Both the position numbers and the translations under genes were made by a program. The notes beneath the pieces are model-generated. The model worked only from the letters and a program-made list of their open reading frames with translations. It ran no database searches and had not been told where the DNA came from. Below, in pieces: positions 1-64,000 of a DNA stretch of 64,000 nt. The DNA comes from Desulfovibrio sp. (GTDB lineage: Bacteria; Bacillota; Dethiobacteria; DTU022; UBA8154). How positions within the stretch are numbered: the stretch's first letter is position 1; every line of letters begins with the position of its first letter. The stretch is taken from positions 3,734-67,733 of the forward strand of contig JAGVAS010000056.1 in NCBI GenBank assembly GCA_020060185.1. Direction: 5' to 3'.

Positions 1-3000
1 GGGAAGAGAGCACCTGCACGTTCCAGGAAGAAGGTTCCTTTTCTTCCAGGTATGGCATATATCCTGCTTCTTTCTGCATCTTTCTTAAAACCCCGGCCTG
101 GGGATGCCGCAACAGCGCCGGCCCGATCCAGTCCAGGCAGCTTTTGGCCCCGGCACGGTAATAGGCGGGAAGAAGCCGTCCCTCCCCGCGTGAGGGTATC
201 ACCCACTTCTGCACCTCTTTCGCCATGTCTTTGGCCGTGGCTACCAGGACCAGCTTTTCCTGGGCCCGCGTCAGGGACACGTAAAGAATGCGCATTTCTT
301 CCGCCAGCATTTCTCTATGCAGGCGATTCTTGAGTGCCAGCCAGGGTAAGGTGGGATAAACCAGGCGCAGCTCCGTATCTATAAATTTCGGCCCAAAGCC
401 CAGCTCTTTGTGCAGGAGAAAATCCTGCCGCAGGTCCTGCATGTTAAACTGCCTGGCAAGCCCCGCCACAAAGACCACGGGGAACTCCAGACCCTTGCTC
501 TTGTGCACGGTGATGATACGCACCACATCTTCCTGCTCGCCCAGCGCCCGTGCCGCACCCAGATCTCCACCCCGCTCCTTTAACCTTTCTATAAAACGCA
601 GGAAGCGGAACAATCCCCTTAAGGAAGTAACCTCATACTGGCAGGCCCTGTCGTACAGGGCCCTCAGGTTGGCCTGACGCTGGTTGCCTCCCGGCATGCC
701 TCCCACCAGATCATAGTAGCCTGTATCGCCGTAAATCTGCCGGATCAGCCCTGCCAGGGAGCCCTGGCGGGCCTCATCCTGCCACCTGTGCAGATCCCCC
801 AGGAAAAGCTGCAGCTTTTCCCGCATCGAATCCCCATCATGCTCACCTTTCGAGCAGTAAACCTGCAAAGCCTCATAATAATTTGCCCCCGGTGCTGCCA
901 TGCGTATACGCGCCAGCTCTTCTGCGCTCAACCCCACCAGTGGTGAGCGCAGCACCGCGGCCAGGGGGATCTCCTGGAAGGGGTTGTCGATAATTTTCAG
1001 GAGGGAGAGCATGACCTCCACTTCCGTAGCCTCAAAATAGCCCGTCCCCAGCTCCACATAGGCGGGTATTCCGGCCCGGCGCAGTTCCTCCAGGACAGGC
1101 ATGGCCCAGTTCCGGGCCGAGCGCAATAAAATAACCATATCCCGGTAAGTTACAGGTCGCTGCTTGTTGTTTTTGCGGTCAAGGACATAAAAAGGTTCGC
1201 CTTCGCTTTCCCCCAGAAGCTCCTTAATTTTTTTCGCTATGAGCCGTCCCTCCAGGGCAGCCTTTTCCAGCTCTTCCTCCTCTACCGCCTGCGGAGACAC
1301 TTCCGTGTCTTCTTCCTCAGCATATTCTTTTTCGCTGCTGCCCGCACTCCCATCATCTTCCTCATCTTCTGCAGCAAGAAGACCTCCAGCGGTTTCACCG
1401 AAGGCAGAGATAAAAACTGCTTCTACGGCAAAAGGATCTTTTTCCTCCTGCAAGGCAGGCGGGTAAGAAGCTCCACAGTGAAGCCAGGCCCTGTGGTCAT
1501 ACTCCATCTCCCCCACAGTCTCATCCATGATCTGGCTGAAAAGAAAATTCACCCCCGCCAGGATTTCCCGGCGGCTGCGAAAATTATGGGTAAGGGCGAT
1601 ACATTCTCCCGGGAGAAACCCGGAGGTATAATCCCGCAGCTTGCGCAGGAAAAGCTCCGGCTCGGCCAGGCGGAAGCGGTAAATGCTCTGCTTGACGTCT
1701 CCCACCATGAAGAGGTTCCCCCCAGGTTCCGGCAGGGAAACAAGCTTCAAAATCGCCTCCTGCACCAGGTTTATATCCTGGTACTCGTCCACCAGTACCC
1801 CGGCAAACCTTTTCCTGTACTCCAGGGCCGCCTCTGACGGTTCCAGGGAACCCGGAGCAGCATCCGGACGGCTCAGGATCTGCAGGGCGTAATGCTCCAG
1901 GTCGGAAAAATCGGCTAACCCCTTTTCTTCCTTGGCCTGGCGGTAACGCCCCTCAAAGGCCGATACCAGTTGCACCAGGATATCCAGGAGGGGAGCGAGG
2001 AGCTTTAATTCTTTCACCTGTTCTTCAAGGGGCCGCTGGAAAAGCTCTTCCTTAATCCTGGCCAGTTCTTTTTTACAACCATCCCGGTCTTTTGCAACCT
2101 TTTCTTTTAAAAGGGGATCGTAATCGTTACCCCGGCAGGGCGCTAAACGGTTAAAAACAGGCAACTGTAACGCCGTAAAAAGCTCCTGCCAGGAGCGAAA
2201 AGAAGCCTCCCTCATCGCCTCAAGTGCCCTGATATCCGCTTCCAGGTTTTCCACGTAGGGCGCCGGACCCCCCGGCCTTCGGGCAATCTCCAGGGCCTCC
2301 TGGAGCCGCCCCATAATGCTTTCTAACTGCAGAACACATTCCCGCATCAGCTCCTGCATCCACGGGGTTTGCTCCAACTCCGCAGCAGCTTCGATCTTAA
2401 AATCATACGCTTTCCTTTGCAACCATGCGGCGGGCTGGGTATGGCTCCTGGAGAAATCGTAGAGCCTCTGCACCAGGACCTGCAAAGCCCTGTCTCCGCG
2501 GTCGCTGCTGTAGACATCCACCAGGCGGTAAAATGGACTTTCCGCCTCCTGGTTCTCGTAATATTCTTCCAGGATCTCTTCCATGATCTCCTGCCTCAAA
2601 AGCTCGGCTTCGGTTTCATCCAGGACACGGAAGGAAGGATTCAAGTCCCGCAGGTAATAGTAACGTTTGATCACTTCCAGGCAAAAGGAATGGACGGTGC
2701 TGATCGCTGCCTTGTTGAGCAGCAGGAGTTGACGGCGCAGGTAAGGAAAGCGGGGGTTTTCCCTAATGGCTTTTTCCAGGGCCGCTCCGATACGCTGCTT
2801 CATCTCCGCTGCCGCGGCGTTGGTGAAAGTAACAACAAGCAGCCTGTCCATTTCTACGGGTTTGTTCCTGTCCGTAATCAGTTGCAGCACCCGCTCCACC
2901 AGCACCCTGGTCTTCCCCGAACCGGCACCGGCTGTCACCAGGGCATTTTCCCCCCGGCAGGCGATGGCCTGCCACTGTTCTTCCGTCCAGGTACTGCCTG

Positions 3001-3038
3001 CGGGTTTCTGCGGCCCTTTTTCGCGCTCACCCCTTGTC
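1..3038 (-). CDS. addA: ATP-dependent helicase/nuclease subunit A (AddA), 5' part; ORF runs off the window start so it is absent from the complete-ORF track
   Basis: Minus-strand translation from ATG at 3036-3038 gives MTRGEREK...GAGSGKTRVLVERV (Walker A), DEYQD, TVHKSKGLEFPVVF (UvrD helicase motifs) with no stop down to position 1. It overlaps the addB stop by about 11 nt, in the canonical addB-addA order. Confidence 0.85.
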
Positions 3039-6000
3039 ATTCTCATTCTCTCCTTCCTTTTCCCGGTCTTTTTCCAGGTAGTTCCAGATGTGCTCCGCTT
3101 TTTCACTCTTTAACAGGCGGAAGCTGTTTCCTTCCAGCGACAGATCAAACTGGCAGATCGCTTTATAGGGGCAGTATGTACAGGCTTGGCTTTTCCCCAG
3201 GCGGTAAGGATTAATCTCCACCTGCCCCCCGATAATTTTCCCCGCTGCAGCTTTGATCAGGCGTCGTACGTGCTGGCGCAGCTGCTCAAACCTCTCCCTC
3301 GTTATCGTTGCTGAATTCTTGTAAAAACCGCCTTCCGCCGTAATCCCCACGGGGATTATCTCTGAATACCCCTTTTTCAGGCTGTTGTCCATCATACGCA
3401 CAATTTGCCGGTCCTCCAGCACCAGCCCCTTCATTTTGTAACGCTTGCGCATTTCCTGTTCTATTTTATCCGGGGGTAGAACTCCTCCCGAACTTATCAG
3501 GGGAGTATGGACGCAGAAATAGAGGACACCGGCTGGCAGGGGCACTTCTTTCAGCCACGTATGGGCCTGGGTTAAAACAATATCCAGGTAAGTCAACACC
3601 TGCAGCGAGAGGCCGTAATATACCTCCAGCAGCTTAAGATCAGTCCACCCCGATTTATAGTCGATCACGCGCAGGTAAGCCTGTCCATCCTTATCGTGGG
3701 CCAAATCCACCCGGTCGATGCGCCCGGCCAGTTCCACCCGGCAGCCGTTTTCCAACTCAAAGCTGATCCCCGGTAAAATGCCCCCGGGGCCGAAGGAGAG
3801 TTCCAGCCCGGCAGGCCTGAAGTTACTGCGCCTGGCATGCTCTCCCAGGATAAGGACAGCGCGCCCTACGGTTTCCTTCAGCTTCCCGCTCAGGTAGCGG
3901 TAGCGGCTGGAACTTAAAAGGATCTCTTTTTGCAGCCTCGGCACCAGCCGTTCCACCTCTTCTGATGCCAGCTGCAGGCAGCTTTCGCTGTCCAGTTCCC
4001 CCCACTCCAACCTTTTTTCCTGCAGGGTTACCGCAAAGTTACGCAGGGCGGCGTGGAAAAAGCGCCCTATATCCGGCGACTCCAGCCGGTAGACCTGCCG
4101 TTCCCTGAGGCGCAGGCCGTGGGAAATGAAATGAGAAAAAGGGCAGGCCTGGAACCTCTCCAGCCGGGAGACACTGGCTTTAAGCTCTTCTCCGTAGATT
4201 TGCAGGCTGGTTTCAGCAGCCAGCGGCCTTTCCCGGTTCTCGTAAAAGATCCCCCCCAGCAGTCGCCTGGCCTGTTGACGCCAGTATTCTTCCTTCGCAT
4301 ACCAGTTGTACATCTCCCACCACAGGGGGTGGATTTCTGCTCCCTTCTTCCAGCGGCTAAGCTGCACCGCCAGGTGGGACAGGGCCCGCCGGGGATGGGC
4401 TATGTAAGGCAATAAAGCCGATGCCTGCCTGTCTTCCCAGTTGCTTGCGGTATCATTTATATCATCAGAAAGAAGATCATAACTTTTCGGCTCACTATCT
4501 TCAGCATTCCCATTCCCGGGTTCGTAACCATCACCACAACTGCATACAGCAACCCCTTCACCGCTGTCCTCATCCCCCGGTTCCGCTTCCAGCAGCTTCT
4601 CCTGCAGGGAAGGGAAAAGTTCTTTTAAATGGGCAATAAGCAGAGAGGAGACCAGCGCCCTGCCTTCCTCGTCAGCCAGGGGATAGCTTATCTGCAGGCC
4701 TCCGGAGGCGCGGGTTAAAGCCATGTAGATGAGGAATTGCTCGTCCAGCAGGCGGCGCCGGCTTCCCGGAGCCATTTCCAGCCCCCAGCTGCTTACGGTC
4801 TCCCGTTCTTCCTCGGAAAAAATACCGCCCTCACGGGGACGGGAGGGCAGCACGCCGTCGTTTACCCCCAGGAGGAAAACAAATCCGGCAGGGCCGGGCC
4901 TGCTCCTCTCCACATCGCCCACAAAGACCTGGTCCAGCGAGGGGGGAACAAGGCTCAGGCGCAGGGCATCCAGCCCCGCCTCCACAATGCTGGCATACAG
5001 CGTTGCAGAGAACTTCTCCTCCCCCATGAGCTCCACAAGCTGGTCCATCAGCTCCATAATTCCTTTATATACCTGCAGGTGCTCCCGCGCTTTTTCTGGG
5101 TCGCCTCTTAGCAGGGCTTCCCTGCTCCAGAACTCCAGACGCTCCCATACGCCGGCATTTGTTAACAGCCCGTACAGGGCTGTCGTCTTTTCCTTAACCG
5201 TTTGTGCTGTTTTAAATTTTTCCCGGAAACGGACTAGCGGTCCGCTTACCCTTAGCCTTGTTTCGTTAATCAAACTGAGGTAGGCTTCCTCTCCGGCCGA
5301 GAGCTTTTCTTCCCCTTCGCCCTCTTCCTCCAGGGTATCCCTCTGGCGGTACTCCCAGGGCCCTTCCCGTAGCCAGGGACTGCCCTGTATACCGAAGGCC
5401 AGGACGTAATTTTCCAGCCTGTCAGCCCTCTCCCGCCATTTCCGTCTCTCGTTTTCATCCTTGGCCAGGGGAAGGAGAAATTCCGTCTTGATACAGCGGA
5501 AAACGGCCTCGTAGCGCCAGTTGCGGTTTACCACCTCCAGGGCCGAGCAGATAAACTCCACCAGGGGATGGTGTACAACGGAGCGTTTCTGGTCCAGGAA
5601 AAAAGGAATATGGTAATCGCCAAAAACAGTAGAGATTGTATCTCTATATTCATCCAGGCTGCTGGCAATTACGGCCATATCCCGCCAGCGATAGCCCCCA
5701 TCCCTCACCAGCCTGATTATCTCCCGGGCCAGGGATTCCACCTCACAGCGACGGTTGGGTGCTGCCGCCAGCCGCAGCGCATGCACCTCCCCCTCAAACG
5801 GTTTAACCGGGTAGTTGTGCAGGTTCCTCTCCAGGTAAGCCAGGTCCGGCTTATCGCCAAAGCGGGGCAGGGTATCCCCCGTAAGGATAACTTTTTCCAC
5901 GGGAATAGCCCGGGACAGCGCCCTCTGCTGCAGTTTCTGGCAGGTTACGGCCGCCGGGTAAAAGGGGTCCAGCTCGTCCACCCTCTCCCCGGGAACACAA

Positions 6001-6743
6001 TCCCGTTCCAGGCAGACAGTTACGGTAACCCTTTTGCAGAACTTAAAAAGCCCCTCCAGTACCAGGAACTCCTGTGCGGTAAAGCCGTAAAAGCCATCCA
6101 CCCAGATTTCGGCCCCCTTTAAAAAAGAAGACTCCGGCATCTGCAAGGCCAAAAGGTTTAAATAATCCTCAGCATCCAGGTAATGCCCGGCCAGTTCACC
6201 CTCCGCTTCCTCCAGGATAAGGATAAGGTCGCTCATTTTCTCCTTAAATAAAGAAGGCAGGCTCTCTCCTGCTCCTGCGTGTTTATGAAAGGTCTCCTTA
6301 AGTTGGGAAATATCTAGACAAGATCGCTTCAGCTCGTTGTACATCTGCACGATGTTATCCAGCACCCCGGCCTGCTCCCCGGCATGCCTAAAGATTTTAA
6401 GTTCATTCCGGCGCTTCTCCAGAATCCTGCGCAGGACCATACCCTTGCCGGTATCGTCGATAAAGAGACGCTTCCCACCCCCGGCCTCCTGCATGACCTT
6501 CCAGGCCAGGCGGCGAAAGCTCAATACCTGGGCGCGGATCATCCCTCCCAGCCCGTAGGACGTAGCCAGGGTATACTCCGCCTGGAAAGTAGCCTGTTCG
6601 GGCACTATGTAAATGAGGGGAAAACCGTCCGGCCTCTCTTTAAGTTCCCCGGCAATCTCCCGCAGGCAAAACTCGCTTTTGCCGCTCCCGGCTCTACCCA
6701 GGATTAAGCGCAATCCCATGAAAACCTCTCCCTTAATATTCAA
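3027..6743 (-). CDS. addB: ATP-dependent helicase/deoxyribonuclease subunit B (AddB/RexB)
   Basis: 1238 aa; N-terminal GRAGSGKSEF Walker A; C-terminal nuclease domain with the CTYCPYKAICQFD Fe-S cysteine cluster typical of AddB; immediately upstream of addA. Confidence 0.9.
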   Translation of the reverse strand: MNIKGEVFMGLRLILGRAGSGKSEFCLREIAGELKERPDGFPLIYIVPEQATFQAEYTLATSYGLGGMIRAQVLSFRRLAWKVMQEAGGGKRLFIDDTGKGMVLRRILEKRRNELKIFRHAGEQAGVLDNIVQMYNELKRSCLDISQLKETFHKHAGAGESLPSLFKEKMSDLILILEEAEGELAGHYLDAEDYLNLLALQMPESSFLKGAEIWVDGFYGFTAQEFLVLEGLFKFCKRVTVTVCLERDCVPGERVDELDPFYPAAVTCQKLQQRALSRAIPVEKVILTGDTLPRFGDKPDLAYLERNLHNYPVKPFEGEVHALRLAAAPNRRCEVESLAREIIRLVRDGGYRWRDMAVIASSLDEYRDTISTVFGDYHIPFFLDQKRSVVHHPLVEFICSALEVVNRNWRYEAVFRCIKTEFLLPLAKDENERRKWRERADRLENYVLAFGIQGSPWLREGPWEYRQRDTLEEEGEGEEKLSAGEEAYLSLINETRLRVSGPLVRFREKFKTAQTVKEKTTALYGLLTNAGVWERLEFWSREALLRGDPEKAREHLQVYKGIMELMDQLVELMGEEKFSATLYASIVEAGLDALRLSLVPPSLDQVFVGDVERSRPGPAGFVFLLGVNDGVLPSRPREGGIFSEEERETVSSWGLEMAPGSRRRLLDEQFLIYMALTRASGGLQISYPLADEEGRALVSSLLIAHLKELFPSLQEKLLEAEPGDEDSGEGVAVCSCGDGYEPGNGNAEDSEPKSYDLLSDDINDTASNWEDRQASALLPYIAHPRRALSHLAVQLSRWKKGAEIHPLWWEMYNWYAKEEYWRQQARRLLGGIFYENRERPLAAETSLQIYGEELKASVSRLERFQACPFSHFISHGLRLRERQVYRLESPDIGRFFHAALRNFAVTLQEKRLEWGELDSESCLQLASEEVERLVPRLQKEILLSSSRYRYLSGKLKETVGRAVLILGEHARRSNFRPAGLELSFGPGGILPGISFELENGCRVELAGRIDRVDLAHDKDGQAYLRVIDYKSGWTDLKLLEVYYGLSLQVLTYLDIVLTQAHTWLKEVPLPAGVLYFCVHTPLISSGGVLPPDKIEQEMRKRYKMKGLVLEDRQIVRMMDNSLKKGYSEIIPVGITAEGGFYKNSATITRERFEQLRQHVRRLIKAAAGKIIGGQVEINPYRLGKSQACTYCPYKAICQFDLSLEGNSFRLLKSEKAEHIWNYLEKDREKEGENENDKG

Positions 6744-7045
6744 ATGGTATGGCGAAGACTGGAGCTCGCTCCAGGTTCACGCAGACAGGTTTTACAGCTT
6801 TGCTCGGTCTTCCGAAGACCTTCCCGGCCAAAATTTCCATCCTGGTCATGTGGCCGGCTACTGGCATTCATGCCAGCAGGGTCTTCTCCAGCCCTCACAT
6901 CGCTGAAGCTGTTTACTGCGCTACACAAGTCGCTCGCCACAGCCTTGCGCCACCTGTGAGTGGCATAATGCGTTCTCTGAAATCGATCATTTTAGTCTAT
7001 TGTTGTCCTACCCGAAAGGTCGCGTGGATTAGAGTAAAATAGGTT

Positions 7046-8254
7046 CTATCTGCCAAGAAAAAAGTTCATTAATCTAAAACCCTCTTCCATATACATTCCT
7101 TTTGCGGCAAAGCTCTCGCTAAACTCGCCCTGCGGGTTTTTTAGAGGGTCTTCCTTTTTATAAATACAGAATGGCACGGGTTCCGCCGTATGGGTGCGCA
7201 GGCTTAACGGGGTGGGATGGTCGGATAAGACCATGAGCCTGTAATCCTGAAATTCTTCGAGCCCGCGAAGTATTTCCCCTACCACTTTTTCATCTATCTC
7301 CTCGATGGCCCTAATTTTTACCTCAAGGTCCCCCTGATGTCCAGCCTCATCGGGAGACTCTACGTGGATAAAGACAAAATCCCTGCCTTCCAGCAGCACA
7401 TCCAGGGCTTTCCGGGCTTTGCCCTTAAAATCGGTTGTAATATTCCCTGTGGCACCGGGAACATCTACAACCTCGAACCCGGCAAGGATACCCAGCCCTT
7501 TGATTAGATCCATGGCGGAGATAACCGCCCCCTCCAGCCCGTATTTTTCCCTAAAGCTGTCCAGCCGGGACTTTCTGCCCTGCCCCCACAACCAGATGGA
7601 ATTAGCCGGCCTCAAGCCCCTGGCGGCGCGCTCCCTGTTGACAGGATGACCGGGCAGAAAAGTGCTGCTTACTTTCATAAACTCCAGCAGTACCTGGCTG
7701 TTTTCCCCCTGCAGCAGGTAGGCAGAAATCTCCTTACCCGTAATATCGTGTGGCGGTGTCAGGTTAAAACCATCGGGCCCGCCCCGCCAGACCATTAGAT
7801 GCCGGTAGCTGACACCGGTATAGAAGTTAAAAATTTCATTTCCCAGTCTGTCTTTAACTGCCGCCATGATCTCCCTTGCTTCGGGAGTGCTGATCTCGCC
7901 TGCGCTGTAATCCAGCATGCTTCTTTGCTCGTAAGGCCCCTCCCCGGAAAGCGTCACCAGGTTGCAGCGAAAGGCCACGTCCTCTTGCGCCAGCTTTACC
8001 CCCATAGCCACGGCTTCGATGGGAGAGCGCCCCGTATAATATCTAGCCGGGTCGTAGCCCATGACGGAGAGGTTGGCCACATCGCTCCCCGCCGGCATCC
8101 CCTGCGGCACAGTCTTAACCATGCCCATCTTACCGTATTTAGCCAGTTTGTCCATATATGGCGTATGGGCGTATTGCAATGGCGTTTTCCCCCCGAGCTC
8201 CTCCAGGGGGAAATCAGGCATCCCATCCCCAAGTATCACAACGTATTTCACCAC
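7046..8254 (-). CDS. apgM: cofactor-independent phosphoglycerate mutase, archaeal type (ApgM family)
   Basis: 402 aa, MVKYVVILGDGMPD... with the alkaline-phosphatase-superfamily metal-binding layout; RBS GGAAAGGAG 8 nt upstream of the ATG. Confidence 0.8.
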   Translation of the reverse strand: MVKYVVILGDGMPDFPLEELGGKTPLQYAHTPYMDKLAKYGKMGMVKTVPQGMPAGSDVANLSVMGYDPARYYTGRSPIEAVAMGVKLAQEDVAFRCNLVTLSGEGPYEQRSMLDYSAGEISTPEAREIMAAVKDRLGNEIFNFYTGVSYRHLMVWRGGPDGFNLTPPHDITGKEISAYLLQGENSQVLLEFMKVSSTFLPGHPVNRERAARGLRPANSIWLWGQGRKSRLDSFREKYGLEGAVISAMDLIKGLGILAGFEVVDVPGATGNITTDFKGKARKALDVLLEGRDFVFIHVESPDEAGHQGDLEVKIRAIEEIDEKVVGEILRGLEEFQDYRLMVLSDHPTPLSLRTHTAEPVPFCIYKKEDPLKNPQGEFSESFAAKGMYMEEGFRLMNFFLGR

Positions 8255-8360
8255 ATTTGCTCCTTTCCATATTTTAAGGAAGGGGGTCAGCCCCCCTTAA
8301 ATCCCTGTTTTAAAGCAATTATACCATTTACCCCTAAGGAAAAAAAGACCTCTTAAAAAA

Positions 8361-8457
8361 AGACAGCAAATAGACCTGTTCCAGTTAAGAAAACAGTCCT
8401 ATTTATAAAGTCATAACAATTTCCATATTTTACAGGAGGGACAGACCCCTTTTGGGA
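8361..8457. repeat. interspersed intergenic repeat family (tandem AACAGGCCTGTT-type palindromes + ATAACAATTTCCATTTTTTACAGGAGGGACAGACCCCTTTTGGGA tail), copy 1 (upstream of apgM)
   Basis: Roughly 80-90% identical to the copies at 35186..35263, 35874..35970, 38318..38393, plus partial copies at 36545..36610 and 38151..38197. Confidence 0.6.
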
Positions 8458-8529
8458 AAATATTCCTGCCAAGGCAGATATAAAATATTAATAAGCAGAA
8501 AAACCTTCCGTGTTTCGTAAAGTAGGCAC

Positions 8530-9642
8530 CTAGACATTAAAAAGATCCTCACCGCCGTTCCTGGAGGCTGTCTGGCTCATGAAGCGAGACATTGAGGACC
8601 GGTCTGTGGCATTTTCCATGGCATCCTCGGCTTTGATAAGACCCTTTTCATAGAGCTGCTGCAGGTGGTTGTCCAGGGTTCTCATGCCTGACTTGGCCCC
8701 GGTTTGCATGCTGGCGTAAATCTGCTGGACCCTACCCTCCCGGATCAGGTTGCGTATGACCGGGGTCACGGCCAAAAATTCCACAGCTGCCACCCTGCCC
8801 TTAGTATCTTTGCGGGGCAGAAGGCGCTGAGCAACGATGCCTATAAGGGTATTGGACAACTGTACCCGTATCTGTTCCTGCTGTACAGGTGGAAATATAT
8901 CAATAATACGGTTGATGGTCTGATGAGCATCCAAAGTATGCAACGAAGCCAGAACCATGTGGCCTGTTTCCGCAGCAGTAACAGCAACAGATATGGTCTC
9001 CAAGTCCTTCATTTCCCCCACCATGATAACATCCGGATCCTGGCGCAGCGCCGCGTGCAGGGCGATGGGGAAGGATTCGCTGTCCGAGCCTATTTCTCTC
9101 TGGTTAATAATGCTTTTTTTATGTTTGTGCAGGTATTCAATAGGATCTTCCAGGGTAATGATATGACAGTGTCTCTCCTCATTTATAAGATCGACCATCG
9201 CCGCCAGCGTGGTAGTCTTGCCGCTGCCGGCCGGTCCCGCTACCAGGATCAAGCCTTTAGGACGCAGGGTCATTCTCGAAACGATGTCCGGCAGCCCCAG
9301 GGTAGATATGTTGGGGACAGTAGTATTTATAACCCTGATGGCCATGCTCATCGTGCCTCTCTGGCGAAAAACATTGACGCGGAACCTTCCCAGCCCCGGG
9401 TAACTGTAGGAAAAATCGATTTCCCCTTTTTCTTTAAAAAGTGCGAAATTCTTTTCATCAAGAAGTTGTTTTGCCAGGTTGAGAGTATCTTCCGGCTTAA
9501 GTGGGATATCTGTTAAGTAAGTTAAAAAGCCGTCCAACCTTATCGTAGGAGGTACTCCCACGGTTATATGCAGATCTGAAGCATCCTGGTCCACCGCCTG
9601 TTTTAACAGATCACTGATATTCATTCTTATCCTCCTTCGCAT
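8530..9642 (-). CDS. pilT: twitching-motility / type IV pilus retraction ATPase PilT
   Basis: 370 aa; LILVAGPAGSGKTTTLAAMVDLIN Walker A; PilT/PilU-type secretion ATPase architecture. Confidence 0.85.
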   Translation of the reverse strand: MRRRIRMNISDLLKQAVDQDASDLHITVGVPPTIRLDGFLTYLTDIPLKPEDTLNLAKQLLDEKNFALFKEKGEIDFSYSYPGLGRFRVNVFRQRGTMSMAIRVINTTVPNISTLGLPDIVSRMTLRPKGLILVAGPAGSGKTTTLAAMVDLINEERHCHIITLEDPIEYLHKHKKSIINQREIGSDSESFPIALHAALRQDPDVIMVGEMKDLETISVAVTAAETGHMVLASLHTLDAHQTINRIIDIFPPVQQEQIRVQLSNTLIGIVAQRLLPRKDTKGRVAAVEFLAVTPVIRNLIREGRVQQIYASMQTGAKSGMRTLDNHLQQLYEKGLIKAEDAMENATDRSSMSRFMSQTASRNGGEDLFNV

Positions 9643-9865
9643 TATCTCGCTTAATTATAGCTGTCTAAACACAAATTTACATGGGCAAATTATAATAAAC
9701 GCATTAATCGGTCGCTCATGGAGCAAACGGTAAACAAATAACTATCACATTGCATCCGCAGTCCTTAAATGCGTTTATTATAGTTACTTTTAAGTTACCT
9801 TAAGGTAGTATTATATAAACTAAAAACAGGGCTTTTGAATTAAATCTCTTGCCCGTTTTCAGGTG

Positions 9866-11239
9866 CTAGCGATTTCTTATATAGACAACAGAACTCTCGT
9901 CCCTGTACGCTTCCTGCCAGAACCGTGATTCCCTTAAAGCAAGATCCTTCATTTGATTGACTCCCGTAAGAATCGTTTCTGCCCCGGTTTCGGCAATAAC
10001 CTCCCCGATGGGCTTTTCTGTTTGTCCCAAGTTTGCAAAACCATCCAGGATATCGTTATAAACGTCATTACGGCCATCTATATAGACAGGGACTCCCTTC
10101 CATATCAGGTAACCGCCCCAACCGTGGTCGTTGAACACTTTTTCATACCCCTGCGTGCTGATAAAATCAAGTGCCTCTACAGGATATCCTCCTTTTTTAG
10201 CTACGGCTTCCAAATTGGAGGGAAACCCTTTTACCCCCAGTACTACCGGCACGGCAATAAGTGAAATTATGGCAAGTCGTTTAATACTGCCCGCCCCCAG
10301 CTTAAAATTTAACAGCCCCATAAGCACCGCCGTGCTCAATACCGCGTAGGGTGAGTAAATCCGGGACATCAGTGCCAGGGCCCAGAATCCTGCGGCACGG
10401 GCAAACTCTAAATCTTTTTCCCTACCCTGCCGCACAGCCACAAAAAGGATTACGATAGAGATAAAAAACATTAAGGCCAGGATATTAAAGCCAAAAACAT
10501 ACGGCATCCAGCTGTAAATGCTTTCACGGTATCTGCTGGATAATAATCCTTCACCGACGGCATAAGCACAGAGGTTAAGGCCGTGGGGGTTAAGCAGGGT
10601 GGCAACTCCGGCCGAGACCGCCGCTGCCAGGCGCCAGCGTATAGTTTCCCACTTTTCCCTGTTAATAAGGAATTTCCAGGCGGTTTCTGCCAGCAGAAGC
10701 AAGGGAAACATTACGGCCGTGGAATGAATATTTCCCCAGAGAAGTGCCAGCCCTGCCGCAAACAGGGTTTCTCTCCAGCCCCACTTGTTGCGCAGGGAAA
10801 AAAAGAGATAGACGGAAAACAATGCGTAAACCCCTGCCTGCGGCCAGGGTTTCAGCCATCCCATGAGCAGTAAAGGAGCGAGCGCCCCAGCAGCAGAAGC
10901 GATCTGCTCCGAAACACCCCTCGCTTTTAGGCCGCTGCGGATCAGTACCCCCGCCATCAGTACCATGAGAAACGCCAGCAGCCAAAGCCCTAGAATTCCC
11001 GTTCTCCGGTGGATAACATACATTAAGGCTTCCCAGAGCCACTGGTGTGCTGTCCAGGGTTGTCCAAAAACACTCCAGGAATAAACATCTGTCCTGGGAA
11101 CGGCAAGATGGGAAACGATCCACTCCCCTACCTTCAGGTGCCAGAAAACGTCGGGGTCAGCCATCCACAGAGATCCCGCCATAACAATTAAAGAGCACCC
11201 GAGGATGTACAGTATTCCCCATTTCTTCCCGGTTAGCAA
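9866..11239 (-). CDS. polytopic membrane protein, possible GT-C fold glycosyltransferase
   Basis: 457 aa with about 10 predicted TM segments and a C-terminal soluble region; no motif I can name with certainty. Confidence 0.35.
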   Translation of the reverse strand: MLTGKKWGILYILGCSLIVMAGSLWMADPDVFWHLKVGEWIVSHLAVPRTDVYSWSVFGQPWTAHQWLWEALMYVIHRRTGILGLWLLAFLMVLMAGVLIRSGLKARGVSEQIASAAGALAPLLLMGWLKPWPQAGVYALFSVYLFFSLRNKWGWRETLFAAGLALLWGNIHSTAVMFPLLLLAETAWKFLINREKWETIRWRLAAAVSAGVATLLNPHGLNLCAYAVGEGLLSSRYRESIYSWMPYVFGFNILALMFFISIVILFVAVRQGREKDLEFARAAGFWALALMSRIYSPYAVLSTAVLMGLLNFKLGAGSIKRLAIISLIAVPVVLGVKGFPSNLEAVAKKGGYPVEALDFISTQGYEKVFNDHGWGGYLIWKGVPVYIDGRNDVYNDILDGFANLGQTEKPIGEVIAETGAETILTGVNQMKDLALRESRFWQEAYRDESSVVYIRNR

Positions 11240-11314
11240 GTCTAGCTGCCTCCATTAAAAATATTTATTGGGGTAAAAATAATCACCAAAACTTTTGAAG
11301 ACGTGCCAAGGGAA

Positions 11315-11674
11315 TTATATTTCCTCCAGCTTTACTTCGTCTCCGCTTACGGTTTCCGTTTTGCTGAAAGTGCCCGCCGGCGCCTCAATAACGAAACTGC
11401 CCTTTTTCACAGCAGGACTGAATTTAAAAGCAGGCATTCTCTCAATCAAGTAACAAATTCGATTGTGCTTGTCCACAAAGGCCACATCGATGGGAAAAGA
11501 CATGCCCACGGTGTGCACCGCCTGGCACGGTTTTATAACTATTCCCTTTCCGGGAGGGAGGCCACTGCGCCCCAAAAGCCCCTTCAAGCGCAGGTAAAAA
11601 TTGTCCGCCACTTCCGCCTCATCCAAAATGATATTACCTTTAGAAAGGTTTGTAACTCTTACTTTTTTCATCAC
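11315..11674 (-). CDS. DUF192 (ACR, COG1430) family protein, last gene of the tad operon
   Basis: 119 aa; GLLGRSGLPPGKGIVIKPCQAVHTVGMSFPIDVAFVD matches the DUF192 signature; overlaps the upstream VWA gene by 4 nt. Confidence 0.6.
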   Translation of the reverse strand: MMKKVRVTNLSKGNIILDEAEVADNFYLRLKGLLGRSGLPPGKGIVIKPCQAVHTVGMSFPIDVAFVDKHNRICYLIERMPAFKFSPAVKKGSFVIEAPAGTFSKTETVSGDEVKLEEI

Positions 11675-14226
11675 GATTTACCTTCCAGTATATTCACTCC
11701 TTCGATATTGTCCTGCAAACGACTGGCTTTGGGATTAATGTACTGGAAACCAAACTCTCCTGATTCAAATTTGTCGGAGTCAAAAAGTTCTTTCCTGGTA
11801 TAAACGCCCCCCTCGAACTCAAAAATCCCGGGCTGGGTGCACTGCAAGAACGTCTTTACGGGCAGATTTCTTTTTATTAACGCCTTCCAACCCTGAATGA
11901 AAAAGGGATAGGGGTCCTCGAGGACTGTCCTGATGATAATATCGTAAACAAATTCACTTCCTTTAAGAATAAAGTCCGCTTTTTCATTGCCTGGGTCAAG
12001 GGAAACTGTAACTATCTCCTTGTTGAAATTACCCAGTTTTAGCTTCTGGGGCAATGCCTCTTCAGTGTCGCTGCTTCCCGTTCTCCAGTACAAAAGGTAG
12101 CCTCCAACTTTTTTTTGCGGCAGTACCAGAAAACGGTAAAGCAGCAGCCCTCCGGCATAGATAAATATCCCTGCCAATATGATTATTAAGGCAATAAGAA
12201 AAACAGAAGAGATAAGTTCTGCAAAATTCCTTAAAAAGGCTTTCCCCGGGGTTACAATTTCGATGGCAATCTCCAGCCTGGAGGGTATCACGGTAGTAAG
12301 GTCGTTTTCGGCATTAAAAACCACCGGGAGAGAATATTTCCCTTTATTCAGGCTTCTATGAAGGTTAACATCCAGGTTTATAGCTTTCTCCTCCCCGGGT
12401 TCAAGGACAAGCCTGGACTGGAGAAAGCTGCCTAGGCTTTGCAGCTGCTCCATAACCAGGGTTTCTTTAAAAGCAGATTCATTTTTAATGTTTACGGGAA
12501 AGGATAAACTTTTTCCCGCCAGGGACCAGTAGCTCTGCCGGGGGAGATTAATTTGCACTGTTCCGGGAGGATGGACAGCAATATCACCTATGTTTTTTTC
12601 CAGGAAAAAATCTCTTCCCGTGTATTCACCTACAGCCAGCAGGTAAGCTTTAGCTATACCCTGCCGTTCAAAAGTAAAACGATTCGACCAGATGCCATCG
12701 GCTGCTTTGATATCTCCGTATTGCTGGTTGCCGTTGTCATAAAGGGGTAAAGTAACTTTAGTACCGTTTTCGTAAGTTAAAATCAGGTTAAAGTTTTCAA
12801 CCTTAAGCTCACGGCCCTCCAGCAGGCGCTTTCCTCCTAGATTAAGAGAGGCCGTCACGACAAGCTCCTCTCCCATCCGGTATCCTTCTTCTGCCCAGAA
12901 ATCGGTCGTCAACACCGGCAGCATTTTTACGTACACTTTGGAAAAAGAGGTGTTTACCACTTCATCCTCAAGTAAAAGGCGCAGCAGTAATTCATAGGTG
13001 CCCGTTTTATCAACCGGTTCATAACTGCCGGTAAAATACCCGCCTTCTGCAGTAAGCGGTACAACCACAGGTTGTTCCAGTCCCGATTTCTTAAGCTGAA
13101 CTTCCGCTTTTAAAGACGTATCCTGCAGATGCTCCCCTCCGGTAACCTTTACTTTAAAACGAAAAGGTTCGTTTAGGGGGTGCTGGGAAGAAGGTGCTGG
13201 TTCTTCCAGCCAGGCCTTGATAAAGAGGTCCATATCCCCCAGGACCCTTACCGATCCGCGGCCGGAAACGGTAGCCTGCCATTTTCCCCGGTAAGCTTCT
13301 CCCGGCTGGTGAAGGATAATCATGCTGTAATTCTGCTGTTTGTTTACTGTTAAACCTTCAACCGGCCCTGTATCCCCCTGGAGGGGAACGAGGGACATCT
13401 CGCAATCTCCGGCGGAAAGGTTTACCGCTACGAGGTTGACCTGGCGGGTATATTCATCGACCCAAAACTCAAAGGTCCTTGGTGCTCCCGTTTGGAGGGA
13501 ATAGGTATCCTCCAGTAACCCTTTTCTGTTTTTCAGGTTTCCCAGCAGTTCAAAAAAACTTACTAGCAGTTCTCCCGGTTCATTTAGAATGTAATATTCT
13601 CCTTTGGTATCGAGCGAGATCCTGCTGATAACCTCGGGGTCTATCTCACTGCTGAAGCCCACCGTGTAGATGGGATAACCCTCCAGGGCGAAATGTCCAA
13701 CCACATCCCACAGGGATTCCATATAAGAGGTCATAAAGGCGGCATCACGGCTCCGCCTGGGGTTGGGATCCGGTTCTCCGTCTGTGAGGAATACCACGAC
13801 AGGACGCGCACCCTCGATACCTGCATCCTGTAATTGGCCAAAGGCGGTTTCCAAGGCAACCTTAAAATCAGTATTGCCCCGGGGCTGCAATTTGGGGGAA
13901 AGCGTCTCCTTAAAAATTTCCTTTGTCGAGGAGCTTGTGACCTGCTGTAAAGGAACCACCACTTCAGCATCCTGGTCAAAAGTAATAATGCCCAGGTAAT
14001 CGTCTGGGCTTAACAGATCTATAAATATACGGGCCGCGGTTTCCCTTAACCTTTGGGGATCGGTATAGCGCATACTGCCCGAAGTATCAATTACCAGGAT
14101 GATAGCCAGGGTTTCCTGGCTAAGAGCTTCCTGTGCCTGAAGAGTATATTTCCCCCCGAAAGTAATTAACTGGAATAATATCGTTAAAAGTAGAAGTATC
14201 AGGCTGTAGCTCTTTTTTAACACCAT
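11671..14226 (-). CDS. von Willebrand factor A domain protein with signal peptide and C-terminal TM anchor (Tad-locus accessory, possible pilus-associated adhesin)
   Basis: 851 aa; MIDAS-like LVIDTSGSM...D...TDG motifs near the N-terminus; TM helix near residue 700. Confidence 0.7.
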   Translation of the reverse strand: MVLKKSYSLILLLLTILFQLITFGGKYTLQAQEALSQETLAIILVIDTSGSMRYTDPQRLRETAARIFIDLLSPDDYLGIITFDQDAEVVVPLQQVTSSSTKEIFKETLSPKLQPRGNTDFKVALETAFGQLQDAGIEGARPVVVFLTDGEPDPNPRRSRDAAFMTSYMESLWDVVGHFALEGYPIYTVGFSSEIDPEVISRISLDTKGEYYILNEPGELLVSFFELLGNLKNRKGLLEDTYSLQTGAPRTFEFWVDEYTRQVNLVAVNLSAGDCEMSLVPLQGDTGPVEGLTVNKQQNYSMIILHQPGEAYRGKWQATVSGRGSVRVLGDMDLFIKAWLEEPAPSSQHPLNEPFRFKVKVTGGEHLQDTSLKAEVQLKKSGLEQPVVVPLTAEGGYFTGSYEPVDKTGTYELLLRLLLEDEVVNTSFSKVYVKMLPVLTTDFWAEEGYRMGEELVVTASLNLGGKRLLEGRELKVENFNLILTYENGTKVTLPLYDNGNQQYGDIKAADGIWSNRFTFERQGIAKAYLLAVGEYTGRDFFLEKNIGDIAVHPPGTVQINLPRQSYWSLAGKSLSFPVNIKNESAFKETLVMEQLQSLGSFLQSRLVLEPGEEKAINLDVNLHRSLNKGKYSLPVVFNAENDLTTVIPSRLEIAIEIVTPGKAFLRNFAELISSVFLIALIIILAGIFIYAGGLLLYRFLVLPQKKVGGYLLYWRTGSSDTEEALPQKLKLGNFNKEIVTVSLDPGNEKADFILKGSEFVYDIIIRTVLEDPYPFFIQGWKALIKRNLPVKTFLQCTQPGIFEFEGGVYTRKELFDSDKFESGEFGFQYINPKASRLQDNIEGVNILEGKS

Positions 14227-14237
14227 AATACTCCTCC

Positions 14238-15167
14238 TTATAACATGTTCCCAAATGCCTGCATAATCCTAATAAAAGCCGGGCCCAAAAGAACCACGAA
14301 CAGTGCCGGGAAGATAAAAAAAACAAGGGGGAAAAGCATTTTAATAGGAGCCTTCATGGCGGCCTCTTCTGCCCGCTGACGGCGTTTCTGCCTCATCGTC
14401 CCCGCCTGAATACGCAGGGTGCTGGCGATATTGCTTCCCAGTTGTTCCGACTGGATGATGGCGCTGACAAAGGTGCTTAAATCCGTCACTCCGGTACGCC
14501 TGACTATCCCCCGCAGGGCCTCTTCACGTGTTTTACCCATGCGCATTTCATCTAAAGCCCGGGAAATCTCTTTGTTGAGGGCACCGGATGACTGCTCCAC
14601 CACCCGTTTCAAGGACATGTCAAAACTTAACCCCGCCTCCACGCTTACCAACAGCAGATCCAGGATATCCGGCAGGGCTTTCTGGATCTGCTTCTGGCGC
14701 TTCAAAGCCCGTGAATTAACCATATTTAAAGGTACCATTGCTCCAACGATAACACCCATGATAACAAGGAAAAATGCCCTTGAACCTTCTGTATGGGTAA
14801 GCCAGACCATACCCAGGGCTAAAAAGCCGAAGAGCGCTCCCATTAAAACTTGTAAAGATATGAAGCTATTAAAATTCATATTCCAGGGATTACCCGCATA
14901 GACTATCTTTTTTTCGATATTATTTCGTATTTCCCTGGGTGTTAAATTTCCCAGGGTATTCCCAATATTGCGGTAGGCAGGTTTAATCAGCCTGTCTAAA
15001 AAGGATTTCCTAAGCTCATCATCTTCTTCGGTTGTTCCTTCAATTTTTTTTATTTCAGAAAGCCTTTCCGCTACCAGGTGTTTGTGGGCAAATGTTGCTT
15101 CATAGGTGGCAATCACCAGCAGTACAATGGTAACAAAAACCATGATGTTTATTATAAGCCCGGGCAT
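14238..15167 (-). CDS. tadC: type II secretion system F-domain protein TadC
   Basis: 309 aa polytopic T2SSF-family protein adjacent to tadB and cpaF. Confidence 0.7.
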   Translation of the reverse strand: MPGLIINIMVFVTIVLLVIATYEATFAHKHLVAERLSEIKKIEGTTEEDDELRKSFLDRLIKPAYRNIGNTLGNLTPREIRNNIEKKIVYAGNPWNMNFNSFISLQVLMGALFGFLALGMVWLTHTEGSRAFFLVIMGVIVGAMVPLNMVNSRALKRQKQIQKALPDILDLLLVSVEAGLSFDMSLKRVVEQSSGALNKEISRALDEMRMGKTREEALRGIVRRTGVTDLSTFVSAIIQSEQLGSNIASTLRIQAGTMRQKRRQRAEEAAMKAPIKMLFPLVFFIFPALFVVLLGPAFIRIMQAFGNML

Positions 15168-15184
15168 ATTCCCACCTCTTTAAA

Positions 15185-16159
15185 TTATACCTCTATATTG
15201 ATGATCTTTTGAATAATGATTATACCTAGAAATTGCATAATTATAGCCAGGACCAGCATTATAATCCCCAGTGTATCCTGGACAAGGGTTAACATGTACT
15301 CCGGGTTCATAACCATCAAAAAGCCAGCTACGGCTATTGGCAGAAGGATAATAATGACTGCTGATAGCCTCCCCTGTGCTGTCAGTGTTTTAATCTCCCC
15401 TTTGATTCTCACCCTTTCCCGGACAGTGTGAGAAATATTATCTAGAATCTCGGCCAGATTGCCGCCCACCTGCTTTTGGATAAGCAATGCCGTGATAAAC
15501 AGGTTGAGGTCATCACTGTCGGTTCTTTCTTTAAGGTTCTGCAGTACTTCCTCCAGAGGTTTTCCCATGCGGTTCTCCCAGATCACCCGGGCAAATTCCT
15601 CTCCGATAGGCAGTCCCATTTCCCTGCTCACCACAGACATGGCCTGGGGAAAACTGTAACCGGCCCTGAGGCCGCTGGAGACAATTTGCAGCGCTTCGGG
15701 AAGCTGCTGTGTTAGGGTGTTTAACCTTTTTGCTTTTTTAAGATTTACGAACAGACCGGGAATTTTAAAGCCTACTATCCCTACCAGTAAAGCTATAAGC
15801 AGGTTTGCCGTCATTAAATAGGTTACACAAAACAAACCTGCACCACAGAAAATTGTCAACCCGATAAATTCTTCAGCGCGCATTAGAATATGGGCACGGA
15901 GAAGCTTCTGTTGGATAGCTTTTAGGTTGGAACGGCGTGAAAGCATTGCTCCCAGCATCCCCGAAAAGTGTAAAAACTCCCCCCCGAAGCCCTTCGCCCT
16001 GGCCGCATCAAACTGCTGCTGCAAGGCGCCGGGACCCATGGTGTGAATTTTTAACCTCTCCATTACGGCCAGGCGGGAAGCAAAAAGGAAATGGTATATG
16101 ACTATTGTAGAAAAAAGTATAGTGAGAAAGGCACCGCCTAAAACAATATAATAAAACAT
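15185..16159 (-). CDS. tadB: type II secretion system F-domain protein TadB
   Basis: 324 aa T2SSF-type membrane protein immediately downstream of cpaF. Confidence 0.7.
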   Translation of the reverse strand: MFYYIVLGGAFLTILFSTIVIYHFLFASRLAVMERLKIHTMGPGALQQQFDAARAKGFGGEFLHFSGMLGAMLSRRSNLKAIQQKLLRAHILMRAEEFIGLTIFCGAGLFCVTYLMTANLLIALLVGIVGFKIPGLFVNLKKAKRLNTLTQQLPEALQIVSSGLRAGYSFPQAMSVVSREMGLPIGEEFARVIWENRMGKPLEEVLQNLKERTDSDDLNLFITALLIQKQVGGNLAEILDNISHTVRERVRIKGEIKTLTAQGRLSAVIIILLPIAVAGFLMVMNPEYMLTLVQDTLGIIMLVLAIIMQFLGIIIIQKIINIEV

Positions 16160-16182
16160 TTAAGGCCTCCAATAGGTCGTTT

Positions 16183-17532
16183 CTAAGTTATTTGTTTAAA
16201 AACATCCATGGTAATGTTTTCCCCAAAAGCCTTCAGTTTGTCCATGCATTTGGGAACTATACCGGTGGGCATATTTTTTCCGATAACCTGGCCTTTTTCG
16301 TTAAGCCCGGTTTGTTTAAAAACAAAGATATCCTGCAAGGTAACAGTGTCCCCCTCCATCCCCACCACTTCCGTTATCTTGACAATTTTGCGGCTGCCGT
16401 CGTTGAAACGGGCCTGGTGAATAATCAGGTCAACAGCGGATGCTATTTGCTCACGGATGGCCCGCAGTGGCAAGTCCATGCCTGCCATCAATACCATGGT
16501 TTCAAGCCGGGCCAGGGCATCCCTGGGATTATTGGCGTGCAAAGTAGAAATAGAACCGTCATGGCCGGTATTCATGGCCTGCAGCATATCAAGGGCCTCC
16601 CCCCCCCTGACTTCTCCAACCACGATACGATCCGGGCGCATCCGCAGGGAGTTGATAACCAGATTACGGATCGTAACTTGTCCCTTACCTTCAATATCGG
16701 GAGGCCGGCTTTCCAGAGTTACAACGTGCTCCTGCCTGAGCTGCAACTCCGCAGCATCTTCAATGGTAATAATCCTGTCCTTCTCCGGAATAAAGCTGGA
16801 AAGCACATTTAAGGTGGTGGTTTTACCGCTGCCTGTTCCGCCGGAAACTAGAATATTTATGCGTGCCCGCACGCAAGCCTTCATAAACCTGGCCATTTCC
16901 CGGGTCATTGTTCCAAAAGAGATTAAATCCTCGGCAGTAAAGGGATCGGTAGCAAATTTACGGATAGTTAGTGTAGGCCCCTTGATAGCCAGCGGAGGTA
17001 TGATGGCATTTACACGGGAGCCGTCCGGCAAACGCGCATCCACCATGGGGGAGCTCTCGTCAATCCTTCTTCCCAACGGGGTAATAATTTTATCTATGGT
17101 ATGAATAACATGGGCGTTATCACGGAAGGTTATATCTGTTTTCATGATCTTCCCATCACGTTCCACATACACGTGCTGACTGCCGTTAACCATGATTTCG
17201 GAAACGGATGGATCGTGAATAAGAGAGTTGATGGGGCCATAACCAAAAATTTCGTCAGAGACGTATTTAACAATTTTCTGCTTATCAGCCTGTGAAAGAT
17301 GCCGCCCAAACTCTTCCAATATCACGTCCACGGTATCATTGATTTGCTCCAGAAACTGTTTCTTTTGAAAAGTATCCATTTTTTCCAGGACGAGGGTATC
17401 ATCCATAGTATCAATAACCTGCCGCAATGTTTCCGTAACGACATCTTCAAGTTCTTTTTTCTTATTTAACGCCGGTTCCCTTAGATCGGGTTTTGTACCG
17501 TTATTTCGAAAAGACTGTTTAGGGGACATCAT
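16183..17532 (-). CDS. cpaF: Flp pilus assembly ATPase CpaF/TadA
   Basis: 449 aa; ILVSGGTGSGKTTTLNVLSSFIP Walker A; VirB11/CpaF-like secretion ATPase. Confidence 0.9.
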   Translation of the reverse strand: MMSPKQSFRNNGTKPDLREPALNKKKELEDVVTETLRQVIDTMDDTLVLEKMDTFQKKQFLEQINDTVDVILEEFGRHLSQADKQKIVKYVSDEIFGYGPINSLIHDPSVSEIMVNGSQHVYVERDGKIMKTDITFRDNAHVIHTIDKIITPLGRRIDESSPMVDARLPDGSRVNAIIPPLAIKGPTLTIRKFATDPFTAEDLISFGTMTREMARFMKACVRARINILVSGGTGSGKTTTLNVLSSFIPEKDRIITIEDAAELQLRQEHVVTLESRPPDIEGKGQVTIRNLVINSLRMRPDRIVVGEVRGGEALDMLQAMNTGHDGSISTLHANNPRDALARLETMVLMAGMDLPLRAIREQIASAVDLIIHQARFNDGSRKIVKITEVVGMEGDTVTLQDIFVFKQTGLNEKGQVIGKNMPTGIVPKCMDKLKAFGENITMDVFKQIT

Positions 17533-17546
17533 TTTACCTCGCCTTT

Positions 17547-18752
17547 CTATTCCACAGCTTCAACAGCGTTTTCACTTTTTTCTATCACTTTTTCCTGGCT
17601 GCTTCCTGAAATTTTACGTGTCAAATCCAGAAAACTGCGGCTTATCTTTGCCCGGGGATAAAGAAGCACTACAGGTATCCCTTTATTCAATGAAGAGGAC
17701 ACCAGCTTGTGTTCTTCCGGTATAATCGCATAAAGATTATAATTTAAAGTCGTTTCTACATCCCTGGTTTTAATATCACTACGGGATTCTGCCCTGTTAA
17801 GCAGCAACTTTATCTTTTGCCTGGGATAATTTAAGGAATTCAGAGATACCATACAGGCTTTGATATTTCGAATAGCAGCCACATCCTGGGTGGTTACCAG
17901 CAAGAGCAAATCAGCTTCCTGGAAAGCAGAGTCAATGGCTTCATAAAATCTTGCCGGCATATCGACAACTACATAATCAAAAAAACTCTGCAGAACCTTG
18001 ATAATGATCTCGATATGCTCCGCATTGATAAATTCGGCCATCTGCGGCTGAGCGTTTGCAGCCAGGACCTTAATCCCGGAGCGGTGCGGGATCAGGTAGC
18101 TTTCCATTAAATCATGGTCCAGGTTGCGTATATCATTGACAACATCCGTAATGGTATAGCGGGGAATTATATTTAAAGCGAGTGCAGCATTACCAAAATC
18201 CAAATCCAGGTCGACAAGAACAACCTTCTCCCTGGTATGCTGTGCCAGGGAAACCGCCAGGTTAGTGGCAATAAAGGTCCTGCCCACCCCACCTTTTGTA
18301 CTAAAGACAGTAATAACCTGGCCCTTCTGGGACTTTTTCTTCAGGACAGAAGTTTTATCCCGGTGGATAACCTGCTTTTTTCTTTCCAGCTGGTAAGTAC
18401 GGTAGATGGAATCTACCAGTTTGGACGGAGAAAAGGGGTAAATCAGCATATCTTTGGCACCGGCAAAGATAGCTTTGCGCATCGTTTCTTCCCGTAAATC
18501 TTCTTCGATCATAATTATGGAGACCCAGGGGGAAGATCCGGTCACCTTTTCAGCCAGCTTGTAACCGTCTCCCGGAACATAGGCTCCAATAAGCATTACA
18601 TCCGGGATAGCCCTGTCCAGCATTTCCAGCGCTTCTTCCGCCGACCCCGCTTCTCCCGTCAAAGTAATATATTCTACATTGGAGAGGATATTAAGAACAG
18701 TTGACCTCTTTTCAGGATCATCTTCTACTATCAGAACCTTTATGTGTTCCAC
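17547..18752 (-). CDS. cpaE: CpaE/TadZ pilus-assembly ParA/MinD-like ATPase with N-terminal pseudo-receiver domain
   Basis: 401 aa; N-terminal REC-like fold (KVLIVEDD) lacking the phospho-Asp (DVMLIG); deviant Walker A VFSTKGGVGRT. Confidence 0.8.
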   Translation of the reverse strand: MEHIKVLIVEDDPEKRSTVLNILSNVEYITLTGEAGSAEEALEMLDRAIPDVMLIGAYVPGDGYKLAEKVTGSSPWVSIIMIEEDLREETMRKAIFAGAKDMLIYPFSPSKLVDSIYRTYQLERKKQVIHRDKTSVLKKKSQKGQVITVFSTKGGVGRTFIATNLAVSLAQHTREKVVLVDLDLDFGNAALALNIIPRYTITDVVNDIRNLDHDLMESYLIPHRSGIKVLAANAQPQMAEFINAEHIEIIIKVLQSFFDYVVVDMPARFYEAIDSAFQEADLLLLVTTQDVAAIRNIKACMVSLNSLNYPRQKIKLLLNRAESRSDIKTRDVETTLNYNLYAIIPEEHKLVSSSLNKGIPVVLLYPRAKISRSFLDLTRKISGSSQEKVIEKSENAVEAVE

Positions 18753-18756
18753 ATTT

Positions 18757-19482
18757 TCACCTCTCCCTGAAAGTTTCGAAGTTATCGGAGTTATAGTAAT
18801 CTAATTCAACTATTTCCTCATCCATAGGGGAGCGTAAGGTTAAATGAAAGGTACCCTTCAGATTTGCATACGCCAGTACTTCAGCCTGGGCCGGATTAAC
18901 ACCCAGTGTAACTGTACTTACAAGATGCCTTTCTTCATTATCTTGTTCTCTTGTAAACTCCCCGGTAGCCAGTACGAGTGCATTTTGAACTACTGTATAA
19001 ACAGTCATTACATCATTAATATCCGGATCGTTATAGGCAACCAGCACATCCACTTTATCACCAGGGGAAACATAACCGGAAACCCCGGGCACTTCACTTA
19101 CAGGGATAGAAATAGCCCGCAGCTTTTCCGGTACCCTGTAAGAAAGGCTGGCCCGTCTTTCTTCCGTAGCAACCCTGCTGGCTAGAACCTGCTCTCCTTT
19201 AACGATATCCGACCTGGAAATACCTCCCACTGCATCAGCCGCATTCCTTAAAGCTTCAGGATGTACAGCCTCCGAAGGAATAGATTCCGTAGTGAGCATC
19301 TCCGCTGTAATTCTGGTATGTCGAGGTATGGTGATTTTAGCTGTAATTACCTTAGTCTGGGAAACAGGAGTCAAAGTAAGTGTGTCGGGAGAAGATAAAT
19401 TCTTAATATATGAATTTAAGGCAATAACGGTTATAAGTCCCAAAAATACTGCTACTATTAAAAGACGTTTGTTGACTTTCAA
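18757..19482 (-). CDS. cpaB: Flp pilus assembly protein CpaB/RcpC (SAF domain plus C-terminal beta-clip)
   Basis: 241 aa; N-terminal TM; C-terminal ISIPVSEVPGVSGYVSPGDKVDVL...AQAEVLAYA motif. Confidence 0.75.
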   Translation of the reverse strand: MKVNKRLLIVAVFLGLITVIALNSYIKNLSSPDTLTLTPVSQTKVITAKITIPRHTRITAEMLTTESIPSEAVHPEALRNAADAVGGISRSDIVKGEQVLASRVATEERRASLSYRVPEKLRAISIPVSEVPGVSGYVSPGDKVDVLVAYNDPDINDVMTVYTVVQNALVLATGEFTREQDNEERHLVSTVTLGVNPAQAEVLAYANLKGTFHLTLRSPMDEEIVELDYYNSDNFETFRER

Positions 19483-19512
19483 TGATTAGTTACTCCTTTC
19501 AAATACATTACT

Positions 19513-20616
19513 TTATTTAATTAAGTGCACTCTCACAGCCCCCGAATTTATAATTCTGGGACAACCATATATAACTTCGATGATATCTCCTGATAGCACA
19601 TGTTGATTTCCTATTTCCTCATAATGGAGATTTTCTGCATATGCAAAAATATATTGACCATTTGAAATTACTTCTCTTCCAGAAAAAGTCTCCACAATAG
19701 ATGGCAGAACCAAAAGAATCCAACCTTTGTAACCCTGTCTTTCCAACCGTATTCCAAGCGGGGAGTTAGCATAATTTGGTGTTACAATAGCTGCAACCTG
19801 GCCGGGATCATTTTTTAGAACCCCGATGGAGCTGTATATAGGATTTTCGATGCCATTTAATAGCACTTGTGAGATATTACTTGCCGAACCGAAATCAGTT
19901 AGATCCAGCAACCCCCAGTTTCCGGATAAGTCAGATCTCCTCCATAAAGAAAAGTTGATTTTATCTTCTTTTTCAATAAGGCAGTCAAGGATATAATAAA
20001 AATGTTCTAATTCGTTCTTCCAATTCAAATCTTTAAAAACTCCATTATTTTTTACATTTATGCGAATGGCTGTTCCAGTACTCCCTGCATCTAACATTAA
20101 TTCAGTACTATCTTCGTGAGTATAAAAAATTTCTCCTACAGTACCACCATTTTTCATGTCCTCTATTTTATTCTCTATGTCCTGGTAGTTAAGAACATGA
20201 AAAGGCAATAAATCCTGTCCCACTATATCTGCTGATGCAGTTGCTTCAGCACTTACAATATAATCATCATTTGCAAACATTTTTCCAAGTAACCGGGGAT
20301 AATTGTCCCTTATTAATACCTTAACTTCCCGGTTATTATTTTGCTTGGTTGCAATTACTATCCCATCTGAAATATTGTGTTTATTTGCATAGGATAATGC
20401 AATTGCCTGAACATCACCGGCTGGCAACTCAAAAGCAGCTGCCAGCGCAGCAGCATCAGCTGCATTTTGTAAATTCCTTCTTTGAAAATAAAGATAGCCA
20501 ACATCTATAACCAGCGCTGTTAACCCAAGTAAAACAACCATAGAGGCTGCAACAATAATCAAGGCTGCACCTTTTTGATCATTTAAAAGTTTAAATATTT
20601 TTTTCACCATACTCAC
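19513..20616 (-). CDS. tadG: TadG-like pseudopilin / Tad_N-domain pilus assembly protein
   Basis: 367 aa; N-terminal AALIIVAASMVVLLGLTALVIDVGYLY...NAADAAALAAA typical of the TadE/G-like N-terminal domain. Confidence 0.6.
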   Translation of the reverse strand: MSMVKKIFKLLNDQKGAALIIVAASMVVLLGLTALVIDVGYLYFQRRNLQNAADAAALAAAFELPAGDVQAIALSYANKHNISDGIVIATKQNNNREVKVLIRDNYPRLLGKMFANDDYIVSAEATASADIVGQDLLPFHVLNYQDIENKIEDMKNGGTVGEIFYTHEDSTELMLDAGSTGTAIRINVKNNGVFKDLNWKNELEHFYYILDCLIEKEDKINFSLWRRSDLSGNWGLLDLTDFGSASNISQVLLNGIENPIYSSIGVLKNDPGQVAAIVTPNYANSPLGIRLERQGYKGWILLVLPSIVETFSGREVISNGQYIFAYAENLHYEEIGNQHVLSGDIIEVIYGCPRIINSGAVRVHLIK

Positions 20617-20638
20617 TTCCTAAAGGAAATACCTTAAA

Positions 20639-21412
20639 TTAAAAACTGCCTGGTTTATTAAAACCTTGATTAATAGGATTTCCATCCCACGTATAGCCTA
20701 ACTTATTTACATTTGTAATTACGATTATGTAATTGCCATCAGGAGCACCATGTATCTGATGAAAAAATCTGGCAACCTCTATAACCGCTATCCCCGATGA
20801 ATTCGTAGTTCCGGGAATTCCTCCGGCATACAGGGAACCATCTTGTTGATCTATTCTTATGTTTACATCTGCACCTTGGATTGGACGATCCAAAGTAATA
20901 GTCACGTTTAAATCATTAACAACTTTAGTGGGATTAATTGAACTGACACCTAAATATTCCGGCGCACCCGGTCCGCCTGATGCAAGTTGCCCTACTTCGA
21001 TACGCATCGATGCTACGGAGGATAGTGGGAAAGTATCCCCTATTATCCTGTTTAAAAACGGCACTACTATATCCACAGAGCCATTTACTGTCACCTTGGT
21101 TTCCTCCCCTACCACACGGTCTAAAGCATTGGCAGGTGTAATAACAATAGAGCTTTCACTAATGTTTACAAAACCAGTCGACGAAGCTGCATTTATAACT
21201 TTTGTTCTAACATTTTCATAAGTTTCTCCCAGAGCAGCCGCACGGACACCTTCTCTGGCAGCATGGGTCATGGAAACCTGGCCATTAAAGATTAAACCAA
21301 ATTGTATAATTCCAAAAAGTATTGGTGGAAGCACAAACACTAATAAAAGAGCGAACTCTACCAATGACTGTCCTTTTTCGTTTGTTTTAAAAAAGGAAAA
21401 GAAATTGAACAA
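20639..21412 (-). CDS. tadE: TadE-like pseudopilin
   Basis: 257 aa; N-terminal GQSLVEFALLLVFVLPPILFGIIQFG TadE signature; non-ATG (TTG) start in the track, which overlaps the cpaA 3' end by 55 nt, so the true start may lie further downstream. Confidence 0.65.
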   Translation of the reverse strand: MFNFFSFFKTNEKGQSLVEFALLLVFVLPPILFGIIQFGLIFNGQVSMTHAAREGVRAAALGETYENVRTKVINAASSTGFVNISESSIVITPANALDRVVGEETKVTVNGSVDIVVPFLNRIIGDTFPLSSVASMRIEVGQLASGGPGAPEYLGVSSINPTKVVNDLNVTITLDRPIQGADVNIRIDQQDGSLYAGGIPGTTNSSGIAVIEVARFFHQIHGAPDGNYIIVITNVNKLGYTWDGNPINQGFNKPGSF

Positions 21413-22035
21413 TATTTTTCACATCCGAATGTATAAAATACTGTTGATAATGGCAATATTTGTCCTCCCAGGTTACTTAAGACAATAAGTGTTCCAAGGA
21501 CTATGGCAACCCCATAAGGCAGAAAAAGCTTTTTTTCCTCTTGCTTTTTTTCACTGGGAGAAAAAAAGAGCGAAAGCCTGTTTAAAAAGGAAAATCCGAA
21601 TTTTAAGTAAAGGACATTTAATAAAGGTACAGCAACTATCGCTAAAATTTTTTTCAAAAAACTAAGCAGTTGACCATTAGCAATTAAAAAAACAATGGCT
21701 AGCCCTCCCCCACATAGTACGGTAAAAAGGGCGGCATGAAATACAAACTGTGCACCTTTCATTGCTCCAATGGCTCCCAGGAGTTTCACGTCTCCTCCTC
21801 CCATACCACCCATTACAAATGGTATTATGAAGAGGCCGATTCCTAAAAGAAGGCCGTAGGAGCTAAATAAAAACCCTTCAAACCTGCCCGTAACTGTATT
21901 TGAAAATAAACCCCAAAGCATGACTGGAAAGGTCAGGAAGTTGGGGATTTTTTTCTTAGTCAGATCAAAGTAGAGTGAGGAAAATAACAAAGAAAAAAGT
22001 ATATATTCGTTAAATTGTAATTCCACAATTAGCAC
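21358..22035 (-). CDS. cpaA: prepilin peptidase CpaA/TadV (A24 family)
   Basis: 225 aa polytopic; GGMGGGDVKLLGAIGAMKG catalytic-Asp region of A24 peptidases. Confidence 0.75.
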   Translation of the reverse strand: MLIVELQFNEYILFSLLFSSLYFDLTKKKIPNFLTFPVMLWGLFSNTVTGRFEGFLFSSYGLLLGIGLFIIPFVMGGMGGGDVKLLGAIGAMKGAQFVFHAALFTVLCGGGLAIVFLIANGQLLSFLKKILAIVAVPLLNVLYLKFGFSFLNRLSLFFSPSEKKQEEKKLFLPYGVAIVLGTLIVLSNLGGQILPLSTVFYTFGCEKYCSISFPFLKQTKKDSHW

Positions 22036-22217
22036 TCCAAAAATTTATTTAAGGAAAAATAGTTACCACATTATTAAAAAGATTCCCAACATGGACATAG
22101 CCAGAACCAAAAAGTTCATAAAAATAACCCTTTCTGACCCCTGAAAACATCGAGGTGTTTTTAAGGGAACCTGCTTCTTAAAAGAAACAGGCTCCCTTTT
22201 TTTTAAATAAGATGTTC

Positions 22218-22412
22218 TTATAAAGCATTAGTAATAGTTTGGAATACATTTCTAATTTGATCGCCTAATAATGTCAAAGCAACAATAACCACAACAGCAA
22301 TCAATACTAGAATAAGTGCATATTCCGCCAAGCCTTGTCCTTCTTCATCCTTAATAAATCTTAAAATCATATTTAACATTTTTATTTTACCTCCATTTAC
22401 TAGGAATTTCAA
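22218..22412 (-). CDS. flp: Flp/Fap family type IVb pilin
   Basis: 64 aa; GQGLAEYALILVLIAVVVIVAL contains the G/XXXXEY processing motif and hydrophobic helix of Flp pilins. Confidence 0.8.
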   Translation of the reverse strand: MKFLVNGGKIKMLNMILRFIKDEEGQGLAEYALILVLIAVVVIVALTLLGDQIRNVFQTITNAL

Positions 22413-22528
22413 TGAAAACGTGGAAAGAAAACCCTCTATAATAATACTTTTCCAACCGCACCCTTTTTCCCCTCATCAGACACCTCCCTAAAAATGGAAT
22501 TATGTTAGAGTGGAATTGCTGGTATGTG

Positions 22529-24631
22529 CTAATTTTTGTATACTACTTTAGTAGTATGAGAGTTGGGACATAAAGTTAAATGGAAGGATCCTTTCAGGTA
22601 GGCATAGGCCAATATTTCGGCCTGTTGGGGAGTAACGGCGAGGATTACCATGTCTCGCGGATTTTTTTCTTCATTTTCTTTTTTCCCACTGCCATCTTTG
22701 ATTGCCAGTATTAAGGCATTCTGAACAGTTGTAGAGGCAGCAGGAACCCTATTTAAGCTCTTTTCTTCATAAGTAATCAATACGTCCACCCTATCCCCCG
22801 GATTGATTAGCCCACAAAGCCCGGTTACCTTATTTACAGGAATGGAAATACCACGCATATTTTCCGGTATCCGGCTGGACAGTCCCTGCCGGTTTTTGCC
22901 TTTAGCTTCAGAAGAGAAAGCATGTGCAACTTTTATTTCTTCTGTTAAAACCCCTATTTCTTCTGTTATACCCTCTTCTACTTGCTCAGAACGCAGGGTG
23001 ACAGGTAGACCCTGTTCTACAACATGACTGGAATTATTTTCGACGATAACTTTTTCTGTATGATTTGTATTTTTAGTATTAACAGAGTCCTCCAGGTTTT
23101 GATAATCATTGTCATATTCATTTTCAGTAAACTCGTTTTCATCCTGCATGTAATTTGAGGCCGTAGGTTCTGGTTCCATAGAGTTTTCCTTATCTTCATT
23201 TGTATGTGTATCTGTATCAATTAAAGTTTGTAATTGATCGGGAGATGTTTCGCTATTCCGAATCCATTCCATAAATTCAGCGGCCACAATAGCCTCCCCG
23301 TGAGCCTTCAGTTTATCAAGGCACCCGGGAATTATCCCCGTAGCAACATGTTTCCCGATAACATTGCCGTTACCATCAACTTCTGAATGTTCAAAAACGA
23401 AGATATCCTGTAAAGTGATGTTATCCCCTTCCATCCCTACTACTTCGCTAATCCTGGTGATCCTGCGGCTTCCGTCACTGAAACGGGATTGTTGAATAAT
23501 TAACTCGATGGCAGAGCTGATCTGCTCCCTGATGGCACGTAAAGGCAGCTCCATACCAGCCATCAGGACCATGGTTTCCAGGCGAGCCAGGGCATCCCTG
23601 GGGTTATTGGCATGCAGAGTGGAAATAGAACCGTCATGGCCGGTATTCATCGCCTGCAGCATGTCCAGGGCTTCACCGCCCCTGACCTCCCCTACCACGA
23701 TACGGTCCGGGCGCATACGCAGGGAATTGATTACCAGCTCACGAATGGTAAACTGCCCCCTGCCCTCAATATTTGCAGGCCGGCTTTCCAGGGTAACGAC
23801 GTGATTCTGGCAAAGCTGCAGCTCAGCGGTATCTTCAATGGTAACGATTCTTTCTTTATCCGGGATGAAACTGGAAAGCACATTTAAGGTAGTGGTTTTT
23901 CCGCTGCCGGTCCCACCGGACACAATGATGTTGATCCGTGATCGCACACAGGACTTTAAGAACATGGCCATCTCCCTGGTCATGGTTCCCAATTTAATTA
24001 ATTCTTCTACAGTAAAGGGATCTTTGGAGAATTTCCGGATAGTTATGGAGGGTCCCTTAAGAGCCAGGGGCGGGATAATGGCATTAACCCGGGAACCATC
24101 AGGCAACCGGGCATCGACCGTTGGAGAACTTTCATCTATTCTTCTTCCCAAGGGAGTGATAATTCGGTTAATGGCATGCAGGACATGATCGTTATCCCTG
24201 AAGGTTATATCCGTCTTGGTAATTTTACCATCACGTTCTACAAAAACATTATCACAACCATTTACCATGATCTCCGTAACGGAAGGATCATTAAGCAGTG
24301 AGTTAATAGGCCCGTAGCCGAAAATCTCGTCCAAGACGTACTGGATCACCTTCTGCTTGTCGCCCTGGGAAAGGTGGCGGTTGCTCTCTTCAAGCAGCGC
24401 TAACAGGGTATCGTAGATCTGCTCCGTAAACTGCCTCTTTTGAAAGGCATCCAGTTTTTCCAGATCAATAGTATTATCTACACTGTCAATCACCCGGCGA
24501 AGGGTTTCGACGGCGATATCATCCAGTTCCTTTTTCTTATTTACACCCTGCTCCCTGGCAAGCAAATGAGGTCTTGCCCCGTTGATCTTTACAGCCTGTT
24601 TGGAAAACACCGCCACCCCACCTTTTTGCAT
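22529..24631 (-). CDS. fusion protein: CpaF/TadA secretion ATPase paralog + acidic linker + CpaB-type C-terminal (RcpC beta-clip) domain
   Basis: 700 aa. Residues about 1-450 are roughly 75% identical to CpaF (16183..17532), with IIVSGGTGSGKTTTLNVLSSFIP. Residues 450-580 are a D/E/N-rich low-complexity stretch. The C-terminus GISIPVNKVTGLCGLINPGDRVDVLITY...QQAEILAYAYLKGSFHLTL parallels the CpaB C-terminus. Confidence 0.75.
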   Translation of the reverse strand: MQKGGVAVFSKQAVKINGARPHLLAREQGVNKKKELDDIAVETLRRVIDSVDNTIDLEKLDAFQKRQFTEQIYDTLLALLEESNRHLSQGDKQKVIQYVLDEIFGYGPINSLLNDPSVTEIMVNGCDNVFVERDGKITKTDITFRDNDHVLHAINRIITPLGRRIDESSPTVDARLPDGSRVNAIIPPLALKGPSITIRKFSKDPFTVEELIKLGTMTREMAMFLKSCVRSRINIIVSGGTGSGKTTTLNVLSSFIPDKERIVTIEDTAELQLCQNHVVTLESRPANIEGRGQFTIRELVINSLRMRPDRIVVGEVRGGEALDMLQAMNTGHDGSISTLHANNPRDALARLETMVLMAGMELPLRAIREQISSAIELIIQQSRFSDGSRRITRISEVVGMEGDNITLQDIFVFEHSEVDGNGNVIGKHVATGIIPGCLDKLKAHGEAIVAAEFMEWIRNSETSPDQLQTLIDTDTHTNEDKENSMEPEPTASNYMQDENEFTENEYDNDYQNLEDSVNTKNTNHTEKVIVENNSSHVVEQGLPVTLRSEQVEEGITEEIGVLTEEIKVAHAFSSEAKGKNRQGLSSRIPENMRGISIPVNKVTGLCGLINPGDRVDVLITYEEKSLNRVPAASTTVQNALILAIKDGSGKKENEEKNPRDMVILAVTPQQAEILAYAYLKGSFHLTLCPNSHTTKVVYKN

Positions 24632-24664
24632 TACTCTAAAATAGATACCCTAAGCGAGGAATAA

Positions 24665-24700
24665 AAATAAAATCCCGGCCAGGCCGAGAAAAAGGACATT
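24665..24700 (-). terminator. intrinsic terminator (expression platform of riboswitch 2)
   Basis: Minus strand CUCGG-CCUGG-CCGGG hairpin followed by AUUUUAUUUUUAUU; lies between the aptamer and the ATG at 24631. Confidence 0.55.
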
Positions 24701-24721
24701 AAGGGTAGTGAAAAAATCAAA

Positions 24722-24845
24722 AGTCCTGTCTTCGGCAACCTGGCAATCATAGCTCATTTAGAGCCTTAGACCCATGGCTTTGCGTCCCATCCTTTTGGGT
24801 GGTTTGCCTTTATCGGTCAAGGAAGCTATTTCCTTACCTCAATCA
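24722..24845 (-). ncRNA. cyclic-di-GMP-I (GEMM) riboswitch aptamer, copy 2
   Basis: Minus strand GGCAAACCACCCAAAAGGAUGGGACGCAAAGCCAUGGGUCUAAGG...GCCAGGUUGCCGAAGACAGG matches the GEMM-I consensus (GGCAAACC..GAAAG..GGGACGCAAAGCC.CGGGUCU). Confidence 0.75.
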
Positions 24846-24860
24846 TATTCTTTTAATAAT

Positions 24861-24889
24861 ATTATACAAAAATTCAGACACCCCTACAA
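24861..24889 (-). promoter_or_regulatory. sigma-A-type promoter for riboswitch 2 / tad operon (TTGTAG-17-TGnTATAAT)
   Basis: Minus strand TTGTAG (24884-24889), 17 nt spacer, extended -10 TGTATAAT (24861-24868). Confidence 0.5.
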
Positions 24890-24918
24890 GCCTTATTTTA
24901 CAATTCTGTTACTTAAAC

Positions 24919-26139
24919 CTAAGAAACATTCCTGAGAAAGATCTGGTTAGACACCTCCAGCGAATTAAGGTAGAACTCTTTAACCTCCTTTTCCTCCAGC
25001 TCCAATTTGGCTGCCTTCCTGGAAAGCCTTTCCCAATCACCCGTTTCATAGGCTAAAATTAGCTCATAGATATCCCTGAACCTGCTTTTACCCCCCAGCA
25101 AGGCAGTTTTAATATCTTCAGAGATGGGCAGTTGCGCCAGGATATCACTTAAAGGCTGGTCCAGAAAAGCGTCCATCAGGGAAAACATCCCCATGAGAAA
25201 AAGATCGGAATTGCGGTTCTTCAGGCCGACCCTGGGGGCTATCAACTCGCAGAACTTGGCCCGGCAGATAGCCGTAATGATCAGCTCATCAGGTTTATTC
25301 TCACCGATGCTTTTGAGGGAAATCAAGGAAAGCCATTTGCTGATCTCTTTCTTGCCCAGCAAAACCAGTGCCTGCCGGATGGAGCGGATTTCGCTACGAA
25401 AACCAAAGGCCAGGGAATTAATAAATTTAAGCAGCTTGTAGGAAAGGGAGACATCCATTTTAATAAGCTTCTCCAGCCTGTCAAAATCTAGTTCCGGCTT
25501 GTTGATCTCCTGCAGTATTTTAAGGTAGGTAAGCTTGAAGCTGGGAATATCCCGGCCGGAAACGATATCTGGTTTACTGAAGAAATATCCCTGAAAATAG
25601 GAATAGCCCATTTCCACAGCCTGGACAAAATCCTCCCTGGTCTCCACTTTCTCCGCCAGAAAAAGAGCTTTATGCGGCTCGATTCTCTGCACTACGGCCC
25701 TTCTTTGTTCTACAGGCGTGGTTAGAAAGTCAACCTTAATGATATCCACAAGGTCGAGGAGGGGCTTAAAGATATCGTCATAAAGAAAATCGTCCAGGGC
25801 CAGGAGGTAACCCAGTTCCTTTAACTTCCGGCAGGCAGCCAGCATCTTCTCGTCCGGCTCGATATCCTGTAAAATCTCTACCACGATAAGATCGTTGGGG
25901 AGAAGAGTAGCAACATCATTTTCCAGCAAATTTCTGGTGAAGTTGATAAAAGCCTTTTTCCTCCTAGTAAGTGTCTCCAAGCCAATGAGAAGAAAGCTGT
26001 TGGTAATAACTTCCGAGGAGGCCTGGTCACCGTTCAGGCTGGAATAGAACTTATTAGCCCCGGAACGGTATAACAGCTCGTAGGCGTAAACTTCCTGCTG
26101 CTTGTTAAAGATCGGTTGCCTGGCCACATAGATTTCCAT
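24919..26139 (-). CDS. EAL domain + HDOD domain protein (c-di-GMP phosphodiesterase-type signalling protein)
   Basis: 406 aa; EAL-domain motifs ARQPIF...YELLYR, IKVD, AEKVET, FQGYFFSKP; C-terminal HDOD-like helical region. Confidence 0.7.
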   Translation of the reverse strand: MEIYVARQPIFNKQQEVYAYELLYRSGANKFYSSLNGDQASSEVITNSFLLIGLETLTRRKKAFINFTRNLLENDVATLLPNDLIVVEILQDIEPDEKMLAACRKLKELGYLLALDDFLYDDIFKPLLDLVDIIKVDFLTTPVEQRRAVVQRIEPHKALFLAEKVETREDFVQAVEMGYSYFQGYFFSKPDIVSGRDIPSFKLTYLKILQEINKPELDFDRLEKLIKMDVSLSYKLLKFINSLAFGFRSEIRSIRQALVLLGKKEISKWLSLISLKSIGENKPDELIITAICRAKFCELIAPRVGLKNRNSDLFLMGMFSLMDAFLDQPLSDILAQLPISEDIKTALLGGKSRFRDIYELILAYETGDWERLSRKAAKLELEEKEVKEFYLNSLEVSNQIFLRNVS

Positions 26140-26353
26140 AGCCTGCCTCCATTTCCTTTCCTGATCTTTCAGCCCTTATCTGCTTTTCTTTAAACTCTTA
26201 AGATTCTCCCCGGGTAACGGCCAGCTGCCCTCCCTGGTAGCGAACGCGCATGGACAGGTCCTGGTAGTTCTGGGCCAGGTGGCTGGTCCGGGGCAGGGAG
26301 GCAAAGTAGTTAAATTACGAATGATTGAACTCTCCGGCAAATAGTTACTTTCT

Positions 26354-26452
26354 TTACCGGGGAACATTTCTTAAAAAGAACAATAAGATAAAAATGACGA
26401 TAGCGGCAATTAAAAGTAATTTTTCCGCTTGCTTTAGTGATTTGTCGCTCAT
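26354..26452 (-). CDS. small hydrophobic peptide ORF (32 aa) immediately after the riboswitch-1 terminator
   Basis: AGGAGGG 6 nt upstream of ATG; MSDKSLKQAEKLLLIAAIVIFILLFFLRNVPR is a single TM helix; hypothetical. Confidence 0.3.
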   Translation of the reverse strand: MSDKSLKQAEKLLLIAAIVIFILLFFLRNVPR

Positions 26453-26480
26453 GCTTGTCCCTCCTGCGAGGGACCGACAA

Positions 26481-26510
26481 ACCGAAAAATCCCCGGCCAG
26501 GCCGGGGATC
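26481..26510 (-). terminator. intrinsic terminator (expression platform of riboswitch 1)
   Basis: Minus strand CCCCGG-CCUGG-CCGGGG 6-bp GC stem followed by AUUUUUC. Confidence 0.65.
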
Positions 26511-26540
26511 AGGGCTCAAAAAATATCAATAAATACAAAA

Positions 26541-26668
26541 CCCCTGTCTTCGGCAGCCTGGCGATCCTGGTTCATAAGAACTTTAGACCCATAGCTTTGC
26601 GCCCCACCCTTTCGGATGGTTTGCCTTTGTCGGTCAAGAAGTTACTCCTTGCTTCTTTATAATACTTT
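26541..26668 (-). ncRNA. cyclic-di-GMP-I (GEMM) riboswitch aptamer, copy 1
   Basis: Minus strand GGCAAACCAUCCGAAAGGGUGGGGCGCAAAGCUAUGGGUCUAAAG...GCCAGGCUGCCGAAGACAGGGG; about 85-90% identical to copy 2 including the expression platform. Confidence 0.75.
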
Positions 26669-26675
26669 TAAAATT

Positions 26676-26704
26676 ATTATACCAAAGTTTAGTTTTTTCT
26701 GCAA
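26676..26704 (-). promoter_or_regulatory. sigma-A-type promoter for riboswitch 1 (TTGCAG-17-TGgTATAAT)
   Basis: Minus strand TTGCAG (26699-26704), 17 nt spacer, TATAAT (26676-26681) with upstream TG. Confidence 0.5.
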
Positions 26705-26824
26705 GTAATGGAATAAAATTTTTTCAAATAACTATTATTTTTCTAGTTGGGATAAAAGTTCACTAGAATTCATTCATGAAAGCAAAAGAAATAACTCAAG
26801 AGAGGCAAAGATGGTTTTAAGCTT

Positions 26825-27809
26825 ATGCCTCATTCCTTCCAGCAGATCGCGAAAAAGTATGGCAGGATTGCTGGTATTAAGCGCAATGTTTCCCCAACAC
26901 GGAAGCATGTGCAGGTTATGCCAGAAAGTGCCGTCATTGGCGATACCAGGTTTTCTTCACGCACAAATCGGAGTTTTTTTGAGGTATACTGTAACGGGGC
27001 CTGGGTTCCCCTTATTGTAAAAGGGGTAAATATTGCACCGCCCTGCCGGGAAGATACTTCACCCAGTTTCCCATGAGCAGGGAAGTATATTACGGCTGGC
27101 TGGAGCAGGCTGCCGAACTAAATGTCAACACTATACGTCTCTACAGCTCCTTGATCCTCTCTTCTACCAGGTTTTTCAGGAATATAACCGCTCGGTAAAA
27201 CCTGCAAAGAGGTTATGGCTCCTGCAGGAGATCTGGAAAAAACTAGAAGGGTATGCAGGGGGTATAATTTTCGAGCTAATGGACGAATGGACAAAAAAAA
27301 CCTGGATTACCGTACCGTATATGGTACCCTTCGAGCGAAACGCCTACTGGCACAACGCTCTCTGCCCGGAACAGAATTATGGCTTGTTAGCCATGGAATC
27401 AGCAAAAGTACCCTTTTTTGAGACAGGCCCCTTCTATCTTCAGGATAGCAGTCCTGAGAATACGACGGCAAATGCCGGGTTATCAGGAAAAGAGCAGAAA
27501 GTAGTGGAATTAAGAAGGCTTTGGGTGGACCACAATGAAACTTTTCTTTACCTCGGGCTGGAGCTGTTCACAGGCGGAATAGCAGGCACGGCCGGCGGTA
27601 AAGCTATTAGCGGGTCCTTTCTGCCGCCAGGCACCGGCCTTTTAATTGGGCTGGATACCATTGGTCCTGAGCGAGGCACAAGGCGCCTGCCCCTTGAAAA
27701 GGAATATTCTCCCCACGGCCTGGAATATGTTATGCTTTTCCGGTTTATCAAGAGATCCGCAACCCTCTTCCCAGGGGGCATTTTTCCTTTGGAAGCCTGC
27801 ACAACATGA
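26825..27809 (+). pseudogene. degraded copy of the GH-A family lipoprotein glycoside hydrolase (paralog of 38642..41059): internal deletion plus frameshift
   Basis: Two overlapping + ORFs match the intact paralog (FFEVY..GAWVPLIVKGVNI; LLDPLFYQVFQEYNRS...LWLLQEIW; GGIIFELMDEWTKKTWIT...) but lack the central roughly 270 aa carrying the NEP acid/base and EFG nucleophile motifs. Confidence 0.6.
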
Positions 27810-28521
27810 TGCTGTCACGCACCTTGGCCATAATTTTGAGCTTGCTGGGGCTCTTCTTGCAGTCGTAATACACCACCATAGGGACCTCGCTTATTTTGCT
27901 GCAAAGCGTCGCGAGTTTCAACAAAAGCTCAACAGTTGCCGAAAAAGTCCTGGAGATAAGCAAAGGGTCATCCACTTTGTTACAGGCGTTTTTGATAAGC
28001 TCTGCCCGGTAAGCACGAAAATTAACGGCGTAATCGGTTACACCGGCAAGGGGGAAAACCAGGCGGTAATATTTTCTTGCCCCAAGGCTTAACAGGCGGC
28101 GAAAAAGGGGGACCCCTACCTGCCCCCCGCCTTTTACAAAGCGGGAGGCGAGTGCTATTTCTGCGCCTTCCAGGACCGCTCTTACCAGCCTGCCGATGAT
28201 CTCGCCGGGATGGGTGGCATCGGCATCCATGGTTACAATGAAGGTAGAATTCATTCTTACGGCTTCGTAAAAACCTGTCAAGATAGCCTGTCCCAGGCCC
28301 TTGTTTTCAGTATGAGACAGTACTTTAACCCTGGAATCACATTTTGCCCACTCCATAACTTTCTGAAGAGTTGCATCCCTGCTCCCGTCATTAATGATAA
28401 TTATGCGGTAATCGCATCCTTTAGGCAGTGATATGCCGCGCTCAAACATGCTGCGCAGTGCCGGAACAGACAGCTCCTCGTTATACATGGGTAAAATGAT
28501 GGCAACAAGTCTTTCTGACAA
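27748..28521 (-). CDS. GT2 polyprenyl-phosphate glycosyltransferase (DPM1/ArnC/GtrB-like), copy A
   Basis: 257 aa; AIILPMYNEE...IIIINDGSRD...VTMDADATHP GT-A DXD-type motifs; about 85% identical to 44655..45437. Confidence 0.8.
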   Translation of the reverse strand: MSERLVAIILPMYNEELSVPALRSMFERGISLPKGCDYRIIIINDGSRDATLQKVMEWAKCDSRVKVLSHTENKGLGQAILTGFYEAVRMNSTFIVTMDADATHPGEIIGRLVRAVLEGAEIALASRFVKGGGQVGVPLFRRLLSLGARKYYRLVFPLAGVTDYAVNFRAYRAELIKNACNKVDDPLLISRTFSATVELLLKLATLCSKISEVPMVVYYDCKKSPSKLKIMAKVRDSIMLCRLPKEKCPLGRGLRIS

Positions 28522-28536
28522 CTTCTTTCACCTCCC

Positions 28537-28914
28537 CTACCGGTGTAAAAAAAACACGCCTGCCAAGATCAGAGCAAGCCCTGCAACCTTGGACAATGTA
28601 ATATTTTCTTTAAAAAGCACCATCGAGAAAGTAAAAACAAGAATATAAGAAAGGCCGGCGCTCGGATAGGCCCTGCTGAGCTCCATGCCGCTAATAACCT
28701 TGATCCACAGGACCATGCTGGCAACAAAACAAAAGACCCCGAATAGCACCCACCCATTCGTGAATATCTCTAAAACTGAATAAGGCAGAGCCGTCCACTC
28801 CAGACTAAAATCCCCAAGCCTCCCCGCAGTATACTTTAACAGGATCTGCCCGCACGACCCCCCCAAAATAGAAAAAAGCATTAATGACAAGTCGCTTTTC
28901 AACCCATTTTCCAC
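28537..28914 (-). CDS. 4-TM EamA/SMR-like small membrane protein (ArnE/ArnF-type putative polyprenyl-P-sugar flippase), copy A
   Basis: 125 aa, four hydrophobic helices, GQILLKYTA motif; paralog of 44221..44586. Confidence 0.55.
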   Translation of the reverse strand: MENGLKSDLSLMLFSILGGSCGQILLKYTAGRLGDFSLEWTALPYSVLEIFTNGWVLFGVFCFVASMVLWIKVISGMELSRAYPSAGLSYILVFTFSMVLFKENITLSKVAGLALILAGVFFLHR

Positions 28915-30287
28915 CTCTGCTTCTTTTTAGTTTTCCCAGGAGAAAAAAACATAGTTTTCAGCGAAATGTGATAGGATCTTACCATCTCCTTAAGCTGGAT
29001 GACAGGGTTTTCCACCCTCCAGCTTTGAGGTTCCGTTAAAACCAGTATTATACCGGCTAATCTGAACCAGTACACGAGAAACCTGAAGAAAGGCAGGAAA
29101 AACAATATCCACCAGATTTTTTTCAGACCTTCCCGGTAAACCTCCGGAATAGCCCTGTAGTAGAAGAGCAGGCTGACGGCATCCAGGATAATATAACAGA
29201 AGAGGAGCACGGCCAATGAGAAGAAAACTGTCTGCAGGGCATAACCTATAAAATAGAGAAAAAAGATTAAAAATGTCCAGGAGAGGCGGGAAAGAGCCAG
29301 GGTATGGTCGGAGACAAACATACGGCCTAGATAATCCCACACTTTTATAGCTATACCCTTGCTCGCCGCCGAGTGAATGGCTATCGTTTCTATTTCCCCC
29401 CTCTGCCAGCGTGCCCTTTGTGAATACAGGCTTGCCAGGGAGCGGACCGGTTCAACGTAAGCGACGGCGTCCAGAACGCACCCCACACGGTACTTTTTAT
29501 TCTTAAAGGTCTTTTTAATTTGAAAGGTCAGGTCGGTATCTTCGGAAACAGTGCGCTCCTGGTACATGAAAGATTGCATGAGTACATCCCGCCGGAATGC
29601 AGAAAAGGCGCCGGAAAGGGTAAACAAAATGTTTTTTATGTTTTGATAACGCCGGCCTATATTAAAAGCGATCATATATTCTATGACTTCACAGAAGTTT
29701 ATAATATCCATGAAAGAAGAGCCTTTCCCCAGCTCCTTATCAACCCTGATAAACCCTGTAGCAGCAGCCAGCTTGCTATCTCCTTCAAAAGTCTGGACAA
29801 CCTTCAAGAGTGCGTCCTTATCCAGCCAGGTATCGGCGTCCACGTTTACAATATAAGCGCCGTGGCCTGAATAAATGCCGGCATTCAATGCTATTGACTT
29901 GCTGGCCCTGTCCAGAGACTTCCAGGCAACCAACAACTCGGGATGAGCGATTTGAAAGCGCTGGAAAACATCAAAGCTGTTGTCCCGGCTGCCGTTGTTA
30001 ACACAAATAACCTCTATTTTCTCCCGGGGATAGCTCTGCATATATATTGATTTCAGGCACTTGTAGAGGGTTTTTTCAGAATTGTAAACAGGAACGATAA
30101 CGGTTATATACGGTTGGTATTCCAGGGTGACCGGGTTTAAAAGTTGTTTTTCTTTCTTTGAGTGAAAATAAAGCCCCCAAAAGCAGTTTACGGCCGCAGC
30201 TACATCCACCAGGAGCGGAGCGAGCAGCCAGATACCCCAGTTAAGAATAAGGCGCAAAGAGTTTTCCCACAAGATCTCAGCGAACAT
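28899..30287 (-). CDS. processive GT2 beta-glycan synthase (D,D,D,QxxRW family; IcaA/PgaC/cellulose-synthase-like), copy A
   Basis: 462 aa; ITVIVPVYNSE, NVDADT, SEDTD, QRARWQRGEIE (QxxRW) with N- and C-terminal TM helices; about 80% identical to 45450..46850. Confidence 0.8.
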   Translation of the reverse strand: MFAEILWENSLRLILNWGIWLLAPLLVDVAAAVNCFWGLYFHSKKEKQLLNPVTLEYQPYITVIVPVYNSEKTLYKCLKSIYMQSYPREKIEVICVNNGSRDNSFDVFQRFQIAHPELLVAWKSLDRASKSIALNAGIYSGHGAYIVNVDADTWLDKDALLKVVQTFEGDSKLAAATGFIRVDKELGKGSSFMDIINFCEVIEYMIAFNIGRRYQNIKNILFTLSGAFSAFRRDVLMQSFMYQERTVSEDTDLTFQIKKTFKNKKYRVGCVLDAVAYVEPVRSLASLYSQRARWQRGEIETIAIHSAASKGIAIKVWDYLGRMFVSDHTLALSRLSWTFLIFFLYFIGYALQTVFFSLAVLLFCYIILDAVSLLFYYRAIPEVYREGLKKIWWILFFLPFFRFLVYWFRLAGIILVLTEPQSWRVENPVIQLKEMVRSYHISLKTMFFSPGKTKKKQRWKMG

Positions 30288-31493
30288 TTTCTACATTCTC
30301 CCTAACTTTTAGAAGCGTGGGCTGTGTTAAAACATACCAGTACAGCAAAATAATAAAGACGAAAAAGAAAAGCCGCCCGATGAGGGTATGGGCCACAAAG
30401 TTAAAGTTCCTGCCGCCGCTGTAAATAATGGCTATTACTATCATCATGCGCAGCATGTTAAAAAAGAGCAGGGCAATGATTCCCGCCAGAGAATAAAGAA
30501 TTTTCTTGATAAAACCGTACGCGGGGAAAAAGAAGAGCAACCCCAAAAAGACAGCGATTTCTAAGATAGCAGAGCTTTCTATATCTATATCAATGTAGTC
30601 CAGCTGTTGTCCATTTTTATAAATACCAAAATAGTCCCTGGCGCTTTATCAAAAACATAGGTTGTAATATCCACGTATTGCAATAAATGGTGCAGGACTA
30701 GGCCGGTCCAGTACTCAATGCGGTACTCGAGAAACGAACCCCGGAAAACCATGATGAAAAGGAATGTAAAACCTACCGCGCTCCAGATATAGTAAAAAAG
30801 CCAGATGCGGTGACGGTAGAGCACAACCGACCCCAAAAGCCAGAGCATAGCAAAAACCGTTATCTTTCCTCTGTCCCTTACCATAACAGGAAACGGCTTC
30901 CATTGAATATCTCCTTCTGAGGGCAGGCGGTCGCCTTTAACAGCAGCGCTGGAAAGGTAAAACCTGATGTATTGAGCAGGGTAAATGTGGAGGTCGGCCA
31001 TGGGAATACTAAATTCAAAGCAGCTGCCGCCGCTTATAGACCCTTCTCCCCAGTCCCCCTCGTAGGTAGAAAGCAGCTTTCCCTGTGACGAGTACAGCTC
31101 TACAAGCACTTCCCCTGTATCATGACCCGGCTTGTAAAGCACTTTTGCAAACTTATCAATGCCGTCATCATAGCTGCCGTTATCGTTAATGTCAAAAGAA
31201 AGCCTGCATACAAAACTGCTCCCTGTCTTAACCGGCTCAAACAGCTCTATCATAAAATACAGGTTTCTTTCGTTCTCTTTAGTCCCCCAGGACAGGGATT
31301 TAAGTTTCCTGCCGATCGAATCGTTATCTTTATAATCGGACAGGTAGGAAGCGCGCCCTTTCCAGTCGTCAAATTGCCCGTCCAGCCCAAATTTCTGCAT
31401 AAACCATGACCCGGGAGGCCACAATAGTATGACGGCCGCGCATAATACGGCGATGAAAAAATGAAACAGGCGCATATTATATCCCAGCTTCAC
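30277..31493 (-). pseudogene. frameshifted paralog of the 404 aa synthase-partner membrane protein (split into 302 aa + 89 aa ORFs)
   Basis: Versus the intact copy 46834..48048, copy A reads ..SWTTLI* where copy B reads ..SWTTIDIDIESSGILEIGVF..; a 1-nt deletion in the ATAGA(C/T)ATAGATAT run shifts the frame, and the C-terminal TM part continues in the +1 frame. Confidence 0.6.
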
Positions 31494-33184
31494 AGTTTTT
31501 TGCGCATGTAAAAAAGGCCGTACCCGAGGAACAGGAGGGAGATCATTGATAGCGCCGCTCCCCAGCGGTAAACAGGCGTTTTTTCCAGGTAGATTACTAT
31601 TTCGTGCTCACCGGCGGGGATGCTCAACCGCAGCAAATTTTCGTAAACTTTATAGGGCCAGGGCTCCCCATCCATCTCCACCCTCATTCCGTCCAGGGCA
31701 GCAACGGGAACGATTACGTCAACATCATTTTCAACCCGGCAGCTCATTACGTAACCATTTTCAGTGGCCTGATAATCGAGCAGAGGTATGAGCGAAACGG
31801 CAGTGAATTCTGACCTTAAAGCAAATATGTCTTTCAACAGCTCCTGGGCTACGGCATCCTTTGTAAGAAAGGCATGGTGGACCAAGTTCCCGCTCAGAAA
31901 ATGGATCTTCTTGTTTCCGACAAGCCTGTGCCCGTAAACGGGTGCGCTCATCCCGTAGTAATCAAATTCGAGTTCTACTTCGTCCAGTCCCTGGAGCGCG
32001 AAAGTTTTCCAGACCTCTATATCCTCCAAGGAAAAAGGATCCAGCTGGTATCTATCGCCTTTGCGTCCCACAAGGCTTAGCGGATCCCGGAGGAAAACCA
32101 TTTCGCCGTAGACCCCCAGGAATTCCGGCTGCTTTGCCAGAACGTCTTCCGGCATCCCCATAAGCTCGACGAACACCTGCCCTCCGGAAGCGGCGTAATC
32201 CAGGATAACCTGTTCCGCTCTTGCCTTGGACCTCCATTTTGCCCCGTATAGAATAACGCTGCTGTACCTGCGCAGGTCTTCAGGATCGTAGCTGTCAATG
32301 TAACTGGAAACACCCATTTCTACATCAGGAAAGTGCATGGCGATAGAAGGGGCATATTCACCGATTACGAGGCAGTCATCTTTCATCTCAACCAGGTAAG
32401 GCCTGTCGATACCGGCATGCCAGATGCTGATCCCGTCTATTGTTACGATGTGGCTGTATCCGGCATTCTCCGCTTCGAGGGAAAAAGTGTGCGGGTCCTT
32501 AATTACATCGTCCTTGACGAGCAGATCTGTCGCTCCCAGAAAAAGGCAGGAACGAAACAAAAAGGGATAATACTGGAATTCTAAACCCGTGTTGAGGAGC
32601 ATGATGTTATTGGAGGTGGTAGCGCCCTGCCAGGCCCATCCAAACACCTGCTCCCTGCCCGATGCTTCCACAAAAAGATAGGAAGGAGCTGAACCAAGCT
32701 GGCTTAAATCAATGGTAGCCACGCGCCAGCCGGGGGCAGCCTGTAACATCTCTGCGCTTTCCATCAAGTTATGCGCTCTCGCGCCGGTATGGGCAAGCAG
32801 GCGTACGGAAAAAAATGAGTCGAGTAAAAATGCCGCTGAAAGTATAATAACAATAACAATAACAGGCCCTGCTTTGCTAAAAGGAAATCGAAAAGGAAAA
32901 GCCCATTTTTTGACTGGAAAAAAAGCCAGGCTGGAAGCAATAATAGAGAGCGCCGCAAAGCCGGCAAAGTAATGCGGCCACAGCAGGTGGCTTAAAGGAA
33001 GAAGTAAATATAAAAGCCGTAGCGAAGGAAAAGTGAATACTATTAAGATTGCTCCGCAAATGGCCAGACTTTTGGCCCACGGCGGTTTTGAACGCCATGT
33101 CAAGATAATAAGGGGTAGGGCAAAAATAATGCTGATTCCCCAGTAAAAAGCCTCCCGGTCAGCAAAACGATAAAAAGGATCCAT
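31490..33184 (-). CDS. N-terminally truncated paralog of the PTPS-related polytopic membrane protein (copy A; corresponds to the C-terminal 564 aa of 48045..51506)
   Basis: 564 aa collinear with residues about 590-1153 of the 1153 aa protein (DPFYRFA.REAFYWGISIIF...VYRWGA.LS..SLL.LGYG.FY.RKKL). Confidence 0.6.
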   Translation of the reverse strand: MDPFYRFADREAFYWGISIIFALPLIILTWRSKPPWAKSLAICGAILIVFTFPSLRLLYLLLPLSHLLWPHYFAGFAALSIIASSLAFFPVKKWAFPFRFPFSKAGPVIVIVIILSAAFLLDSFFSVRLLAHTGARAHNLMESAEMLQAAPGWRVATIDLSQLGSAPSYLFVEASGREQVFGWAWQGATTSNNIMLLNTGLEFQYYPFLFRSCLFLGATDLLVKDDVIKDPHTFSLEAENAGYSHIVTIDGISIWHAGIDRPYLVEMKDDCLVIGEYAPSIAMHFPDVEMGVSSYIDSYDPEDLRRYSSVILYGAKWRSKARAEQVILDYAASGGQVFVELMGMPEDVLAKQPEFLGVYGEMVFLRDPLSLVGRKGDRYQLDPFSLEDIEVWKTFALQGLDEVELEFDYYGMSAPVYGHRLVGNKKIHFLSGNLVHHAFLTKDAVAQELLKDIFALRSEFTAVSLIPLLDYQATENGYVMSCRVENDVDVIVPVAALDGMRVEMDGEPWPYKVYENLLRLSIPAGEHEIVIYLEKTPVYRWGAALSMISLLFLGYGLFYMRKKL

Positions 33185-34190
33185 GGATATCGCTGGCTGA
33201 TACTGTCCAGGCCCAGATTTAGCTCGGAGAGGGCATCTTCCAGGCGGTTGTAAAAGTACATAGCCATGTTTTCCGCCGTGGGCTGGAAAATGTTAAAAGG
33301 ATGAAGCTCGTTCAATAAACTGTTTTCGTATTTCTCAAAAACAGACTTGATGCATTCCATAATGGGGCGAAAGGTATCAGCTCGTGCTCATTAGGAGGAA
33401 TACTGACCTTCACGTGGACCTGCCAGGAGTGAGCGTGAATTGGCCCGTCGTTTTCGTCCAGCGAAAAGCGGTGGCGAGCATTAAGAAAAGAAAACAGCCG
33501 GATGGAGTAAGTCTTGGGTTCAGCAAGCAGCTCCGGTCTTCCGTGCGGATAGACAATTACTCCTTCTTTGCCTGAGATTTCCGAATATCGTTCTGCTCCC
33601 TCTACGTCGTTTTTTTTGCTTTCATCCGCTCAAAATTTACTCCATATCTGCTACCTCATGGAGGCCAGTTCATTATTTAAACGGGCCATTTCGTCTTTAA
33701 TAATATTTGCTTCTATTTTTTTGGAGGCAGCAACAGCTTCGGCATCAACTATAATGCTCCGAGCTGAAAGATGATGCCTGGGCTAAAGCTCTCTTTTTCT
33801 TGACTGAAGCTCTGCTCTAGGGAACGTTGAATATTCAAAAAAAAGAATTCTTTGCAATTCGGAGGCATGCAGCCTGCACTTTTTTATCTTCTCCAGCAAC
33901 CCCTGCAGTTCTTCACGTAATTCATTTTCCTGCTGCTCTAAATGATGTTCAGGTCTTTCTTTAATAGAAATATAAATCTTCCCCTTATATTTGAGATCAT
34001 TTAAATTTTTCTTTAAAACGAGCTACTTTTTCCTTGAGGTTTAGCAGCTCCTGGTTCCTTTTCCTTAACTCATTTTCCGCTTCTTCAATTATTATCCTGG
34101 CGGTTGCCTGTGCTTCTTCTTCAATTTTCGTAGCCCTTTTTTGCGCTTCCCGAAAAACTTCGGCAATTAAATGGACCTAGCCCTTCTGGT
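33100..34190 (-). pseudogene. degraded remnants: QueD/PTPS-like domain fragment (33100..33360), DivIVA-like coiled-coil fragment and a divIVA gene fragment (about 33990..34190)
   Basis: 33100..33360 encodes ..HPFNIFQPTAENMAMYFYNRLEDAL (PTPS C-terminal motif). Nucleotides 33880-33960 match 51470-51580 and 33990-34170 match the divIVA gene 52020-52200 at high identity, but the reading frames are broken. Confidence 0.5.
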
Positions 34191-34695
34191 CATTTGGACG
34201 AAAGATGAAGCTGACAATTTTATCCTGCAAGGAAACAGATATCTCGAATTTGATTCCATAACTGTATTTCCATTTAAAATTATTTTCGGAAAAATTAGCA
34301 AACTCCCTGACCACTTCCCCTTCCACATCCAGTGATACTTTCTTACCTGGATCAAGTTCGATCTCAAACGTCAACTGCAAGCTGCAACCAACCTGGAGGG
34401 GGTTTTGAGTGGCAAAAATTGCTCCACCACTAGAGATATTCATAATCAACCCATCATATAACCTTTGTTGCGGTAAAATTGCATACTTTGCCTCCAGGTT
34501 TACCGGTAACCGGGCAAAGCGCCTGTGTTGAACCCTCCTGAATTTCGCAATATCCTGTAAGACGCAAATGTGATTCTTCGACCGTTTAATCTCCACCACT
34601 GTGGCTTCAGAAAAATACGTAGCATCGTCTTTCTGCGCAGTTTCAATTTGAACCCTTTCGCCGGGTTTTAGCCAACTTCCTGGGGCATCCAACAA
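34177..34695 (-). CDS. PilZ domain protein (c-di-GMP receptor; YcgR-like N-terminal domain)
   Basis: 172 aa; RRFAR (RxxxR) followed about 25 aa later by NISSGG (D/NxSxxG). Confidence 0.65.
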   Translation of the reverse strand: MLDAPGSWLKPGERVQIETAQKDDATYFSEATVVEIKRSKNHICVLQDIAKFRRVQHRRFARLPVNLEAKYAILPQQRLYDGLIMNISSGGAIFATQNPLQVGCSLQLTFEIELDPGKKVSLDVEGEVVREFANFSENNFKWKYSYGIKFEISVSLQDKIVSFIFRPNDQKG

Positions 34696-35084
34696 CTTAA
34701 TTATTATTCTTTGTTGATCATCCTGTGCTAAAATAGAAGCACCAGATCACCATATTTTTCACCCCTGATTCTTACCTGTTGCCCCGGCTCTATAAAACTT
34801 TCTAACATTGATTTTTGCCCCTTTCCCTTATCAGGGCTTTTTGAAAAGGGCTTATTATTTACCGTACTCCAGAACAAGCAGTGTGCACAAATTCGTATCC
34901 TGCCGAATCAACTCCATCCTCGAGGAATTAACATTGTTGGCATACTTTTCATCTAATTTTCAGCGAATAGTCATTTATTTCCTCCTCAAATTAATAACAG
35001 CATATACGCAGATCATTTTTTATGGGAAAAAATGCTACTTTTTTTCTTATCTTAAAGTAGTATGTACCGCTACGCAAAAAAAAT

Positions 35085-35165
35085 TTGGATTAAGGTAAAT
35101 ATTTGCCAAACGCCGAAATTGCTGGTCAAAGGAAACCGCATTAGTTATTTTAACCTGTCCATTCA
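35085..35165 (-). pseudogene. 3' remnant of a vapC (PIN) gene
   Basis: Minus strand encodes ..NAVSFDQQFRR.. and the nucleotides are about 90% identical to the 3' end of vapC at 37414..37490. Confidence 0.4.
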
Positions 35166-35185
35166 GTATACCATTCAGTATATGA

Positions 35186-35263
35186 AAAAAGACAGCAAAC
35201 AGGCCTGTTCCGGTTAAGGAAACAGGCCTGTTTATAAGCTATAACAATTCCCATTTTTACCAG
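35186..35263. repeat. intergenic repeat family, copy 2
   Basis: GACAGCAAACAGGCCTGTTCCGGTTAAGGAAACAGGCCTGTTTATAAGCTATAACAATTCCCATTTTTACCAG. Confidence 0.6.
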
Positions 35264-35308
35264 ATGAGCTCACATCAAAATCAGGATATTTATCCCGTTA
35301 AAACCCAA

Positions 35309-35548
35309 TTAGCTTTTATTATAAGCATCCAGAAAATCATCCCTTGAAATGCCAGCCTGAGTACAAATTGTTCGTAATGTCGATGCCTTTATTGTATTAT
35401 GGTTCGGCATTGTTAAGGGAGTCTTACTTCCATCAGGATTTTTTCTTTCCAATGAAATGTGTTCTTTTTCTCTAATTACACAAAAACCCAGAACTTCAAG
35501 TGTTTTAACTACTCTTCGTTTGGGAGCATCAACAGGAAACTTTTTCAT
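35309..35548 (-). CDS. hicA: HicA family toxin (mRNA interferase)
   Basis: 79 aa; VKTLEVLGFCVIREKEHISLERKNPDGSKTPLTMPNH..LRTICTQAGI matches the HicA/YcfA pattern. Confidence 0.7.
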   Translation of the reverse strand: MKKFPVDAPKRRVVKTLEVLGFCVIREKEHISLERKNPDGSKTPLTMPNHNTIKASTLRTICTQAGISRDDFLDAYNKS

Positions 35549-35553
35549 ATAAA

Positions 35554-35793
35554 TTATACTCCTGCTTCTGCAATAAATGCTTCAAGTACAGATGATTCAT
35601 TAATAATCACATCATCTCCAAAGGTTTCGATATGAAATTTTATTGCTGATTTTACATCTGAAAGAGCTTCTTCGTAGGTATCCCCTTGCCCTACCACTAC
35701 ACCCTTTAGTCCTAAAGGATAAGCAACATATCCATCAGAATGTTTTTCCACAATAACCTTATATTGCTTCATTAAAAAACCTCCGCATTCCAA
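35554..35793 (-). CDS. hicB: HicB family antitoxin (UPF0150)
   Basis: 79 aa; KVIVEKHSDGYVAYPLGLKGVVVGQGDTYEEALSDVKSAIKFHIE. Confidence 0.7.
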   Translation of the reverse strand: MECGGFLMKQYKVIVEKHSDGYVAYPLGLKGVVVGQGDTYEEALSDVKSAIKFHIETFGDDVIINESSVLEAFIAEAGV

Positions 35794-35873
35794 TTGTGAT
35801 ACTCTTTTTTATTATATTATAGCAAATACCTATCTTTTTTTCTACTTATTATTTTTTCGGACCTGTTAAAAGT

Positions 35874-35970
35874 AGGCAGCAAACAGGCCTGATCCGGTTA
35901 AGGAAACAGGCCTGTTTATAAGCCATACAATTTCCATTTTTTTCAGGAAAGACAGACCCCTTTTGGGAGG
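35874..35970. repeat. intergenic repeat family, copy 3 (upstream of hicB-1)
   Basis: GGCAGCAAACAGGCCTGATCCGGTTAAGGAAACAGGCCTGTTTATAAGCCATACAATTTCCATTTTTTTCAGGAAAGACAGACCCCTTTTGGGAGG. Confidence 0.6.
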
Positions 35971-36040
35971 AAGTGAAAAGAACGTTGATTGAATCTCCTG
36001 GAAAACGCTTCATTGATGACACGGAAGGACAGGACGGTGG

Positions 36041-36250
36041 TCAGTTTTCTTCCCACTCTTCTTCTAAAATTCCTGCCTGTCTTAAAATTTCTTTAATAAG
36101 GCTAACTCCAATATCGTTTCCATGCGGGTTAGGAATACGAATTTTTAAGGAAGCTTTTTTCATAAATGAGTGCTTGCCACCAGAAAATGGGCCTTTAAAG
36201 CCAAATTTCCGAAGCCCTTTAATCAGATCACGCCTTGAAATCGATTTCAT
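36041..36250 (-). CDS. hicA: HicA family toxin
   Basis: 69 aa; RDLIKGLRKFGFKGPFSGGKHSFMKK...HGNDIGVSLIKEILRQAGI. Confidence 0.75.
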   Translation of the reverse strand: MKSISRRDLIKGLRKFGFKGPFSGGKHSFMKKASLKIRIPNPHGNDIGVSLIKEILRQAGILEEEWEEN

Positions 36251-36495
36251 GTTTCTTTCACTGCTATGTTTAAATCAATACTTCTAATTAATGGCAGGGA
36301 ATCTCCATCCCTTATCTTCATTAATAACCATTCTTCTAATACTTCCTGCAATACTGCTCGACATGTTTCTAGTGTTGACTCGTTTGACCATACACCCGGG
36401 CAACTTTCAATTTCTCCAAAGAATGTTCCATCTTCAAGAATTTTATATTTCGCTTCTTCCATTGCTGCATTAATAAACTTAGTTAACATAGCCAT
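36247..36495 (-). CDS. hicB: HicB family antitoxin (start revised to MAMLTKF..)
   Basis: GGAGGT RBS 6 nt upstream of ATG at 36495; YKILEDGTFFGEIESCPGVWSNESTLETCRAVLQEVLEEWLL; consensus promoter TTGACA-18-TATAAT at 36532-36561. Confidence 0.7.
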   Translation of the reverse strand: MAMLTKFINAAMEEAKYKILEDGTFFGEIESCPGVWSNESTLETCRAVLQEVLEEWLLMKIRDGDSLPLIRSIDLNIAVKET

Positions 36496-36692
36496 AAGCT
36501 TACCTCCACTGCTAATGAATCCTATACAAATATTATAATATACGAAACAAAAGCCTGTCAAAGCAATAAAAATTAATTTAAGATAATATCAATTTCCATT
36601 TTTTACAGGATGTTTCTTCAAACTGCCCGTAATTTAAACTTAAACGGATAATAGAAACGAAATTAAAAAAAGAATCCCCGTTACCGTCTGGA

Positions 36693-37091
36693 TTAACTTT
36701 GCTCCGGGGAAACAGGCTTATACAAAAGGACTTCAGGAATAAAATTAAAGTGATGATCCAGGGAATAGACGTAAGCCCTGTTATTAATGGAAATGGCCGC
36801 AATTAATAAATCTGTCAGAGGGATTGTCAAGCCATCTTTCCTTAACCTGAATGAAATTGAGCCGGATAATCGCCAATCAGCAATGTTAGATTCAAGAAAT
36901 GGAACAGCATCTATACAACCAAGTAATCTGTCTAATTCTTGTTCTGTTTTTACTCCTTGTAAAAGTTCTGAAACGACCGGTCCTACCATATATGTTGTTC
37001 CGAGCAGTAACTCCCTATCGATAAATGCAACTATTTCAGCTTTTTTCTTAAAATATTCTATCCAGATAGAGGTATCAACTATGATCTTCAT
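36693..37091 (-). CDS. vapC: PIN-domain toxin VapC
   Basis: 132 aa; IVDTSIWIEYF...acidic residues typical of the PIN fold; overlaps the upstream antitoxin gene. Confidence 0.75.
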   Translation of the reverse strand: MKIIVDTSIWIEYFKKKAEIVAFIDRELLLGTTYMVGPVVSELLQGVKTEQELDRLLGCIDAVPFLESNIADWRLSGSISFRLRKDGLTIPLTDLLIAAISINNRAYVYSLDHHFNFIPEVLLYKPVSPEQS

Positions 37092-37314
37092 TTTCTTTTA
37101 ACTCCGCTTCTCTAAATCTTTTAACTGATTCTTCATCTATATCAAGATTGCCCTTTAAAGCCATAAAAGCTTTTATTTTTTTTAGACGGATAGCATCTTC
37201 CAGGGCATTTTCCACAGATTTGGAACGGCTTCCTGTTTTGTAGAGTCTTTCCACTTCCCTGATGATATTTTCTGAGATGTTCAATGTCGTACGCATCTTC
37301 ATCACTCCTTTCAC
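37075..37314 (-). CDS. vapB: VapB-type antitoxin
   Basis: 79 aa; MRTTLNISENIIREVERLYKTGSRSKSVENALEDAI; upstream of and overlapping vapC. Confidence 0.6.
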   Translation of the reverse strand: MKGVMKMRTTLNISENIIREVERLYKTGSRSKSVENALEDAIRLKKIKAFMALKGNLDIDEESVKRFREAELKENEDHS

Positions 37315-37413
37315 AATTATTATACACCATATTATTATGATTAATCAACTACAGGTGAACTACTCTCCAATAAATTAGTTTTTCGGACCTGGCTCTACCA
37401 ATGAAAACTTGGA

Positions 37414-37803
37414 TTAAGGTAAATATTTGCCAAACTGCCGAAAATGCTGGTCAAAGGAAACCGCATTATTTATTTTTAACCTGTCCATTATCACAAAACT
37501 TGTGGCATCAGTAAGGGGAAAATTTTTGTCCCGATACTTTTGCAATAGCTTTATTGCTTTTCTTTCGTCTTCCGGCGTAACCCATTCTACCAACCACGAA
37601 TCTACCTCTAAAAATCTCAGGGCAATTTCTCTTCCTGCACGCTGCAATAAAAGAGCATGGGTCTCAATCCTGATATAGTTCGTCATAACCAGTACGCTAT
37701 TTTCTTTTGCCAATTTTTGAAAAATTTGTTTTGCTTCTACATGATTACTATCCCTTGCATTCATAGCTGCCACTATACCGGAAGTATCCAAAAAAATCAT
37801 CAT
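37414..37803 (-). CDS. vapC: PIN-domain toxin VapC (second copy)
   Basis: 129 aa; MIFLDTSGIVAAMNARD...LTDATSFVIMD PIN motifs. Confidence 0.75.
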   Translation of the reverse strand: MMIFLDTSGIVAAMNARDSNHVEAKQIFQKLAKENSVLVMTNYIRIETHALLLQRAGREIALRFLEVDSWLVEWVTPEDERKAIKLLQKYRDKNFPLTDATSFVIMDRLKINNAVSFDQHFRQFGKYLP

Positions 37804-38063
37804 TCATCTTCCTCTGCCAAATATTTATCGTGTTCTTCGGCCAAGTTCTCGGCTCCTTTAAAACTTCCGATCAGGTTAAAAAACGTACTTTTTTCGGAGA
37901 AAACAGGAACTGTATCGTTATCTTTAATGGCCTTCATACGAATTTCGTCATTATCCAGTACAACAAATATTTTGGATCCTTTCTTTAATTCCAGCTTACC
38001 CCTGATCTCCCGGGGCAACGTCAATTGTCCCTTACTGCTCAAACGGACGATATAAGATTCCAC
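37800..38063 (-). CDS. AbrB/MazE/SpoVT-type antitoxin (start revised to GTG at 38063)
   Basis: AAGGAGGT RBS 8 nt upstream of GTG; IVRLSSKGQLTLPREIRGKLELKKGSKIFV swapped-hairpin AbrB fold motif; 4-nt overlap with vapC. Confidence 0.65.
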   Translation of the reverse strand: MESYIVRLSSKGQLTLPREIRGKLELKKGSKIFVVLDNDEIRMKAIKDNDTVPVFSEKSTFFNLIGSFKGAENLAEEHDKYLAEEDE

Positions 38064-38178
38064 GGTTAAATACCTCCTTACAAGTAAGACTATTCTTACA
38101 TGTATTATACCAGCTAAGAACAATTCATGCAACTTTAAGTATATTAAAAAGATAACAAATAAACCTGTTCCGGTTAAT

Positions 38179-38320
38179 ACTACAGCGAAAGATCGTTTAT
38201 TTTGTTACACCGCTAGCCACGGGGACGGTTCCATCGTCTACCCTGGCGGCCCTTCGCTGCGCTCCGGGGACGTGTGAGCCGTCCCCATGGCACCGCTAAT
38301 TGCTAAATCTCGCTGTAGTG
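38179..38320. mobile_element. MITE-like small insertion with about 10-bp terminal inverted repeats (ACTACAGCGA) and an internal 12-bp GC-rich inverted repeat, nested inside a repeat-family copy
   Basis: Left end TACTACAGCGAAAG (38179-38192) versus right end CTCGCTGTAGTG (38309-38320); internal CCACGGGGACGG (38217-38228) / CCGTCCCCATGG (38279-38290); it splits the repeat unit into two halves. Confidence 0.45.
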
Positions 38321-38393
38321 TTAAGAAAACAGACCTATTGTTATGCCATAACAATTTCCATTTTTTACAGGAGGGACAGACCCTTTTTGGGAG
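38318..38393. repeat. intergenic repeat family, copy 4 (right half; left half at 38151..38197 separated by a nested insertion)
   Basis: AGTGTTAAGAAAACAGACCTATTGTTATGCCATAACAATTTCCATTTTTTACAGGAGGGACAGACCCTTTTTGGGAGG. Confidence 0.55.
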
Positions 38394-38641
38394 GAACTGG
38401 AAGAGCGGCAGCTTTTACAGTTCCGACCCGGGTAAGGAGAGGCAGGTCTTTAAGGATAGGAAGTAGAGCTCGACCGTAAAAAGGAAAACGGGCTTTGATG
38501 GAGAAATTATACAAAGAAAGCATAAATTTAGTTATATACAGTTATATAAAACTGTATTCTCCTAACGGTATTAAACCTTGTTCCTCCCTGTTGTTTCTCC
38601 CCCGGATCGGGAACAATCTACACAGGAACAGGAGGCCCCGG

Positions 38642-41059
38642 ATGAATAAAGTTTTTTCGCAAAAAAAGGGCGGTTCCAGGCATTATATCCCGGCCTTTGC
38701 CACGTTTTTTATAATCCTTATTTTTTTTGCCGGTTCCTTAAGTGGCTGCGCCAGGCAACAGGCACAGTTTTTGCCGGAAATTGCCGTTATCAGTGATACC
38801 AGGCTTGTCTCACGCACAAATGAGCGCTTTTTTGAGGTGTACCGTGACGGCGAGTGGGTCCCCCTGATTGTCAAAGGGGTAAACATCGGCACCGCCCTGC
38901 CGGGAAAACACTTCACCCAGTTTCCCATGACCAGAGAGGTTTACCAAAGCTGGCTGGAGCAGGTAGCCGAGCTCAATGCCAATACAATACGTCTCTACAC
39001 GCTCCTGGATCCTCTCTTCTACCAGGCTTTTCATGAATACAACCGCTCGGCAGAGCCAGCAAAAAGGTTGTGGCTCCTGCAGGAGATCTGGCCGGAAGAA
39101 AATGTCCCCGGAAAAAACTATTTCTCTCCCGATTATATGGAGGAGTATAAGCAGGAAATCCGCCATGTGATCGATGCGCTGCATGGGTCAGCAGAAATAC
39201 GGGCGCGAAGAGGAAGAGCCTTTGGTTCTTACCGGGCTGATGTTTCACCTTACCTCCTTGGTCTGCTCATCGGCAGGGAGCTGGAGCCGGACGAAGTGCT
39301 GCACACCAACACGGTCAATAAAGATTTAAATATATATGAAGGCCGTTTTCTCCAGGCCGCAGCCGGCTCCAACTCCACCGAAGTGTGGCTCGCCATGATG
39401 TGCGATTATGCCATGGAGTATGGACAGGAGGTTTACGGGTGGCAGCAGCCCGTTTCTTTCGTCAGCTGGCCGACTCTTGACCCCCTTGAACATCCGACGG
39501 AGTGGGAGCCACATGGCCTGCCATACAACGATATGGCCGAGGTGAACCCCGCACACCTCCAGGCTGGCCCTGACAACCTGGCCGGTTTTTTCGGCTCCTA
39601 CCATATCTATCCCAACTACCCTGACTTCATGAATAATGAACCCGAATACGATAAATATGTCGATGAAGAAGGCATTTTGCGCTACGGAGGTTACCTGCGG
39701 GACTTTATGGCCGTTCACCCTCCCTACCCGGCGCTGGTGGCAGAATTTGGCATGGCTACCGGTGTGGCTACAGCGCATGTGCATCCTCATGGGTTTGATC
39801 ACGGCGGCGTATCCGAACAGCAGCAGGGTGAAATGATCGTGCGCATGTTCAAAGCCATCCTCAGAGAAGGGTATGCCGGTGGTGTCATTTTCGAGTTAAT
39901 GGACGAATGGGCGAAAAAAACCTGGATAACCGAGCCGTACATGGTGCCCTTTGAGCGAAATATTTACTGGCAAAATGCTCTCTGCCCCGAGCAAAATTAC
40001 GGCCTTCTAGCCATGGAGTCAGCAAAAGTGCCCTTTTCTGAGACAAGCCCCCTCTATAACCAGGATGTAAACTTTATGCATAAGACAGAAAATACTGTGT
40101 CACCGGAAAAAGAGCAGAAAGTGCTGGGATTAAAAAGTCTCTGGGTGGACCATAATGAGACTTATCTTTACCTCGGTTTGGAGCTGGAGACAAGCGAAAG
40201 AGCATTAACGTCCGGCAATGCAGATGCCGGCGGGCGGTTTCTGCCGCCGGGCACCGGCCTGCTCATCGGGCTTGATACCTTTGGCCCCGAACGAGGGACC
40301 AAGCGCCTTCCCATTGGAGAGGAACATTCTCCACACGGCCTGGAATTTGTTATTCTCATAACCGCAGACGAAGAGGATGCGTGTTTACTCGTCACATCTT
40401 CATACAACCGCTCTAAACATAATTATTCCTCCCCGCCAAGCAACAGTTATCAAAATAATGTTGAGGAAAAATGGGAAAGCATACGCCCTCTGGTCAACAG
40501 GGAGCGCGTAGCTGAAGACGGCACTTACTTCCCCGCCATTTACAGCAACCAGAGCATCCTGAAGGGGGGTAACTTTTACCCCGAAGGAGAAGATTATAAT
40601 TCCCTGGCCCTGTATTATGCCAACGAAGACTCAGGGAGGCTGGAGCTGCGCCTTCCCTGGGCGCTGCTCGGTTTTTCAGACCCCTCTACCCGCCAGGTAA
40701 TTGATGATCCCCGGGAGCACAGGGAAAGCCCCCTTCGCGATGCGCTGCAGACCACTACCAGCCCTGGAATATCTATCTGCGCCCTTTCCTTTTCCTTTAC
40801 CCCCGTAGAAAAAGCCGGGACCCCCTTCCGGGATATTGAGGGGATCGAGCCTGGAGAGCTGCCGGCATTAGCCTTGGACTATCTCCCGCGAAATCCTTTC
40901 GGAACCGGCTTTTCTTTAACTCTACCTTTTTATACCTGGGAATTCTGGGAAGAGCCAGATTACAGGAGCAGACACAAGAAAAGCTTTCCTATTATCAGGG
41001 ATTTCTTCTCCGCACCGGACAGCTTTTTTATAGAATACCCCAGGACCACTACAGGCTAA
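38642..41059 (+). CDS. secreted lipoprotein, clan GH-A (TIM-barrel) glycoside hydrolase family (EPS-processing hydrolase candidate)
   Basis: Start revised to MNKVF.. (GGAGG RBS 6 nt upstream); signal peptide + lipobox LSGC; VKGVNIG.. ..NTIRLY, acid/base NEP motif (FMNNEPEY) and nucleophile AEFGMATG typical of GH5-like clan A enzymes. Confidence 0.55.
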   Translation: MNKVFSQKKGGSRHYIPAFATFFIILIFFAGSLSGCARQQAQFLPEIAVISDTRLVSRTNERFFEVYRDGEWVPLIVKGVNIGTALPGKHFTQFPMTREVYQSWLEQVAELNANTIRLYTLLDPLFYQAFHEYNRSAEPAKRLWLLQEIWPEENVPGKNYFSPDYMEEYKQEIRHVIDALHGSAEIRARRGRAFGSYRADVSPYLLGLLIGRELEPDEVLHTNTVNKDLNIYEGRFLQAAAGSNSTEVWLAMMCDYAMEYGQEVYGWQQPVSFVSWPTLDPLEHPTEWEPHGLPYNDMAEVNPAHLQAGPDNLAGFFGSYHIYPNYPDFMNNEPEYDKYVDEEGILRYGGYLRDFMAVHPPYPALVAEFGMATGVATAHVHPHGFDHGGVSEQQQGEMIVRMFKAILREGYAGGVIFELMDEWAKKTWITEPYMVPFERNIYWQNALCPEQNYGLLAMESAKVPFSETSPLYNQDVNFMHKTENTVSPEKEQKVLGLKSLWVDHNETYLYLGLELETSERALTSGNADAGGRFLPPGTGLLIGLDTFGPERGTKRLPIGEEHSPHGLEFVILITADEEDACLLVTSSYNRSKHNYSSPPSNSYQNNVEEKWESIRPLVNRERVAEDGTYFPAIYSNQSILKGGNFYPEGEDYNSLALYYANEDSGRLELRLPWALLGFSDPSTRQVIDDPREHRESPLRDALQTTTSPGISICALSFSFTPVEKAGTPFRDIEGIEPGELPALALDYLPRNPFGTGFSLTLPFYTWEFWEEPDYRSRHKKSFPIIRDFFSAPDSFFIEYPRTTTG

Positions 41060-41088
41060 AAATATTAAATATAATTAAAACCACAACC

Positions 41089-41277
41089 CTCGAGACGGTC
41101 CAGGGCTGGGTCGAACAGACAGAGGAAAACGATGAATGGCTGATCATGCTTTTCCACAGGATTGAAAAACCGGCTGATTATGAGACGAAGGTAACTCCCT
41201 CAACCTTCAAGGAGATTATTGATTACCTGGCAACAACGAACGTTATAGTAGTTACCATGTCAGATGCGTTTTGAAAG
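41089..41277 (+). pseudogene. C-terminal remnant (about 62 codons) of a polysaccharide deacetylase (CE4/NodB-like) gene
   Basis: Translation ..DEWLIMLFHRIEKPADYETKVTPSTFKEIIDYLATTNVIVVTMSDAF* resembles CE4 deacetylase C-termini (..ilmHd.....t...l..iidyl...gy.fvt..e); no start codon and a stop lies immediately upstream. Confidence 0.35.
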
Positions 41278-41519
41278 TGCCACTTCCTCAAAAGAACCGC
41301 AGCCCTTTTCCCGGCGAGCATTTTTCTTGGATGCATGCACAACCAGTGCCGTCTCGTACTCCGCGGAGCTATGGAGAAAAGATTGTACCCGACTTCGCGA
41401 ACTCGCTTCGCTCGATGATTCAATGAGGAGCTCTGCCCCACTGAATTATAAGGTTTTATAATTAACTATGCTGAATTCAGCTCCCATCTATAGAAGTGGG
41501 AGACCTATTCTGGCCTTGG

Positions 41520-42386
41520 TTAAAGCTCTTCCTTCTCCCTTTTGGCCAGATGTTTGCCCCGCCAGATCAGCCATCCTGCAGCCAGAGCGGTGATAAGCCA
41601 ACCTGTGTTTACAGCGCTGCTCGAACCGTATCTCATACTGACAGCGTGCCTACCGGGCGGCAAAATTAACAGGACCAGGTTCTCATGTCTGTACGCGGTG
41701 ATGGGCTCACCATCAAGATAAACATGCCACCTAGGAGTATAGGTGACCGATATGATTACAGGTTGAGTTTCTAATGACTCATACTCGAACTCAACGCCCT
41801 TGTGATCCCAGCGCGTCCAAATAGTCTCGAAAGGCTCAGGGATTATTTCTTTTCGAGGCTTTCCAAGATCAAGAAGCGGTTCTAAAAGCCGGCGAGCTTC
41901 TTCTTTAAATTCAGGTTTAATGAGTCTTGGAATATGCAAGCCAGTAAAGTATATTTCTCCTTCCGGGATCTGCTTTACACCACAAACGGCATAAACACTT
42001 TTTTCTTCACCGAACACACCTTTTTCCTCGTCAAGGGTAAGCATTACTGAACCCAATTTTCTATAAACAGCACCTTGTCCTTCTTTTAAATGAATTAAAT
42101 GAATATCCATTTCGCTTTTATAAAAATTTGAACTCTCATCCGTGGGAACAAGGTTTACTACTCCGCTCACAGGCTTTTCAAAGCGCCACACATTAAATAT
42201 CTCCGGAATCGTGCCAGTTGCTGAAAGGTCCAGAATAACAGTTTTCCCTTTGTCTACCCACCTTTTAATACGCTTCTCCAGCTCTGCAATATTCAGTTCG
42301 GGGAGATCATACAGATAGATAACGTTAAAAAGATCGACGTATTCTTCATCATATTTCAGGGGGTTTGCCACCCTCCCCTCGGTCAC
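41520..42386 (-). CDS. C-terminal extracytoplasmic domain + TM anchor paralog of the PTPS-related membrane protein (3' part of a frameshift-split gene)
   Basis: 288 aa; NVIYLYDLPELNIAELEKRIKRWVDKGKTVILDLSATG parallels SVILYGAKWSSKTRAEQVILDYAASG in 48045..51506, and the C-terminus ..DGEPITAYRHENLVLLILPPGRHAV parallels ..NGEPWPYEIYENLLRLKIPAGDHEI. The ORF continues upstream without a start (..EEAAINYVARLFPWVTEG) to a stop in the +1 frame relative to 42412..44130. Confidence 0.6.
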   Translation of the reverse strand: MTEGRVANPLKYDEEYVDLFNVIYLYDLPELNIAELEKRIKRWVDKGKTVILDLSATGTIPEIFNVWRFEKPVSGVVNLVPTDESSNFYKSEMDIHLIHLKEGQGAVYRKLGSVMLTLDEEKGVFGEEKSVYAVCGVKQIPEGEIYFTGLHIPRLIKPEFKEEARRLLEPLLDLGKPRKEIIPEPFETIWTRWDHKGVEFEYESLETQPVIISVTYTPRWHVYLDGEPITAYRHENLVLLILPPGRHAVSMRYGSSSAVNTGWLITALAAGWLIWRGKHLAKREKEEL

Positions 42387-42411
42387 CCACGGAAAGAGCC
42401 GCGCTACGTAA

Positions 42412-44130
42412 TTAATAGCTGCTTCTTCCTATAACAAGCACGTCGGAATGCAGCTTCATGAAATAGGTGGAAGGGTGATCCGTAGTGACTACCACAGCAT
42501 CTTCATTTTGAGCCAGATACGACCAATCATTCAGGTAGAGATAATCCGACATACTCTGGAGAAAATCATAACCGCGGTCTAGAACAACTGCTCGTGTGTT
42601 CCACAAATACCAATTTCTCAGCATGTACTGATAATAGCCTTCATGGTAGGCGATGTTATGATTGACAAGGGTATAAGAATGAACAGTGCCTTCAATATTC
42701 CAACCAATTGAAGTGTTGAACCCATATTTAACCGGGAAAAAGGCCATTTCTCCACCCGAATGTGGGAGTTCTGCAGTAAGGCGACCCTTTTCAAACGGAT
42801 TTTTTCCGGTTGTCGGGACAGCATCAATAAGAAACCGTAATCTAGCATAGTCTGAAGGTGGGTTGAGAGGAACGAGGGGAGAAGATACAATAATGATTAT
42901 TACGATGACAATCGCAGGGACAATGCCAAGGGATTTCTTTATATCGGGATCTTTAAACCATCCGGTAAAAACTCTAGCAACCCCCTGAGCAAAAAAACTT
43001 ACCAGTATCGCCGCAGGGAGATCCGCAGCATGTAAAAAACGTAGAGGCACCAAGCTCTTTTCTCCCAGCGGCAAGAGCAAGTAAATTGGATTTTTCGGCC
43101 CTAAAGTTAAAGATGTTGTCACTACCCATACAACTACTAGCCCTAACCAGATAAAACGATCTTTATAAAAAAGAAACCCTAACAGTGCACCAAGAAGGGT
43201 TAGAAAAAAATAATAGAAATAAGGGGACCCAGGGTTTAAAAAAAAATCAACCGTAAGCATACTTTCGGCCCCCCGCGGCAGTGGCCAGGGAACACCCGGG
43301 GTTTCCCACTGGAAAACTCCTGGTACAGCCCAGAAGCCAGTCAAAGCTATACCTGTTAAAGCAGCTTCCGCAATTAAGATCAACCTTTTCCAATATAAAG
43401 GTAATTTCAGGCGCCAGATCATACAAAACAATACAACCCCGGCAAATTGTATATAAGCATGCATAGCATGAGTCATGGCCAGTAATGCCATATAAATGCA
43501 GGAGTATAGCCAGTTGCGGGTGCATGGTTTTTCGCATAAATTTATCATTTGCGCAAGTAAAAGGGGATAAAGAGGGAGAGAGAGCGCCCTTCCCAATGTT
43601 CCATCAATGAAAACTGACGAAAGGGTGTAATGACTGAGAGAGTACAGGAGTGCAGCATTTATTCCAACAACAACATCTCCACCCAGTTTCTTTGCAAGCT
43701 GGGCTGTAAAAAGGCCACCCAGGAAGAGGGATACCCAAGTAAACACTTTAAAAGTCATCATAATATTTCCAGTAAGAAGTTGTATAAAGGCGCCAACCCA
43801 TTTGCTTAAAGGAGGGTAGTACTGAACGAGGGTTGAGCCCATGTACCACTCCGGAAACCAATCGGAAAACTGCAGGTGACGCCAGCGCTCCGCCAGGTAC
43901 TCAACCTTGGTCAGGTGGCCCAACGTGTCAACGCCGGTTGGGAAAAGATCGTTAGAGGCACTTAAAATTGGCCACATGACAACAGTGCAGGCAATTGCTA
44001 TTATTGGTACTACATAGTGCCAGTATAGCACATCGGAGTTTAGTAAGGATTTATTACTCTTTAGCTCCCGTTTGTTAAATTGAACTGATAGATTTTTAGA
44101 AGCATCCATGGTAATTTTCTCCTGCTGCAT
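42412..44130 (-). CDS. polytopic membrane domain paralog of the PTPS-related membrane protein (5' part of the frameshift-split gene; lacks DivIVA and PTPS-like domains)
   Basis: 572 aa; SNDLFPTGVDTLGHLTKVEYLAERW parallels PWGSDAWGHLLKAEFLYEQ in 48045..51506; ends ..DVLVIGRSSY* exactly where the fused paralog continues ..DVLVIGEYAPTIALMF. Confidence 0.6.
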   Translation of the reverse strand: MQQEKITMDASKNLSVQFNKRELKSNKSLLNSDVLYWHYVVPIIAIACTVVMWPILSASNDLFPTGVDTLGHLTKVEYLAERWRHLQFSDWFPEWYMGSTLVQYYPPLSKWVGAFIQLLTGNIMMTFKVFTWVSLFLGGLFTAQLAKKLGGDVVVGINAALLYSLSHYTLSSVFIDGTLGRALSLPLYPLLLAQMINLCEKPCTRNWLYSCIYMALLAMTHAMHAYIQFAGVVLFCMIWRLKLPLYWKRLILIAEAALTGIALTGFWAVPGVFQWETPGVPWPLPRGAESMLTVDFFLNPGSPYFYYFFLTLLGALLGFLFYKDRFIWLGLVVVWVVTTSLTLGPKNPIYLLLPLGEKSLVPLRFLHAADLPAAILVSFFAQGVARVFTGWFKDPDIKKSLGIVPAIVIVIIIIVSSPLVPLNPPSDYARLRFLIDAVPTTGKNPFEKGRLTAELPHSGGEMAFFPVKYGFNTSIGWNIEGTVHSYTLVNHNIAYHEGYYQYMLRNWYLWNTRAVVLDRGYDFLQSMSDYLYLNDWSYLAQNEDAVVVTTDHPSTYFMKLHSDVLVIGRSSY

Positions 44131-44220
44131 ATACAGTGCAGCAACAATACCAATAAAATACCAATAAAGTGTTAGTAAGCGTTTAAAGGCGGTTTCGGTA
44201 AAAATTCTTCCGTGATGACG

Positions 44221-44586
44221 TTACTGCTGTAGAAAAAAAACACCTATACTAACAAGGACCATTCCGATAACCTTTGTTAGAGTAACTGTTTCCTTAAAAA
44301 GTAAAACAGAAAATACAAATACAATAATATAAGATAAACTGATACTGGGGTAAGCTTTACTTAGTTCCATGGTCGATATTACTTTAATCCACAGGATCAT
44401 GCTTGCAACAAAAAAACAAATGCCAGTTATTATCCACGGGCTGCGGAAAATATTTAAAAGTGTAAAAGGAATCGCTGACCACTCCAGATTAATCTCACCC
44501 ATTCTCTCTGTTGCGTATTTCAGCAAGATTTGACCGGATGCCCCCAGGAAAATGGCAATAAATAGTAACATCAAACTGGATTTCAA
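44221..44586 (-). CDS. 4-TM EamA/SMR-like small membrane protein (putative lipid-linked sugar flippase), copy B
   Basis: 121 aa; paralog of 28537..28914 (ASGQILLKYA, KVISTMELSKAYP). Confidence 0.55.
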   Translation of the reverse strand: MKSSLMLLFIAIFLGASGQILLKYATERMGEINLEWSAIPFTLLNIFRSPWIITGICFFVASMILWIKVISTMELSKAYPSISLSYIIVFVFSVLLFKETVTLTKVIGMVLVSIGVFFLQQ

Positions 44587-44654
44587 ATGTTTTACCCCTT
44601 TCTGTTTTAGAAATATACAGCTACAGCAGAATTGTTTTTAAGACTGCTGCTATG

Positions 44655-45437
44655 TTAAGAAATCCGCAGCCCTTTTCCCAGCGGACATTTTTCTTTTGGG
44701 AGCGTGCACAGTTTGAGACTGTCACGTATTGTGGCTGCAATGCCAAGTTTACTGCGGCTTTTCTTGCGGTTGTACTGCAGCACCATGGGAACCTCACTTA
44801 TTTTCCGGCAAAGGGTTGCCAGCTTTAACAGAAGCTCAACAGTTGCCGAAAAGGTGCTGGACACCAGTAAGGAGCCATCAACTCTGTTACAGGCATTTTT
44901 TATCAGTTCTGCCCTGTAAGCACGAAAATTAACGGTGTAATCGCTTACGCCGGCAAGAGGAAAAATCAGGCCATAGTATTTCCTTGCCCCAAAGCTTAAA
45001 AGGCGGCGAAAAAAGGGGACCCCTACCTGCCCTCCACCCTTGGTGAAACGGGAGGCAATCGCTATTTCTGCTCCGTTCAGGACTGTCTTTACCAGAGCGC
45101 CGATGAGTTCGCCGGGGTGGGTGGCATCAGCGTCCATGGTCACGATACACGAAGCATTCATCCTTACGGCCTCGTAAAAACCCGTCAAGATAGCCTGTCC
45201 CAAGCCTTTATTTTCTGTATGAGACAGTATTGTAACCTTGGAATCAGCTTTTGCCCACTCTATAACTTTCTGCAGAGTTGCATCCCTGCTCCCGTCATTA
45301 ATGATAATTATGCGGTAATCGCATCCTTTAGGCAGTGATATGCCGCACTCAAACATGCTGCGCAGCGCCGGAACAGACAGCTCCTCGTTATACATGGGTA
45401 AAATTATAGCAACGAGTCTCTCTATCAACTTTATCAC
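44655..45437 (-). CDS. GT2 polyprenyl-phosphate glycosyltransferase (DPM1/ArnC-like), copy B
   Basis: 260 aa; same motifs as copy A. Confidence 0.8.
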   Translation of the reverse strand: MIKLIERLVAIILPMYNEELSVPALRSMFECGISLPKGCDYRIIIINDGSRDATLQKVIEWAKADSKVTILSHTENKGLGQAILTGFYEAVRMNASCIVTMDADATHPGELIGALVKTVLNGAEIAIASRFTKGGGQVGVPFFRRLLSFGARKYYGLIFPLAGVSDYTVNFRAYRAELIKNACNRVDGSLLVSSTFSATVELLLKLATLCRKISEVPMVLQYNRKKSRSKLGIAATIRDSLKLCTLPKEKCPLGKGLRIS

Positions 45438-45449
45438 CTCATTGACAAG

Positions 45450-46850
45450 TCAGTTTACAACCCGCTTTCCACCTTTGCTTATTTTAGATTTTCCGGGAGA
45501 GGTAAAGAGAGTTTTCAGTGAAAGATGATATTCTCTAAAAACATCCTTGAGCTGGGCAACAGGGTTTTCCACCCTCCAGCTTTTGGCTTCCGTTAAAACC
45601 AAGATTATCCCGGCCAGCCTGAACCAGTAAACGAGATACCTGAAAAAAGGAACTAAAAAAACTATCCACCAAATTTTTTTCACGTCTTTTTTGAAGTCTT
45701 CCGGACTGGCCCTGTAGTATACGAGCAGGCTGAGAGCATCCAAAAGAAAGTAGCAGAAAAAAAGTATGGCTATGAAGAAAAATACAGTTTGCAATGCATA
45801 ACCCAAGAAGTAGAGAAAAAAGATTAAAAATGTCCAGGTGAGCCGGGTGAGAGCCAGCGTATGATCAGTGAGGAACATACGGCCTATATAATCCCACAAT
45901 TTTAATGCCGGGCCCTTGCTCCCCGCCGAATGGATGGCCACTGTTTCTATTTCTCCCCGCTGCCAGCGCGCCCTTTGGGCATACAAGCTTGCAAGTGACT
46001 TGACTGGCTCAACGTAAGCAACTGAGTCCAAAATAGCTCCCACGCGGTATTTCTTTTGGGGAGAGACTTTTTTGATCTGAAAAGTCAGGTCGGTATCTTC
46101 GGACACGGTGCGCTCCTGGTACATGAATGACTGCATAAGTACATCCCGCCGGAATGCAGAGAAGGCGCCGGAGAGGGTAAACAGAGTGTTCTTAATGTCC
46201 TGGTAACGGCGGCCAATATTAAAAGCAAGCATATACTCTACGACTTCACAGTAGTTAATAATATCCATGAAGGAAAAACCTTTTCCCAGCTCTTTATCTA
46301 CCCTGATATAACCTGTCGCAGCAGCCAGTGTGCTGTCTTCTTCAAAAGTCCGGGCTACCTTCATAAGGGCTTCCTCGTCCAGCCAGGCGTCGGAATCCAC
46401 GTTTATAATATAAGTGCCTTGGGCTGAATAAATCCCCGCATTTAAAGCAATTGATTTGCTGGGCCTATTAAGGGAGATCCAGAGGGTATTAATTTCGGGG
46501 TGAGCAAATTGAAAGCGCTGAAAAACTTCAAAACTGTTGTCCTGGCTGCCGTTGTTGACACAGATAATCTGTATTTTTTCCTTTGGGTAGTTCTGCATAT
46601 AAATTGACTCCAGACATTTAAAAAGCGTTTTCTCGGAGTTGTAAACAGGAACAATAACGGTTATAAACGGCTGATGAAGCTCGCAGCTCAGCGGTGGGTC
46701 TTGTTTTTCTCTCTTCGAATGAACATAAAGGCCCCAAAAACAGTTTACTGCCGCGGATACATCCACCAGGAGCGGGGCAAGCAGCCAGATGCCCCAGAAA
46801 AGTATAAAACGAAGAGAAATATCCCATAAAACTTCAGGCATTTTCAACAT
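45450..46850 (-). CDS. processive GT2 beta-glycan synthase (QxxRW), copy B
   Basis: 466 aa; ITVIVPVYNSE, NVDSDAW, SEDTD, QRARWQRGEIE. Confidence 0.8.
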   Translation of the reverse strand: MLKMPEVLWDISLRFILFWGIWLLAPLLVDVSAAVNCFWGLYVHSKREKQDPPLSCELHQPFITVIVPVYNSEKTLFKCLESIYMQNYPKEKIQIICVNNGSQDNSFEVFQRFQFAHPEINTLWISLNRPSKSIALNAGIYSAQGTYIINVDSDAWLDEEALMKVARTFEEDSTLAAATGYIRVDKELGKGFSFMDIINYCEVVEYMLAFNIGRRYQDIKNTLFTLSGAFSAFRRDVLMQSFMYQERTVSEDTDLTFQIKKVSPQKKYRVGAILDSVAYVEPVKSLASLYAQRARWQRGEIETVAIHSAGSKGPALKLWDYIGRMFLTDHTLALTRLTWTFLIFFLYFLGYALQTVFFFIAILFFCYFLLDALSLLVYYRASPEDFKKDVKKIWWIVFLVPFFRYLVYWFRLAGIILVLTEAKSWRVENPVAQLKDVFREYHLSLKTLFTSPGKSKISKGGKRVVN

Positions 46851-48048
46851 CCTCCTTGACTCTTACCAATGTGGGCCGCGTCATGAGATGCCAGTAAATC
46901 AGCACAATAAAAAAGAAAAAGAGAATACGCCCAAACAGGGTATGGGCCAGAAAATTAAAATTCCTGCCGAAGCTGTAAATAATAGCTACAATTATCATCA
47001 AGCGCACCATGTTAAAAGAAAGCAGCGCAGCGACCCCTACCAATGAATAAAGAATTCTTTTGGAAAGCCTGCAGACAGGATAAAAGAGGATCAAGCCTAA
47101 AAAAACACCGATCTCCAGGATGCCTGAGCTTTCAATATCTATGTCTATTGTTGTCCAGCTTTCATCGATCTTGATAAACACCAGGATTGTGCCAGGAGCT
47201 TTATCAAAAACAAAGGTTATAATATCAAAATAATTCAGTAAATGGTGGAGAGCCAGGCCGGTCAGGTGCTCGATACGGTACTCTAGAAGCGAGCCACGGA
47301 AAAGCAGAATAAACAGGAAAGTAAAGCCTACCGCGCTCCATATGTAATAGAAAAGCCAGATACGGTGCCGGTATAGTATAAATGAACCTGTCAGCCAGCA
47401 CAGGGCCAGAAATGTTATCCATATCCTGTTCCTTACGACAACTGGAAATGGTTTCCATTGAATATCTCCTTCCGAGGGGATTCGGTCGTCTTGAAGAACG
47501 GCAGTGGAAAGATAAAACCTGATATACTGGGCGGGGTAGACATGGAGGTCGGCCATGGGAATACTAAATTCAAAGCAGCTGCCGCCGCTTATGGACCCTT
47601 CTCCCCAGTCCCCCTCGTAGGTAGAAAGCAGCTTTCCCTGTGACGAGTACAGCTCTACAAGCACTTCCCCTGTATCATAAGTCGGTTCATACAATACTTT
47701 CGCAAACTTGTCAATGGCGTTATTATAGCTGCCGTTATCGTTAATATCCAAATTAAGCCTGCACACATAGCTGCTCCCTTCTTTAACTGGCTCGCGCAGC
47801 TCTACCATGAAATAGAGGATTCTTTCATTTTCATTGGTTCCCCAGGACATTGATTTAAGTCTTCTGCTTTTTGAAGCGTCGTCTTTAAAGTCGATGTGGT
47901 AGGAAGTGCGCCCTTTCCAGTCGTCAAATTGCCCGTCCAGCCGTATTTTTTGTAGAAATAAAGACCCCGGGGGCCACAGTAATATTAGCGCCACACATAT
48001 TGCCGTTATGATAAAATAAAAAAGGCGCATATCAGATCCTAACCTCAC
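46834..48048 (-). CDS. membrane protein partner of the GT2 synthase: N-terminal TM + roughly 190 aa extracytoplasmic domain + C-terminal 6-TM domain; family unknown
   Basis: 404 aa intact; translationally coupled to the upstream (4-nt overlap) and downstream (17-nt overlap) genes; C-terminal FNMVRLMII...NFNFLAHTLFGR motif. Confidence 0.5.
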   Translation of the reverse strand: MRLGSDMRLFYFIITAICVALILLWPPGSLFLQKIRLDGQFDDWKGRTSYHIDFKDDASKSRRLKSMSWGTNENERILYFMVELREPVKEGSSYVCRLNLDINDNGSYNNAIDKFAKVLYEPTYDTGEVLVELYSSQGKLLSTYEGDWGEGSISGGSCFEFSIPMADLHVYPAQYIRFYLSTAVLQDDRIPSEGDIQWKPFPVVVRNRIWITFLALCWLTGSFILYRHRIWLFYYIWSAVGFTFLFILLFRGSLLEYRIEHLTGLALHHLLNYFDIITFVFDKAPGTILVFIKIDESWTTIDIDIESSGILEIGVFLGLILFYPVCRLSKRILYSLVGVAALLSFNMVRLMIIVAIIYSFGRNFNFLAHTLFGRILFFFFIVLIYWHLMTRPTLVRVKEDVENA

Positions 48049-51000
48049 AGTTTCTTACGAATGTAAAAAAAGCCGTATCCGAGACACAAAAGGGAAAGCA
48101 CGGATAGGACCGCTCCCCAGCGATAGACAGGCGGCCTTTCCAGGTAGATTATGATTTCATGATCGCCGGCGGGGATTTTCAGCCTCAGCAGGTTTTCATA
48201 AATTTCGTAAGGCCAGGGCTCCCCGTTTATCTTCACCTTCATCCCATCAAGGGCGGCGACGGGAACGATCACATCAACATCATTCTCGACGCTGCAGGTC
48301 ATTACATAACCGTCCTCGCTGGCCTGGTAATTGAGCAGCGGTATAAGCGAAACAGGAGCATATTCCGTCCTTAATGCGAAAATATCTTTCAGGAGCTCCA
48401 AGACCAGAGCATCCTTTGTTAAAAAGGTATGGTAGGGCAGGTTCCCGCCTAAAAAGTGGATTTTCCTGCTCTTTATCAGCCTGCTCCCGTAAACGGGCGC
48501 GCTCATCCCGAAATATTCAAATTCAAGCTCTACTTCATCCAACCCCTGAAGCACCCAGGCTTTCCAGACATCAATATCCTCGAGAAAAAAAGGCTCCAGA
48601 AGGTATCTTTCGCCTTTCCGCCCCATGAGTTCCAGCTGGCCCCGGAGAGTAACCAGCTCACCGTAAACTTCCAAAAACTCCGGCTGCCTGGCCAGTATAT
48701 CTTCCTGCATCCCGGTAAGCTCGACAAACACCTCTCCTCCAGAAGCGGCATAATCCAGGATTACCTGTTCCGCTCTTGTCTTGGAGGACCATTTTGCCCC
48801 GTACAGGATAACACTGCTGTACCTTTTCAGCTTTTCGGGGTCATAGCTGTCAATATAGGTAGAAACGCCCATCTCTACATTGGGAAACATCAGGGCGATC
48901 GTTGGAGCATACTCGCCGATGACAAGGACGTCATCCTGCACCTCAACCAGGTAGGGTATGTCGATACCGGCATGCCAGATGCTGATCCCGTCTATTGTTA
49001 CAATATGGCTGTATCCGGCTTTTTCCGCTTCAAATGAAAAAGCCTGCGGATCCTTGATTACATCGTCCTTTACAAGCAAATCGGTCGCCCCCAAAAGAAC
49101 ACACGACCGAAACAAAAAAGGATAATACTGGAATTCCAAACCCGTGTTAATGAGCATGATATTGGGGGAGGTGGTAGCGCCCTGCCAGGCCCACCCAAAT
49201 ACCTGCTCTCTTCCTGATTGTTCTGCAAAAAGATATGAAGGGGTGGAACCGAGCCTGCTTAAATCTATAGTTGCTACGCGCCAGCCCGGGGTTGCCTGTA
49301 ATATCTCTGCGCTCTCGATCAATTTAGGGGCTCTCGCGGAGGTATGGGCAAGCAGGCGCACGGAAAAAAAAGAGTCCATCAAAAATGCCGCTGAAAGCAT
49401 AATAACAACAACAGGCCCCGCTTTGCTAAAAGGAAATCGAAATGGAAAGGCCCATTTTTTGACTGGGGAAAAAGCCAGGCTGGAAGCAATAACAGAGAGT
49501 GCCGCAAAGCCGGCAAAGTAATGCGGCCACAGCAGGTGGCTTAAGGGAAGGAGTAAATATAAAAGCCGCAGTGAAGGAAAAGTGAATGCTATTAAGATTG
49601 CTCCGCAAATGGCCAGGCTTTTGGCCCACGGCGGTTTTGAACGCCAGGTCAAGATAATAAGGGTTAGGGCAAAAATAATGCTGATTCCCCAGTAAAAAGC
49701 CTCCCGGTTAGCAAAACGATAAAAGGGATCTAGAGATATCGCTGCCGGAATGAGATTTTCGACTACATAAGCTTTTACCGCCTCAGCGTTGATCCCGGTA
49801 ATACCGCCGACAAGGGCCGGCAGCAGCCACCACCCTGTCGAAAGAACTCCTATAGCAATTACCAAAACTCCTCTCGAAAAATCTCTTAGTCGGCAGCCGC
49901 TCAAGAACCAAAGGAAAAAAGCAAAAAGTCCCAGGGAGATAGAAAAAATCGCTCCAAACATGGCATGCGTGAGAATAACCCCGTGCAAAAGAGCGACAAA
50001 AATAATGATGTTGGAAAAAGACCTTTTTTCTTCAATTACTTTTAAAAAGAAGGCAAACAAAAGGGGCAGCAAAGCTGCGGCCAGAACACGGGGGAGGTTT
50101 CCTTCTGAGAAGGCAACACGCACGTTATCGATCCAAACGCTCCAGATTATACCCGCCAGCGTTGCCGCAAAAAGCCCTATGCGGTTGGCCCAAAAAAGCC
50201 ACGCCAGCCCTCCGCCAAGAGCACAGGCAAAAATAAAGTAATTTCCCGCCATGAAAATGTCAGCGCTGAAGGAACGCAACAAGGCCAACAAGTAATAAGG
50301 AAGAGGGGCCCAATAGCGAAAAGGTTGAACTCCGTTGTACCAATACTCAGTAAATTGGGGAAAATAGCTGCCTTTGAGGATCTGTTCGTACAGAAACTCT
50401 GCTTTCAAAAGATGCCCCCAGGCATCAGAACCCCACGGGTAATGAAGCCTGAATTGGGGCGTGAGAACATAATAATAGGCAAGGAAAGCCAGCAGGCTAA
50501 TTATCAGTGCGGATACGATATAATGGTGAACAGCATATCTGTAAAAAACCTGTCCGGAAAGTCTTTTGTCAGGTTGTTTGACAGGAATGGCATCCTTTAA
50601 ACCGTCCTCGACGGCAGTATCTGCTTTTAAACTGCTTTCGACGGCCGCGGCAATTTCCCTGCGGTAATCTGAACTTTCCGCACTTTCCCTGCTGCTTTCC
50701 GCCAGGGAATCAAGTGCGGTATTACGGTTGCTTACTTCTATTCCGCGGAGAGGCGTTTCCCAGAGACTAATACTGTCAAGCCCCAATTTTAACCCAGATA
50801 GTGCATCTTCCAGCCGGTTGTAAAAGTACATGGCCATATTCTCTGTCGTGGGTTGGAAAATATTGAAAGGATGAATTTCATTCAGAATTTTATCTTCATA
50901 TTGTCCAAAAACAGACTTGATACAATCTACAATGGTGGCAAAGGGTATTGGTTCATCATTTTCACTGGAAGGAATATCAACTTTCAAATGGACCTGCCAG

Positions 51001-51506
51001 GAGTGAGCATGAACCGGACCGGCTTTTTCGGTAAACGAAACATAATGGCGGGCATTAAGAAAAGAAACCAGCTGGATAGAGTAAGCCTTGGATTCAGCAA
51101 GGGGCTTCGGTTCCCAGGGGGAGGAGACAATTTCCTTTTTACTGCCTGAAATTTCTAATTCTGGCCCGATTTCCTCAGCCAATTGTTTATTTTGCTCTGC
51201 TGATACTTTGTTTAGAATTTCCCGTTCCATGGATGAAAGTTCGTTGTTTAACCGGGCGATTTCATCCTCAACAATCTGCAATTCTATTTTTTTTGAAGCA
51301 ACTATAGCTTCCGCTTCAGATATGATGCGCCGTGCCTTAGCCCGGGCATTATCTTCCATCTCTTTTGCCACCCTGATGCTTTGAGCAAGCGAACGCTGGA
51401 CATTTAAAAAATGGGATTCATTTGCAGCAATTATCGCCTTTAACTCGGTGACCTGCAGCTCGTACTTTTTTATCTTGCCCAGTAACCCCTGAAGTTCTTC
51501 GCGCAA
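48045..51506 (-). CDS. multidomain fusion: DivIVA-like coiled coil + QueD/6-pyruvoyl-tetrahydropterin-synthase-like domain + roughly 12-TM domain (PTPS-related membrane protein architecture) + C-terminal extracytoplasmic domain + TM anchor; putative GT-C-like glycosyltransferase
   Basis: 1153 aa. Residues about 1-110 are a coiled coil similar to DivIVA at 51897..52427. Residues about 150-250: FNARHYV..GPVHAHSWQV...LNEIHPFNIFQPTTENMAMYFYNRL aligns to QueD FEAAHRL..CGRLHGHSF...[20 protein letters not shown], keeping the His ligands but losing the catalytic Cys. After that come multiple TM helices and a soluble C-terminal domain. Confidence 0.7.
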   Translation of the reverse strand: MREELQGLLGKIKKYELQVTELKAIIAANESHFLNVQRSLAQSIRVAKEMEDNARAKARRIISEAEAIVASKKIELQIVEDEIARLNNELSSMEREILNKVSAEQNKQLAEEIGPELEISGSKKEIVSSPWEPKPLAESKAYSIQLVSFLNARHYVSFTEKAGPVHAHSWQVHLKVDIPSSENDEPIPFATIVDCIKSVFGQYEDKILNEIHPFNIFQPTTENMAMYFYNRLEDALSGLKLGLDSISLWETPLRGIEVSNRNTALDSLAESSRESAESSDYRREIAAAVESSLKADTAVEDGLKDAIPVKQPDKRLSGQVFYRYAVHHYIVSALIISLLAFLAYYYVLTPQFRLHYPWGSDAWGHLLKAEFLYEQILKGSYFPQFTEYWYNGVQPFRYWAPLPYYLLALLRSFSADIFMAGNYFIFACALGGGLAWLFWANRIGLFAATLAGIIWSVWIDNVRVAFSEGNLPRVLAAALLPLLFAFFLKVIEEKRSFSNIIIFVALLHGVILTHAMFGAIFSISLGLFAFFLWFLSGCRLRDFSRGVLVIAIGVLSTGWWLLPALVGGITGINAEAVKAYVVENLIPAAISLDPFYRFANREAFYWGISIIFALTLIILTWRSKPPWAKSLAICGAILIAFTFPSLRLLYLLLPLSHLLWPHYFAGFAALSVIASSLAFSPVKKWAFPFRFPFSKAGPVVVIMLSAAFLMDSFFSVRLLAHTSARAPKLIESAEILQATPGWRVATIDLSRLGSTPSYLFAEQSGREQVFGWAWQGATTSPNIMLINTGLEFQYYPFLFRSCVLLGATDLLVKDDVIKDPQAFSFEAEKAGYSHIVTIDGISIWHAGIDIPYLVEVQDDVLVIGEYAPTIALMFPNVEMGVSTYIDSYDPEKLKRYSSVILYGAKWSSKTRAEQVILDYAASGGEVFVELTGMQEDILARQPEFLEVYGELVTLRGQLELMGRKGERYLLEPFFLEDIDVWKAWVLQGLDEVELEFEYFGMSAPVYGSRLIKSRKIHFLGGNLPYHTFLTKDALVLELLKDIFALRTEYAPVSLIPLLNYQASEDGYVMTCSVENDVDVIVPVAALDGMKVKINGEPWPYEIYENLLRLKIPAGDHEIIIYLERPPVYRWGAVLSVLSLLCLGYGFFYIRKKL

Positions 51507-51896
51507 TTTAATTTCCAGGACCTCTAAATGGGGTTCGGCTTTTTCTCTAATAGAAATATAAATCTTTCCCTTCTTAAGACGTGTTCTATCTTATCTTTAT
51601 ATCTTTCAGTAATAGCTCACCTTAATCAGATAACTTTCACCATATCCATAAAACCTGAGTACAACGAAAAACACCAGAGCACATCTACTACCAATATATC
51701 AATGCGTTCAAGGTAGGATCCAGCTTTGTGGTAGTGTGATGATGTACGTTATCTATGGGTTTGAGGCAATAGAGCATCTGCTTCAATTTTGACGAATTGG
51801 ATACAAAGCTCGAACGCGCTGAGATAGATACTTATACCCTGGCTTGGTAATCATCTGTTACAACTTAAGTTTTATTATTTAAAGTGAATAATTAAT

Positions 51897-52427
51897 TCAG
51901 GGCAAACTGCCTCTTTCTTTATTCTTATCGTCAACAAGTTTGGGATAAAAAGAAACATCTCCGCTCAGATGCTCTGCTGTCACCGTTTCTAGAGAAAACC
52001 TGTACTTATCTAAAACCTTTTTAAATTCTTCTTTAAAATGAGCTACTTTTTCCCTCAGGTTTGTCAGTTCCTGGTTTCTTTTCTTTAACTCGTTTTCGCT
52101 TTCTTCAATTAACCTCCTGGCAGTTGCCCGCGCTTCTTCTTCAATTTGCGTCGCCCTTTTTTGCGCTTCCAAGAAAACTTCGGCAATTGTATGTTCCCTG
52201 GCAGTATATTCGTTTATCTTATTCCTTAACCCGTAAACTTCTTCTTCTGCTTTTTTTAATTCCTCTTTCTTTTTTTCAATCTCAAGCTGAAGAGCTGCTA
52301 TTGTGCTTTGATATTCGCTGTTAAGCTGCTTAATCTCACCTTCAACATCAGCTGGCTTAAAGCCAAAAAGCGATTTTCTGAACCTTCTTCCCATTTTCTC
52401 CCCTCCTTCAGAATATATTAATTTCAA
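51897..52427 (-). CDS. divIVA: DivIVA domain protein
   Basis: 176 aa; N-terminal RKSLFGFKPADVEGEIKQL followed by a long heptad-repeat coiled coil. Confidence 0.65.
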   Translation of the reverse strand: MKLIYSEGGEKMGRRFRKSLFGFKPADVEGEIKQLNSEYQSTIAALQLEIEKKKEELKKAEEEVYGLRNKINEYTAREHTIAEVFLEAQKRATQIEEEARATARRLIEESENELKKRNQELTNLREKVAHFKEEFKKVLDKYRFSLETVTAEHLSGDVSFYPKLVDDKNKERGSLP

Positions 52428-53006
52428 AAGAGAACACTATGCCCCAAAACAAAACACACAATTCAGCATTTATCCCGTAGCAATATTTATTCTTAATTTA
52501 TTTAGAAAATCCTGCTAATATTCGACAAAAAAGGTACATATCATCAACAATCGCGAACTTTTTTATCTTAAGTACTTCAGCTATCCTCCGTTTTCTGTCA
52601 TAAATGAGAAAACATTCTATAAAACAGCCGATCTTTAGATAATTATATCAGAAATGCCTAAATATTACAAGAACATTTTTAAAAAGCCATTTGGGTTGTA
52701 TTTTCTTTTTTGAGCAAAGCTTTAGCAGCAATAGGGTCCTTGATTTAGTCCATTTTTATAGCTTTTGCGGATATTTTTTGGCCTTTTTTCCATTTTCAGG
52801 TAACGATTGCGAATTTGAGCATAATCTTCTGTTGGATATTCAATTTTAAAGCTACGGTTAAGAGGTACGGCCTTGACCTCAGCTTTAGCGGTGAAATCGC
52901 CTCCACCTCTGGCAAAGATCTTGAGATGGATGGAGACGAGCTGACCGCAAGAATAAAGAATATTAGCGAAAAGGCCTTGTAAAATAAAATTTATCCCGGA
53001 TCCCGT

Positions 53007-53228
53007 TTGCTGGACACAGGTGCCCGAAACGCTAAAAAATCAAAGTCCCAGCGGCACAGGCGGCAGGTTGGTCTTATCGATTCGCTCTTCAGACATAAGA
53101 AAATTCTGTTTAACCCAAAATACGGCCTTATTGGCCTTTATGCCGCTCCTTATTTCTGGTTTTTTGAGATGTTAGGGCCTATAGTAAAAATCCTCGGCTA
53201 TATCCTCACTTTACCACCAGGGACATAA
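53007..53228 (+). pseudogene. C-terminal fragment of another processive GT2 synthase (relic)
   Basis: ..SLFRHKKILFNPKYGLIGLYAAPYFWFFEMLGPIVKILGYI resembles the post-QxxRW C-terminal segment of PgaC/IcaA/YdaM-type synthases; no upstream body. Confidence 0.35.
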
Positions 53229-53238
53229 AACAGGTTAA

Positions 53239-54270
53239 TTAATAATTTAGGCGCCGGGAAGGCAGGTCGATTTTCAAGGCTGTTTCCGCTATTTTCGGGT
53301 CAAACTGGGTTCCGGAACAAAGACGGAGCTGCTCCCTGACCTGTTCCACTGTTTTGGCCGGGGCATAAGGCCGCTGGGAAAGCATAGCATCGATGGCATC
53401 GGCAACGGCAATTATCCTGGCACTGCATGGAATCTGCAGCCCCTTGATACCCTCCGGATAGCCTGTCCCGTCAAATTTTTCATGATGGTGAAGAACGATG
53501 GGGACTGCTTCCTTGAGGAATTCGACTGGGGAGATAATTTCCGCCCCAATAACAGGGTGCTGTTTGATCACTTTAAATTCCTCAAAAGTAAGGGTAGAGG
53601 GTTTTCTTAAGATATGCTCCGGAACGCCGATCTTCCCGATATCATGCAGTATGGCCGCCTGCTGCAGCAGGTCCATTTCCATGGCGGAAAGTCCCATCTC
53701 CTCCCCCAGGATCATCGTAAACATAGCAACCCTTTCCTGGTGACCCTTGGTATAGGAATCTTTGGCATCAATGGCCGCTACCAGGGAGCGCACCGTCTCC
53801 AGGTAATGCTTCTGGATATTGTTGTAAGCGCGCTCAATTTCCTCCTTAAGGGAGTCATTTACAACCTGCAGTTCGTTAAGCCTGTTCCTGATGGCTGTGC
53901 TTGTAGTGCGGCGTGAAAGCCCCTTTTCCACAACTTCTTTAACCGAGCTGCAGTCAAAGGGTTTAATAAGGTAATCCAGGGCGCCGTTGCGCAGGGCATT
54001 GGTAGCCGTATCCACGGAGGCATAGGCGGTTATCATCACCACCTCCGTTTCCGGAGCCTTCTTTTTTACTTCGGCAAGCAGTTCGATGCCGTTAATGTCG
54101 GGCATCCTTATATCCAGTATAACCAGGTCGAATTCGGAAACATCAAGATAATCCAGGGCCTGCTTACCGTTGTCTGCGGTAACAACCTCATACTCGTCCC
54201 GCAAGATCATCCTCAGGGCCTCCCTGGGGCCGAGTTCGTCATCGACAACCAGTATTCTCGGGTTTTCCAT
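53239..54270 (-). CDS. response regulator: REC + HD-GYP domain (RpfG-like c-di-GMP phosphodiesterase)
   Basis: 343 aa; ILVVDDE...DLVILDIRMP receiver; HDIGKIGVPEHIL and HHHEKFDGTGYP HD-GYP motifs. Confidence 0.85.
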   Translation of the reverse strand: MENPRILVVDDELGPREALRMILRDEYEVVTADNGKQALDYLDVSEFDLVILDIRMPDINGIELLAEVKKKAPETEVVMITAYASVDTATNALRNGALDYLIKPFDCSSVKEVVEKGLSRRTTSTAIRNRLNELQVVNDSLKEEIERAYNNIQKHYLETVRSLVAAIDAKDSYTKGHQERVAMFTMILGEEMGLSAMEMDLLQQAAILHDIGKIGVPEHILRKPSTLTFEEFKVIKQHPVIGAEIISPVEFLKEAVPIVLHHHEKFDGTGYPEGIKGLQIPCSARIIAVADAIDAMLSQRPYAPAKTVEQVREQLRLCSGTQFDPKIAETALKIDLPSRRLNY

Positions 54271-54274
54271 ATAC

Positions 54275-56296
54275 TCATCCCCCTTTTCCGGAAAAAATAG
54301 GCAAAATGACTTCTATCTCCAGGCACTTGTCCTTGGTTAAGGACGCTTTCAGACGCCCGCCGTGATCCTCGATTATTTTCCGGCTTACAGGCAGACCCAG
54401 CGAAATATAGCCGTTTTGATGGGCAGTTAAAGGTTCAAACATTTTCTCCACGTCTTCAATTGACGCTTTTGTCTGGTTGTCACACAAGCGAATACAGGCG
54501 CCCCCGGAAAATATCTTGTCAGTATAAAATGTATGTATATGAATTATCCCCCCGACTTCCACGGCCCTGAAACAATGGCGCAGCAGGTAGGAAAAAGCCC
54601 TGGCCAGAAGGGTTTTGTCCGCCCTGATGTTTAAAGGCTCTCCAAAATAAGCGGTATCTACTGTGGTCTCCTGCCCCATCCCCTGTTCCTGCAAGAGTAA
54701 AAGTCCCATGTCAAGGGTTTCATGGATATCAACAGAGCTGTACTTGTAGGAAAGAGGCGTGGAAAAAGCAATGAGCTGCTCTACCAGTTCATTTAACCTC
54801 TTAATCTCCTGCCGTACTGTATAGGTAAAGAATTCCCGGAAGGAGCTGTCGTCGTATTTTTCCGTTAAAAGCTCTGCAAAGGTCTGGATGGCAACCATGG
54901 GATTCTTTATTTCATGTGCCAGTTGGCCGACAAATTTATTAAGCACATCAAGCCGGTCAGCCTGGCGCCGCTCCACCTCCAGCTGTTTTCTTTGCGTAAT
55001 ATCTTCAAAGATCATGACGCTGCCGAAGGTTTCTCCCTCTATGCTGAGCAGCTGGTAAGTATTGATCTCCAGGGGGATACGTCCCGGGGCTAGTTCAATC
55101 TCTTCTTTGAAAAATGCTTTTCCAGTAGTCAATGTTTCATAAAGCAAATCACCCAGGGGGCTGGGAAGGGAGCGCAGGTCTTTTCCCATAACTTCCTGCG
55201 GTAAAAACTTAAGAAGTTCCCCGGCACGAAAATTAAAGGTTATAATACGCTCTTCCCGGTTAATAGCCACAACTCCGCTGTTCATGCGCTGCAGGATACT
55301 TTCGATATATGACTTCTGATCGCATACCTGGTGGTAAAGGGCGATATCCCGCAGGGCCATAGCCACATTCCCACAGAGGGTAAAAAGTATCTCCAGTTCC
55401 TCTTCATAAAAGGAAGAACGGGTTATTTTGGGCCCCAGGTTAAGAATCCCCACCAGTTGCCCGTGGGCCAACAACGGTATACAGGCAACTGCCTGGAGCA
55501 GTTTCATTTCCTGAAGGGCTTCAGCGGAAGAAATGCCGTTGGGAGCGTAGTGCACTTCTTCAATGCGCAGTATGCGCCCTTCTCCGGCCAACCAGGAAAT
55601 AAGTCCCGTGGACGATTTAAAGCGCAAGCTAAAAGAAAACTGTGGGTCAAGCCCTCTTTGCGATACAATTTTATACTGGTCCAGGTTCTCATCGTATAAC
55701 AAGATCGACAACTTGCCCACCGGGACCAGTTCGGCAACGGCATTCATAAAAAGATCCAGGAGGCGGTTCCTGTTGAAATTGTTGCTCAAAGCCTTTGAGA
55801 ATTCGCGTAAGACGCGCTCTTTATGCAGAATCGGTGAAAAATGGTTTGGAAGCTCTTGCTTACCGTTATTATCACCTGCAGCTTTTTTAAGGTTCTGCAT
55901 CTCAAAGCGAAGCTGAACCCTCTCCCAGGCCCGCGCAAGCTTAATATTAACCTGCTTGCTAGAAAAAGGTGCATGAATAAAATCATAAAAATATGGCAAA
56001 AGGGAATCTTCCACGGCAGCCTGGCCGTCAATAAGGCCGAGGTAGGTTAAATCGGGCCTCCGGGAACACGCTTCTTGTATCCATGGTAAAATACCATGCA
56101 TAGTTGTATCTACAAGTATTATGCCGGAAACAAGATTTTTCAGCAGCTGCAGGGTTTTTGGACCCATTTCGCATTCCAGGAAAGTATATTCTTCCGCAAT
56201 ATATTCTTTTACTTTCCTGAGAGTGCTGTCTTTACTGCATACAAGGATAACCAGTTTCAATATGTTTCCCTTCTTTCGGGATTCTATAGGTGCCAC
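54275..56296 (-). CDS. sensor histidine kinase with N-terminal receiver-like domain, GAF and PAS domains
   Basis: 673 aa; HEIKNPMVAIQTFAELL H-box; C-terminal HATPase region. Confidence 0.75.
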   Translation of the reverse strand: MAPIESRKKGNILKLVILVCSKDSTLRKVKEYIAEEYTFLECEMGPKTLQLLKNLVSGIILVDTTMHGILPWIQEACSRRPDLTYLGLIDGQAAVEDSLLPYFYDFIHAPFSSKQVNIKLARAWERVQLRFEMQNLKKAAGDNNGKQELPNHFSPILHKERVLREFSKALSNNFNRNRLLDLFMNAVAELVPVGKLSILLYDENLDQYKIVSQRGLDPQFSFSLRFKSSTGLISWLAGEGRILRIEEVHYAPNGISSAEALQEMKLLQAVACIPLLAHGQLVGILNLGPKITRSSFYEEELEILFTLCGNVAMALRDIALYHQVCDQKSYIESILQRMNSGVVAINREERIITFNFRAGELLKFLPQEVMGKDLRSLPSPLGDLLYETLTTGKAFFKEEIELAPGRIPLEINTYQLLSIEGETFGSVMIFEDITQRKQLEVERRQADRLDVLNKFVGQLAHEIKNPMVAIQTFAELLTEKYDDSSFREFFTYTVRQEIKRLNELVEQLIAFSTPLSYKYSSVDIHETLDMGLLLLQEQGMGQETTVDTAYFGEPLNIRADKTLLARAFSYLLRHCFRAVEVGGIIHIHTFYTDKIFSGGACIRLCDNQTKASIEDVEKMFEPLTAHQNGYISLGLPVSRKIIEDHGGRLKASLTKDKCLEIEVILPIFSGKGG

Positions 56297-56319
56297 CTGT
56301 ACGAAACATAAAGCTGTAT

Positions 56320-58848
56320 TTAAAGCCGTTCATTTTCTTCCATTGTTGTAACCAGTAGGGTCACGGGGAGGCATATTTCAAAGACCGTCCCTTTCAAGCT
56401 GCTATTAAATTGGACCGTGCCCCCGTGATCGGTAATAATCCGGTGACTTATACTTAAACCAATTCCTATACCCTCCGTTTTGGTAGTAAAAAAAGGATCA
56501 AATACCCTCTCTTTCTGGCGGGGGTCTATTCCTGTTCCCGTATCTTTAATTAATATTTTTACTTTTCTTTGTGGTAAAGCACCCCTGCCGGCCTCAACAG
56601 CAGGTTTCTCCACAGAGAATATCTCCACTTCCAGCTCTCCACCCTCAGGCATGGCCTGTATACCGTTAAGGCAGATATTTAAAAGGGCCTGTTTTAACTG
56701 ATCCCGATCCGCTTTAAGGGCGGGAAGATCCTTGTGGTAGAGCTTGCAGAGCTGGATTTTTTGTGTGTTGAGCTGAGGAGTTAAAAGCATGAGAATTTCA
56801 TCCATCACAACCTTTATGTCCACATCTTCAAAATTGGGCTGGGGGCTTCGGGAAAAGTTAAGAAGCTCCATTATCAGCTTGTTAATACGCTCAATTTCCT
56901 GTTTGACTATATGGGAAAAACCGTGGCGAAATTCATGATCATCATATTTATAGGGCAGAAGTTCGGCAAAGGTCTTAATGGAAACAAGGGGGTTTTTGAT
57001 CTCATGCGCCATCCCCGCAGCAAGTTCTCCCAGTGAGGCAAGCCTCATTGCCTGGCTTTTTTCCCTTTCCAGTTCCTTGATACGTGTTACATCACTTAAG
57101 ACCATAATTGCTCCCCGTTCCCCTGTATCCAGAGACTCCACCTGGGCTGTACTGCAGCACAGGAAACTTGTGTGGTTGCCTGCCTGTATTTCCACTTCCT
57201 CTTCGCTTCGTTTATGCCCGTTATTTAACGTCTGTATTATGGGGCGATACAGACCTACATCCAGGACTTCTTCCGCCCTGCAGCCCAGTATCTCTCCGGC
57301 AGCAATTCCGGTCAGCCTTTCTGCCGTGCTGTTAAAAGTAGTTATCCTTCCCTGTCCATCTATAGCGATCAACCCGTTGCCCATATTTGTAAGGATATTC
57401 TCCAGGTATTGCTTGATCTCCAGGACCTCCTGGTACAGCCGTGCATTTTTCAAGGAAACAGCAATCTGATAACTTAAAGTGGAAAGCAGGTTTACATCAT
57501 CTCGAGAATATGGTTCTCCGGATATTTTAAATCCCAGGCAAAAAATAGCTTCCAGTTTTTCTTCCATAATGATGGGGACAACTGCCTCGCCATGTAGTTT
57601 TCTCATCTCCGCTACCAGCAGTTCCCGCTCCCCTTCGCTTACTAAATCTTTTAAATCCGTCAGCAGCAGGACGTCAGGCTTTTTTTGGAGATAAGCTAAG
57701 AGATGACTCCCAGGCTCCAATGGCTGGATATCTCCTGCGGGGGAAAAAGGCTCGATGCTTTTTTCGGCTGCAGCAATAAAGGAACCATCCTTGTTTTTCA
57801 GTAGAAAAACACCTCGCTCGATATAAATGGTATTTACAACCTTGTCCACCAGAAAACGGAGAAGCTCGTCCAGCCTTAAAATAGAAACCATGGCTTTATT
57901 GGCATCTATCAGGGCATCATAATAATCGTAGGCGCCCCGGTAGAAATAGCGATCGACCAGGGACTGGGCTTTATCTTTTAACGGCTGGAAAAAGATAGCC
58001 ACCAGGATTACCAAAACTAATGTAAAAGGAAGATTATTAGACTCCAAATAAATCCGGAAATTTTTTTCCATAACGAGCAGCAAAATAACATATATCCCGG
58101 CCAGAAGAATAACAGCCAGAATATAAGCCATAACCCTGCGCACGGCTATCCGTATATCCATTAATCTGTACTTCACAATAGCATAAGCGATAGAAACAAT
58201 CATAATGAGGGTAAACACCGGCCCGAACGGGCGCAGATCAACAGCAGTTACCCCAAGCAAAGGCAAAAAAAGATTGGATAAAGTCCCCATAATAAAGGAA
58301 ATAAGTATGCCGCCGATAAAATAACGGAGTTGATTGCGAGCAATACCCCTTGACAAATGCAACTGCCGGAATAGTTTATAAATGGTGTAAATGGTCACTC
58401 CGCTAAAAAATAGAGGATATACCGGAAATAATGGGCCATAAAGCGGCTCCTTGTGTTCCAGGGGGAACCCTATACCAGGAATTATTGTAGGTGTAAAGCT
58501 CAACACAGCCAATATTAAACTAAAGCTAAGAACAATTATAACTTTTTTATAAGGATAAGCTTTTTCATCTTGAAAAGCATCAACAAGGGCATAAACAAAC
58601 CAGGGAGTTGTTGCCGCTACAGCGTGAGAAAACCTTATCCAGAATAATAAACCGGCATAGTCGCTTATAAGAGTTATAACCAGAACAGTAAAAGTCCAAA
58701 GGGAGGCATTCAGGGCAAACCCCAAAAAAAGACGGTTAAGTAGAGTATAGGGAGCCTTTCTAAAGGCAACAACCCCTAAAACCAGGTTTGCTGCCGCCGT
58801 AAAACCCAGCAGCCATTTAACTAAAAAAGAAAAGTCCATCTCGGCCAA
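56320..58848 (-). CDS. sensor histidine kinase with N-terminal 7TM (HisKA_7TM-like) domain, GAF and PAS domains
   Basis: 842 aa; seven N-terminal TM helices; HEIKNPLVSIKTFAELL H-box; HATPase G-boxes (DTGTGI, GIGLSIS). Confidence 0.75.
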   Translation of the reverse strand: MAEMDFSFLVKWLLGFTAAANLVLGVVAFRKAPYTLLNRLFLGFALNASLWTFTVLVITLISDYAGLLFWIRFSHAVAATTPWFVYALVDAFQDEKAYPYKKVIIVLSFSLILAVLSFTPTIIPGIGFPLEHKEPLYGPLFPVYPLFFSGVTIYTIYKLFRQLHLSRGIARNQLRYFIGGILISFIMGTLSNLFLPLLGVTAVDLRPFGPVFTLIMIVSIAYAIVKYRLMDIRIAVRRVMAYILAVILLAGIYVILLLVMEKNFRIYLESNNLPFTLVLVILVAIFFQPLKDKAQSLVDRYFYRGAYDYYDALIDANKAMVSILRLDELLRFLVDKVVNTIYIERGVFLLKNKDGSFIAAAEKSIEPFSPAGDIQPLEPGSHLLAYLQKKPDVLLLTDLKDLVSEGERELLVAEMRKLHGEAVVPIIMEEKLEAIFCLGFKISGEPYSRDDVNLLSTLSYQIAVSLKNARLYQEVLEIKQYLENILTNMGNGLIAIDGQGRITTFNSTAERLTGIAAGEILGCRAEEVLDVGLYRPIIQTLNNGHKRSEEEVEIQAGNHTSFLCCSTAQVESLDTGERGAIMVLSDVTRIKELEREKSQAMRLASLGELAAGMAHEIKNPLVSIKTFAELLPYKYDDHEFRHGFSHIVKQEIERINKLIMELLNFSRSPQPNFEDVDIKVVMDEILMLLTPQLNTQKIQLCKLYHKDLPALKADRDQLKQALLNICLNGIQAMPEGGELEVEIFSVEKPAVEAGRGALPQRKVKILIKDTGTGIDPRQKERVFDPFFTTKTEGIGIGLSISHRIITDHGGTVQFNSSLKGTVFEICLPVTLLVTTMEENERL

Positions 58849-58862
58849 CCATCCTTTAGTTT

Positions 58863-60095
58863 CTAGCTTTTAGTTAAAAGCAGAGAGGCATTGCAGCCTC
58901 CAAGGCCGTGCAAATTTACCAGTGCCGTTTCAATCCTGGCCACTCGCCCCCTGTTAGGAACGCAATCAAGATCACAATGCGGATCAGGAAACTCGTAATT
59001 TATGGTAGGAGGAACAAATTTATTTTGAATAACCTGGGCTGCGGCAATGGCCTGCAAAGGGCCTGCAGCAGCCAGGGGGTTGCCGATCATGGACTTAATG
59101 GAACTAACGGGCAAATTATAAGCATGCCGCCCAAAAACCTCTTTAATCGCTTTGGTTTCCATTTTATCGATCAATTTATCCCCAGGGGCATGAGCACAAA
59201 TGTAATCTACCGTAGAAGGTTGGAGGCGTGCCTTCTGCAAAGACTGGGTCATCGAAGAAGCAATAGACGCTTGTAATTGTTTTAATGAGGCAGCATTGGA
59301 TATCCCCCACCCGGCAACCCTGGCATATACTCTTGCTCCACGGGAATAAGCCCTTTCAGCTTCCTCCAGGACAAGTACTCCCGCTCCTTCAGCCAGTACG
59401 CCGCCATCACGTTTAGCATCGAAGGGCCGGCTGGCAGAAGCAGGTTCATGATTAAATAAAGAAGAAAGAAGACCAATAGCACAAAAACAGGAATGAACAA
59501 AAGGAGTAAGGGGAGCATCACCTCCACCGGCAAGAACCAGATCAGCTTCCCCCCTGAGAATGGATTCTACACCATAAATAATACTGAAAAGCCCGCCGGG
59601 GCATCCGGCAGATAATGTAATAACCTGCCCTGAACAATTAAATACAGTACCCAATTCACTGGCAGCCGCATGGGGAAACGAAGATGAAAGAACTTCTGGC
59701 TTTGTTGAACCGTTTTGTTTAAAACAATCATATTCTTTTTCCACAACTCCCATATCTGATGTGCTTATCCCAACCAGGATACCTGATCTACAGTGGGCGA
59801 ATTCATCCTCAGTTATTTCTGCATCCTGCAATGCCAGGCGTGCCGCAGTTATAACAAGATGGGTGCTCCAAGCCCTGCCATTTTCGTGATAAGGCTCCAC
59901 TGCCTCAATCCATTCCAGGGGAATTTCACCTGCTACCTGGGAAGGATATCCTGTGGGATCAAAGCGGGTAATGCGGCGCACACCTGATTTGCCCTCCTTA
60001 AGAGCATTCCAGAAACTCTCCTTCCCGACGCCATTGGGAGCTACAGCACCCAGTCCGGTAATTACCACTTCCCTCATGTTTATCCTTCCTTTCAA
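58863..60095 (-). CDS. beta-ketoacyl-ACP synthase (KAS I/II family), non-canonical: second catalytic His apparently replaced by Asn
   Basis: 410 aa; VVITGLGAVAPNG, active-site Cys in LSAGCPGG, first His in ICAHAPGD; KSMIGNPLAAAG where FabF has KSMTGHLLGAAG. Confidence 0.7.
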   Translation of the reverse strand: MKGRINMREVVITGLGAVAPNGVGKESFWNALKEGKSGVRRITRFDPTGYPSQVAGEIPLEWIEAVEPYHENGRAWSTHLVITAARLALQDAEITEDEFAHCRSGILVGISTSDMGVVEKEYDCFKQNGSTKPEVLSSSFPHAAASELGTVFNCSGQVITLSAGCPGGLFSIIYGVESILRGEADLVLAGGGDAPLTPFVHSCFCAIGLLSSLFNHEPASASRPFDAKRDGGVLAEGAGVLVLEEAERAYSRGARVYARVAGWGISNAASLKQLQASIASSMTQSLQKARLQPSTVDYICAHAPGDKLIDKMETKAIKEVFGRHAYNLPVSSIKSMIGNPLAAAGPLQAIAAAQVIQNKFVPPTINYEFPDPHCDLDCVPNRGRVARIETALVNLHGLGGCNASLLLTKS

Positions 60096-60859
60096 GCCCC
60101 CTTGGAGAAGGGCTTCACAGCCTCCAAAAACCAGTCCTGCCCTCCATAGACACGCTCCATGGAAATAAGTTCAAAACCACAGCTTTTTAGCATAAAGGAC
60201 AGCTCTTCGCCATTTAAGAAATGAAAGGACTGCTGATCCTTAATAAAGTAGTTTATAAGCAGGAATACAATTAAAAACGGAATAAGGTATACAATCTGAC
60301 CGGTAAGAATTACAGGCCACCATAAAGGGGCTCTTTCTCTAAGCTGGTAAACATGTTCTTTAAAAACCGGTCCCATTTTGGGTTGAAAAGGCGGGGTAAC
60401 AAGGATCATCTTGCCGCCTTTTCTCAAAACTCTGTAAATTTCTCCCAGTAAAAATGTAGGATTGTCCACGGCATAAAGAACATTAACACAGATTACCCCC
60501 TGAAAATCATCCTCTGGAAAGGGAATGGGATGGTTAAGATTCACTTCCTGCAGGATGACCTTCTGGTTATTTAGATCATTTTCTTTTACCTTAAAGCTGG
60601 CCCGTCTAAGCATTGCCGGAGAAAAATCAACCCCCACGACCTTTATTCCTGAATGAACCCGTATAAGGTTATAAAGAAAATTTCCCGTACCACAGCCAGC
60701 ATCTAGAATATGCCAGCCATCCTGAGGATTAAGGCTTCTTGTTACATTTATTATTAACTGGCGATAAGGTAAAAACCTCAGCATGACAGCGTCATAAACT
60801 TGAGCATAAAGCTGCCATAAATATTTTTTATTTTCTTCATTCATATTAGGCTTCCCCAT
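60092..60859 (-). CDS. class I SAM-dependent methyltransferase
   Basis: 255 aa; ILDAGCGTGNF motif I; 4-nt overlap with the KAS gene. Confidence 0.75.
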   Translation of the reverse strand: MGKPNMNEENKKYLWQLYAQVYDAVMLRFLPYRQLIINVTRSLNPQDGWHILDAGCGTGNFLYNLIRVHSGIKVVGVDFSPAMLRRASFKVKENDLNNQKVILQEVNLNHPIPFPEDDFQGVICVNVLYAVDNPTFLLGEIYRVLRKGGKMILVTPPFQPKMGPVFKEHVYQLRERAPLWWPVILTGQIVYLIPFLIVFLLINYFIKDQQSFHFLNGEELSFMLKSCGFELISMERVYGGQDWFLEAVKPFSKGA

Positions 60860-60873
60860 ACTATTGATATTTT

Positions 60874-63414
60874 TTATTGATCTTCGGTCAGGCTTATAAA
60901 AATATCAACCAGCCTGGGATCGAACTGCACACCGCTGTTTTTTTTCAGTTCCCTGATCGCTTCGGCATGGGAAAGGGGACCCCGGTAGGGCCTGGGGCTG
61001 ATCATCGCTTCATAAGCATCTACAATAGCCAGGATACGGGAATAAAGATGGATTTCATTCCCTTTGAGGCCTTTGGGGTAGCCGTTCCCGTTCCAGTATT
61101 CGTGATGCTGTAAAATATAATCGGCCAGCTGGGCCATTTCCTCAGAGTTGCGGGCTATTCGGCAGCCGATTTCCGGGTGGCGCTTGATTTCTTCCCATTC
61201 GTCATTATTCAGGGCTTCCTTTTTAAAGAGGATAGACTCGTCAATGCCCACCTTGCCGATATCATGCACCTTCGCCAACCGAATAATATCCTTTAACTCC
61301 TCATAGGGTAAGCCGATAGCCTGTCCCAGTAGAAGCACCATGCGCTGCAGCCTCTCTTCATATTTCCCGTCCCGGAAGTCTTTCTCCGCCAGGAGGGACA
61401 GCAGGTAGTCGACAATCTTCTTTTTGACTGTTTCGCTGCGCTCAAATTTATTTTTATACATGCTGCCGTCGGCCTGCTTGAATATCTCCATGATTCCCCG
61501 GGAAGCCTGATTTCCGGTGGCAAAACCGACAGACAGGCTCAGGGGAATACCATCCTTTTCCCTGTTATACTCCTCCACGGCCTTATGAATACGTCCGGCA
61601 ATCTCCTCTACAATATTTTCATCAGTCGATGGAAGGATAACAGCAAACTCGTCTCCCCCCACACGGGCCACCACATCAGAGGAGCGGAAAGGCTTCCTGA
61701 TAATCTCTGCCGCTGTTTTTAAAAGCTCATCGCCCTGGCCGTGCCCCATAATGTCGTTGACAAGTTTCAACCCGTCCACATCACAGACCACGACGCTGAT
61801 AGGGTAGTGGCGTTCCGTATCCAGGCGCCGTATCTCCTCCTCAAAGTATACCCGGTTATAAAGGCCCGTGAGGTGATCGTGCATACTGTAATATTTCAAT
61901 TCTTCTTCATTGAGTTTGCGCTCGGTAACATCACTGGCTGTAAATGTAACCCCGGAAACTTCGCGTTGACCGTCAAAAACCGGCGAAAGGATAATGTCCA
62001 GCCACCTTTCCCTGCCGTTAAAATCTTCCATCCTTGCTTCCATGCGGAGCTGTTCACCGCTTTTAAAAACCTCTGCTGCGGCCTCCAGCAATATTCCCGC
62101 TTCCCGGGGCTTAAGTATTTCCTCAATGCGCCTTTCTACAAGGCTGCTGGTGTCTATTCCCAAAAAAGCTGCGCAGGACTTGTTGACGAAAGTGAAGTTG
62201 TTTTCCCTGTTTAGAACCCAGATAAGGCTGGGAACGCTATCCAGCACCGCGTTCTCTGCAGCGTTCCTTTTCCCAAGGGAGGCAAGCAGGGAACGCTGCA
62301 GCACTTCATCTTCTCCCGCCGGGACAGACCTTAAATCGAGTAGAACTTTTCCCCTTTTTAACCGGGGAATAACCGGGGGGTCCCCTTTATATAAAAGATC
62401 ACATATCTGCCGGGGTGAAAGTACCGGTGAGCTTAGTGTTACCTGCCAACTGGGCAATATCTCCTGGCCGCGGCGTCTTCCCATTAACTGGGCGTCTTCA
62501 TTTGCCAGCCCCACATCATACCTGCCCTCCCCGGCACTCAGAAGTTCAGCTGAGTGCCGGGCCAGGTGCCGGGCACGTTCTTCTATGCTCTCCACCGGGG
62601 CCGTAATCATGCGCAGCAGGGGAATTTTTTGCATGGCATCCCTCTCATCGAGATAAAGCTCTACTGTTGCTTCCAGTGCTGCTATGCTCATTATGTCCGC
62701 ACCTAACGCCGTACTCAGTGGGTTTTTCTTTACCTGGGAAAGATACCTGTCCTTCCCGGCGATAATCCCTACAGGTGGCCCTCCTAAAAGCTTGTCTCCG
62801 GGAAAAACGATTACGTCAAAACCGTCATCAAAGAGTTTCTGAACCTGCATCCCCCCGGGCAGGCCAAAAGGCGCCAGATCCAGCAGTGCAGCACAGCTCA
62901 TGATCTTAACTGCGAGAAGGTTAGATTTCCGGCGAAGTTCGGACAGTATGCCGTCCTCTACAGATACCAGGCTGTTCCACCCGTTAATACTTACCAGGCA
63001 GGCGGCATCATTATCACTTCTAGAGCTGTTGCAGTCCAGTAGTATGGCGAGCTCCTTTTTACCGGCTTTCCTCAGCCTTGCCCCGCTGTGCTTTAACATG
63101 GCAGCAACAGCGGAAGAAAATTTATCGGCCAGCAGGTCCTCCCGGGAGACGAAAACTTCCTTACCGCGTGCCAGGGCATGGAACACAAGAAAAGCCGCAG
63201 CCTGAATGTTATTAGCTACCAGGATATCTTCAGCTCCGCTAAGGGTACAGAGAAGTTCGTCAAGCTGTTCAAGCAGGCCTTCACCGGCCAGCTGTTCCAG
63301 CCATCCCCGGGATGATGCTGCCGCATTTGCAGCCCTGACAGCCTCCCCGGCCAGGGGAGGTTCCTTTATAGCGCTGTGAAAGATTATCCCTGTAGCATTG
63401 ATTGGAGGAGGCAA
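60874..63414 (-). CDS. multidomain c-di-GMP signalling protein: SelA-like (PLP fold) N-terminal domain + PAS + GGDEF + HD-GYP
   Basis: 846 aa. VIVFPGDKLLGGPPVGIIAGK...STALGADIMSIAALEATVELYL parallels SelA GDKLLGGPQAGIIVGK...ALRADKMTLAALEATLRLY, with the PLP-Lys conserved. Then PAS, then RVGGDEFAVIL (GGDEF), then HDIGKVGIDESIL + HHEYWNGNGYP (HD-GYP). Confidence 0.75.
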   Translation of the reverse strand: MPPPINATGIIFHSAIKEPPLAGEAVRAANAAASSRGWLEQLAGEGLLEQLDELLCTLSGAEDILVANNIQAAAFLVFHALARGKEVFVSREDLLADKFSSAVAAMLKHSGARLRKAGKKELAILLDCNSSRSDNDAACLVSINGWNSLVSVEDGILSELRRKSNLLAVKIMSCAALLDLAPFGLPGGMQVQKLFDDGFDVIVFPGDKLLGGPPVGIIAGKDRYLSQVKKNPLSTALGADIMSIAALEATVELYLDERDAMQKIPLLRMITAPVESIEERARHLARHSAELLSAGEGRYDVGLANEDAQLMGRRRGQEILPSWQVTLSSPVLSPRQICDLLYKGDPPVIPRLKRGKVLLDLRSVPAGEDEVLQRSLLASLGKRNAAENAVLDSVPSLIWVLNRENNFTFVNKSCAAFLGIDTSSLVERRIEEILKPREAGILLEAAAEVFKSGEQLRMEARMEDFNGRERWLDIILSPVFDGQREVSGVTFTASDVTERKLNEEELKYYSMHDHLTGLYNRVYFEEEIRRLDTERHYPISVVVCDVDGLKLVNDIMGHGQGDELLKTAAEIIRKPFRSSDVVARVGGDEFAVILPSTDENIVEEIAGRIHKAVEEYNREKDGIPLSLSVGFATGNQASRGIMEIFKQADGSMYKNKFERSETVKKKIVDYLLSLLAEKDFRDGKYEERLQRMVLLLGQAIGLPYEELKDIIRLAKVHDIGKVGIDESILFKKEALNNDEWEEIKRHPEIGCRIARNSEEMAQLADYILQHHEYWNGNGYPKGLKGNEIHLYSRILAIVDAYEAMISPRPYRGPLSHAEAIRELKKNSGVQFDPRLVDIFISLTEDQ

Positions 63415-63430
63415 AATAAATCCCCTTCCC

Positions 63431-63988
63431 TTAATTGTTTTGCAAACTTTTAATCGTATTCTGAATAAATTCCCGTTCCTGCGGTGTTAAAAGCTCGTTC
63501 CGGCATAATTTATCCAGGTCGGCGGGAATGGCAGATTTCTCTTCTTTATGGTAAAAGCCGGGGGAAGGCATATCCTCTCTTATAAGGGATGAGGAAAAAT
63601 AATCGTTAAGCAGTTCCAGGAGGGCTTTGCCCATGCGTTCTACGGTTTTTTTCTGGGGTTTCCAGGAAGGCTTTAGCATCAACTGTGGATTTTCCTCCAC
63701 TTCCAAAGAAGCCGCCTCTTCCGGTGTCACAGGCACCTCTGTCTTTTCCTGAAAATATTTTTCTACTGAATCAAGAGCACGCCCCGTTACGACCAAAGCA
63801 GTTTCCAGCAGGTGATCAGTCCCGTAACGGTGAGCCAATTGTTTCAGCTCTTTCCTGGCCGGCTCCAGGAGCCGGCAAATTTCTTCGGCCCGGGAGTTGT
63901 TATCTTTCCCGAAACCTTCAGCCGCCCTTTCATAGAGCTTTACATACCGTTCTGCCAGCTTCAGGGCGCTTTTAAGGCGGTTAATCAC
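63431..63988 (-). CDS. hypothetical protein
   Basis: 185 aa, no recognisable motif. Confidence 0.4.
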   Translation of the reverse strand: MINRLKSALKLAERYVKLYERAAEGFGKDNNSRAEEICRLLEPARKELKQLAHRYGTDHLLETALVVTGRALDSVEKYFQEKTEVPVTPEEAASLEVEENPQLMLKPSWKPQKKTVERMGKALLELLNDYFSSSLIREDMPSPGFYHKEEKSAIPADLDKLCRNELLTPQEREFIQNTIKSLQNN

Positions 63989-64000
63989 CTGCCACGAGCC

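Follow-up and report, generated by a model that had tools for sequence, protein, structure and literature searches.

Organization of the locus

The locus lies within a 64-kb stretch of DNA (hereafter, the window) and comprises two riboswitch units in series (Table 1). The upstream unit, copy A, combines a class-I c-di-GMP (GEMM-I) aptamer and an intrinsic terminator with two remnants of a transglutaminase-like gene and an intact gene for an EAL-HDOD protein, and the second, copy B, places another such aptamer and terminator before a Tad pilus locus. All elements are on the minus strand, which a preliminary description of this DNA had left unstated. Its account of the genes after copy B as a CpaF-CpaB fusion, flp and the tad operon agrees with the Pfam matches, which give a T2SSE plus RcpC fusion followed by flp and the complete tad locus. 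The fusion also matches the NCBIfam families TadA-family and pilus_cpaB; its likely start is the GTG at 24610 behind AAAGGUGGGG, chosen by aligning seven orthologous leaders, in a frame that is open up to an ATG at 24631.

Table 1. Features of the locus, in order of transcription (MFE, predicted from the minimum free energy fold)
Feature	Positions	Strand	Description or evidence
P_A, predicted sigma-70-type promoter	26676-26704	minus	TTGCAG 26704-26699, 17-nt spacer, TATAAT 26681-26676; read from sequence
P0-A, leader hairpin	26635-26651	minus	CAAGGAG-UAA-CUUCUUG; directly 5' of aptamer A; in every MFE prediction
Aptamer A (GEMM-I, c-di-GMP-I)	26548-26634	minus	RF03167, 74.8 bits (gathering 59), E = 6.6e-16
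Proposed anti-terminator strand A	26541-26560	minus	P2 3' strand and aptamer tail (AGGCUGCCGAAGACAGGGG); MFE
T_A, intrinsic terminator	26483-26510 (hairpin 26510-26488)	minus	10-bp stem (7 G-C), 3-nt loop, U5 run
Long-range complement UUUGUCGGUC	26472-26481	minus	complements GACCGACAAA perfectly (26626-26635, at the aptamer A 5' edge); MFE
Shine-Dalgarno (SD) hairpin	26457-26474	minus	GUCCCUC-GCAG-GAGGGAC; buries GGAGGG of the first ORF past copy A; sequence and MFE
32-codon ORF, N-terminal membrane-anchor remnant of transglutaminase-like gene	26354-26452	minus	tblastn, 76% identity to true N-terminus of L001
C-terminal remnant of the same gene	26204-26314	minus	tblastn, 76% identity, E = 3e-14
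EAL-HDOD protein, 406 aa	24919-26139	minus	Pfam HDOD 74.3 bits, EAL 44.4 bits
P_B, predicted promoter	24861-24889	minus	TTGTAG, 17-nt spacer, TATAAT; begins 30 nt past EAL-HDOD stop codon
P0-B, leader hairpin	24819-24835	minus	AAGGAA-AUAGC-UUCCUU; MFE
Aptamer B (GEMM-I)	24731-24818	minus	RF01051 (c-di-GMP-I), 86.1 bits (gathering 35), E = 1.3e-15
Anti-terminator strand B	24723-24744	minus	P2 3' strand GCCAGGUUG and tail GCCGAAGACAGGAC; MFE of full leader
T_B, intrinsic terminator	24662-24689 (hairpin 24689-24673)	minus	7-bp stem (5 G-C), 3-nt loop, tail UUUUAUUUUU
CpaF/TadA-type ATPase with C-terminal RcpC/CpaB domain	22529-24610	minus	Pfam T2SSE 235 bits, RcpC 86 bits
Rest of tad locus	11671-22412	minus	Pfam
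flp	22218-22412	minus	Pfam
A24 prepilin peptidase	21358-22035	minus	Pfam
TadE	20639-21412	minus	Pfam
TadG-like	19513-20616	minus	Pfam
CpaB	18757-19482	minus	Pfam
REC-TadZ-like ATPase	17547-18752	minus	Pfam
Second CpaF	16183-17532	minus	Pfam
TadB	15185-16159	minus	Pfam
TadC	14238-15167	minus	Pfam
VWA protein	11671-14226	minus	Pfam

The 32-codon hydrophobic ORF had been correctly placed between copy A and the EAL-HDOD gene, but it is not an independent gene: tblastn identifies it as an N-terminal remnant, and its reading frame runs into stop codons. The C-terminal remnant matches residues 442-478 of the 482-residue L001 ORF as listed (L numbers denote related genomes), about 338 codons being absent between the two. 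Together with the distance separating the EAL start from the aptamer A 3' end, 409 nt in the window versus 1313-1390 nt in relatives, these remnants show a deletion: about 1 kb of the transglutaminase-like gene is missing in this genome alone, which leaves the phosphodiesterase gene as the sole intact gene of the copy A unit. The gene is intact in L001, L002, L003, L082, L083, L084, L086, L087 and L124, and its place as first target of copy A is conserved throughout the relatives examined.

The EAL-HDOD protein is predicted to be a YuxH/PdeH-type c-di-GMP phosphodiesterase. In a family alignment its catalytic residues E21, R25, N66, E88, D116, D117, K135, E166 and Q183 are conserved, with Gln at the second Glu of the ExxE motif, as in 12 of the 36 aligned sequences; the EAL domain covers the Pfam profile only in part.

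The two aptamers and their leaders

Searching the whole window with Rfam models at gathering thresholds recovered exactly two GEMM-I aptamers. The preliminary description had named such a search as the check on its two riboswitches, and both elements score above gathering, copy B via RF01051 and copy A via RF03167, a member of the same Rfam clan; a custom model (R2) gives 96.9 bits for copy A and 100.2 bits for copy B. Their length is 87-88 nt rather than the ~120 nt first proposed, and the identity of 85-90% then given for them holds for the 67-nt conserved core (88%) but not for the aptamer (81%) or the whole promoter-to-terminator unit (73%). Among 18 related copies, the fold is paired in 98% of cells, and 10 of 22 pairs display compensatory change, the observed level being reached in 0 of 500 shuffles. 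The residues G20, A47 and C92 (numbering per PMC4744006 and PMC11218506) are present in both copies in the Rfam alignments. The view that both elements are true GEMM-I aptamers, each with a terminator behind it, is supported, and both are predicted to bind c-di-GMP. By alignment, copy A has a GAAA tetraloop, a G in place of A at Vc2 position 43 and a degenerate tetraloop receptor (CAGGA, where UAUGA is expected); the tetraloop of copy B is AAAA, not GNRA, a feature peculiar to this genome. The AAAA loop in copy B, and the degenerate receptor and G43 in copy A, may lower the respective affinities.

The pattern TTGYAG-N17-TATAAT occurs exactly twice in the 64 kb, at P_A and P_B, versus 0.02 occurrences predicted by shuffles, and the -10 box is perfect in both. 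Of the promoter originally described for both copies, the -35 box, spacer and TATAAT stand; the TGn extended -10 is found in copy A only (TGG; TGGTATAAT), copy B having TTGTATAAT. A generic promoter scan called neither, because the -35 boxes match TTGACA at only three of six positions; we regard both as putative promoters. The GC hairpin and U tract reported for each copy were recovered as T_A and T_B, and in relatives most A and B copies are preceded by an AAGGA...UCCUU hairpin equivalent to P0-A. In copy A, UUUGUCGGUC comes after the point of termination and shares nucleotides with the SD-sequestering hairpin, which is itself conserved across the A-type leaders of relatives. Both UUUGUCGGUC and GACCGACAAA are kept in 7/7 A-type leaders, a C-to-U change in L124 still permitting a G-U pair; among these seven there is no compensatory change, so that the pairing is marked by conservation only.

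Copy B sits 100 nt past the phosphodiesterase stop codon. No terminator is predicted from 26354 to 24889, nor between the EAL stop codon and copy B, and transcripts passing copy A would therefore meet copy B. Since P_B is not recognisably conserved in relatives, and the gap between the EAL stop codon and aptamer B is only 33 nt in L083, copy B may work mainly as an internal attenuator.

Conservation and origin of the pair

The order copy A, transglutaminase-like gene, EAL-HDOD gene, copy B and tad recurs in relatives whose EAL-HDOD proteins are at least 74% identical. The first four of these are all found in L001, L082, L084, L086 and L087; in L083 and L002 copy B is present and the contig stops short of the position of copy A, and in L124 copy A is present and the contig stops short of that of copy B. 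Between the transglutaminase-like and EAL-HDOD coding regions there is no gap in L083 and one of 22-87 nt in the other relatives. Outside this clade, a GEMM-I element adjoining an EAL-HDOD gene is rare, in keeping with the initial impression that the arrangement is unusual. In the conserved core, A-type copies are 88-97% identical among themselves and the two window copies 88% to each other, which places the A/B duplication before the divergence of these genomes. By this comparison, copies A and B are old paralogues. They form two separate, functional-looking class-I riboswitches. The term "tandem" first applied to them does not hold: they do not share one UTR, are separated by 1.7 kb and a gene, and each has its own terminator. 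Among individual leaders, the A terminator of L086 has lost its 5' arm, and L083 has a third riboswitch just before flp, whose tail is a 10-nt perfect complement of its terminator (UGCCGGUUUA / UAAACCGGCA); with this pairing, the same operon in the closest relative carries a switch whose design is unambiguously OFF.

Switch logic and a predicted feedback loop

We favor the reading, at a probability of roughly 60%, that the locus contains two class-I switches with intrinsic terminators, both OFF, such that c-di-GMP represses its own phosphodiesterase along with tad, a positive feedback. Both are read as OFF because the terminator of every terminator-bearing leader is compatible with the folded aptamer: the two do not overlap, and enforcing the aptamer gives a terminator probability of 1.0 in 13/13 leaders. 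With c-di-GMP bound, the aptamer would keep the P2 3' strand and the GCCG tail (C92 and P1), the GC hairpin would form and transcription would stop; without ligand, this strand and tail would pair with the terminator 5' arm and the polymerase would read through. In copy B, the full-leader MFE pairs GCCAGGUUG with CGGCCUGGC of the terminator and GAAGA with UUUUC; the terminator probability rises from 0.005-0.007 unconstrained to at least 0.999 with the aptamer enforced, at a switching cost of 8-10 kcal/mol, and the unconstrained values for the B copies of L001 (0.23) and L083 (0.77) lean the same way. In copy A the terminator probability is 0.995 without ligand, and the terminator is also the equilibrium structure in most relatives; regulation would need to be kinetic there, or copy A may terminate nearly constitutively. 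When the terminator 3' arm of copy A is not yet transcribed, the MFE pairs the anti-terminator strand with 7/10 nt of the terminator 5' arm. At this stage, 11/13 leaders have the 5' arm paired to the 3' nucleotides of the aptamer, against 6.3 expected with shuffled arms, a modest excess over the null among leaders that are related and not independent. The refolding barrier into the terminator is ~9.6 kcal/mol in both window copies; a proposed P1 extension (YCCUG with CAGGR) does not outperform shuffles. In these models the predicted OFF sign is firm in silico for copy B and only kinetic for copy A. C. difficile has seven functional class-I switches, every one an OFF terminator (PMC6366702).

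Ancestrally, the copy A unit would have encoded a membrane-anchored transglutaminase-like protein and then the PdeH-type EAL-HDOD phosphodiesterase, with copy B gating the tad/flp pilus operon. Under OFF logic c-di-GMP would repress its own phosphodiesterase, a double-negative and hence positive feedback that should sharpen or latch the decision, and Tad pili would be produced at low c-di-GMP. Transcripts from P_A would face two c-di-GMP checkpoints before the pilus genes, and the layout probably ties expression of the pili to a c-di-GMP loop that reinforces itself. In A-type leaders, the SD-sequestering hairpin and 10-nt long-range complement may add a translational layer of the same sign. 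The preliminary description had suggested a feed-forward or feedback module with its sign left open; the layout is upheld, and our analysis favors positive over homeostatic feedback. Pili at low c-di-GMP would run contrary to the usual rule that c-di-GMP promotes adhesion.

That rule would be obeyed if both riboswitches were ON, with c-di-GMP promoting read-through: Tad pili and the phosphodiesterase would then be induced together at high c-di-GMP, as homeostatic negative feedback or a pulse generator. The C. difficile pilA1 switch is ON (PMC6366702), and class-I switches may defy predictions, with ON examples in Bc2 (PMC6366702) and the T1 terminator of Bc1, where c-di-GMP unfolds a terminator not overlapping the aptamer and the gene is nonetheless unresponsive (PMC11218506); moreover, the terminator is the default equilibrium structure in most leaders, as expected of a switch that needs turning on. 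We nevertheless consider this doubtful, as no element that could prevent terminator formation with the aptamer folded was found in these leaders: the terminator begins 37-41 nt past the aptamer, the intervening segment is C-rich like the 5' arm and not complementary, and the classic ON layout, with the terminator 5' arm overlapping the P2 3' strand (PMC1950547), is absent. The certain terminator of the aptamer-enforced leaders and the default of unconstrained copy B to the anti-terminator also speak against it. It is somewhat less probable still that copy A is a relic, either inert or a near-constitutive attenuator, with EAL-HDOD expression low and fixed or driven from another start, so that only copy B works and there is no real loop. 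The reduction of the transglutaminase-like gene to two fragments, the ligand-independent terminator and degenerate receptor of copy A, the damage tolerated by the L086 leader and the precedent of Bc1, a conserved class-I switch locked OFF (PMC11218506), would all fit a relic; yet the core of copy A is 94-97% identical to orthologues with an intact gene, and it retains the three ligand contacts, promoter, terminator, SD hairpin and long-range complement. Further, in relatives the A leader heads an operon that includes EAL-HDOD, and A control of the phosphodiesterase is therefore ancestral rather than a by-product of the deletion.

Very improbable, in our assessment, is a copy A that senses a ligand other than c-di-GMP, the locus integrating two signals. 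It is prompted by RF03167, which Rfam labels a c-di-GMP-I-GGC variant, outscoring RF01051 on copy A, and by the G at the highly conserved A43. However, the RF03167 consensus is GACGCGAAG, with G at Vc2 position 47, and copy A (GGCGCAAAG) keeps A47, mismatching exactly there; its G20 rules out the c-AMP-GMP subtype (PMC9481103), and position 43 varies among A copies, being A in L086 and L124. RF03167 also wins on B copies of relatives with the canonical GACGCAAAG, so the label follows the long P2 tips and outer P1 and not the binding site. A "GGC variant" identity for copy A was rejected, the label reflecting competition between related models.

Comparison with known systems

The components, like the proposed mechanism, belong to known types. 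Cd1 (Cdi-1-3), upstream of C. difficile flgB, is similarly a Bacillota 5' leader with GEMM-I ahead of an intrinsic terminator and, like copy B, controls a long surface-appendage operon, with c-di-GMP causing termination (PMC6366702); it differs in serving flagella rather than Tad pili, in lacking a phosphodiesterase gene in the unit, and in that its OFF logic is experimental whereas that of the window copies is predicted. Cdi-2-4, upstream of C. difficile pilA1, is likewise a terminator-bearing c-di-GMP riboswitch gating pilus genes in a Gram-positive (PMC6366702), but it is class II, ON and linked to type IVa-like pili, in contrast to class I and Tad/Flp pili here. Repeated GEMM-I units in series on one transcript are known from tandem c-di-GMP-I riboswitches (e.g., Bc3-5 of Bacillus thuringiensis), of which 347 doublets and 12 triplets are catalogued and whose serial checkpoints are expected to steepen the response (PMC4759541, PMC9481103). 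True tandems share one 5' UTR, whereas the window copies are 1.7 kb apart, with the phosphodiesterase gene between them and a predicted promoter belonging to copy B. The seven-riboswitch series of Desulfobacca acetoxidans has c-di-GMP-I, AdoCbl and c-AMP-GMP clusters with ORFs between; it mixes ligand classes into logic gates, and no c-di-GMP-degrading enzyme is reported between its units.

The EAL-HDOD protein of the window, named a COG3434-type EAL + HDOD ("modified HD-GYP") protein by one source, is likened by domain architecture to PdeH (YuxH) of Bacillus subtilis, which we take to have this same architecture. The pdeH gene is under protein-mediated (Spo0A) control and is not known to be governed by a riboswitch. 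B. subtilis has a single active c-di-GMP phosphodiesterase, PdeH (PMC5422440, PMC11357230).

In the literature searched we found no description of copy A, a transglutaminase-like gene, EAL-HDOD, copy B and tad in one transcription path. GEMM-I is known upstream of transglutaminase-like (yebA/COG1305), cpaA, GGDEF or HD-GYP genes, and Tad genes and c-di-GMP signalling domains are already among the GEMM-associated families; those lists treat the associations separately and EAL-HDOD is not listed (PMC1950547, PMC12452182). The ancestral first gene of window copy A, being transglutaminase-like, matches the yebA/COG1305 association.

Two c-di-GMP-I riboswitches flanking an EAL-HDOD gene

Scanning the whole 64-kb window against Rfam at gathering thresholds returned only two matches, both on the minus strand and both from the c-di-GMP-I clan CL00126; a rerun on the sub-region gave the same two aptamers. 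We refer to these GEMM-I aptamers as copy A, upstream of a gene coding for EAL and HDOD domains, and copy B, between that gene and the tad pilus genes. The preliminary description had proposed two such aptamers, each with its own promoter and terminator, and this outline is right in substance: aptamers, promoters, terminators and gene order were all recovered using Rfam, Pfam and the sequence, with the best clan score of each aptamer above its gathering threshold. The RF01051 score of copy A is masked by clan competition; since two overlapping gathering-level clan matches were suppressed for the two aptamers, we infer that it too exceeds the threshold. The proposed length (about 120 nt) and identity (85-90%) were slightly generous and the strand was left unstated; the aptamers are 87-88 nt long and 81% identical throughout, with 88% identity in a conserved core of 67 nt and 73% across the unit as a whole.

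Features of the riboswitch module and its surroundings (window positions)
Feature	Coordinates	Strand	Details
P_A, predicted promoter of copy A	26704-26676	-	TTGCAG-17-TATAAT, TGG extended -10; then short leader hairpin and aptamer A
Copy A, GEMM-I aptamer	26548-26634	-	RF03167, 74.8 bits (gathering 59), E = 6.6e-16
T_A, intrinsic terminator of copy A	26510-26488	-	10-bp GC-rich hairpin, then U5
32-codon ORF	26452-26354	-	Shine-Dalgarno hidden in a 7-bp hairpin ahead of the ORF
Both transglutaminase-like remnants	26204-26452	-	C-terminal remnant at 26314-26204
Non-coding stretch		-	215 nt, between the 32-codon ORF and the EAL+HDOD gene
EAL+HDOD gene	26139-24919	-	406 codons
P_B, predicted promoter of copy B	24889-24861	-	TTGTAG-17-TATAAT; 30 nt past the EAL-HDOD gene; then leader hairpin and aptamer B
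Copy B, GEMM-I aptamer	24731-24818	-	RF01051, 86.1 bits (gathering 35), E = 1.3e-15; first-hairpin loop at 24787-24790
T_B, intrinsic terminator of copy B	24689-24673	-	7-bp hairpin, then UUUUAUUUUU; T2SSE-RcpC fusion gene downstream
CpaF-RcpC fusion gene	22529-24631	-	First tad gene; start at GTG 24610, not the upstream ATG 24631 (leader alignment)
Tad/Flp locus	14238-24631	-	
TadZ/CpaE-like ATPase gene	17547-18752	-	N-terminal receiver domain (Response_reg, 53.5 bits)
Interval upstream of P_A	26704-53239		Possible exopolysaccharide island
Glycosyltransferase cluster	27748-33184		
PilZ protein gene	34177-34695		
Glycosyltransferase cluster	42412-51506		
Two histidine-kinase genes and REC-HD_5 gene	53239-58848		
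SelA-PAS-GGDEF-HD_5 gene	60874-63414	-	846 aa

The best match of copy A is to RF03167, whose 'GGC' label we take, from the family consensus, to denote a ligand variant. That consensus, GACGCGAAG, has G at position 47 (Vc2 numbering), and copy A, GGCGCAAAG, mismatches it at exactly that column in the cmscan alignment. With A47 kept, and with RF03167 also winning on canonical B copies of related loci, a GGC ligand variant was rejected for copy A; the label appears to track long P2 tips and outer P1 pairs. For annotators, copy A illustrates that a "GGC variant" label from Rfam should not be accepted at face value. It also has G for A at position 43, as do some orthologous A copies, those of the related loci L086 and L124 having A. 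The ligand contacts G20, A47 and C92 are present in both copies (AAAG-GC ... GC-AAAG ... UGCC-G in the Rfam alignments), the numbering having been checked against Bc1 (G11/A38/C81) and Vc1 (PMC11218506, PMC4744006). As c-AMP-GMP (GEMM-Ib) riboswitches are recognized by A replacing G at position 20 (PMC9481103), G20 excludes that subtype for both.

A custom covariance model built from 13 copies with canonical structure finds 18, in the window and nine related loci. The GEMM-I fold of these RNAs is under selection: in the alignment of the 18 copies, which is fitted to the model and so biased toward the structure, 98% of the cells of the two-hairpin fold are paired and 10 of 22 pairs show two-sided change, values matched by none of 500 shuffles, with slid controls only 23-50% paired. 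Docking of a GNRA tetraloop into a receptor in the second hairpin is found in about half of GEMM RNAs. Copy A has a GAAA tetraloop, but the 3' half of its receptor reads CAGGA against the expected UAUGA; in copy B, the receptor is UCUAAG/CUAUGA and the loop AAAA, where all seven B orthologues have GAAA, a change that may lower affinity through weaker docking. The A-type copy of the related locus L082 has UAAA. As riboswitches, copies A and B are unremarkable examples of a very familiar class, their expression platform type and target-gene categories being already known, and they are predicted to bind c-di-GMP and control the genes downstream.

Promoters and path of transcription

The promoter motif of P_A and P_B occurs at only these two sites in the window, against 0.02 expected from shuffles; neither -35 box agrees with TTGACA at more than 3 of its 6 positions, so a generic promoter scan misses both. 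P_B has a strong -10 match in the window and is not recognisably conserved in relatives, and in the related locus L083 aptamer B follows the EAL stop codon after only 33 nt; on these grounds, B in relatives may act chiefly as an internal attenuator. The terminator scan predicted no terminator on the way from T_A to riboswitch B, so transcripts from P_A that escape T_A would run through the phosphodiesterase gene into riboswitch B as a second checkpoint. The copies had been described as tandem, a term for riboswitches sharing one 5' UTR with no ORF between them; it does not suit aptamers that lie 1.7 kb apart, with a terminator, the remnant of a gene, the 406-codon EAL+HDOD gene and another predicted promoter between them.

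The product of that gene matches HDOD (Pfam, 74.3 bits against a cut-off of 22.9) and EAL (44.4 against 31.3, over profile positions 94-236 only). The EAL catalytic residues are kept (E21, with ELL for EAL, R25, N66, E88, D116, D117, K135, E166 and Q183); the exception is the second Glu of ExxE, replaced by Gln here and in 12 of the 36 family-alignment sequences. We predict a c-di-GMP phosphodiesterase of the PdeH/YuxH-like type (COG3434), an equivalence of architecture in keeping with one source's name for the window protein. Searches of solved structures and NCBIfam found no close named relative, the only structural match being a weak one to Lmo0131 (E = 1.6e-4). PdeH is the active phosphodiesterase of B. 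subtilis (PMC5422440, PMC11357230).

The genes beyond copy B form a Tad/Flp locus, with copy B ahead of a CpaF-CpaB fusion, flp and the full tad set, as first proposed and now seen with Pfam: flp, A24 prepilin peptidase, TadE/TadG pseudopilins, CpaB/RcpC, TadZ/CpaE-like ATPase, CpaF/TadA ATPase, TadB and TadC are all present. No secretin was found in the locus, as expected for a monoderm. In the first tad gene, a CpaF/TadA ATPase is fused to a C-terminal RcpC/CpaB domain, a fusion of 693-922 aa conserved in the window and four related loci (L001, L002, L082 and L083); the operon also has, farther downstream, a stand-alone CpaB and another CpaF. The TadZ/CpaE-like ATPase carries an N-terminal receiver domain.

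Loss of a transglutaminase-like gene under copy A

L001 is the locus of the closest species-representative genome, with an EAL-HDOD protein 82% identical to that of the window. There, the EAL-HDOD gene is preceded at 1.3 kb by a GEMM-I aptamer, and a transglutaminase-like gene lies in the interval. The 32-codon ORF, previously described as a hydrophobic ORF, is the stump of such a gene: tblastn against the window shows 76% identity to the true N-terminus of the L001 transglutaminase-like protein, the membrane anchor MNDKSVKQAEKLILIATIIIFVLLFFLK. A second stretch is likewise 76% identical to the last ~37 residues of that protein (E = 3e-14). The two remnants share one reading frame with stop codons between them; an internal deletion of ~1 kb has removed ~338 codons, leaving the N-terminal 30 and the C-terminal ~37. 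The gene follows riboswitch A in every relative and is intact in all nine related loci that reach that far, and the EAL start lies 409 nt beyond the 3' end of aptamer A in the window against 1313-1390 nt beyond it in relatives. The deletion is specific to the window genome, with the phosphodiesterase gene the sole intact gene left under copy A. The window captures the remodelling of such a riboswitch module, the transglutaminase gene having been lost and the phosphodiesterase kept under switch A.

Conservation and rarity of the arrangement

We scanned one genome per species with a profile, which gave 80 EAL-HDOD loci, and metagenome contigs for close relatives, which gave 45; exact-protein look-ups served as a third source. 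The loci were searched for GEMM-I with Rfam and the custom model. The relatives at 79-86% identity are Bacillota and Dethiobacteria MAGs. Both riboswitches are present at L001, L082, L084 (with its duplicate L085), L086 and L087, as well as at L081, which shares the L082 locus up to riboswitch B. The contig ends before the position of A at L083 and L002, where B is present, and before the position of B at L124, where A is present. At L003 (74% identical), the contig ends before A, and B is absent, only 86 nt separating EAL-HDOD from the CpaF fusion. Loci at or below 66% identity have neither synteny nor riboswitches, with the sole exception of L006 (60%), from a distant Bacillota MAG without synteny, in which a GEMM-I aptamer (242-326) with G at position 43 and with a terminator lies directly upstream of the EAL-HDOD gene. 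L006 appears to be a separate, independent instance of a riboswitch controlling this phosphodiesterase family.

Conserved-core identity is 88-97% among the A-type copies and 88% between copies A and B of the window, which argues that A and B are old paralogues rather than products of a recent duplication. GEMM-I was found at 3 of the 80 species-level and 3 of the 45 metagenome loci, and an Rfam recheck of 12 loci negative with the custom model found it in none, so that the earlier impression of an unusual arrangement with an EAL gene stands. Transglutaminase-like genes, cpaA and GGDEF or HD-GYP genes are among the listed GEMM-associated families (PMC1950547, PMC12452182) and riboswitch series separated by ORFs have been described (PMC9481103); a literature search for GEMM together with Flp pili found nothing. 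A phosphodiesterase gene inside the riboswitch-controlled path and directly upstream of a second, pilus switch is mildly unusual, as is the retention of this phosphodiesterase-plus-second-switch layout by a small clade of uncultured Bacillota.

Switching logic

Each terminator begins downstream of its aptamer, 37 nt away for A and 41 nt for B, and does not overlap it, unlike the classic ON layout, which sets the terminator 5' arm against the P2 3' strand (PMC1950547). When the aptamer helices are enforced and the junction and tail blocked, P(terminator) is 1.0 in 13 of 13 terminator-bearing related leaders, and a search of the leaders found no segment able to block the terminator with the aptamer folded, since the segment between the two is C-rich like the 5' arm. 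An ON design, with the terminator overlapping P2 or as a three-element anti-anti-terminator, was rejected for lack of such a segment. ON logic for both riboswitches, under which the same wiring would provide homeostatic feedback, is an unlikely reading. Because the terminator is compatible with the folded aptamer and nothing was found to prevent it, the folding models favour OFF logic for both copies (probability about 0.6). Class-I switches of C. difficile are uniformly OFF (PMC6366702), a precedent for such logic; that class-I switches can defy simple models is seen from Bc1 and Bc2 of B. thuringiensis (PMC11218506, PMC6366702).

The two copies differ in how they fold. In the unconstrained ensemble of copy B, the terminator segment CGGCCUGGC is taken up by the P2 3' strand GCCAGGUUG, and UUUUC by GAAGA, leaving P(terminator) at 0.005-0.007. 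The switching cost is 8-10 kcal/mol, within the reported binding energy of this aptamer class, and copy B would thermodynamically be a textbook OFF switch. The B copies of L001 and L083, with P(terminator) of 0.23 and 0.77, also tend in this direction. In whole-leader folds, pairing of the P2 3' strand with the terminator apex (GCCAGGC/GCCUGGC) is the main anti-terminator in window B and four B orthologues; it is not universal, the A copy of L001 lacking it. In copy A, as long as the 3' arm has yet to be transcribed, AGGCUG and the tail engage 7 of the 10 nt of the 5' arm, and the computed refolding barrier into the terminator is ~9.6 kcal/mol. Since the terminator wins at equilibrium (P = 0.995), the models imply that regulation by copy A must be kinetic or else that A is a near-constitutive attenuator. 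The OFF case for copy A is weaker; that A is a relic seems improbable.

The 5' arm pairs with aptamer 3' nucleotides in 11 of the 13 leaders, which are related to one another, against 6.3 of 13 for composition-matched shuffled arms, giving weak support to the anti-terminator. An extended P1 (YCCUG/CAGGR) was also considered as the switching helix; it occurs in most leaders, with CAGU/GCUG in L124 maybe compensatory, and its duplex energies are no better than those of shuffled tails, which leaves it only a possibility. Independent support for OFF logic comes from L083, the closest relative, where a third GEMM-I (4716-4803) is found in the same operon, after the CpaF-RcpC fusion gene and just ahead of flp. 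The tail of this aptamer, UGCCGGUUUA, is perfectly complementary over 10 nt to the loop and 3' arm of its terminator, an unambiguous OFF design; the window has no aptamer at this position, where there are only 116 nt. The A-type leaders conserve UUUGUCGGUC just 3' of the terminator, which overlaps the hairpin burying the Shine-Dalgarno sequence and is a perfect complement of GACCGACAAA at the aptamer 5' edge; on grounds of this conservation, such pairing could add translational control of the same sign. The A-type leader of L086 (2689-2760) lacks the linker 3' strand and terminator 5' arm and keeps the 3' arm, UUUCGG, the long-range complement and the SD hairpin, being a natural terminator-less variant.

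With OFF logic, c-di-GMP would repress its own degradation, a double-negative and hence positive feedback, and Tad pili would be made at low c-di-GMP. We put forward, tentatively and as a somewhat doubtful extension, that a clade of uncultured Dethiobacteria-like Bacillota conserves an RNA-only bistable latch in which A gates a PdeH-type phosphodiesterase and B gates pili. One state would combine low c-di-GMP with high phosphodiesterase and pili, and the other high c-di-GMP with neither; transcripts from the upstream promoter would face two serial ligand checkpoints with the enzyme ORF between them. Such a latch would be built from riboswitches and feed back positively on a second messenger, as against the usual metabolite homeostasis. 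c-di-GMP riboswitches are usually described as output devices that rarely touch c-di-GMP metabolism (PMC6366702), whereas here a riboswitch-controlled unit with a phosphodiesterase gene is conserved in several genomes directly upstream of the switch of an adhesion/motility organelle. If the OFF sign is right, RNA would close a positive loop on the messenger itself, a compact route to all-or-none piliation.

Neighbouring genes

At L082 and L084, riboswitch A is immediately preceded by two histidine-kinase genes and a REC-HD_5 gene; in the window, these three genes are ~26.5 kb from it. The interval between encodes two clusters of similar make-up, both including a PTPS_related membrane protein and a pair of GT2 glycosyltransferases, along with a PilZ protein and a PIN protein, and may be an inserted or duplicated exopolysaccharide island. 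An oddly composed protein is encoded elsewhere in the window, among many c-di-GMP genes: its SelA (seryl-tRNA selenium transferase) domain is joined to PAS, GGDEF and HD_5 (HD-GYP-like) domains. At L001, an extra, more divergent GEMM-I (387-476), 2.8 kb before riboswitch A, precedes genes for a HisKA_3 histidine kinase and a LuxR-type response regulator, making three GEMM-I units within 6 kb. At L081, in a 3.3-Mb assembly record, the flanks downstream of riboswitch B differ from those of L082, and a c-di-AMP (ydaO-type) riboswitch (1749-1882) lies a few kb upstream of the A riboswitch.

Follow-up and report, generated by a model that had tools for sequence, protein, structure and literature searches.

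A conserved CpaF-RcpC fusion protein linked to a c-di-GMP riboswitch in Dethiobacteria

Organization of the locus

The window, a stretch of 64,000 nucleotides of DNA, contains an ORF of 700 codons on the minus strand (22529..24631, from an ATG at 24631 to a TAA) that encodes a CpaF-type ATPase, a linker and an RcpC (D2) domain in one protein, with zero internal stops. This ORF had been proposed in an earlier sequence-only reading of the window and proved to be real, with its strand corrected to minus. The flp pilin gene (22218..22379, minus strand; Pfam Flp_Fap, E value 7.9e-11) lies directly 3' of the fusion and probably starts at an ATG at 22379 behind a GGAGG; the ORF listing gives a TTG at 22412. 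Neither a terminator scan nor inspection of the sequence found a terminator between the fusion and flp. The remainder of the canonical Tad operon follows on the minus strand (14238..22035) and, as assigned with Pfam and NCBIfam, consists of genes for a prepilin peptidase (22035-21358), TadE (21412-20639), a TadG-like protein (20616-19513), CpaB (19482-18757), REC-TadZ/CpaE (18752-17547), the canonical CpaF (17532-16183), TadB (16159-15185) and TadC (15167-14238). The CpaB encoded here has the usual membrane anchor, identified by hydropathy, together with SAF and RcpC domains.

Directly 5' of the fusion lies a c-di-GMP-I riboswitch, described below, and directly 5' of both, also on the minus strand, is a gene identified with Pfam as encoding an EAL-HDOD protein (24919..26139). 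Its HDOD domain scored 74 bits, while its EAL domain scored 44 bits and covered only profile positions 94-236.

The fusion gene and its ATPase module

The true start of the fusion is likely to be a GTG at 24610, seven codons past the ATG, giving a protein of 693 amino acids, because a Shine-Dalgarno sequence, AAAGGTGGGG, precedes this GTG, the database protein P0001 is 100% identical to the 693 amino acid product, and the N termini of homologues (MFSK or VFSK) agree with this start.

The first part of the protein (residues ~8-460; 23252..24610, minus strand) is a CpaF/TadA-type ATPase module consisting of an N-terminal helical domain and a T2SSE core. Pfam T2SSE (PF00437) matched residues 106-381 with an E value of 1.1e-69 and 235 bits (cut-off 24.9), PF27713 was among the precomputed domains, and the top database matches carry the name CpaF. 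The earlier description of this half as a second CpaF was correct, as it is 75% identical over 443 amino acids to the canonical CpaF of the operon. The Walker A (GGTGSGKTT), Walker B (RPDRIVVGEVRG) and His box (TGHDGSISTLH) motifs are present, and all three are intact in 18 of 18 members of the fusion family. Only three lineage-specific substitutions were found in the fusion ATPases (N155, T268 and D276). These data suggest that the fusion ATPase is a catalytically competent motor, with a putative hexameric state and a putative role in powering a pilus. We also searched the fusion with Pfam for a c-di-GMP-binding domain (MshEN or PilZ) and detected none.

The linker and the C-terminal domain

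The ATPase is followed by an acidic, N-rich and intrinsically disordered linker (residues ~471-579; 22895..23221, minus strand), defined by its charge and by AlphaFold2 (AF2) confidence. The acidic D/E/N-rich character noted previously was borne out: residues 471-582 contain 27 D/E, 8 K/R and 13 N and have a net charge of -19. AF2 folded the ATPase module (pLDDT mostly 80-97) and the C-terminal domain (pLDDT 82) and left the linker disordered, with pLDDT below 50 over residues 472-579. Across the family the linker ranges from 65 to 630 amino acids and is net acidic in every member, and in 6-7 of the 18 fusions it contains Ig-like CLIPPER_2/DUF11 repeats. A junction motif (IPEW/PGW) was considered as a possible fusion-specific feature and rejected, as it aligns with a conserved aromatic at the C terminus of canonical CpaF and marks the end of the ATPase.

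The extreme C terminus (residues ~580-692; 22556..22894, minus strand) is an RcpC/CpaB D2-type domain, as determined by Pfam, NCBIfam, and sequence and fold searches against solved structures. Pfam RcpC (PF16976) matched residues 583-687 (E value 2.1e-24; 86.1 bits, cut-off 28.8), so that both the T2SSE and RcpC domains were significant by HMM, and the NCBIfam CpaB equivalog TIGR03177 scored 96.4 bits (cut-off 71), limited to positions 100-218 of its 262. The domain is 50% identical to the C-terminal domain of the CpaB encoded in the operon (E value 3e-34) and contains both motifs quoted for it earlier (RGISIPVNK...PGDRVDVL and QQAEILAYA). A profile of the fusion family matched RcpC in PDB entry 9gzr (E value 1.9e-9), and in a fold search with the AF2 model the same structure was the sole significant match (E value 2e-6, TM 0.65), with no alternative fold reaching significance. 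A word-indexed protein search using D2 alone gave only eight matches and was not informative. The C-terminal domain had been described as the C-terminal half of CpaB. This holds for the D2 (Pfam RcpC) domain, while the TM helix, SAF/D1, the L3 linker and the beta-hairpin are missing: Pfam found no SAF hit in the fusion, although the CpaB of the operon does have SAF, and the protein ends ~13 residues past the last D2 strand, with neither L3 nor hairpin.

In the RcpC ring of P. aeruginosa, R130 and D153 form an inter-subunit contact (PMC12307814), and the matching R and D are kept family-wide in the fusion D2 domains. Since synonymous sites were saturated in every pair of fusions compared, only the order of dN values was used; dN was 0.12-0.25 for the ATPase segment, 0.39-0.67 for D2 and 0.68-1.16 for the linker, the highest of the three. 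The lower dN of D2 relative to the linker, along with retention of the R/D pair, indicates that D2 is functional and under purifying selection.

A conserved family with a single origin

We identified 18 full-length homologues with the same architecture in NCBI, JGI, ENA and Logan assemblies. The complete genome of Ca. Contubernalis (CP054699) carries the fusion, and uninterrupted fusion ORFs were also translated at four loci, L001, L002, L003 and L005. We rejected an assembly or frameshift artefact, or a chimera, because the uninterrupted ORF recurs in these divergent proteins and loci across independent assemblies. The D2 sequences of the family are themselves diverged, at about 30-55% identity.

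In a tree of ATPase sequences, all 18 fusions fell within a clade of 21 tips, and the canonical CpaF of the window fell outside it. Three CpaFs of canonical length nest within this clade, which may reflect loss of the tail or error in the tree. In the D2 tree, the D2 domains of the fusions formed one clade, with the lineage's own CpaB D2 as its sister. The sole intruder in that clade, P0123, results from an internal start being called within the fusion ORF at L005. Both halves of the fusion are near-monophyletic and stem from the cpaF and cpaB genes of this lineage itself. Judged by its sequences, the fusion is a conserved, lineage-specific family within a small group of Gram-positive anaerobes, the Dethiobacteria, and not a one-off.

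Several sequences were examined as possible split versions of the fusion. P0026, which is short and groups with the fusion ATPases, is a normal CpaF encoded in an EAL-HDOD-cpaF-tadB-tadC operon; P0123 (annotated as a CpaB of 199 amino acids) was rejected as a separate linker-D2 gene, being the internal-start call noted above; and P0121, P0143, P0144, P0145, P0156, P0194, P0210 and P0218 seem to be fusion fragments. A wide taxonomic spread was also considered, since 14 loci from a genome scan (in Pelotomaculum, Desulfosporosinus, Sporosarcina, Actinobacteria and others) gave matches that reached residue ~687. At the ORF level these proved to be joined pieces of canonical cpaB-tadZ-cpaF operons, with L005 alone being a true fusion.

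The fusion lies in a Tad operon with TadB/TadC, Flp and a prepilin peptidase in the window and at L003, L005 and L088, where it heads the same transcript as flp, and stands alone, away from Tad genes, at L001, L086 and L087. The EAL-HDOD gene is directly 5' of the fusion in the window and at L005, L085 and L088, and is 5' of a canonical CpaF gene at L004; it is not in the immediate neighborhood of the fusion at L001, L002, L086 or L087. The sequence-only reading did not know such a protein as a described Tad component, and in the library searched we likewise found no paper on a CpaF-RcpC fusion or this architecture, on Dethiobacter pili, or on a c-di-GMP riboswitch linked to CpaF. This architecture is genuine and conserved and seems not to have been described before; the functions proposed for it are considered below.

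Riboswitches

The c-di-GMP-I aptamer directly 5' of the fusion gene (24731..24818, minus strand) matched the full length of the Rfam model RF01051 with 86.1 bits (gathering score 35), in the sense orientation and 100 nt 5' of the ATG. A riboswitch directly upstream and flp directly downstream had both been reported, and both adjoin the fusion. Across the family the strongest conserved link is the riboswitch and not flp, since an aptamer of the c-di-GMP-I clan is at the equivalent position in nine of nine fusion loci, including those of stand-alone genes. Some fusions, among them those at L005, L087 and L088, have the GGC-variant aptamer at their 5' side.

An intrinsic-terminator-like hairpin (UCUCGGCCUGGCCGGGA) with a U-run, found with a terminator scan (24663..24689, minus strand), lies 42 nt after the aptamer and would serve as the expression platform. 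When the transcript was folded before the 3' arm of the terminator exists, the 5' arm paired with positions 80-87 of the aptamer to form a mutually exclusive anti-terminator. The same arm paired with the 3' strand of the aptamer in six of nine fusion leaders; the pairing was weak at L001 (two pairs) and failed in three of nine leaders (L003, L087 and L088). This arrangement suggests an OFF switch, with both c-di-GMP binding and the change in read-through being predicted, and with the ON/OFF call based only on minimum-free-energy folding.

A second riboswitch lies upstream of the EAL-HDOD gene (26488..26634, minus strand), composed of a c-di-GMP-I-GGC variant aptamer (26634-26548; Rfam RF03167, 74.8 bits, gathering score 59) and a terminator-like hairpin (26510-26488), and it has the same anti-terminator logic. 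Should the switch before the fusion be OFF and no internal promoter exist, c-di-GMP would silence flp and the whole Tad operon of the window as well. The usual link of c-di-GMP to adhesion is positive, the opposite of such control.

Location of the C-terminal tail

The joining of a cytoplasmic motor to a domain known from the outside of the cell had been regarded as topologically odd, and we searched for features that might carry the tail across the membrane. By hydropathy, the stretch that separates the domains contains no TM segment; the maximum KD19 of the fusion was 1.18, as compared to 2.39 for the anchor of the operon's CpaB. No TM segment, signal peptide or class III pilin leader was found in any of the 18 members (maximum KD19 <1.7), and hydropathy peaks throughout the family fall within folded domains. 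The possibility of a hidden TM segment in the longer linkers was rejected, since the top peaks there sit inside D2 or the Ig-like repeats, as was a conserved amphipathic helix beside D2 that might replace L3, since the sequences 5' of D2 have no conserved element. Cysteine is present in 15 of 17 fusion D2 domains, as compared to none of 23 anchored CpaB D2 domains. Daniels et al., in JBC in 2010, are said to have described the exclusion of cysteine from exported Firmicute proteins.

Given the absence of export signals and the presence of cysteines in the fusion D2, the tail, linker and D2 together, is most likely cytoplasmic. A cytoplasmic D2, and not an error in the sequence, is probably the best resolution of the topological oddity. 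The CLIPPER_2/DUF11 repeats are an uneasy fit with a cytoplasmic tail, as they are otherwise extracellular stalk domains.

Possible functions of the fusion

The reading that we favor, tentatively, is that the fusion is an alternative, c-di-GMP-gated motor subunit of the Tad machine that carries a D2 domain co-opted for self-association or docking. The fusion event itself happened a single time, in Dethiobacteria-type Bacillota, and joined a copy of cpaF to the D2 (RcpC) portion of CpaB from the same system; the entire protein would remain in the cytoplasm. There the CpaF hexamer would bear six long, acidic, disordered tails, each tipped by a D2 domain and, in some relatives, interspersed with the CLIPPER_2 repeats. 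The riboswitch and terminator would gate transcription so that the fusion is made when c-di-GMP is low, and the expressed protein would compete or co-assemble with canonical CpaF at the TadB/TadC platform and alter the action of the machine. Engagement of this platform is assumed, and several fusion genes that are not beside tadB/tadC count against it. Released from its extracellular role, the tethered D2 may act as a cytoplasmic module for self-association or docking that clusters or restrains the motor.

A bolder form of this proposal, in which D2 domains taken over from the alignment protein outside the cell form a new ring around the motor within the cytoplasm, is somewhat improbable. The P. 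aeruginosa ring assembles through D1-D1, D1-D2 and L3-D2 interfaces, and RcpC33-233, which has D1 and D2 without L3, is monomeric, L3 being needed for oligomerization (PMC12307814). Since the fusion lacks the D1 and L3 interfaces, self-association of its isolated D2 is not assured.

It is also conceivable, and in our estimation unlikely, that the fusion is a dominant-negative or sequestering regulator that mixes into CpaF hexamers or fills the TadB/TadC platform unproductively. The polyanionic tails and self-associating D2 domains would then hold the motor off the platform, or locked at it, and pili would be blocked at any time that the fusion is made. Identity of 75% to canonical CpaF makes hetero-oligomers plausible, every family member has the acidic disordered tail, and the stand-alone riboswitch-fusion modules resemble regulators added to a machine that is encoded elsewhere. 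With an OFF riboswitch, c-di-GMP would de-repress piliation, which would restore the usual positive link to adhesion. A decoy needs no catalysis, however, yet the catalytic motifs are strict in 18 of 18 members and the ATPase half is strongly constrained; furthermore, the transcript shared with flp in the window and at L003, L005 and L088 would mean that inhibitor and pilin are induced together.

We hold it to be equally unlikely that D2, instead of associating with itself, docks a specific cytoplasmic partner such as the EAL-HDOD protein, REC-TadZ/CpaE or another signaling protein, and so recruits the motor to a site or couples it to c-di-GMP or phospho-signaling at the protein level. The EAL-HDOD gene is adjacent at four fusion loci (the window, L005, L085 and L088) and precedes canonical CpaF at L004, and an isolated D2 is unlikely to make rings alone. 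In RcpC, the D2 groove (beta4/beta5) holds an amphipathic helix of the neighboring chain (PMC12307814) and is in principle a peptide-binding surface. Against this, the EAL-HDOD gene is missing from the immediate neighborhood at L001, L002, L086 and L087, and this partner is a candidate only.

An extracytoplasmic tail, in which linker and D2 take an unrecognized route across the membrane, through or beside the TadB/TadC platform or once cleaved, and D2 becomes part of the CpaB collar outside, so that motor and collar are physically coupled, seems very improbable. RcpC D2 and CLIPPER_2/DUF11 are otherwise known only in extracytoplasmic proteins, the fusion D2 is closest to the CpaB D2 of the same organism, and the inter-subunit R/D pair is kept. 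The export signals are absent in all 18 members, however, a strongly acidic linker of 65-630 amino acids is a poor translocation substrate, and the cysteines of the fusion D2 set it apart from exported CpaB D2 domains. We know of no precedent for an extracytoplasmic route of such a tail. An artefact of assembly, frameshift or annotation, or a functionless chimeric pseudogene in decay, is effectively refuted by conservation: most members come from MAGs, and the C-terminal part is annotated in public data at least once as a "CpaB" of its own (P0123), but the ORF is uninterrupted in 18 divergent sequences from independent projects, including one complete genome, D2 still folds confidently and has a slower rate of evolution than the linker, and the riboswitch is conserved 5' at all nine loci.

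Comparison with known systems and significance

CpaF/TadA is the bifunctional extension and retraction motor of the Tad pilus in Caulobacter. The fusion is homologous to it over its full length, with all catalytic motifs and the N-terminal helical domain, and is found in a Tad operon with TadB/TadC at four loci. It differs in its C-terminal extension of 240 (up to about 750) amino acids ending in RcpC D2, in forming its own paralogue clade that coexists with canonical CpaF, and in being always behind a c-di-GMP-I-clan riboswitch, at times encoded away from Tad genes. RcpC/CpaB is a protein of the Tad alignment complex and forms a dodecamer in P. aeruginosa (PDB 9gzr); its L3 carries an amphipathic helix and its C-terminal beta-hairpin contacts the secretin (PMC12307814). 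The fusion shares with it a bona fide D2/RcpC domain and the conserved inter-subunit R and D. Unlike RcpC/CpaB, the fusion has no TM anchor, SAF/D1, L3, secretin-binding beta-hairpin or export signal, and its D2, which has cysteines, is joined to a cytoplasmic ATPase.

Type IV pilus motors are known to be controlled by c-di-GMP at the protein level, through MshE/PilB-type ATPases that bind it and through FimX-PilZ-PilB. The fusion would be alike in that a second messenger sets the motor activity of a type IV filament machine, but its input is an RNA switch before an extra motor paralogue. In C. difficile, the Cd1 c-di-GMP riboswitch before the flagellar operon is OFF and a class II riboswitch before pilA1 is ON. 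As in such Firmicute systems, a GEMM-I aptamer with an intrinsic terminator appears to control a surface-appendage operon, but here the regulated gene encodes a motor-ATPase fusion, not a pilin, and the module persists as a stand-alone unit. Cytoplasmic rings or adaptors at the ATPases of type IV filaments include PilM, the cytoplasmic domain of GspL and FlaH/FlaX of the archaellum, and an outer cytoplasmic ring has been seen by cryo-ET in the Tad machine of Caulobacter (PMC12637624). Laterally associating D2 domains would likewise form a ring or cage by the motor, a likeness by analogy only. There is no homology to these components, and the putative ring former derives from an extracellular alignment protein, with a disordered tether linking it covalently to the ATPase.

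In current annotation pipelines these fusions are labeled simply as "CpaF/TadA" or are divided into two proteins, "CpaF" and "CpaB", and the architecture is thereby masked. Tad pili are widespread organelles of adhesion and colonization and are thought to use a single bifunctional ATPase. Their control by c-di-GMP is poorly understood, above all in Gram-positives, and the fusion family offers a compact, testable module of one riboswitch and one gene through which a dinucleotide would control an additional motor paralogue. It also appears to represent co-option onto a cytoplasmic motor of the RcpC D2 domain, known only from the extracytoplasmic alignment ring. If the tail were instead exported, it would tie the cytoplasmic ATPase covalently, across the membrane, to the alignment ring on the outside of a monoderm Tad machine; to our knowledge, no type IV filament system is known to couple motor and collar in this manner. 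A tail that self-associates or docks would provide a new way to organize or restrain a type IV filament ATPase.

Domain structure of the fusion gene

The 700-codon ORF recognized by the sequence-only reading (24631..22529) is real and contains no internal stop, with the refinements that it lies on the minus strand and that GTG 24610 is its probable true start. This GTG is preceded by a AAAGGTGGGG Shine-Dalgarno sequence, gives a 693 amino acid product 100% identical to the database entry for this protein (P0001), and agrees with the MFSK/VFSK N-termini of relatives. In Pfam, residues 106-381 match the T2SSE ATPase (235 bits) and residues 583-687 match RcpC/CpaB (86 bits, cut-off 28.8). Over 443 residues the ATPase half shares 75% identity with the canonical CpaF encoded in this operon (17532..16183), while the C-terminal domain shares 50% identity (E 3e-34) with that of the operon's CpaB (19482..18757). 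The linker between them, about residues 471-582, has a net charge of -19 and 13 Asn, in keeping with its description as acidic and D/E/N-rich. The claimed similarity to CpaB is significant in NCBIfam as well (CpaB equivalog, 96 bits, cut-off 71, profile positions 100-218 of 262 only), but it covers D2, the Pfam RcpC domain, and not D1, the L3 linker or the hairpin.

An AlphaFold2 model built on a 58-sequence alignment was confident for the CpaF-like ATPase region and for a compact domain at residues 580-692, with residues 472-579 between them disordered (pLDDT < 50). Modeled by itself, the C-terminal domain had a pLDDT of 82, and its sole significant PDB fold match was Pseudomonas aeruginosa RcpC (9gzr; E 2e-6, TM 0.65), which was also matched in sequence by a profile built from the C-terminal domains of the family (E 1.9e-9). 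RcpC consists of a TM helix, D1 (SAF), D2, the L3 linker and a beta-hairpin that binds the secretin; its C12 ring is made by D2, oligomerization requires L3 and D1 contacts, and RcpC33-233 is monomeric (PMC12307814). When we number the alignment to 9gzr, the two most conserved D2 residues of the fusions, R13 and D36 of alignment A1, are equivalent to R130 and D153, a pair hydrogen-bonded between subunits of the ring (PMC12307814). The fusion shares only D2 with RcpC/CpaB and lacks the TM anchor, SAF/D1, L3 and hairpin, four of the five features that could be compared, whereas every CpaF/TadA feature that could be compared is present. We therefore refer to it as a CpaF paralogue with an RcpC-D2 domain, and not as a CpaB.

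Distribution and annotation of the fusion family

Among the best 120 database matches, 18 proteins, drawn from NCBI, JGI, ENA and Logan assemblies, have both the ATPase and, at the C-terminus, an RcpC domain; one of them belongs to Ca. Contubernalis alkalaceticus (class Dethiobacteria), whose genome is complete (CP054699). In all 18, the linker is net-acidic and measures from 65 to about 630 residues, D2 is the extreme C-terminus, and the Walker A, Walker B and His-box motifs are intact. When 1.84 billion representatives were searched exhaustively with a profile, 15,276 proteins with an RcpC domain emerged (E up to 0.001); in the best 150 of these, the ATPase was borne only by known fusions and by fragments of additional ones. 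Scanning the GTDB species representatives added one true fusion (locus L005, a Bacillota MAG), while 14 more matches that looked long proved to be canonical cpaB-tadZ-cpaF operons whose pieces had been joined by the search tool. On these searches, the family is rare and lineage-restricted.

Public annotations name these proteins 'CpaF/TadA' or split them. At L005 (about 7640-8233), NCBI lists the last 199 amino acids of the fusion ORF as a 'Flp pilus assembly protein CpaB' (P0123), but the 737-codon ORF has no stop and P0123 is in frame with the ATPase; automated annotation thus conceals the fusion architecture. The searches also returned CpaF relatives that are covalent concatemers, with two or three complete tandem T2SSE domains per polypeptide (P0002-P0006, ~1150 aa; P0007-P0021, ~800-940 aa); P0002 has three Pfam T2SSE stretches (652 bits). 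Many other proteins (P0129-P0142 and others) had two to seven tandem RcpC/D2 domains, among them P0129 (1684 aa, seven copies) and P0135 (523 aa, three copies, no obvious TM), indicating that the range of architectures with D2 extends far beyond the classic TM-SAF-RcpC.

Origin and selection

In a neighbor-joining tree of ATPase domains the 18 fusions fell within one 21-tip clade, with the window's canonical CpaF outside. The clade held three short intruders; one of these, P0026, is an ordinary CpaF whose operon reads EAL-HDOD-cpaF-tadB-tadC. Only three ATPase positions separated fusions from canonical CpaFs: N155, T268 (adjoining the Asp box) and D276. In the D2 tree the fusions formed one clade, sister to CpaB D2 domains of the same bacterial lineage, with modest bootstrap support (123 of 200 replicates, up to two intruders allowed); its sole intruder, P0123, was discounted as the in-frame, internal-start annotation of the L005 ORF. 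The simplest history suggested by these trees would be a one-time fusion of a cpaF duplicate to the part of cpaB that encodes D2, with the linker lengthening afterwards. Synonymous sites were saturated in every pair compared, and domains were ranked by dN: 0.12-0.25 for the ATPase, 0.39-0.67 for D2 and 0.68-1.16 for the linker. D2 lies below the linker and is thus constrained.

Riboswitches and gene neighborhood

The gene lies, as had been noted, under a riboswitch: a c-di-GMP-I aptamer at 24818-24731 (minus strand, 86 bits), downstream of which a terminator scan found a GC-rich hairpin and U-run (24689-24673, minus strand). An aptamer of the c-di-GMP-I clan (RF01051 or the GGC variant RF03167) is directly upstream of the fusion gene in all nine loci, the window and eight relatives, and is its tightest association. 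In folding of the transcript before the 3' arm is made, the terminator 5' arm pairs with the aptamer 3' strand in six of nine fusion leaders (in L001 the pairing amounts to two pairs only), and the leader of EAL-HDOD, the gene upstream, showed the same pairing. Judged from folding alone, the fusion leader would have an OFF switch architecture, in which the ligand-stabilized aptamer leads to termination.

The fusion heads an operon with flp and the full Tad set in the window, L003, L005 and L088. In L085 it follows a Tad operon and several GGDEF/EAL genes, and it stands alone in L001 and the syntenic L086, in L087 near PilZ/GGDEF genes, and in L002 beside polysaccharide genes. The adjacency to flp holds in the window, with a 150-nt spacer and no evident terminator between the genes. 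The spacer has a 29-codon ORF (MRGKRVRLEKYYYRGFSFHVFIEIPSKWR; 22387-22476, minus strand) with a GGGAGG Shine-Dalgarno sequence, which may be spurious.

EAL-HDOD is the immediate upstream neighbor of the fusion in the window, L005, L085 and L088, and precedes canonical cpaF in L004. The window copy (24919-26139, minus strand) is preceded by a c-di-GMP-I-GGC variant riboswitch (26548-26634, minus strand, 74.8 bits) with a terminator-like hairpin (26488-26510, minus strand). Its EAL match covers profile positions 94-236 only, so the domain may be degenerate and receptor-type. Compared with the window, L088 has its two aptamer types exchanged. L005 has three c-di-GMP-I-clan riboswitches within 6 kb (387-476, 3197-3283 and 5938-6043), preceding a GAF-histidine kinase, a transglutaminase-like protein (then EAL-HDOD) and the fusion; in L004 a GGC riboswitch, a transglutaminase-like gene, EAL-HDOD and cpaF again follow one another. 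Around its Tad genes, this lineage seems to employ c-di-GMP riboswitches very densely.

The window's Tad operon is followed by a VWA protein (14226..11671), a 457-aa ORF that could not be annotated (11239..9866) and, further downstream, a third T2SSE-family ATPase (8530-9642, minus strand), a genuine member of the PilT/PilU family (TIGR01420, 480 bits, cut-off 319). A PilT beside a Tad locus is unusual, since Tad systems are not known to have dedicated retraction ATPases. The arrangement of a T2SSE gene and then a phosphoglycerate-mutase-type gene, downstream of tadB/tadC, occurs in L004 too. The TadZ/CpaE homologue (17547-18752, minus strand) begins with a Response_reg domain (53.5 bits, cut-off 30.2) that is by score a genuine receiver and not just a degenerate TadZ_N domain, which suggests that the organism places or assembles its Tad machine under phospho-control.

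Possible function of the fusion

The sequence-only observation is confirmed, and its interpretation, as refined, is supported. The analysis shows a conserved CpaF paralogue, probably catalytically competent, that has a disordered acidic tether, a folded D2 and no export signal and is encoded behind a riboswitch. We infer a cytoplasmic, hexameric protein, produced mainly when c-di-GMP is low, that would work at the TadB/TadC platform used by CpaF, by itself or in mixed hexamers; the c-di-GMP level would thereby set the cell's motor composition. Six tethered D2 domains might permit multivalent lateral association or docking, and it is tempting to speculate that two hexamers would supply 12 D2 domains, as many as the C12 ring of P. 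aeruginosa contains. Caution is needed on D2 association, because RcpC oligomerization depends on D1 and L3.

Alternatively, D2 may serve as an adaptor that binds one particular partner, for example EAL-HDOD or REC-TadZ. The fusion could also be a dominant-negative, sequestering subunit, but the strictly conserved catalytic motifs favor an active motor over such a decoy. Export of the tail to join an external collar is disfavored. The main observation at odds with a cytoplasmic tail is that linkers of 6-7 members also carry CLIPPER_2/DUF11 Ig-like repeats, which elsewhere are extracellular stalk domains (PMC12617251). Against export, none of the 18 fusions has a signal peptide, TM segment or pilin-type leader, and cysteine is present in 15 of 17 fusion D2 domains (mean 2.1) and in none of 23 membrane-anchored CpaB D2 domains. 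Daniels et al. (2010, J Biol Chem) are said to have found exported Firmicutes proteins to be characteristically without cysteine; in this compositional test, which adds independent support for a non-exported tail, the D2 of the fusions thus behaves as if cytoplasmic and that of CpaB as if exported. The weakest alternative, a frameshift or assembly artefact, is rejected, the fusion being conserved in separate assemblies, including a complete genome, with a single stop-free ORF covering both domains at each of four re-translated loci.

The supposition that no such Tad component had been described agrees with the searchable literature, in which we found no mention of a CpaF-RcpC-type fusion or of a c-di-GMP riboswitch before cpaF. 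While function and mechanism are our inference, the architecture and the invariable riboswitch linkage should surprise a specialist and are readily testable. Within the Tad system the fusion represents a new domain architecture and a new regulatory module, rather than another kind of system.

Follow-up and report, generated by a model that had tools for sequence, protein, structure and literature searches.

The window analysed here, a 64,000-nucleotide stretch of a contig, carries a minus-strand operon with the gene order I-H-G-F-E-D-C/B, running from position 52427 down to 41520, and a convergent plus-strand lipoprotein gene, A, that faces it (Table 1). A promoter-like site lies ahead of I at 52670..52642 (-). 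By family assignment, the locus is an XrtG (exosortase G) system, a type of surface-sugar-polymer cluster of Gram-positive bacteria whose function we infer and which is defined by the NCBIfam/TIGRFAMs models TIGR03110, TIGR03111, TIGR03112, TIGR04145, and NF045489. In the literature, we found no XrtG-system component with experimental characterisation; the sole mention of the system that we found reports its transcriptional induction in Lactiplantibacillus plantarum (PMC12854382). The system itself is already catalogued, and what is new here is a sortase fused to its presumed substrate domain, with loss of the catalytic Cys. The open reading frames described in a first-pass annotation of this DNA are all present at or near the positions given there, but the module limits that it drew (38642-48048) are too narrow. 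That span covers the distal two-thirds of the XrtG system; the functional unit reaches upstream to 52427, and the universal core takes in H and I, both of which lie outside it.

Table 1. Features of the XrtG locus and of its second copy in the window.
Feature	Coordinates	Strand	Evidence
I: DivIVA-like coiled-coil protein at the head of the operon	51897..52427	-	PF05103 DivIVA, 39.7 bits
H: PTPS/GT-C membrane protein	48045..51506	-	TIGR03112, PF01242, PF10131
G: Firmicu-CTERM-like ectodomain fused to XrtG-family module, 404 aa	46834..48048	-	NCBIfam, AF2
G ectodomain, aa ~35-205, β-sandwich	47434..47946	-	AF2, strands 48-198
Relic sorting signal inside G: PFPVV-VRNR, TM helix, YRHR basic patch	47356..47451	-	Translation
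Exosortase active-site motif with Cys replaced, I-E-S307-S-G	47122..47136	-	Translation
F: XrtG-associated GT2 synthase, multi-TM, DSD/SED/QRARW	45450..46850	-	TIGR03111, Pfam GT2
E: soluble GT2, polyprenyl-phosphate-sugar-synthase-like	44655..45437	-	PF00535, 79.6 bits
D: 4-TM SMR/EamA-like, ArnF/ArnE-like putative lipid-linked-sugar flippase	44221..44586	-	NF002816, PF00892/PF00893
C + B: second PF10131 GT-C paralog, without PTPS domain	41520..44130	-	PF10131, 164 bits on C
A: 805-aa lipoprotein, clan GH-A barrel and C-terminal β-sandwich domains	38642..41059	+	AF2, Foldseek
CE4 (polysaccharide deacetylase) tail, out of frame with A	41038..41274	+	Ortholog comparison
Decayed paralogous second copy: A', E', D', F', G', H', I' fragments	26800..34170		Blocks with ~80% nucleotide identity to copy 1

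We compared 80 related genome loci and counted co-occurrence on the 61 with upstream sequence. The XrtG domain adjoins the GT2 in all 61, and the PTPS domain, PF10131, and the ectodomain are found in 60, 58, and 54 of them, respectively, with H adjoining XrtG in 58-60. The locus thereby shares with the catalogued XrtG system its three marker families in equal adjacency (PTPS/PF10131 protein, XrtG, then GT2), as well as an ectodomain related to the Firmicu-CTERM target. It differs in its DivIVA-like gene and the DivIVA-like coil on H, and it has in addition a GH-A lipoprotein (once fused to CE4), an ArnC-like GT2, an ArnE/F-like flippase, and a second GT-C protein. A homolog of I lies upstream of H in 20 of the 61 loci, all 20 in Bacillota.

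The synthase F matches TIGR03111 at 374.4 bits, above the cutoff of 363.95, and its motifs DSD, SED, and Q292-R-A-R-W296 are invariant in an alignment of 14 homologs. The next-best named families are PgaC_IcaA, at 131 bits far below its cutoff of 422, and NodC at 62 bits; the Pfam matches are GT2 families and, weakly, Chitin_synth_2. Homologs of F carry an existing XrtG-associated annotation, and the profile scores show F to be the family-defining XrtG-associated GT2. Its PgaC/NodC-like sequence, multiple TM helices, and QRARW motif bear out the earlier reading of a processive-type enzyme. Of the two outcomes named in advance as contrary to that reading, a non-processive synthase and no glycoside hydrolase fold at 38642..41059, neither was observed.

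The synthase partner G overlaps the start of F by 17 nt (8 nt if F begins at M4), and at the other end its reading frame extends across the stop of H, the gene upstream; judged from homologs, the true start is probably M7 at 48030. An AF2 model (pLDDT 78.5) predicts an N-terminal helix, a β-sandwich at residues 48-198, and then six helices, in agreement with the layout of one TM helix, an outside domain, and six TM helices proposed before. That this coupled partner is not IcaD, PgaD, or BcsB also stands, but its supposed novelty does not. Its best exosortase family in NCBIfam is TIGR03110 (XrtG; 90.9 bits over aa 211-396, below the trusted cutoff of 102.75), it scores 44.3 bits against the exosortase/archaeosortase signature TIGR04178 (cutoff 23), and several of its 36 homologs of ~400 aa are labelled XrtG, a label given to close homologs by JGI and NCBI. 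On these matches, G belongs to the XrtG family of the exosortase/archaeosortase superfamily. It shares with the ArtA/PGF-CTERM and XrtA/PEP-CTERM systems a homologous polytopic membrane fold (the TIGR04178 signature), a tripartite signal of motif, TM helix, and basic cluster, and genomic linkage to exopolysaccharide genes.

The ectodomain of G matches TIGR04145 weakly (21.2 bits over aa 35-171, cutoff 50) and carries the motifs LDGxFxDW and DxNxNGxYxxxxDK, with invariant residues across homologs; a PDB fold search with it gave no significant match. In sister Bacillota loci, one gene encodes the homologous ectodomain (~230 aa) and another encodes XrtG (~200 aa, IECSG, above the TIGR03110 cutoff), whereas here a single polypeptide holds target domain and sortase. 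The internal signal of G aligns with the C-terminal tripartite signal of the stand-alone homologs (GDIQWSPIP.., TM helix, R/K cluster, stop), which in one of them (L064) passes the TIGR04174 IPTL-CTERM cutoff. These alignments show that the N-terminal half of G corresponds by homology to the C-terminally anchored "target" protein for which sister loci have a separate gene, and that the sorting signal of the target is still present, now internal rather than C-terminal as in the ArtA and XrtA systems. The signature motif SP[IA]P of stand-alone targets has become PFP in the fused forms, and only there is a basic VRNR/VKSR patch inserted before the TM helix. The fused architecture also occurs in the isolate genome of Syntrophomonas wolfei and in assemblies of Desulfosporosinus, Pelotomaculum, and Dethiobacter.

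The active-site motif reads IECSG in stand-alone Bacillota XrtGs, the nearest of which keep the Cys, versus IE[S/N/T/R/H]SG in all fused homologs. A neighbour-joining tree places the 23 non-identical fused proteins together in a single clade, which branches from among Cys-bearing stand-alone XrtGs, and across the 80 related loci the alignment shows the exosortase Cys replaced in G and in every other fused protein of this monophyletic clade. Ser, Asn, or Thr at the Cys position was also found in 36 database homologs and one representative cluster. This replacement distinguishes the clade from the catalogued XrtG system, as do the score of G below the TIGR03110 cutoff and a G extension with no NF045489 match; N-terminally extended XrtGs are already in NCBIfam under NF045489, which was found on P0416. 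Because P0416 and P0388, extended XrtGs from other lineages, keep DYECSG, fusion alone does not force Cys loss. The critical residues of the archaeosortase ArtA are Cys173, Arg214, and Arg253 (PMC9263693). Both Arg equivalents are retained in G (N346..R349 and G373-R374), together with H369 and the conserved E306, S308, and G309. G has no equivalent of Cys173, and therefore the known transpeptidase/protease chemistry is not possible. Many stand-alone Chloroflexota XrtGs, in two clades and beside normal CTERM-bearing targets, have a conserved Ser at the Cys position, which makes a Ser nucleophile conceivable. The fusion of sortase and substrate domain with loss of the Cys, the most unusual feature of the locus, had been missed by the first-pass annotation.

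H consists of a DivIVA-like coil, a PTPS-related domain (aa ~147-255), a PF10131 GT-C-clan membrane domain (aa 396-1026), and a C-terminal TM helix. Its scores (TIGR03112, 72.4 bits with a cutoff of 69.35; PF01242, 59.8 bits; PF10131, 513 bits) show that it carries the PTPS-related domain that defines the family, borne on a membrane body of clan GT-C, and the D of its first-loop motif, YPWGSDAWGHLLK, is invariant in 73 of 73 homologs. H is fused to the ectodomain (Gn) in L045, L060, and L065, and to Gn and XrtG in L038. To our knowledge, PF10131 is a family without a characterised member. Pfam places it in clan GT-C, and its relatives include the protein glycosyltransferases PMT, STT3, and TMTC (PMC7801869). 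The NCBIfam families that E matches best (PgfS, ArnC, PpgS, and dolichyl-P-hexose transferase) all have equivalog cutoffs far above its scores, and D scores 68.7 bits against ArnF (NF002816, cutoff 99) and 31 bits against ArnE. The putative GT-C protein next to them is indeed of PF10131 and clan GT-C, but it derives from one gene split into C (42412..44130) and B (41520..42386) by a frameshift near 42418-42425; tblastn places the change of frame at residue ~558-560, and unsplit homologs of 860-900 aa are present in L007, L014, L015, L020, and L076. The earlier trio of polyprenyl-P-sugar synthase, SMR-type flippase, and GT-C is thus matched by family, and E, D, and the frameshifted C/B plausibly form a lipid-linked-sugar branch. 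Such a set of GT2 polyprenyl-P-sugar synthase, small 4-TM flippase, and GT-C (here E, D, and C/B and H) is also encoded together in the three-component extracytoplasmic glycosylation systems ArnC-ArnE/F-ArnT, CsbB-GtcA-YfhO, GtrA-GtrB-Gtr*, and PgfS-PgfM. The locus differs from these in that its GT-C is PF10131 and in the cytoplasmic PTPS-like domain and coiled coil of H.

The proposed GH-A lipoprotein is upheld by the LSGC lipobox of A and by an AF2 model (pLDDT 87.4, pTM 0.89) with a (β/α)8 barrel at aa ~75-460, for which Foldseek finds GH157, GH2, GH5, and GH72 barrels as best PDB matches (E down to 4e-12, prob 1.0). Its structural neighbours in clan GH-A are the GH157 endo-β-1,3-glucanase 9g5g, GH2 β-glucuronidases, and GH5 mannanases. 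An invariant R212-E213 follows strand 205-210, and E368 lies within strand 364-369; in the model these are candidate catalytic Glu residues, placed after β4 and in β7 as in the clan, and the Tyr/His cluster after β6 and the Trp after β8 are shared as well. A differs from the clan in its identity of only 9-16%, in an R-E motif at β4 in place of the usual N-E, and in having no family match in Pfam or NCBIfam. Its own family is large, with >1,400 database homologs that often lie beside GT2 synthases or CE4 or are joined to them in one protein; the fusion partners of some A-family domains are PgaC-like GT2s, and in L018 a CE4 protein adjoins the A homolog. The CE4 C-terminal fragment reported downstream of A is real. 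Its frame is open over 78 codons, ends ...LIMLFHRI...VVTMSDAF*, and shares homology with the tail of the C-terminal CE4 domain in a 79%-identical A ortholog (P0158/L081). On the L081 contig, the CE4 core (PF01522, 51.8 bits) lies between A domain and tail; in the window, ~480 nt of this core are deleted and the tail alone is kept. The CE4 is frameshifted in the closest ortholog.

In the second copy of the locus, a frameshift interrupts G' at the active-site motif and H' and A' have internal deletions; F' remains intact (TIGR03111, 374 bits). The two copies are separated by toxin-antitoxin genes and a low-GC spacer. With C/B frameshifted, the CE4 core deleted, and the second copy degenerate, the pathway may be partly inactive in the host; the frameshifts could also reflect misassembly of the contig, a 69.8-kb JGI entry that is probably metagenomic.

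We propose a model, which we consider more likely than not, in which F would polymerise and export a β-linked glycan that probably contains HexNAc, a proposal based on the PgaC/IcaA/NodC-like sequence of F and on the CE4 and GH partners. G would no longer cut but would act as a non-catalytic membrane partner holding its β-sandwich ectodomain beside the synthase, and the helix that once served for sorting may remain bound in the exosortase groove, which is conserved and retains its Arg/His residues. E would make a polyprenyl-phosphate sugar that D flips, and H in every case, with C/B as an accessory GT-C protein, would transfer the sugar outside the membrane to the polymer or the ectodomain. 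A, as a putative retaining GH-A hydrolase once fused to a CE4 deacetylase, would trim or release the polymer. The c-di-GMP genes that neighbour the locus suggest use as a biofilm or adhesion matrix.

Instead of being a non-catalytic partner, G could be an active sorting enzyme that uses a Ser nucleophile (S307 or the invariant S308) to cleave its own internal signal in cis, with the ectodomain released or moved to polymer, lipid, or cell wall. The persistence of that signal, the conservation of E306, S308, G309, N346, R349, H369, and R374, the Ser-bearing Chloroflexota clades, and the Cys-keeping fused forms P0388 and P0416, which could self-process, all speak for this reading, yet we judge it unlikely. 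Position 307 varies among S, N, T, R, and H in the fused clade, the pattern expected of a dispensable residue; S308 also occurs in Cys-bearing enzymes (ECSG), so its conservation is no evidence of a new role; and the PFP change and the basic patch before the TM helix are confined to fused forms. Another view would make the locus mainly a protein-glycosylation and anchoring machine, similar to PMT/TMTC or PgfS-PgfM, in which H and C/B O-glycosylate the G ectodomain from polyprenyl-P-sugar while F builds a lipid- or protein-linked glycan rather than free exopolysaccharide. The kinship of PF10131 points this way, as does the near-constant pairing, at times by fusion, of ectodomain and GT-C protein. 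PgfS, the best NCBIfam match of E and named there only "glycosyltransferase PgfS", is presumably part of the S. mutans protein-glycosylation system. We nonetheless find this view quite unlikely: the architecture of F, multi-TM with QxxRW, is in full that of polymer-exporting synthases, the GH-A hydrolase and CE4 domain point to a polysaccharide substrate, and the ectodomain, read by eye, has no evident sequon or Ser/Thr-rich tract.

The PNAG-type (ica/pga-like) locus proposed before, with a new synthase partner and extra polyprenyl-P-sugar decoration, receives little credence from us. PgaABCD/IcaADBC do share with our locus a PgaC/IcaA-like multi-TM GT2 with QxxRW, few membrane partners, and a deacetylase plus glycoside-hydrolase logic like that of PgaB and IcaB; the PgaC-like GT2s fused to some A-family proteins also favour this reading. 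PgaB combines CE4 and GH153, and ancestral A was GH-A plus CE4; the hydrolase here, however, is of another fold family in the opposite domain order, and its CE4 is lost. F is no PgaC/IcaA equivalog yet exceeds the TIGR03111 cutoff, IcaD, PgaD, and PgaA are absent from the locus, and G is an exosortase-family protein rather than a new family. The universal core holds an exosortase and a PTPS/GT-C protein, the latter with no PNAG-locus counterpart. To a decaying relic, no longer working in its host, we give the least credence of all. The C/B frameshift, the CE4 deletion, the degraded G', H', and A', and the elements separating the copies fit decay, but copy 1 still has full-length I, H, G, F, E, D, and A. 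Alignments of G, F, and A with homologs at 37-88% identity show dozens of invariant residues kept, H keeps GT-C loop residues invariant or nearly so across 73 homologs, and the fused architecture is maintained from Syntrophomonas wolfei to Dethiobacter.

We identify the locus as an exosortase G (XrtG) glycan system because of the family scores of F, H and G and the annotation of G and F homologs. The GT2 synthase F exceeds the cutoff of the XrtG-associated glycosyltransferase model TIGR03111 (374.4 bits, cutoff 363.95), as does F', its paralog in a decayed second copy of the module (374.1), and does not reach the equivalog cutoff of PgaC_IcaA (TIGR03937; 131.3 versus 422.3); its NodC score is 62 bits. 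H carries a PTPS-related domain above the TIGR03112 cutoff (72.4 versus 69.35) and a PF10131 membrane body (513 bits). The best family of the C-terminal half of G (residues 211-396) is XrtG itself, TIGR03110, where its 90.9 bits fall short of the 102.75 cutoff (fused S. wolfei homolog, 103.1; stand-alone sisters, 108-111), and G passes the exosortase/archaeosortase signature TIGR04178 (44.3 versus 23). Its 36 homologs of about 400 residues share 42-83% identity, and G and F homologs are annotated as XrtG or XrtG-associated in JGI and NCBI.

The first-pass annotation had placed A and the minus-strand operon B-G correctly, and its domain calls hold, but it likened them to PNAG-type loci: the TIGR03111 and TIGR03112 scores, with PgaC_IcaA below cutoff, identify an XrtG system instead. 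The 404-residue protein that it regarded as novel belongs to a known exosortase family, and its boundaries were too narrow, as the operon continues through H and the DivIVA-like I. PNAG (ica/pga) systems differ in having an intact CE4 deacetylase (IcaB/PgaB), of which only a tail is left here, and an IcaD/PgaD partner, to which no gene from A to I (38.6-52.4 kb) gave a match in Pfam or NCBIfam. XrtG systems are defined by comparative genomics and are widespread, from lactobacilli to syntrophs and Chloroflexota; the literature on XrtG, the TIGR models and PF10131 yielded one passing transcriptomic mention and no functional study. The locus is a new form of a known system, one that is experimentally untouched.

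Features of the XrtG locus, its second copy and their surroundings (positions in the window)
Feature	Position	Strand	Remark
A, lipoprotein	38642..41059	+	single plus-strand gene of the region
CE4 tail relic	41038..41274		last 78 codons, open, out of frame with A
B, GT-C part	41520..42386	-	tightly packed operon
C, GT-C part	42412..44130	-	tightly packed operon; frameshift from B near 42418-42425
D, flippase-like	44221..44586	-	tightly packed operon
E, soluble GT2	44655..45437	-	tightly packed operon
F, GT2 synthase	45450..46850	-	tightly packed operon
G, ectodomain and XrtG module	46834..48048	-	tightly packed operon
Active-site motif of G	47122..47136		IESSG; IECSG in stand-alone sisters
Former sorting signal of G, internal	47356..47451		PFPVV-VRNR, TM, YRHR
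H, PTPS domain and PF10131	48045..51506	-	operon continuation beyond first-pass span
PTPS-related domain of H	48700..49150		residues ~147-255
I, DivIVA-like	51897..52427	-	operon continuation beyond first-pass span
Promoter-like site	52670..52642		good; upstream of I
Second module copy	26800..34170		paralogous; ~80% nucleotide identity to first copy
E'	27748..28521		intact
D'	28537..28914		intact
F'	28899..30287		intact
G', two parts	30585..31493 and 30277..30546		frameshifted
Tad/Flp-type pilus locus	8530..24631	-	T2SSE ATPases, two T2SSF, TadE/G-like, VWA, response-regulator-ParA/BcsQ-like
700-aa ORF	22529..24631		TadA/CpaF-like
c-di-GMP-I riboswitch	24731..24818	-	86 bits; upstream of Tad-pilus ATPase gene
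c-di-GMP-I riboswitch	26548..26634	-	75 bits; upstream of EAL-HDOD gene
Low-GC spacer	34177..38100		36-38%; between the two module copies
PilZ-domain protein	34177..34695		in spacer
HicB/UPF0150-like antitoxin	36247..36561		in spacer
PIN-domain toxins, two	36693..37091 and 37414..37803		in spacer
846-aa ORF	60874..63414	-	SelA-like (L-seryl-tRNA selenium transferase family), then PAS, GGDEF, HD-GYP-type HD_5; unusual architecture

The point that deserves pursuit is a clade of substrate-fused, Cys-less exosortases to which G belongs. Stand-alone ectodomain proteins end in GDIQWSP[IA][PS], a hydrophobic helix, an R/K cluster and the stop codon, one such C-terminal signal passing the IPTL-CTERM model, and the stand-alone Bacillota XrtGs, with the motif IECSG, pass the TIGR03110 cutoff. 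In the window and 24 further loci, ectodomain and XrtG are fused into one open reading frame. The N-terminal half of G (residues 35-171) weakly matches Firmicu-CTERM, the presumed XrtG target protein (TIGR04145; 21.2 bits, cutoff 50), with the sorting signal now internal, and the 64-kb window holds no stand-alone Firmicu-CTERM target gene. Fused proteins read IE[S/N/T/R/H]SG: the Cys is gone from all fused locus sequences and from 37 database sequences, and 36 database homologs together with a representative-library search gave Ser 20 times, Asn 15 times and Thr once at its position. The other motif residues of G (E306, S308, N346..R349, H369, G373-R374) are invariant or nearly so. Archaeosortase ArtA depends critically on Cys173, Arg214 and Arg253 (PMC9263693), and the nearly invariant N346-x-x-R349 and the invariant G373-R374 are the equivalents of R214 and R253 by motif order, not by structure. 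The AlphaFold2 (AF2) model of G (pLDDT 78.5) has a β-sandwich ectodomain, six helices and a β-hairpin region ahead of the motif; Foldseek of this model against the PDB returned nothing significant (best E 0.035, generic β-sandwiches), leaving our initial guess of a CBM9/DOMON-like ectodomain unsupported.

A neighbor-joining tree of XrtG domains, in which identical sequences were entered once, unites 23 fused sequences in one clade with zero stand-alone members, nested among the Cys-bearing Bacillota XrtGs. The pattern is most simply read as one gene fusion with loss of the nucleophile, after which the position drifted and the pocket was kept. That fusion alone accounts for the loss was rejected as a rule, because two extended XrtGs from other lineages, P0388 and P0416, retain the Cys. 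Since such Cys-keeping extended forms exist and P0416 matches NCBIfam NF045489 ("XrtG N-terminal extension"), an N-terminal extension as such is already known at the annotation level. Two clades of stand-alone Chloroflexota XrtGs carry a conserved Ser at this position, which makes Ser conceivable in principle as the nucleophile in place of Cys. We tentatively propose, giving the idea somewhat less than even weight, that in one Bacillota lineage, comprising Syntrophomonadaceae, Peptococcaceae, Dethiobacter and relatives, the exosortase became a pseudo-enzyme after head-to-tail fusion to its substrate. The helix once used for sorting would be permanently docked in the still-conserved binding groove and the ectodomain therefore held in place at the synthase complex, as a fixed extracellular subunit of this PgaC-like machinery. 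The variant is a natural experiment in which fusion of the presumed substrate to the sortase, a drifting nucleophile and an otherwise kept pocket argue that selection maintains ectodomain-synthase proximity rather than cleavage. If the pseudo-enzyme proposal is true, the true function of the Firmicu-CTERM protein would, in every XrtG system, lie at the synthase, and XrtG cleavage would be a mere positioning or release step; the fused variant provides a simple, testable handle on XrtG-system function.

In the mechanism that we propose, F would synthesize and export a β-linked polymer, likely HexNAc-containing, and G, as a non-catalytic partner, would display its ectodomain to the synthase. On the outer side of the membrane, E, D and the GT-C proteins would together attach a sugar donated by a polyprenyl phosphate to either the polymer or the ectodomain, and A may trim or release the polymer. 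F, a multi-TM GT2 whose N- and C-terminal segments are hydrophobic, has invariant D104, D152-S-D154, E251-D252 and Q292-R-x-R-W296. The invariance of DSD, SED and QRARW bears out the processive-type motifs ascribed to it at first pass, and F has the full motif and TM set of processive (polymer-exporting) GT2 synthases.

With a GT2 profile, 80 loci from species-representative genomes were gathered and the window proteins mapped onto them; one scan of such genomes confirmed 449 GT2 relatives. Among the 61 loci whose upstream sequence extends to 6 kb or more, to which adjacency counts were restricted, an XrtG domain stands immediately before the GT2 in every case (61/61), accompanied by the PTPS domain in 60, PF10131 in 58 and the ectodomain in 54. 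H is universal; the accessory genes D, E, C and A occur in 19, 29, 9 and 9. The ectodomain (~230 residues or longer) and XrtG (~200 residues) are encoded by separate adjacent genes in many Bacillota and in all Chloroflexota loci. Further fusions were seen: a 1564-aa open reading frame in a Pelotomaculum assembly (L038, 5323-10014) joins H, ectodomain and XrtG, and H is fused to the ectodomain in L045, L060 and L065 (Chloroflexota, Thermincola and Ktedonobacterales assemblies). Two database proteins depart differently, P0281 combining a DivIVA coil, a PTPS domain and a Cys-less XrtG, and P0333 an XrtG with a long repeat tail.

In the candidate lipid-linked sugar branch, E is nearest to PgfS, ArnC, PpgS and dolichyl-P-hexose transferases, all far under their equivalog cutoffs, and D resembles the ArnE/ArnF flippases but is not a member by the equivalog cutoffs (ArnF, 68.7 bits versus 99; ArnE, 31.3 versus 92). 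PF10131, placed by Pfam in the GT-C clan CL0111 (PMC7801869), matches H and C. The two share a first-loop motif, YPxxxDxxGHxxK, whose Asp is invariant in 73 of 73 sequences, so that clan family and an acidic residue in the predicted first extracytoplasmic loop together mark them as putative GT-C enzymes. Elsewhere, C and B together correspond to one protein of 860-900 residues, split in the window by a frameshift. PF10131 is brought out as an uncharacterized GT-C family that is invariably accompanied by an exosortase. The PTPS-related domain of H retains H-x-H and, ahead of it, a further His (ARH ... VHAH) and seems, by eye, to be without the Cys that in QueD/PTPS stands four residues ahead of the HGH motif.

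A carries an LSGC lipobox, and its homologs in the databases number over 1,400; it matches no Pfam or NCBIfam family, and searches against PDB chains with the single sequence and with a 65-sequence profile gave chance matches only. Its fold was recovered only via AF2 and Foldseek: the model from 65 sequences (pLDDT 87.4, pTM 0.89) best matches the clan GH-A barrels of GH157, GH2, GH5 and GH72 (E 4e-12 to 1e-7), in agreement with the GH-A lipoprotein called at first pass. Strand 205-210 is followed by the invariant pair R212-E213, and E368 falls inside strand 364-369; E213 and E368, both invariant in the 65 sequences, occupy in the model the canonical β4 acid/base and β7 nucleophile positions of the clan. 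The CE4 fragment reported downstream of A is also genuine. P0158, on contig L081 and 79% identical to A, runs on into a CE4 domain (PF01522, 51.8 bits), of which DNA alignment shows the window to lack about 480 nt. The remaining 78-residue relic, without a Pfam match of its own, was recognized by homology to L081 as the tail that follows PF01522, in which "LFH" resembles LxH. L081, the closest ortholog contig, itself keeps the CE4 core and has a 1-nt frameshift just before the LxH tail. Because of the P0158 domain, the window deletion and the L081 frameshift, we infer that ancestral A combined GH-A and CE4 and that CE4 is decaying in this lineage. The L081 contig is labelled Syntrophales although it has Bacillota relatives, and a Tn5-type transposase/DruA-like gene adjoins its PF10131 gene; these features and the frameshift concern contig positions 3205-3444 and 5537-7839. 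In P0241, P0249, P0252 and P0272, A-family domains are joined to the C-terminus of PgaC-like GT2 synthases, so that each of these 1220-1244-aa proteins unites synthase and hydrolase in a single chain, and in L018 a CE4 protein adjoins an A homolog; these fusions and this neighbor connect the A family with polymers that are made by GT2s and are probably acetylated. A large family of GH-A-fold lipoproteins without Pfam or NCBIfam assignment is thus defined, with links to both GT2 synthases and CE4 domains.

The second module copy is decayed around its intact F', E' and D': the frameshift of G' falls precisely on the active-site motif, H' has lost about 1 kb, A' is in fragments and I' is reduced to 169 nt. 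Its GT2/flippase gene order is inverted relative to the first copy. A search at E <= 0.1 for c-di-GMP riboswitches and other known RNAs turned up none in 51.4-53.3 kb, upstream of the operon, or in the 33.2-38.7 kb spacer, and the PilZ protein of the spacer was rejected as a conserved XrtG neighbor (0/80 loci). The two riboswitches, the c-di-GMP-signalling proteins nearby (EAL-HDOD, PilZ, HD-GYP-type and GGDEF) and the Tad locus fit a role of the system in adhesion or the biofilm matrix. Within the Tad locus, the 700-aa open reading frame continues from its ATPase into a C-terminal CpaB-like region.
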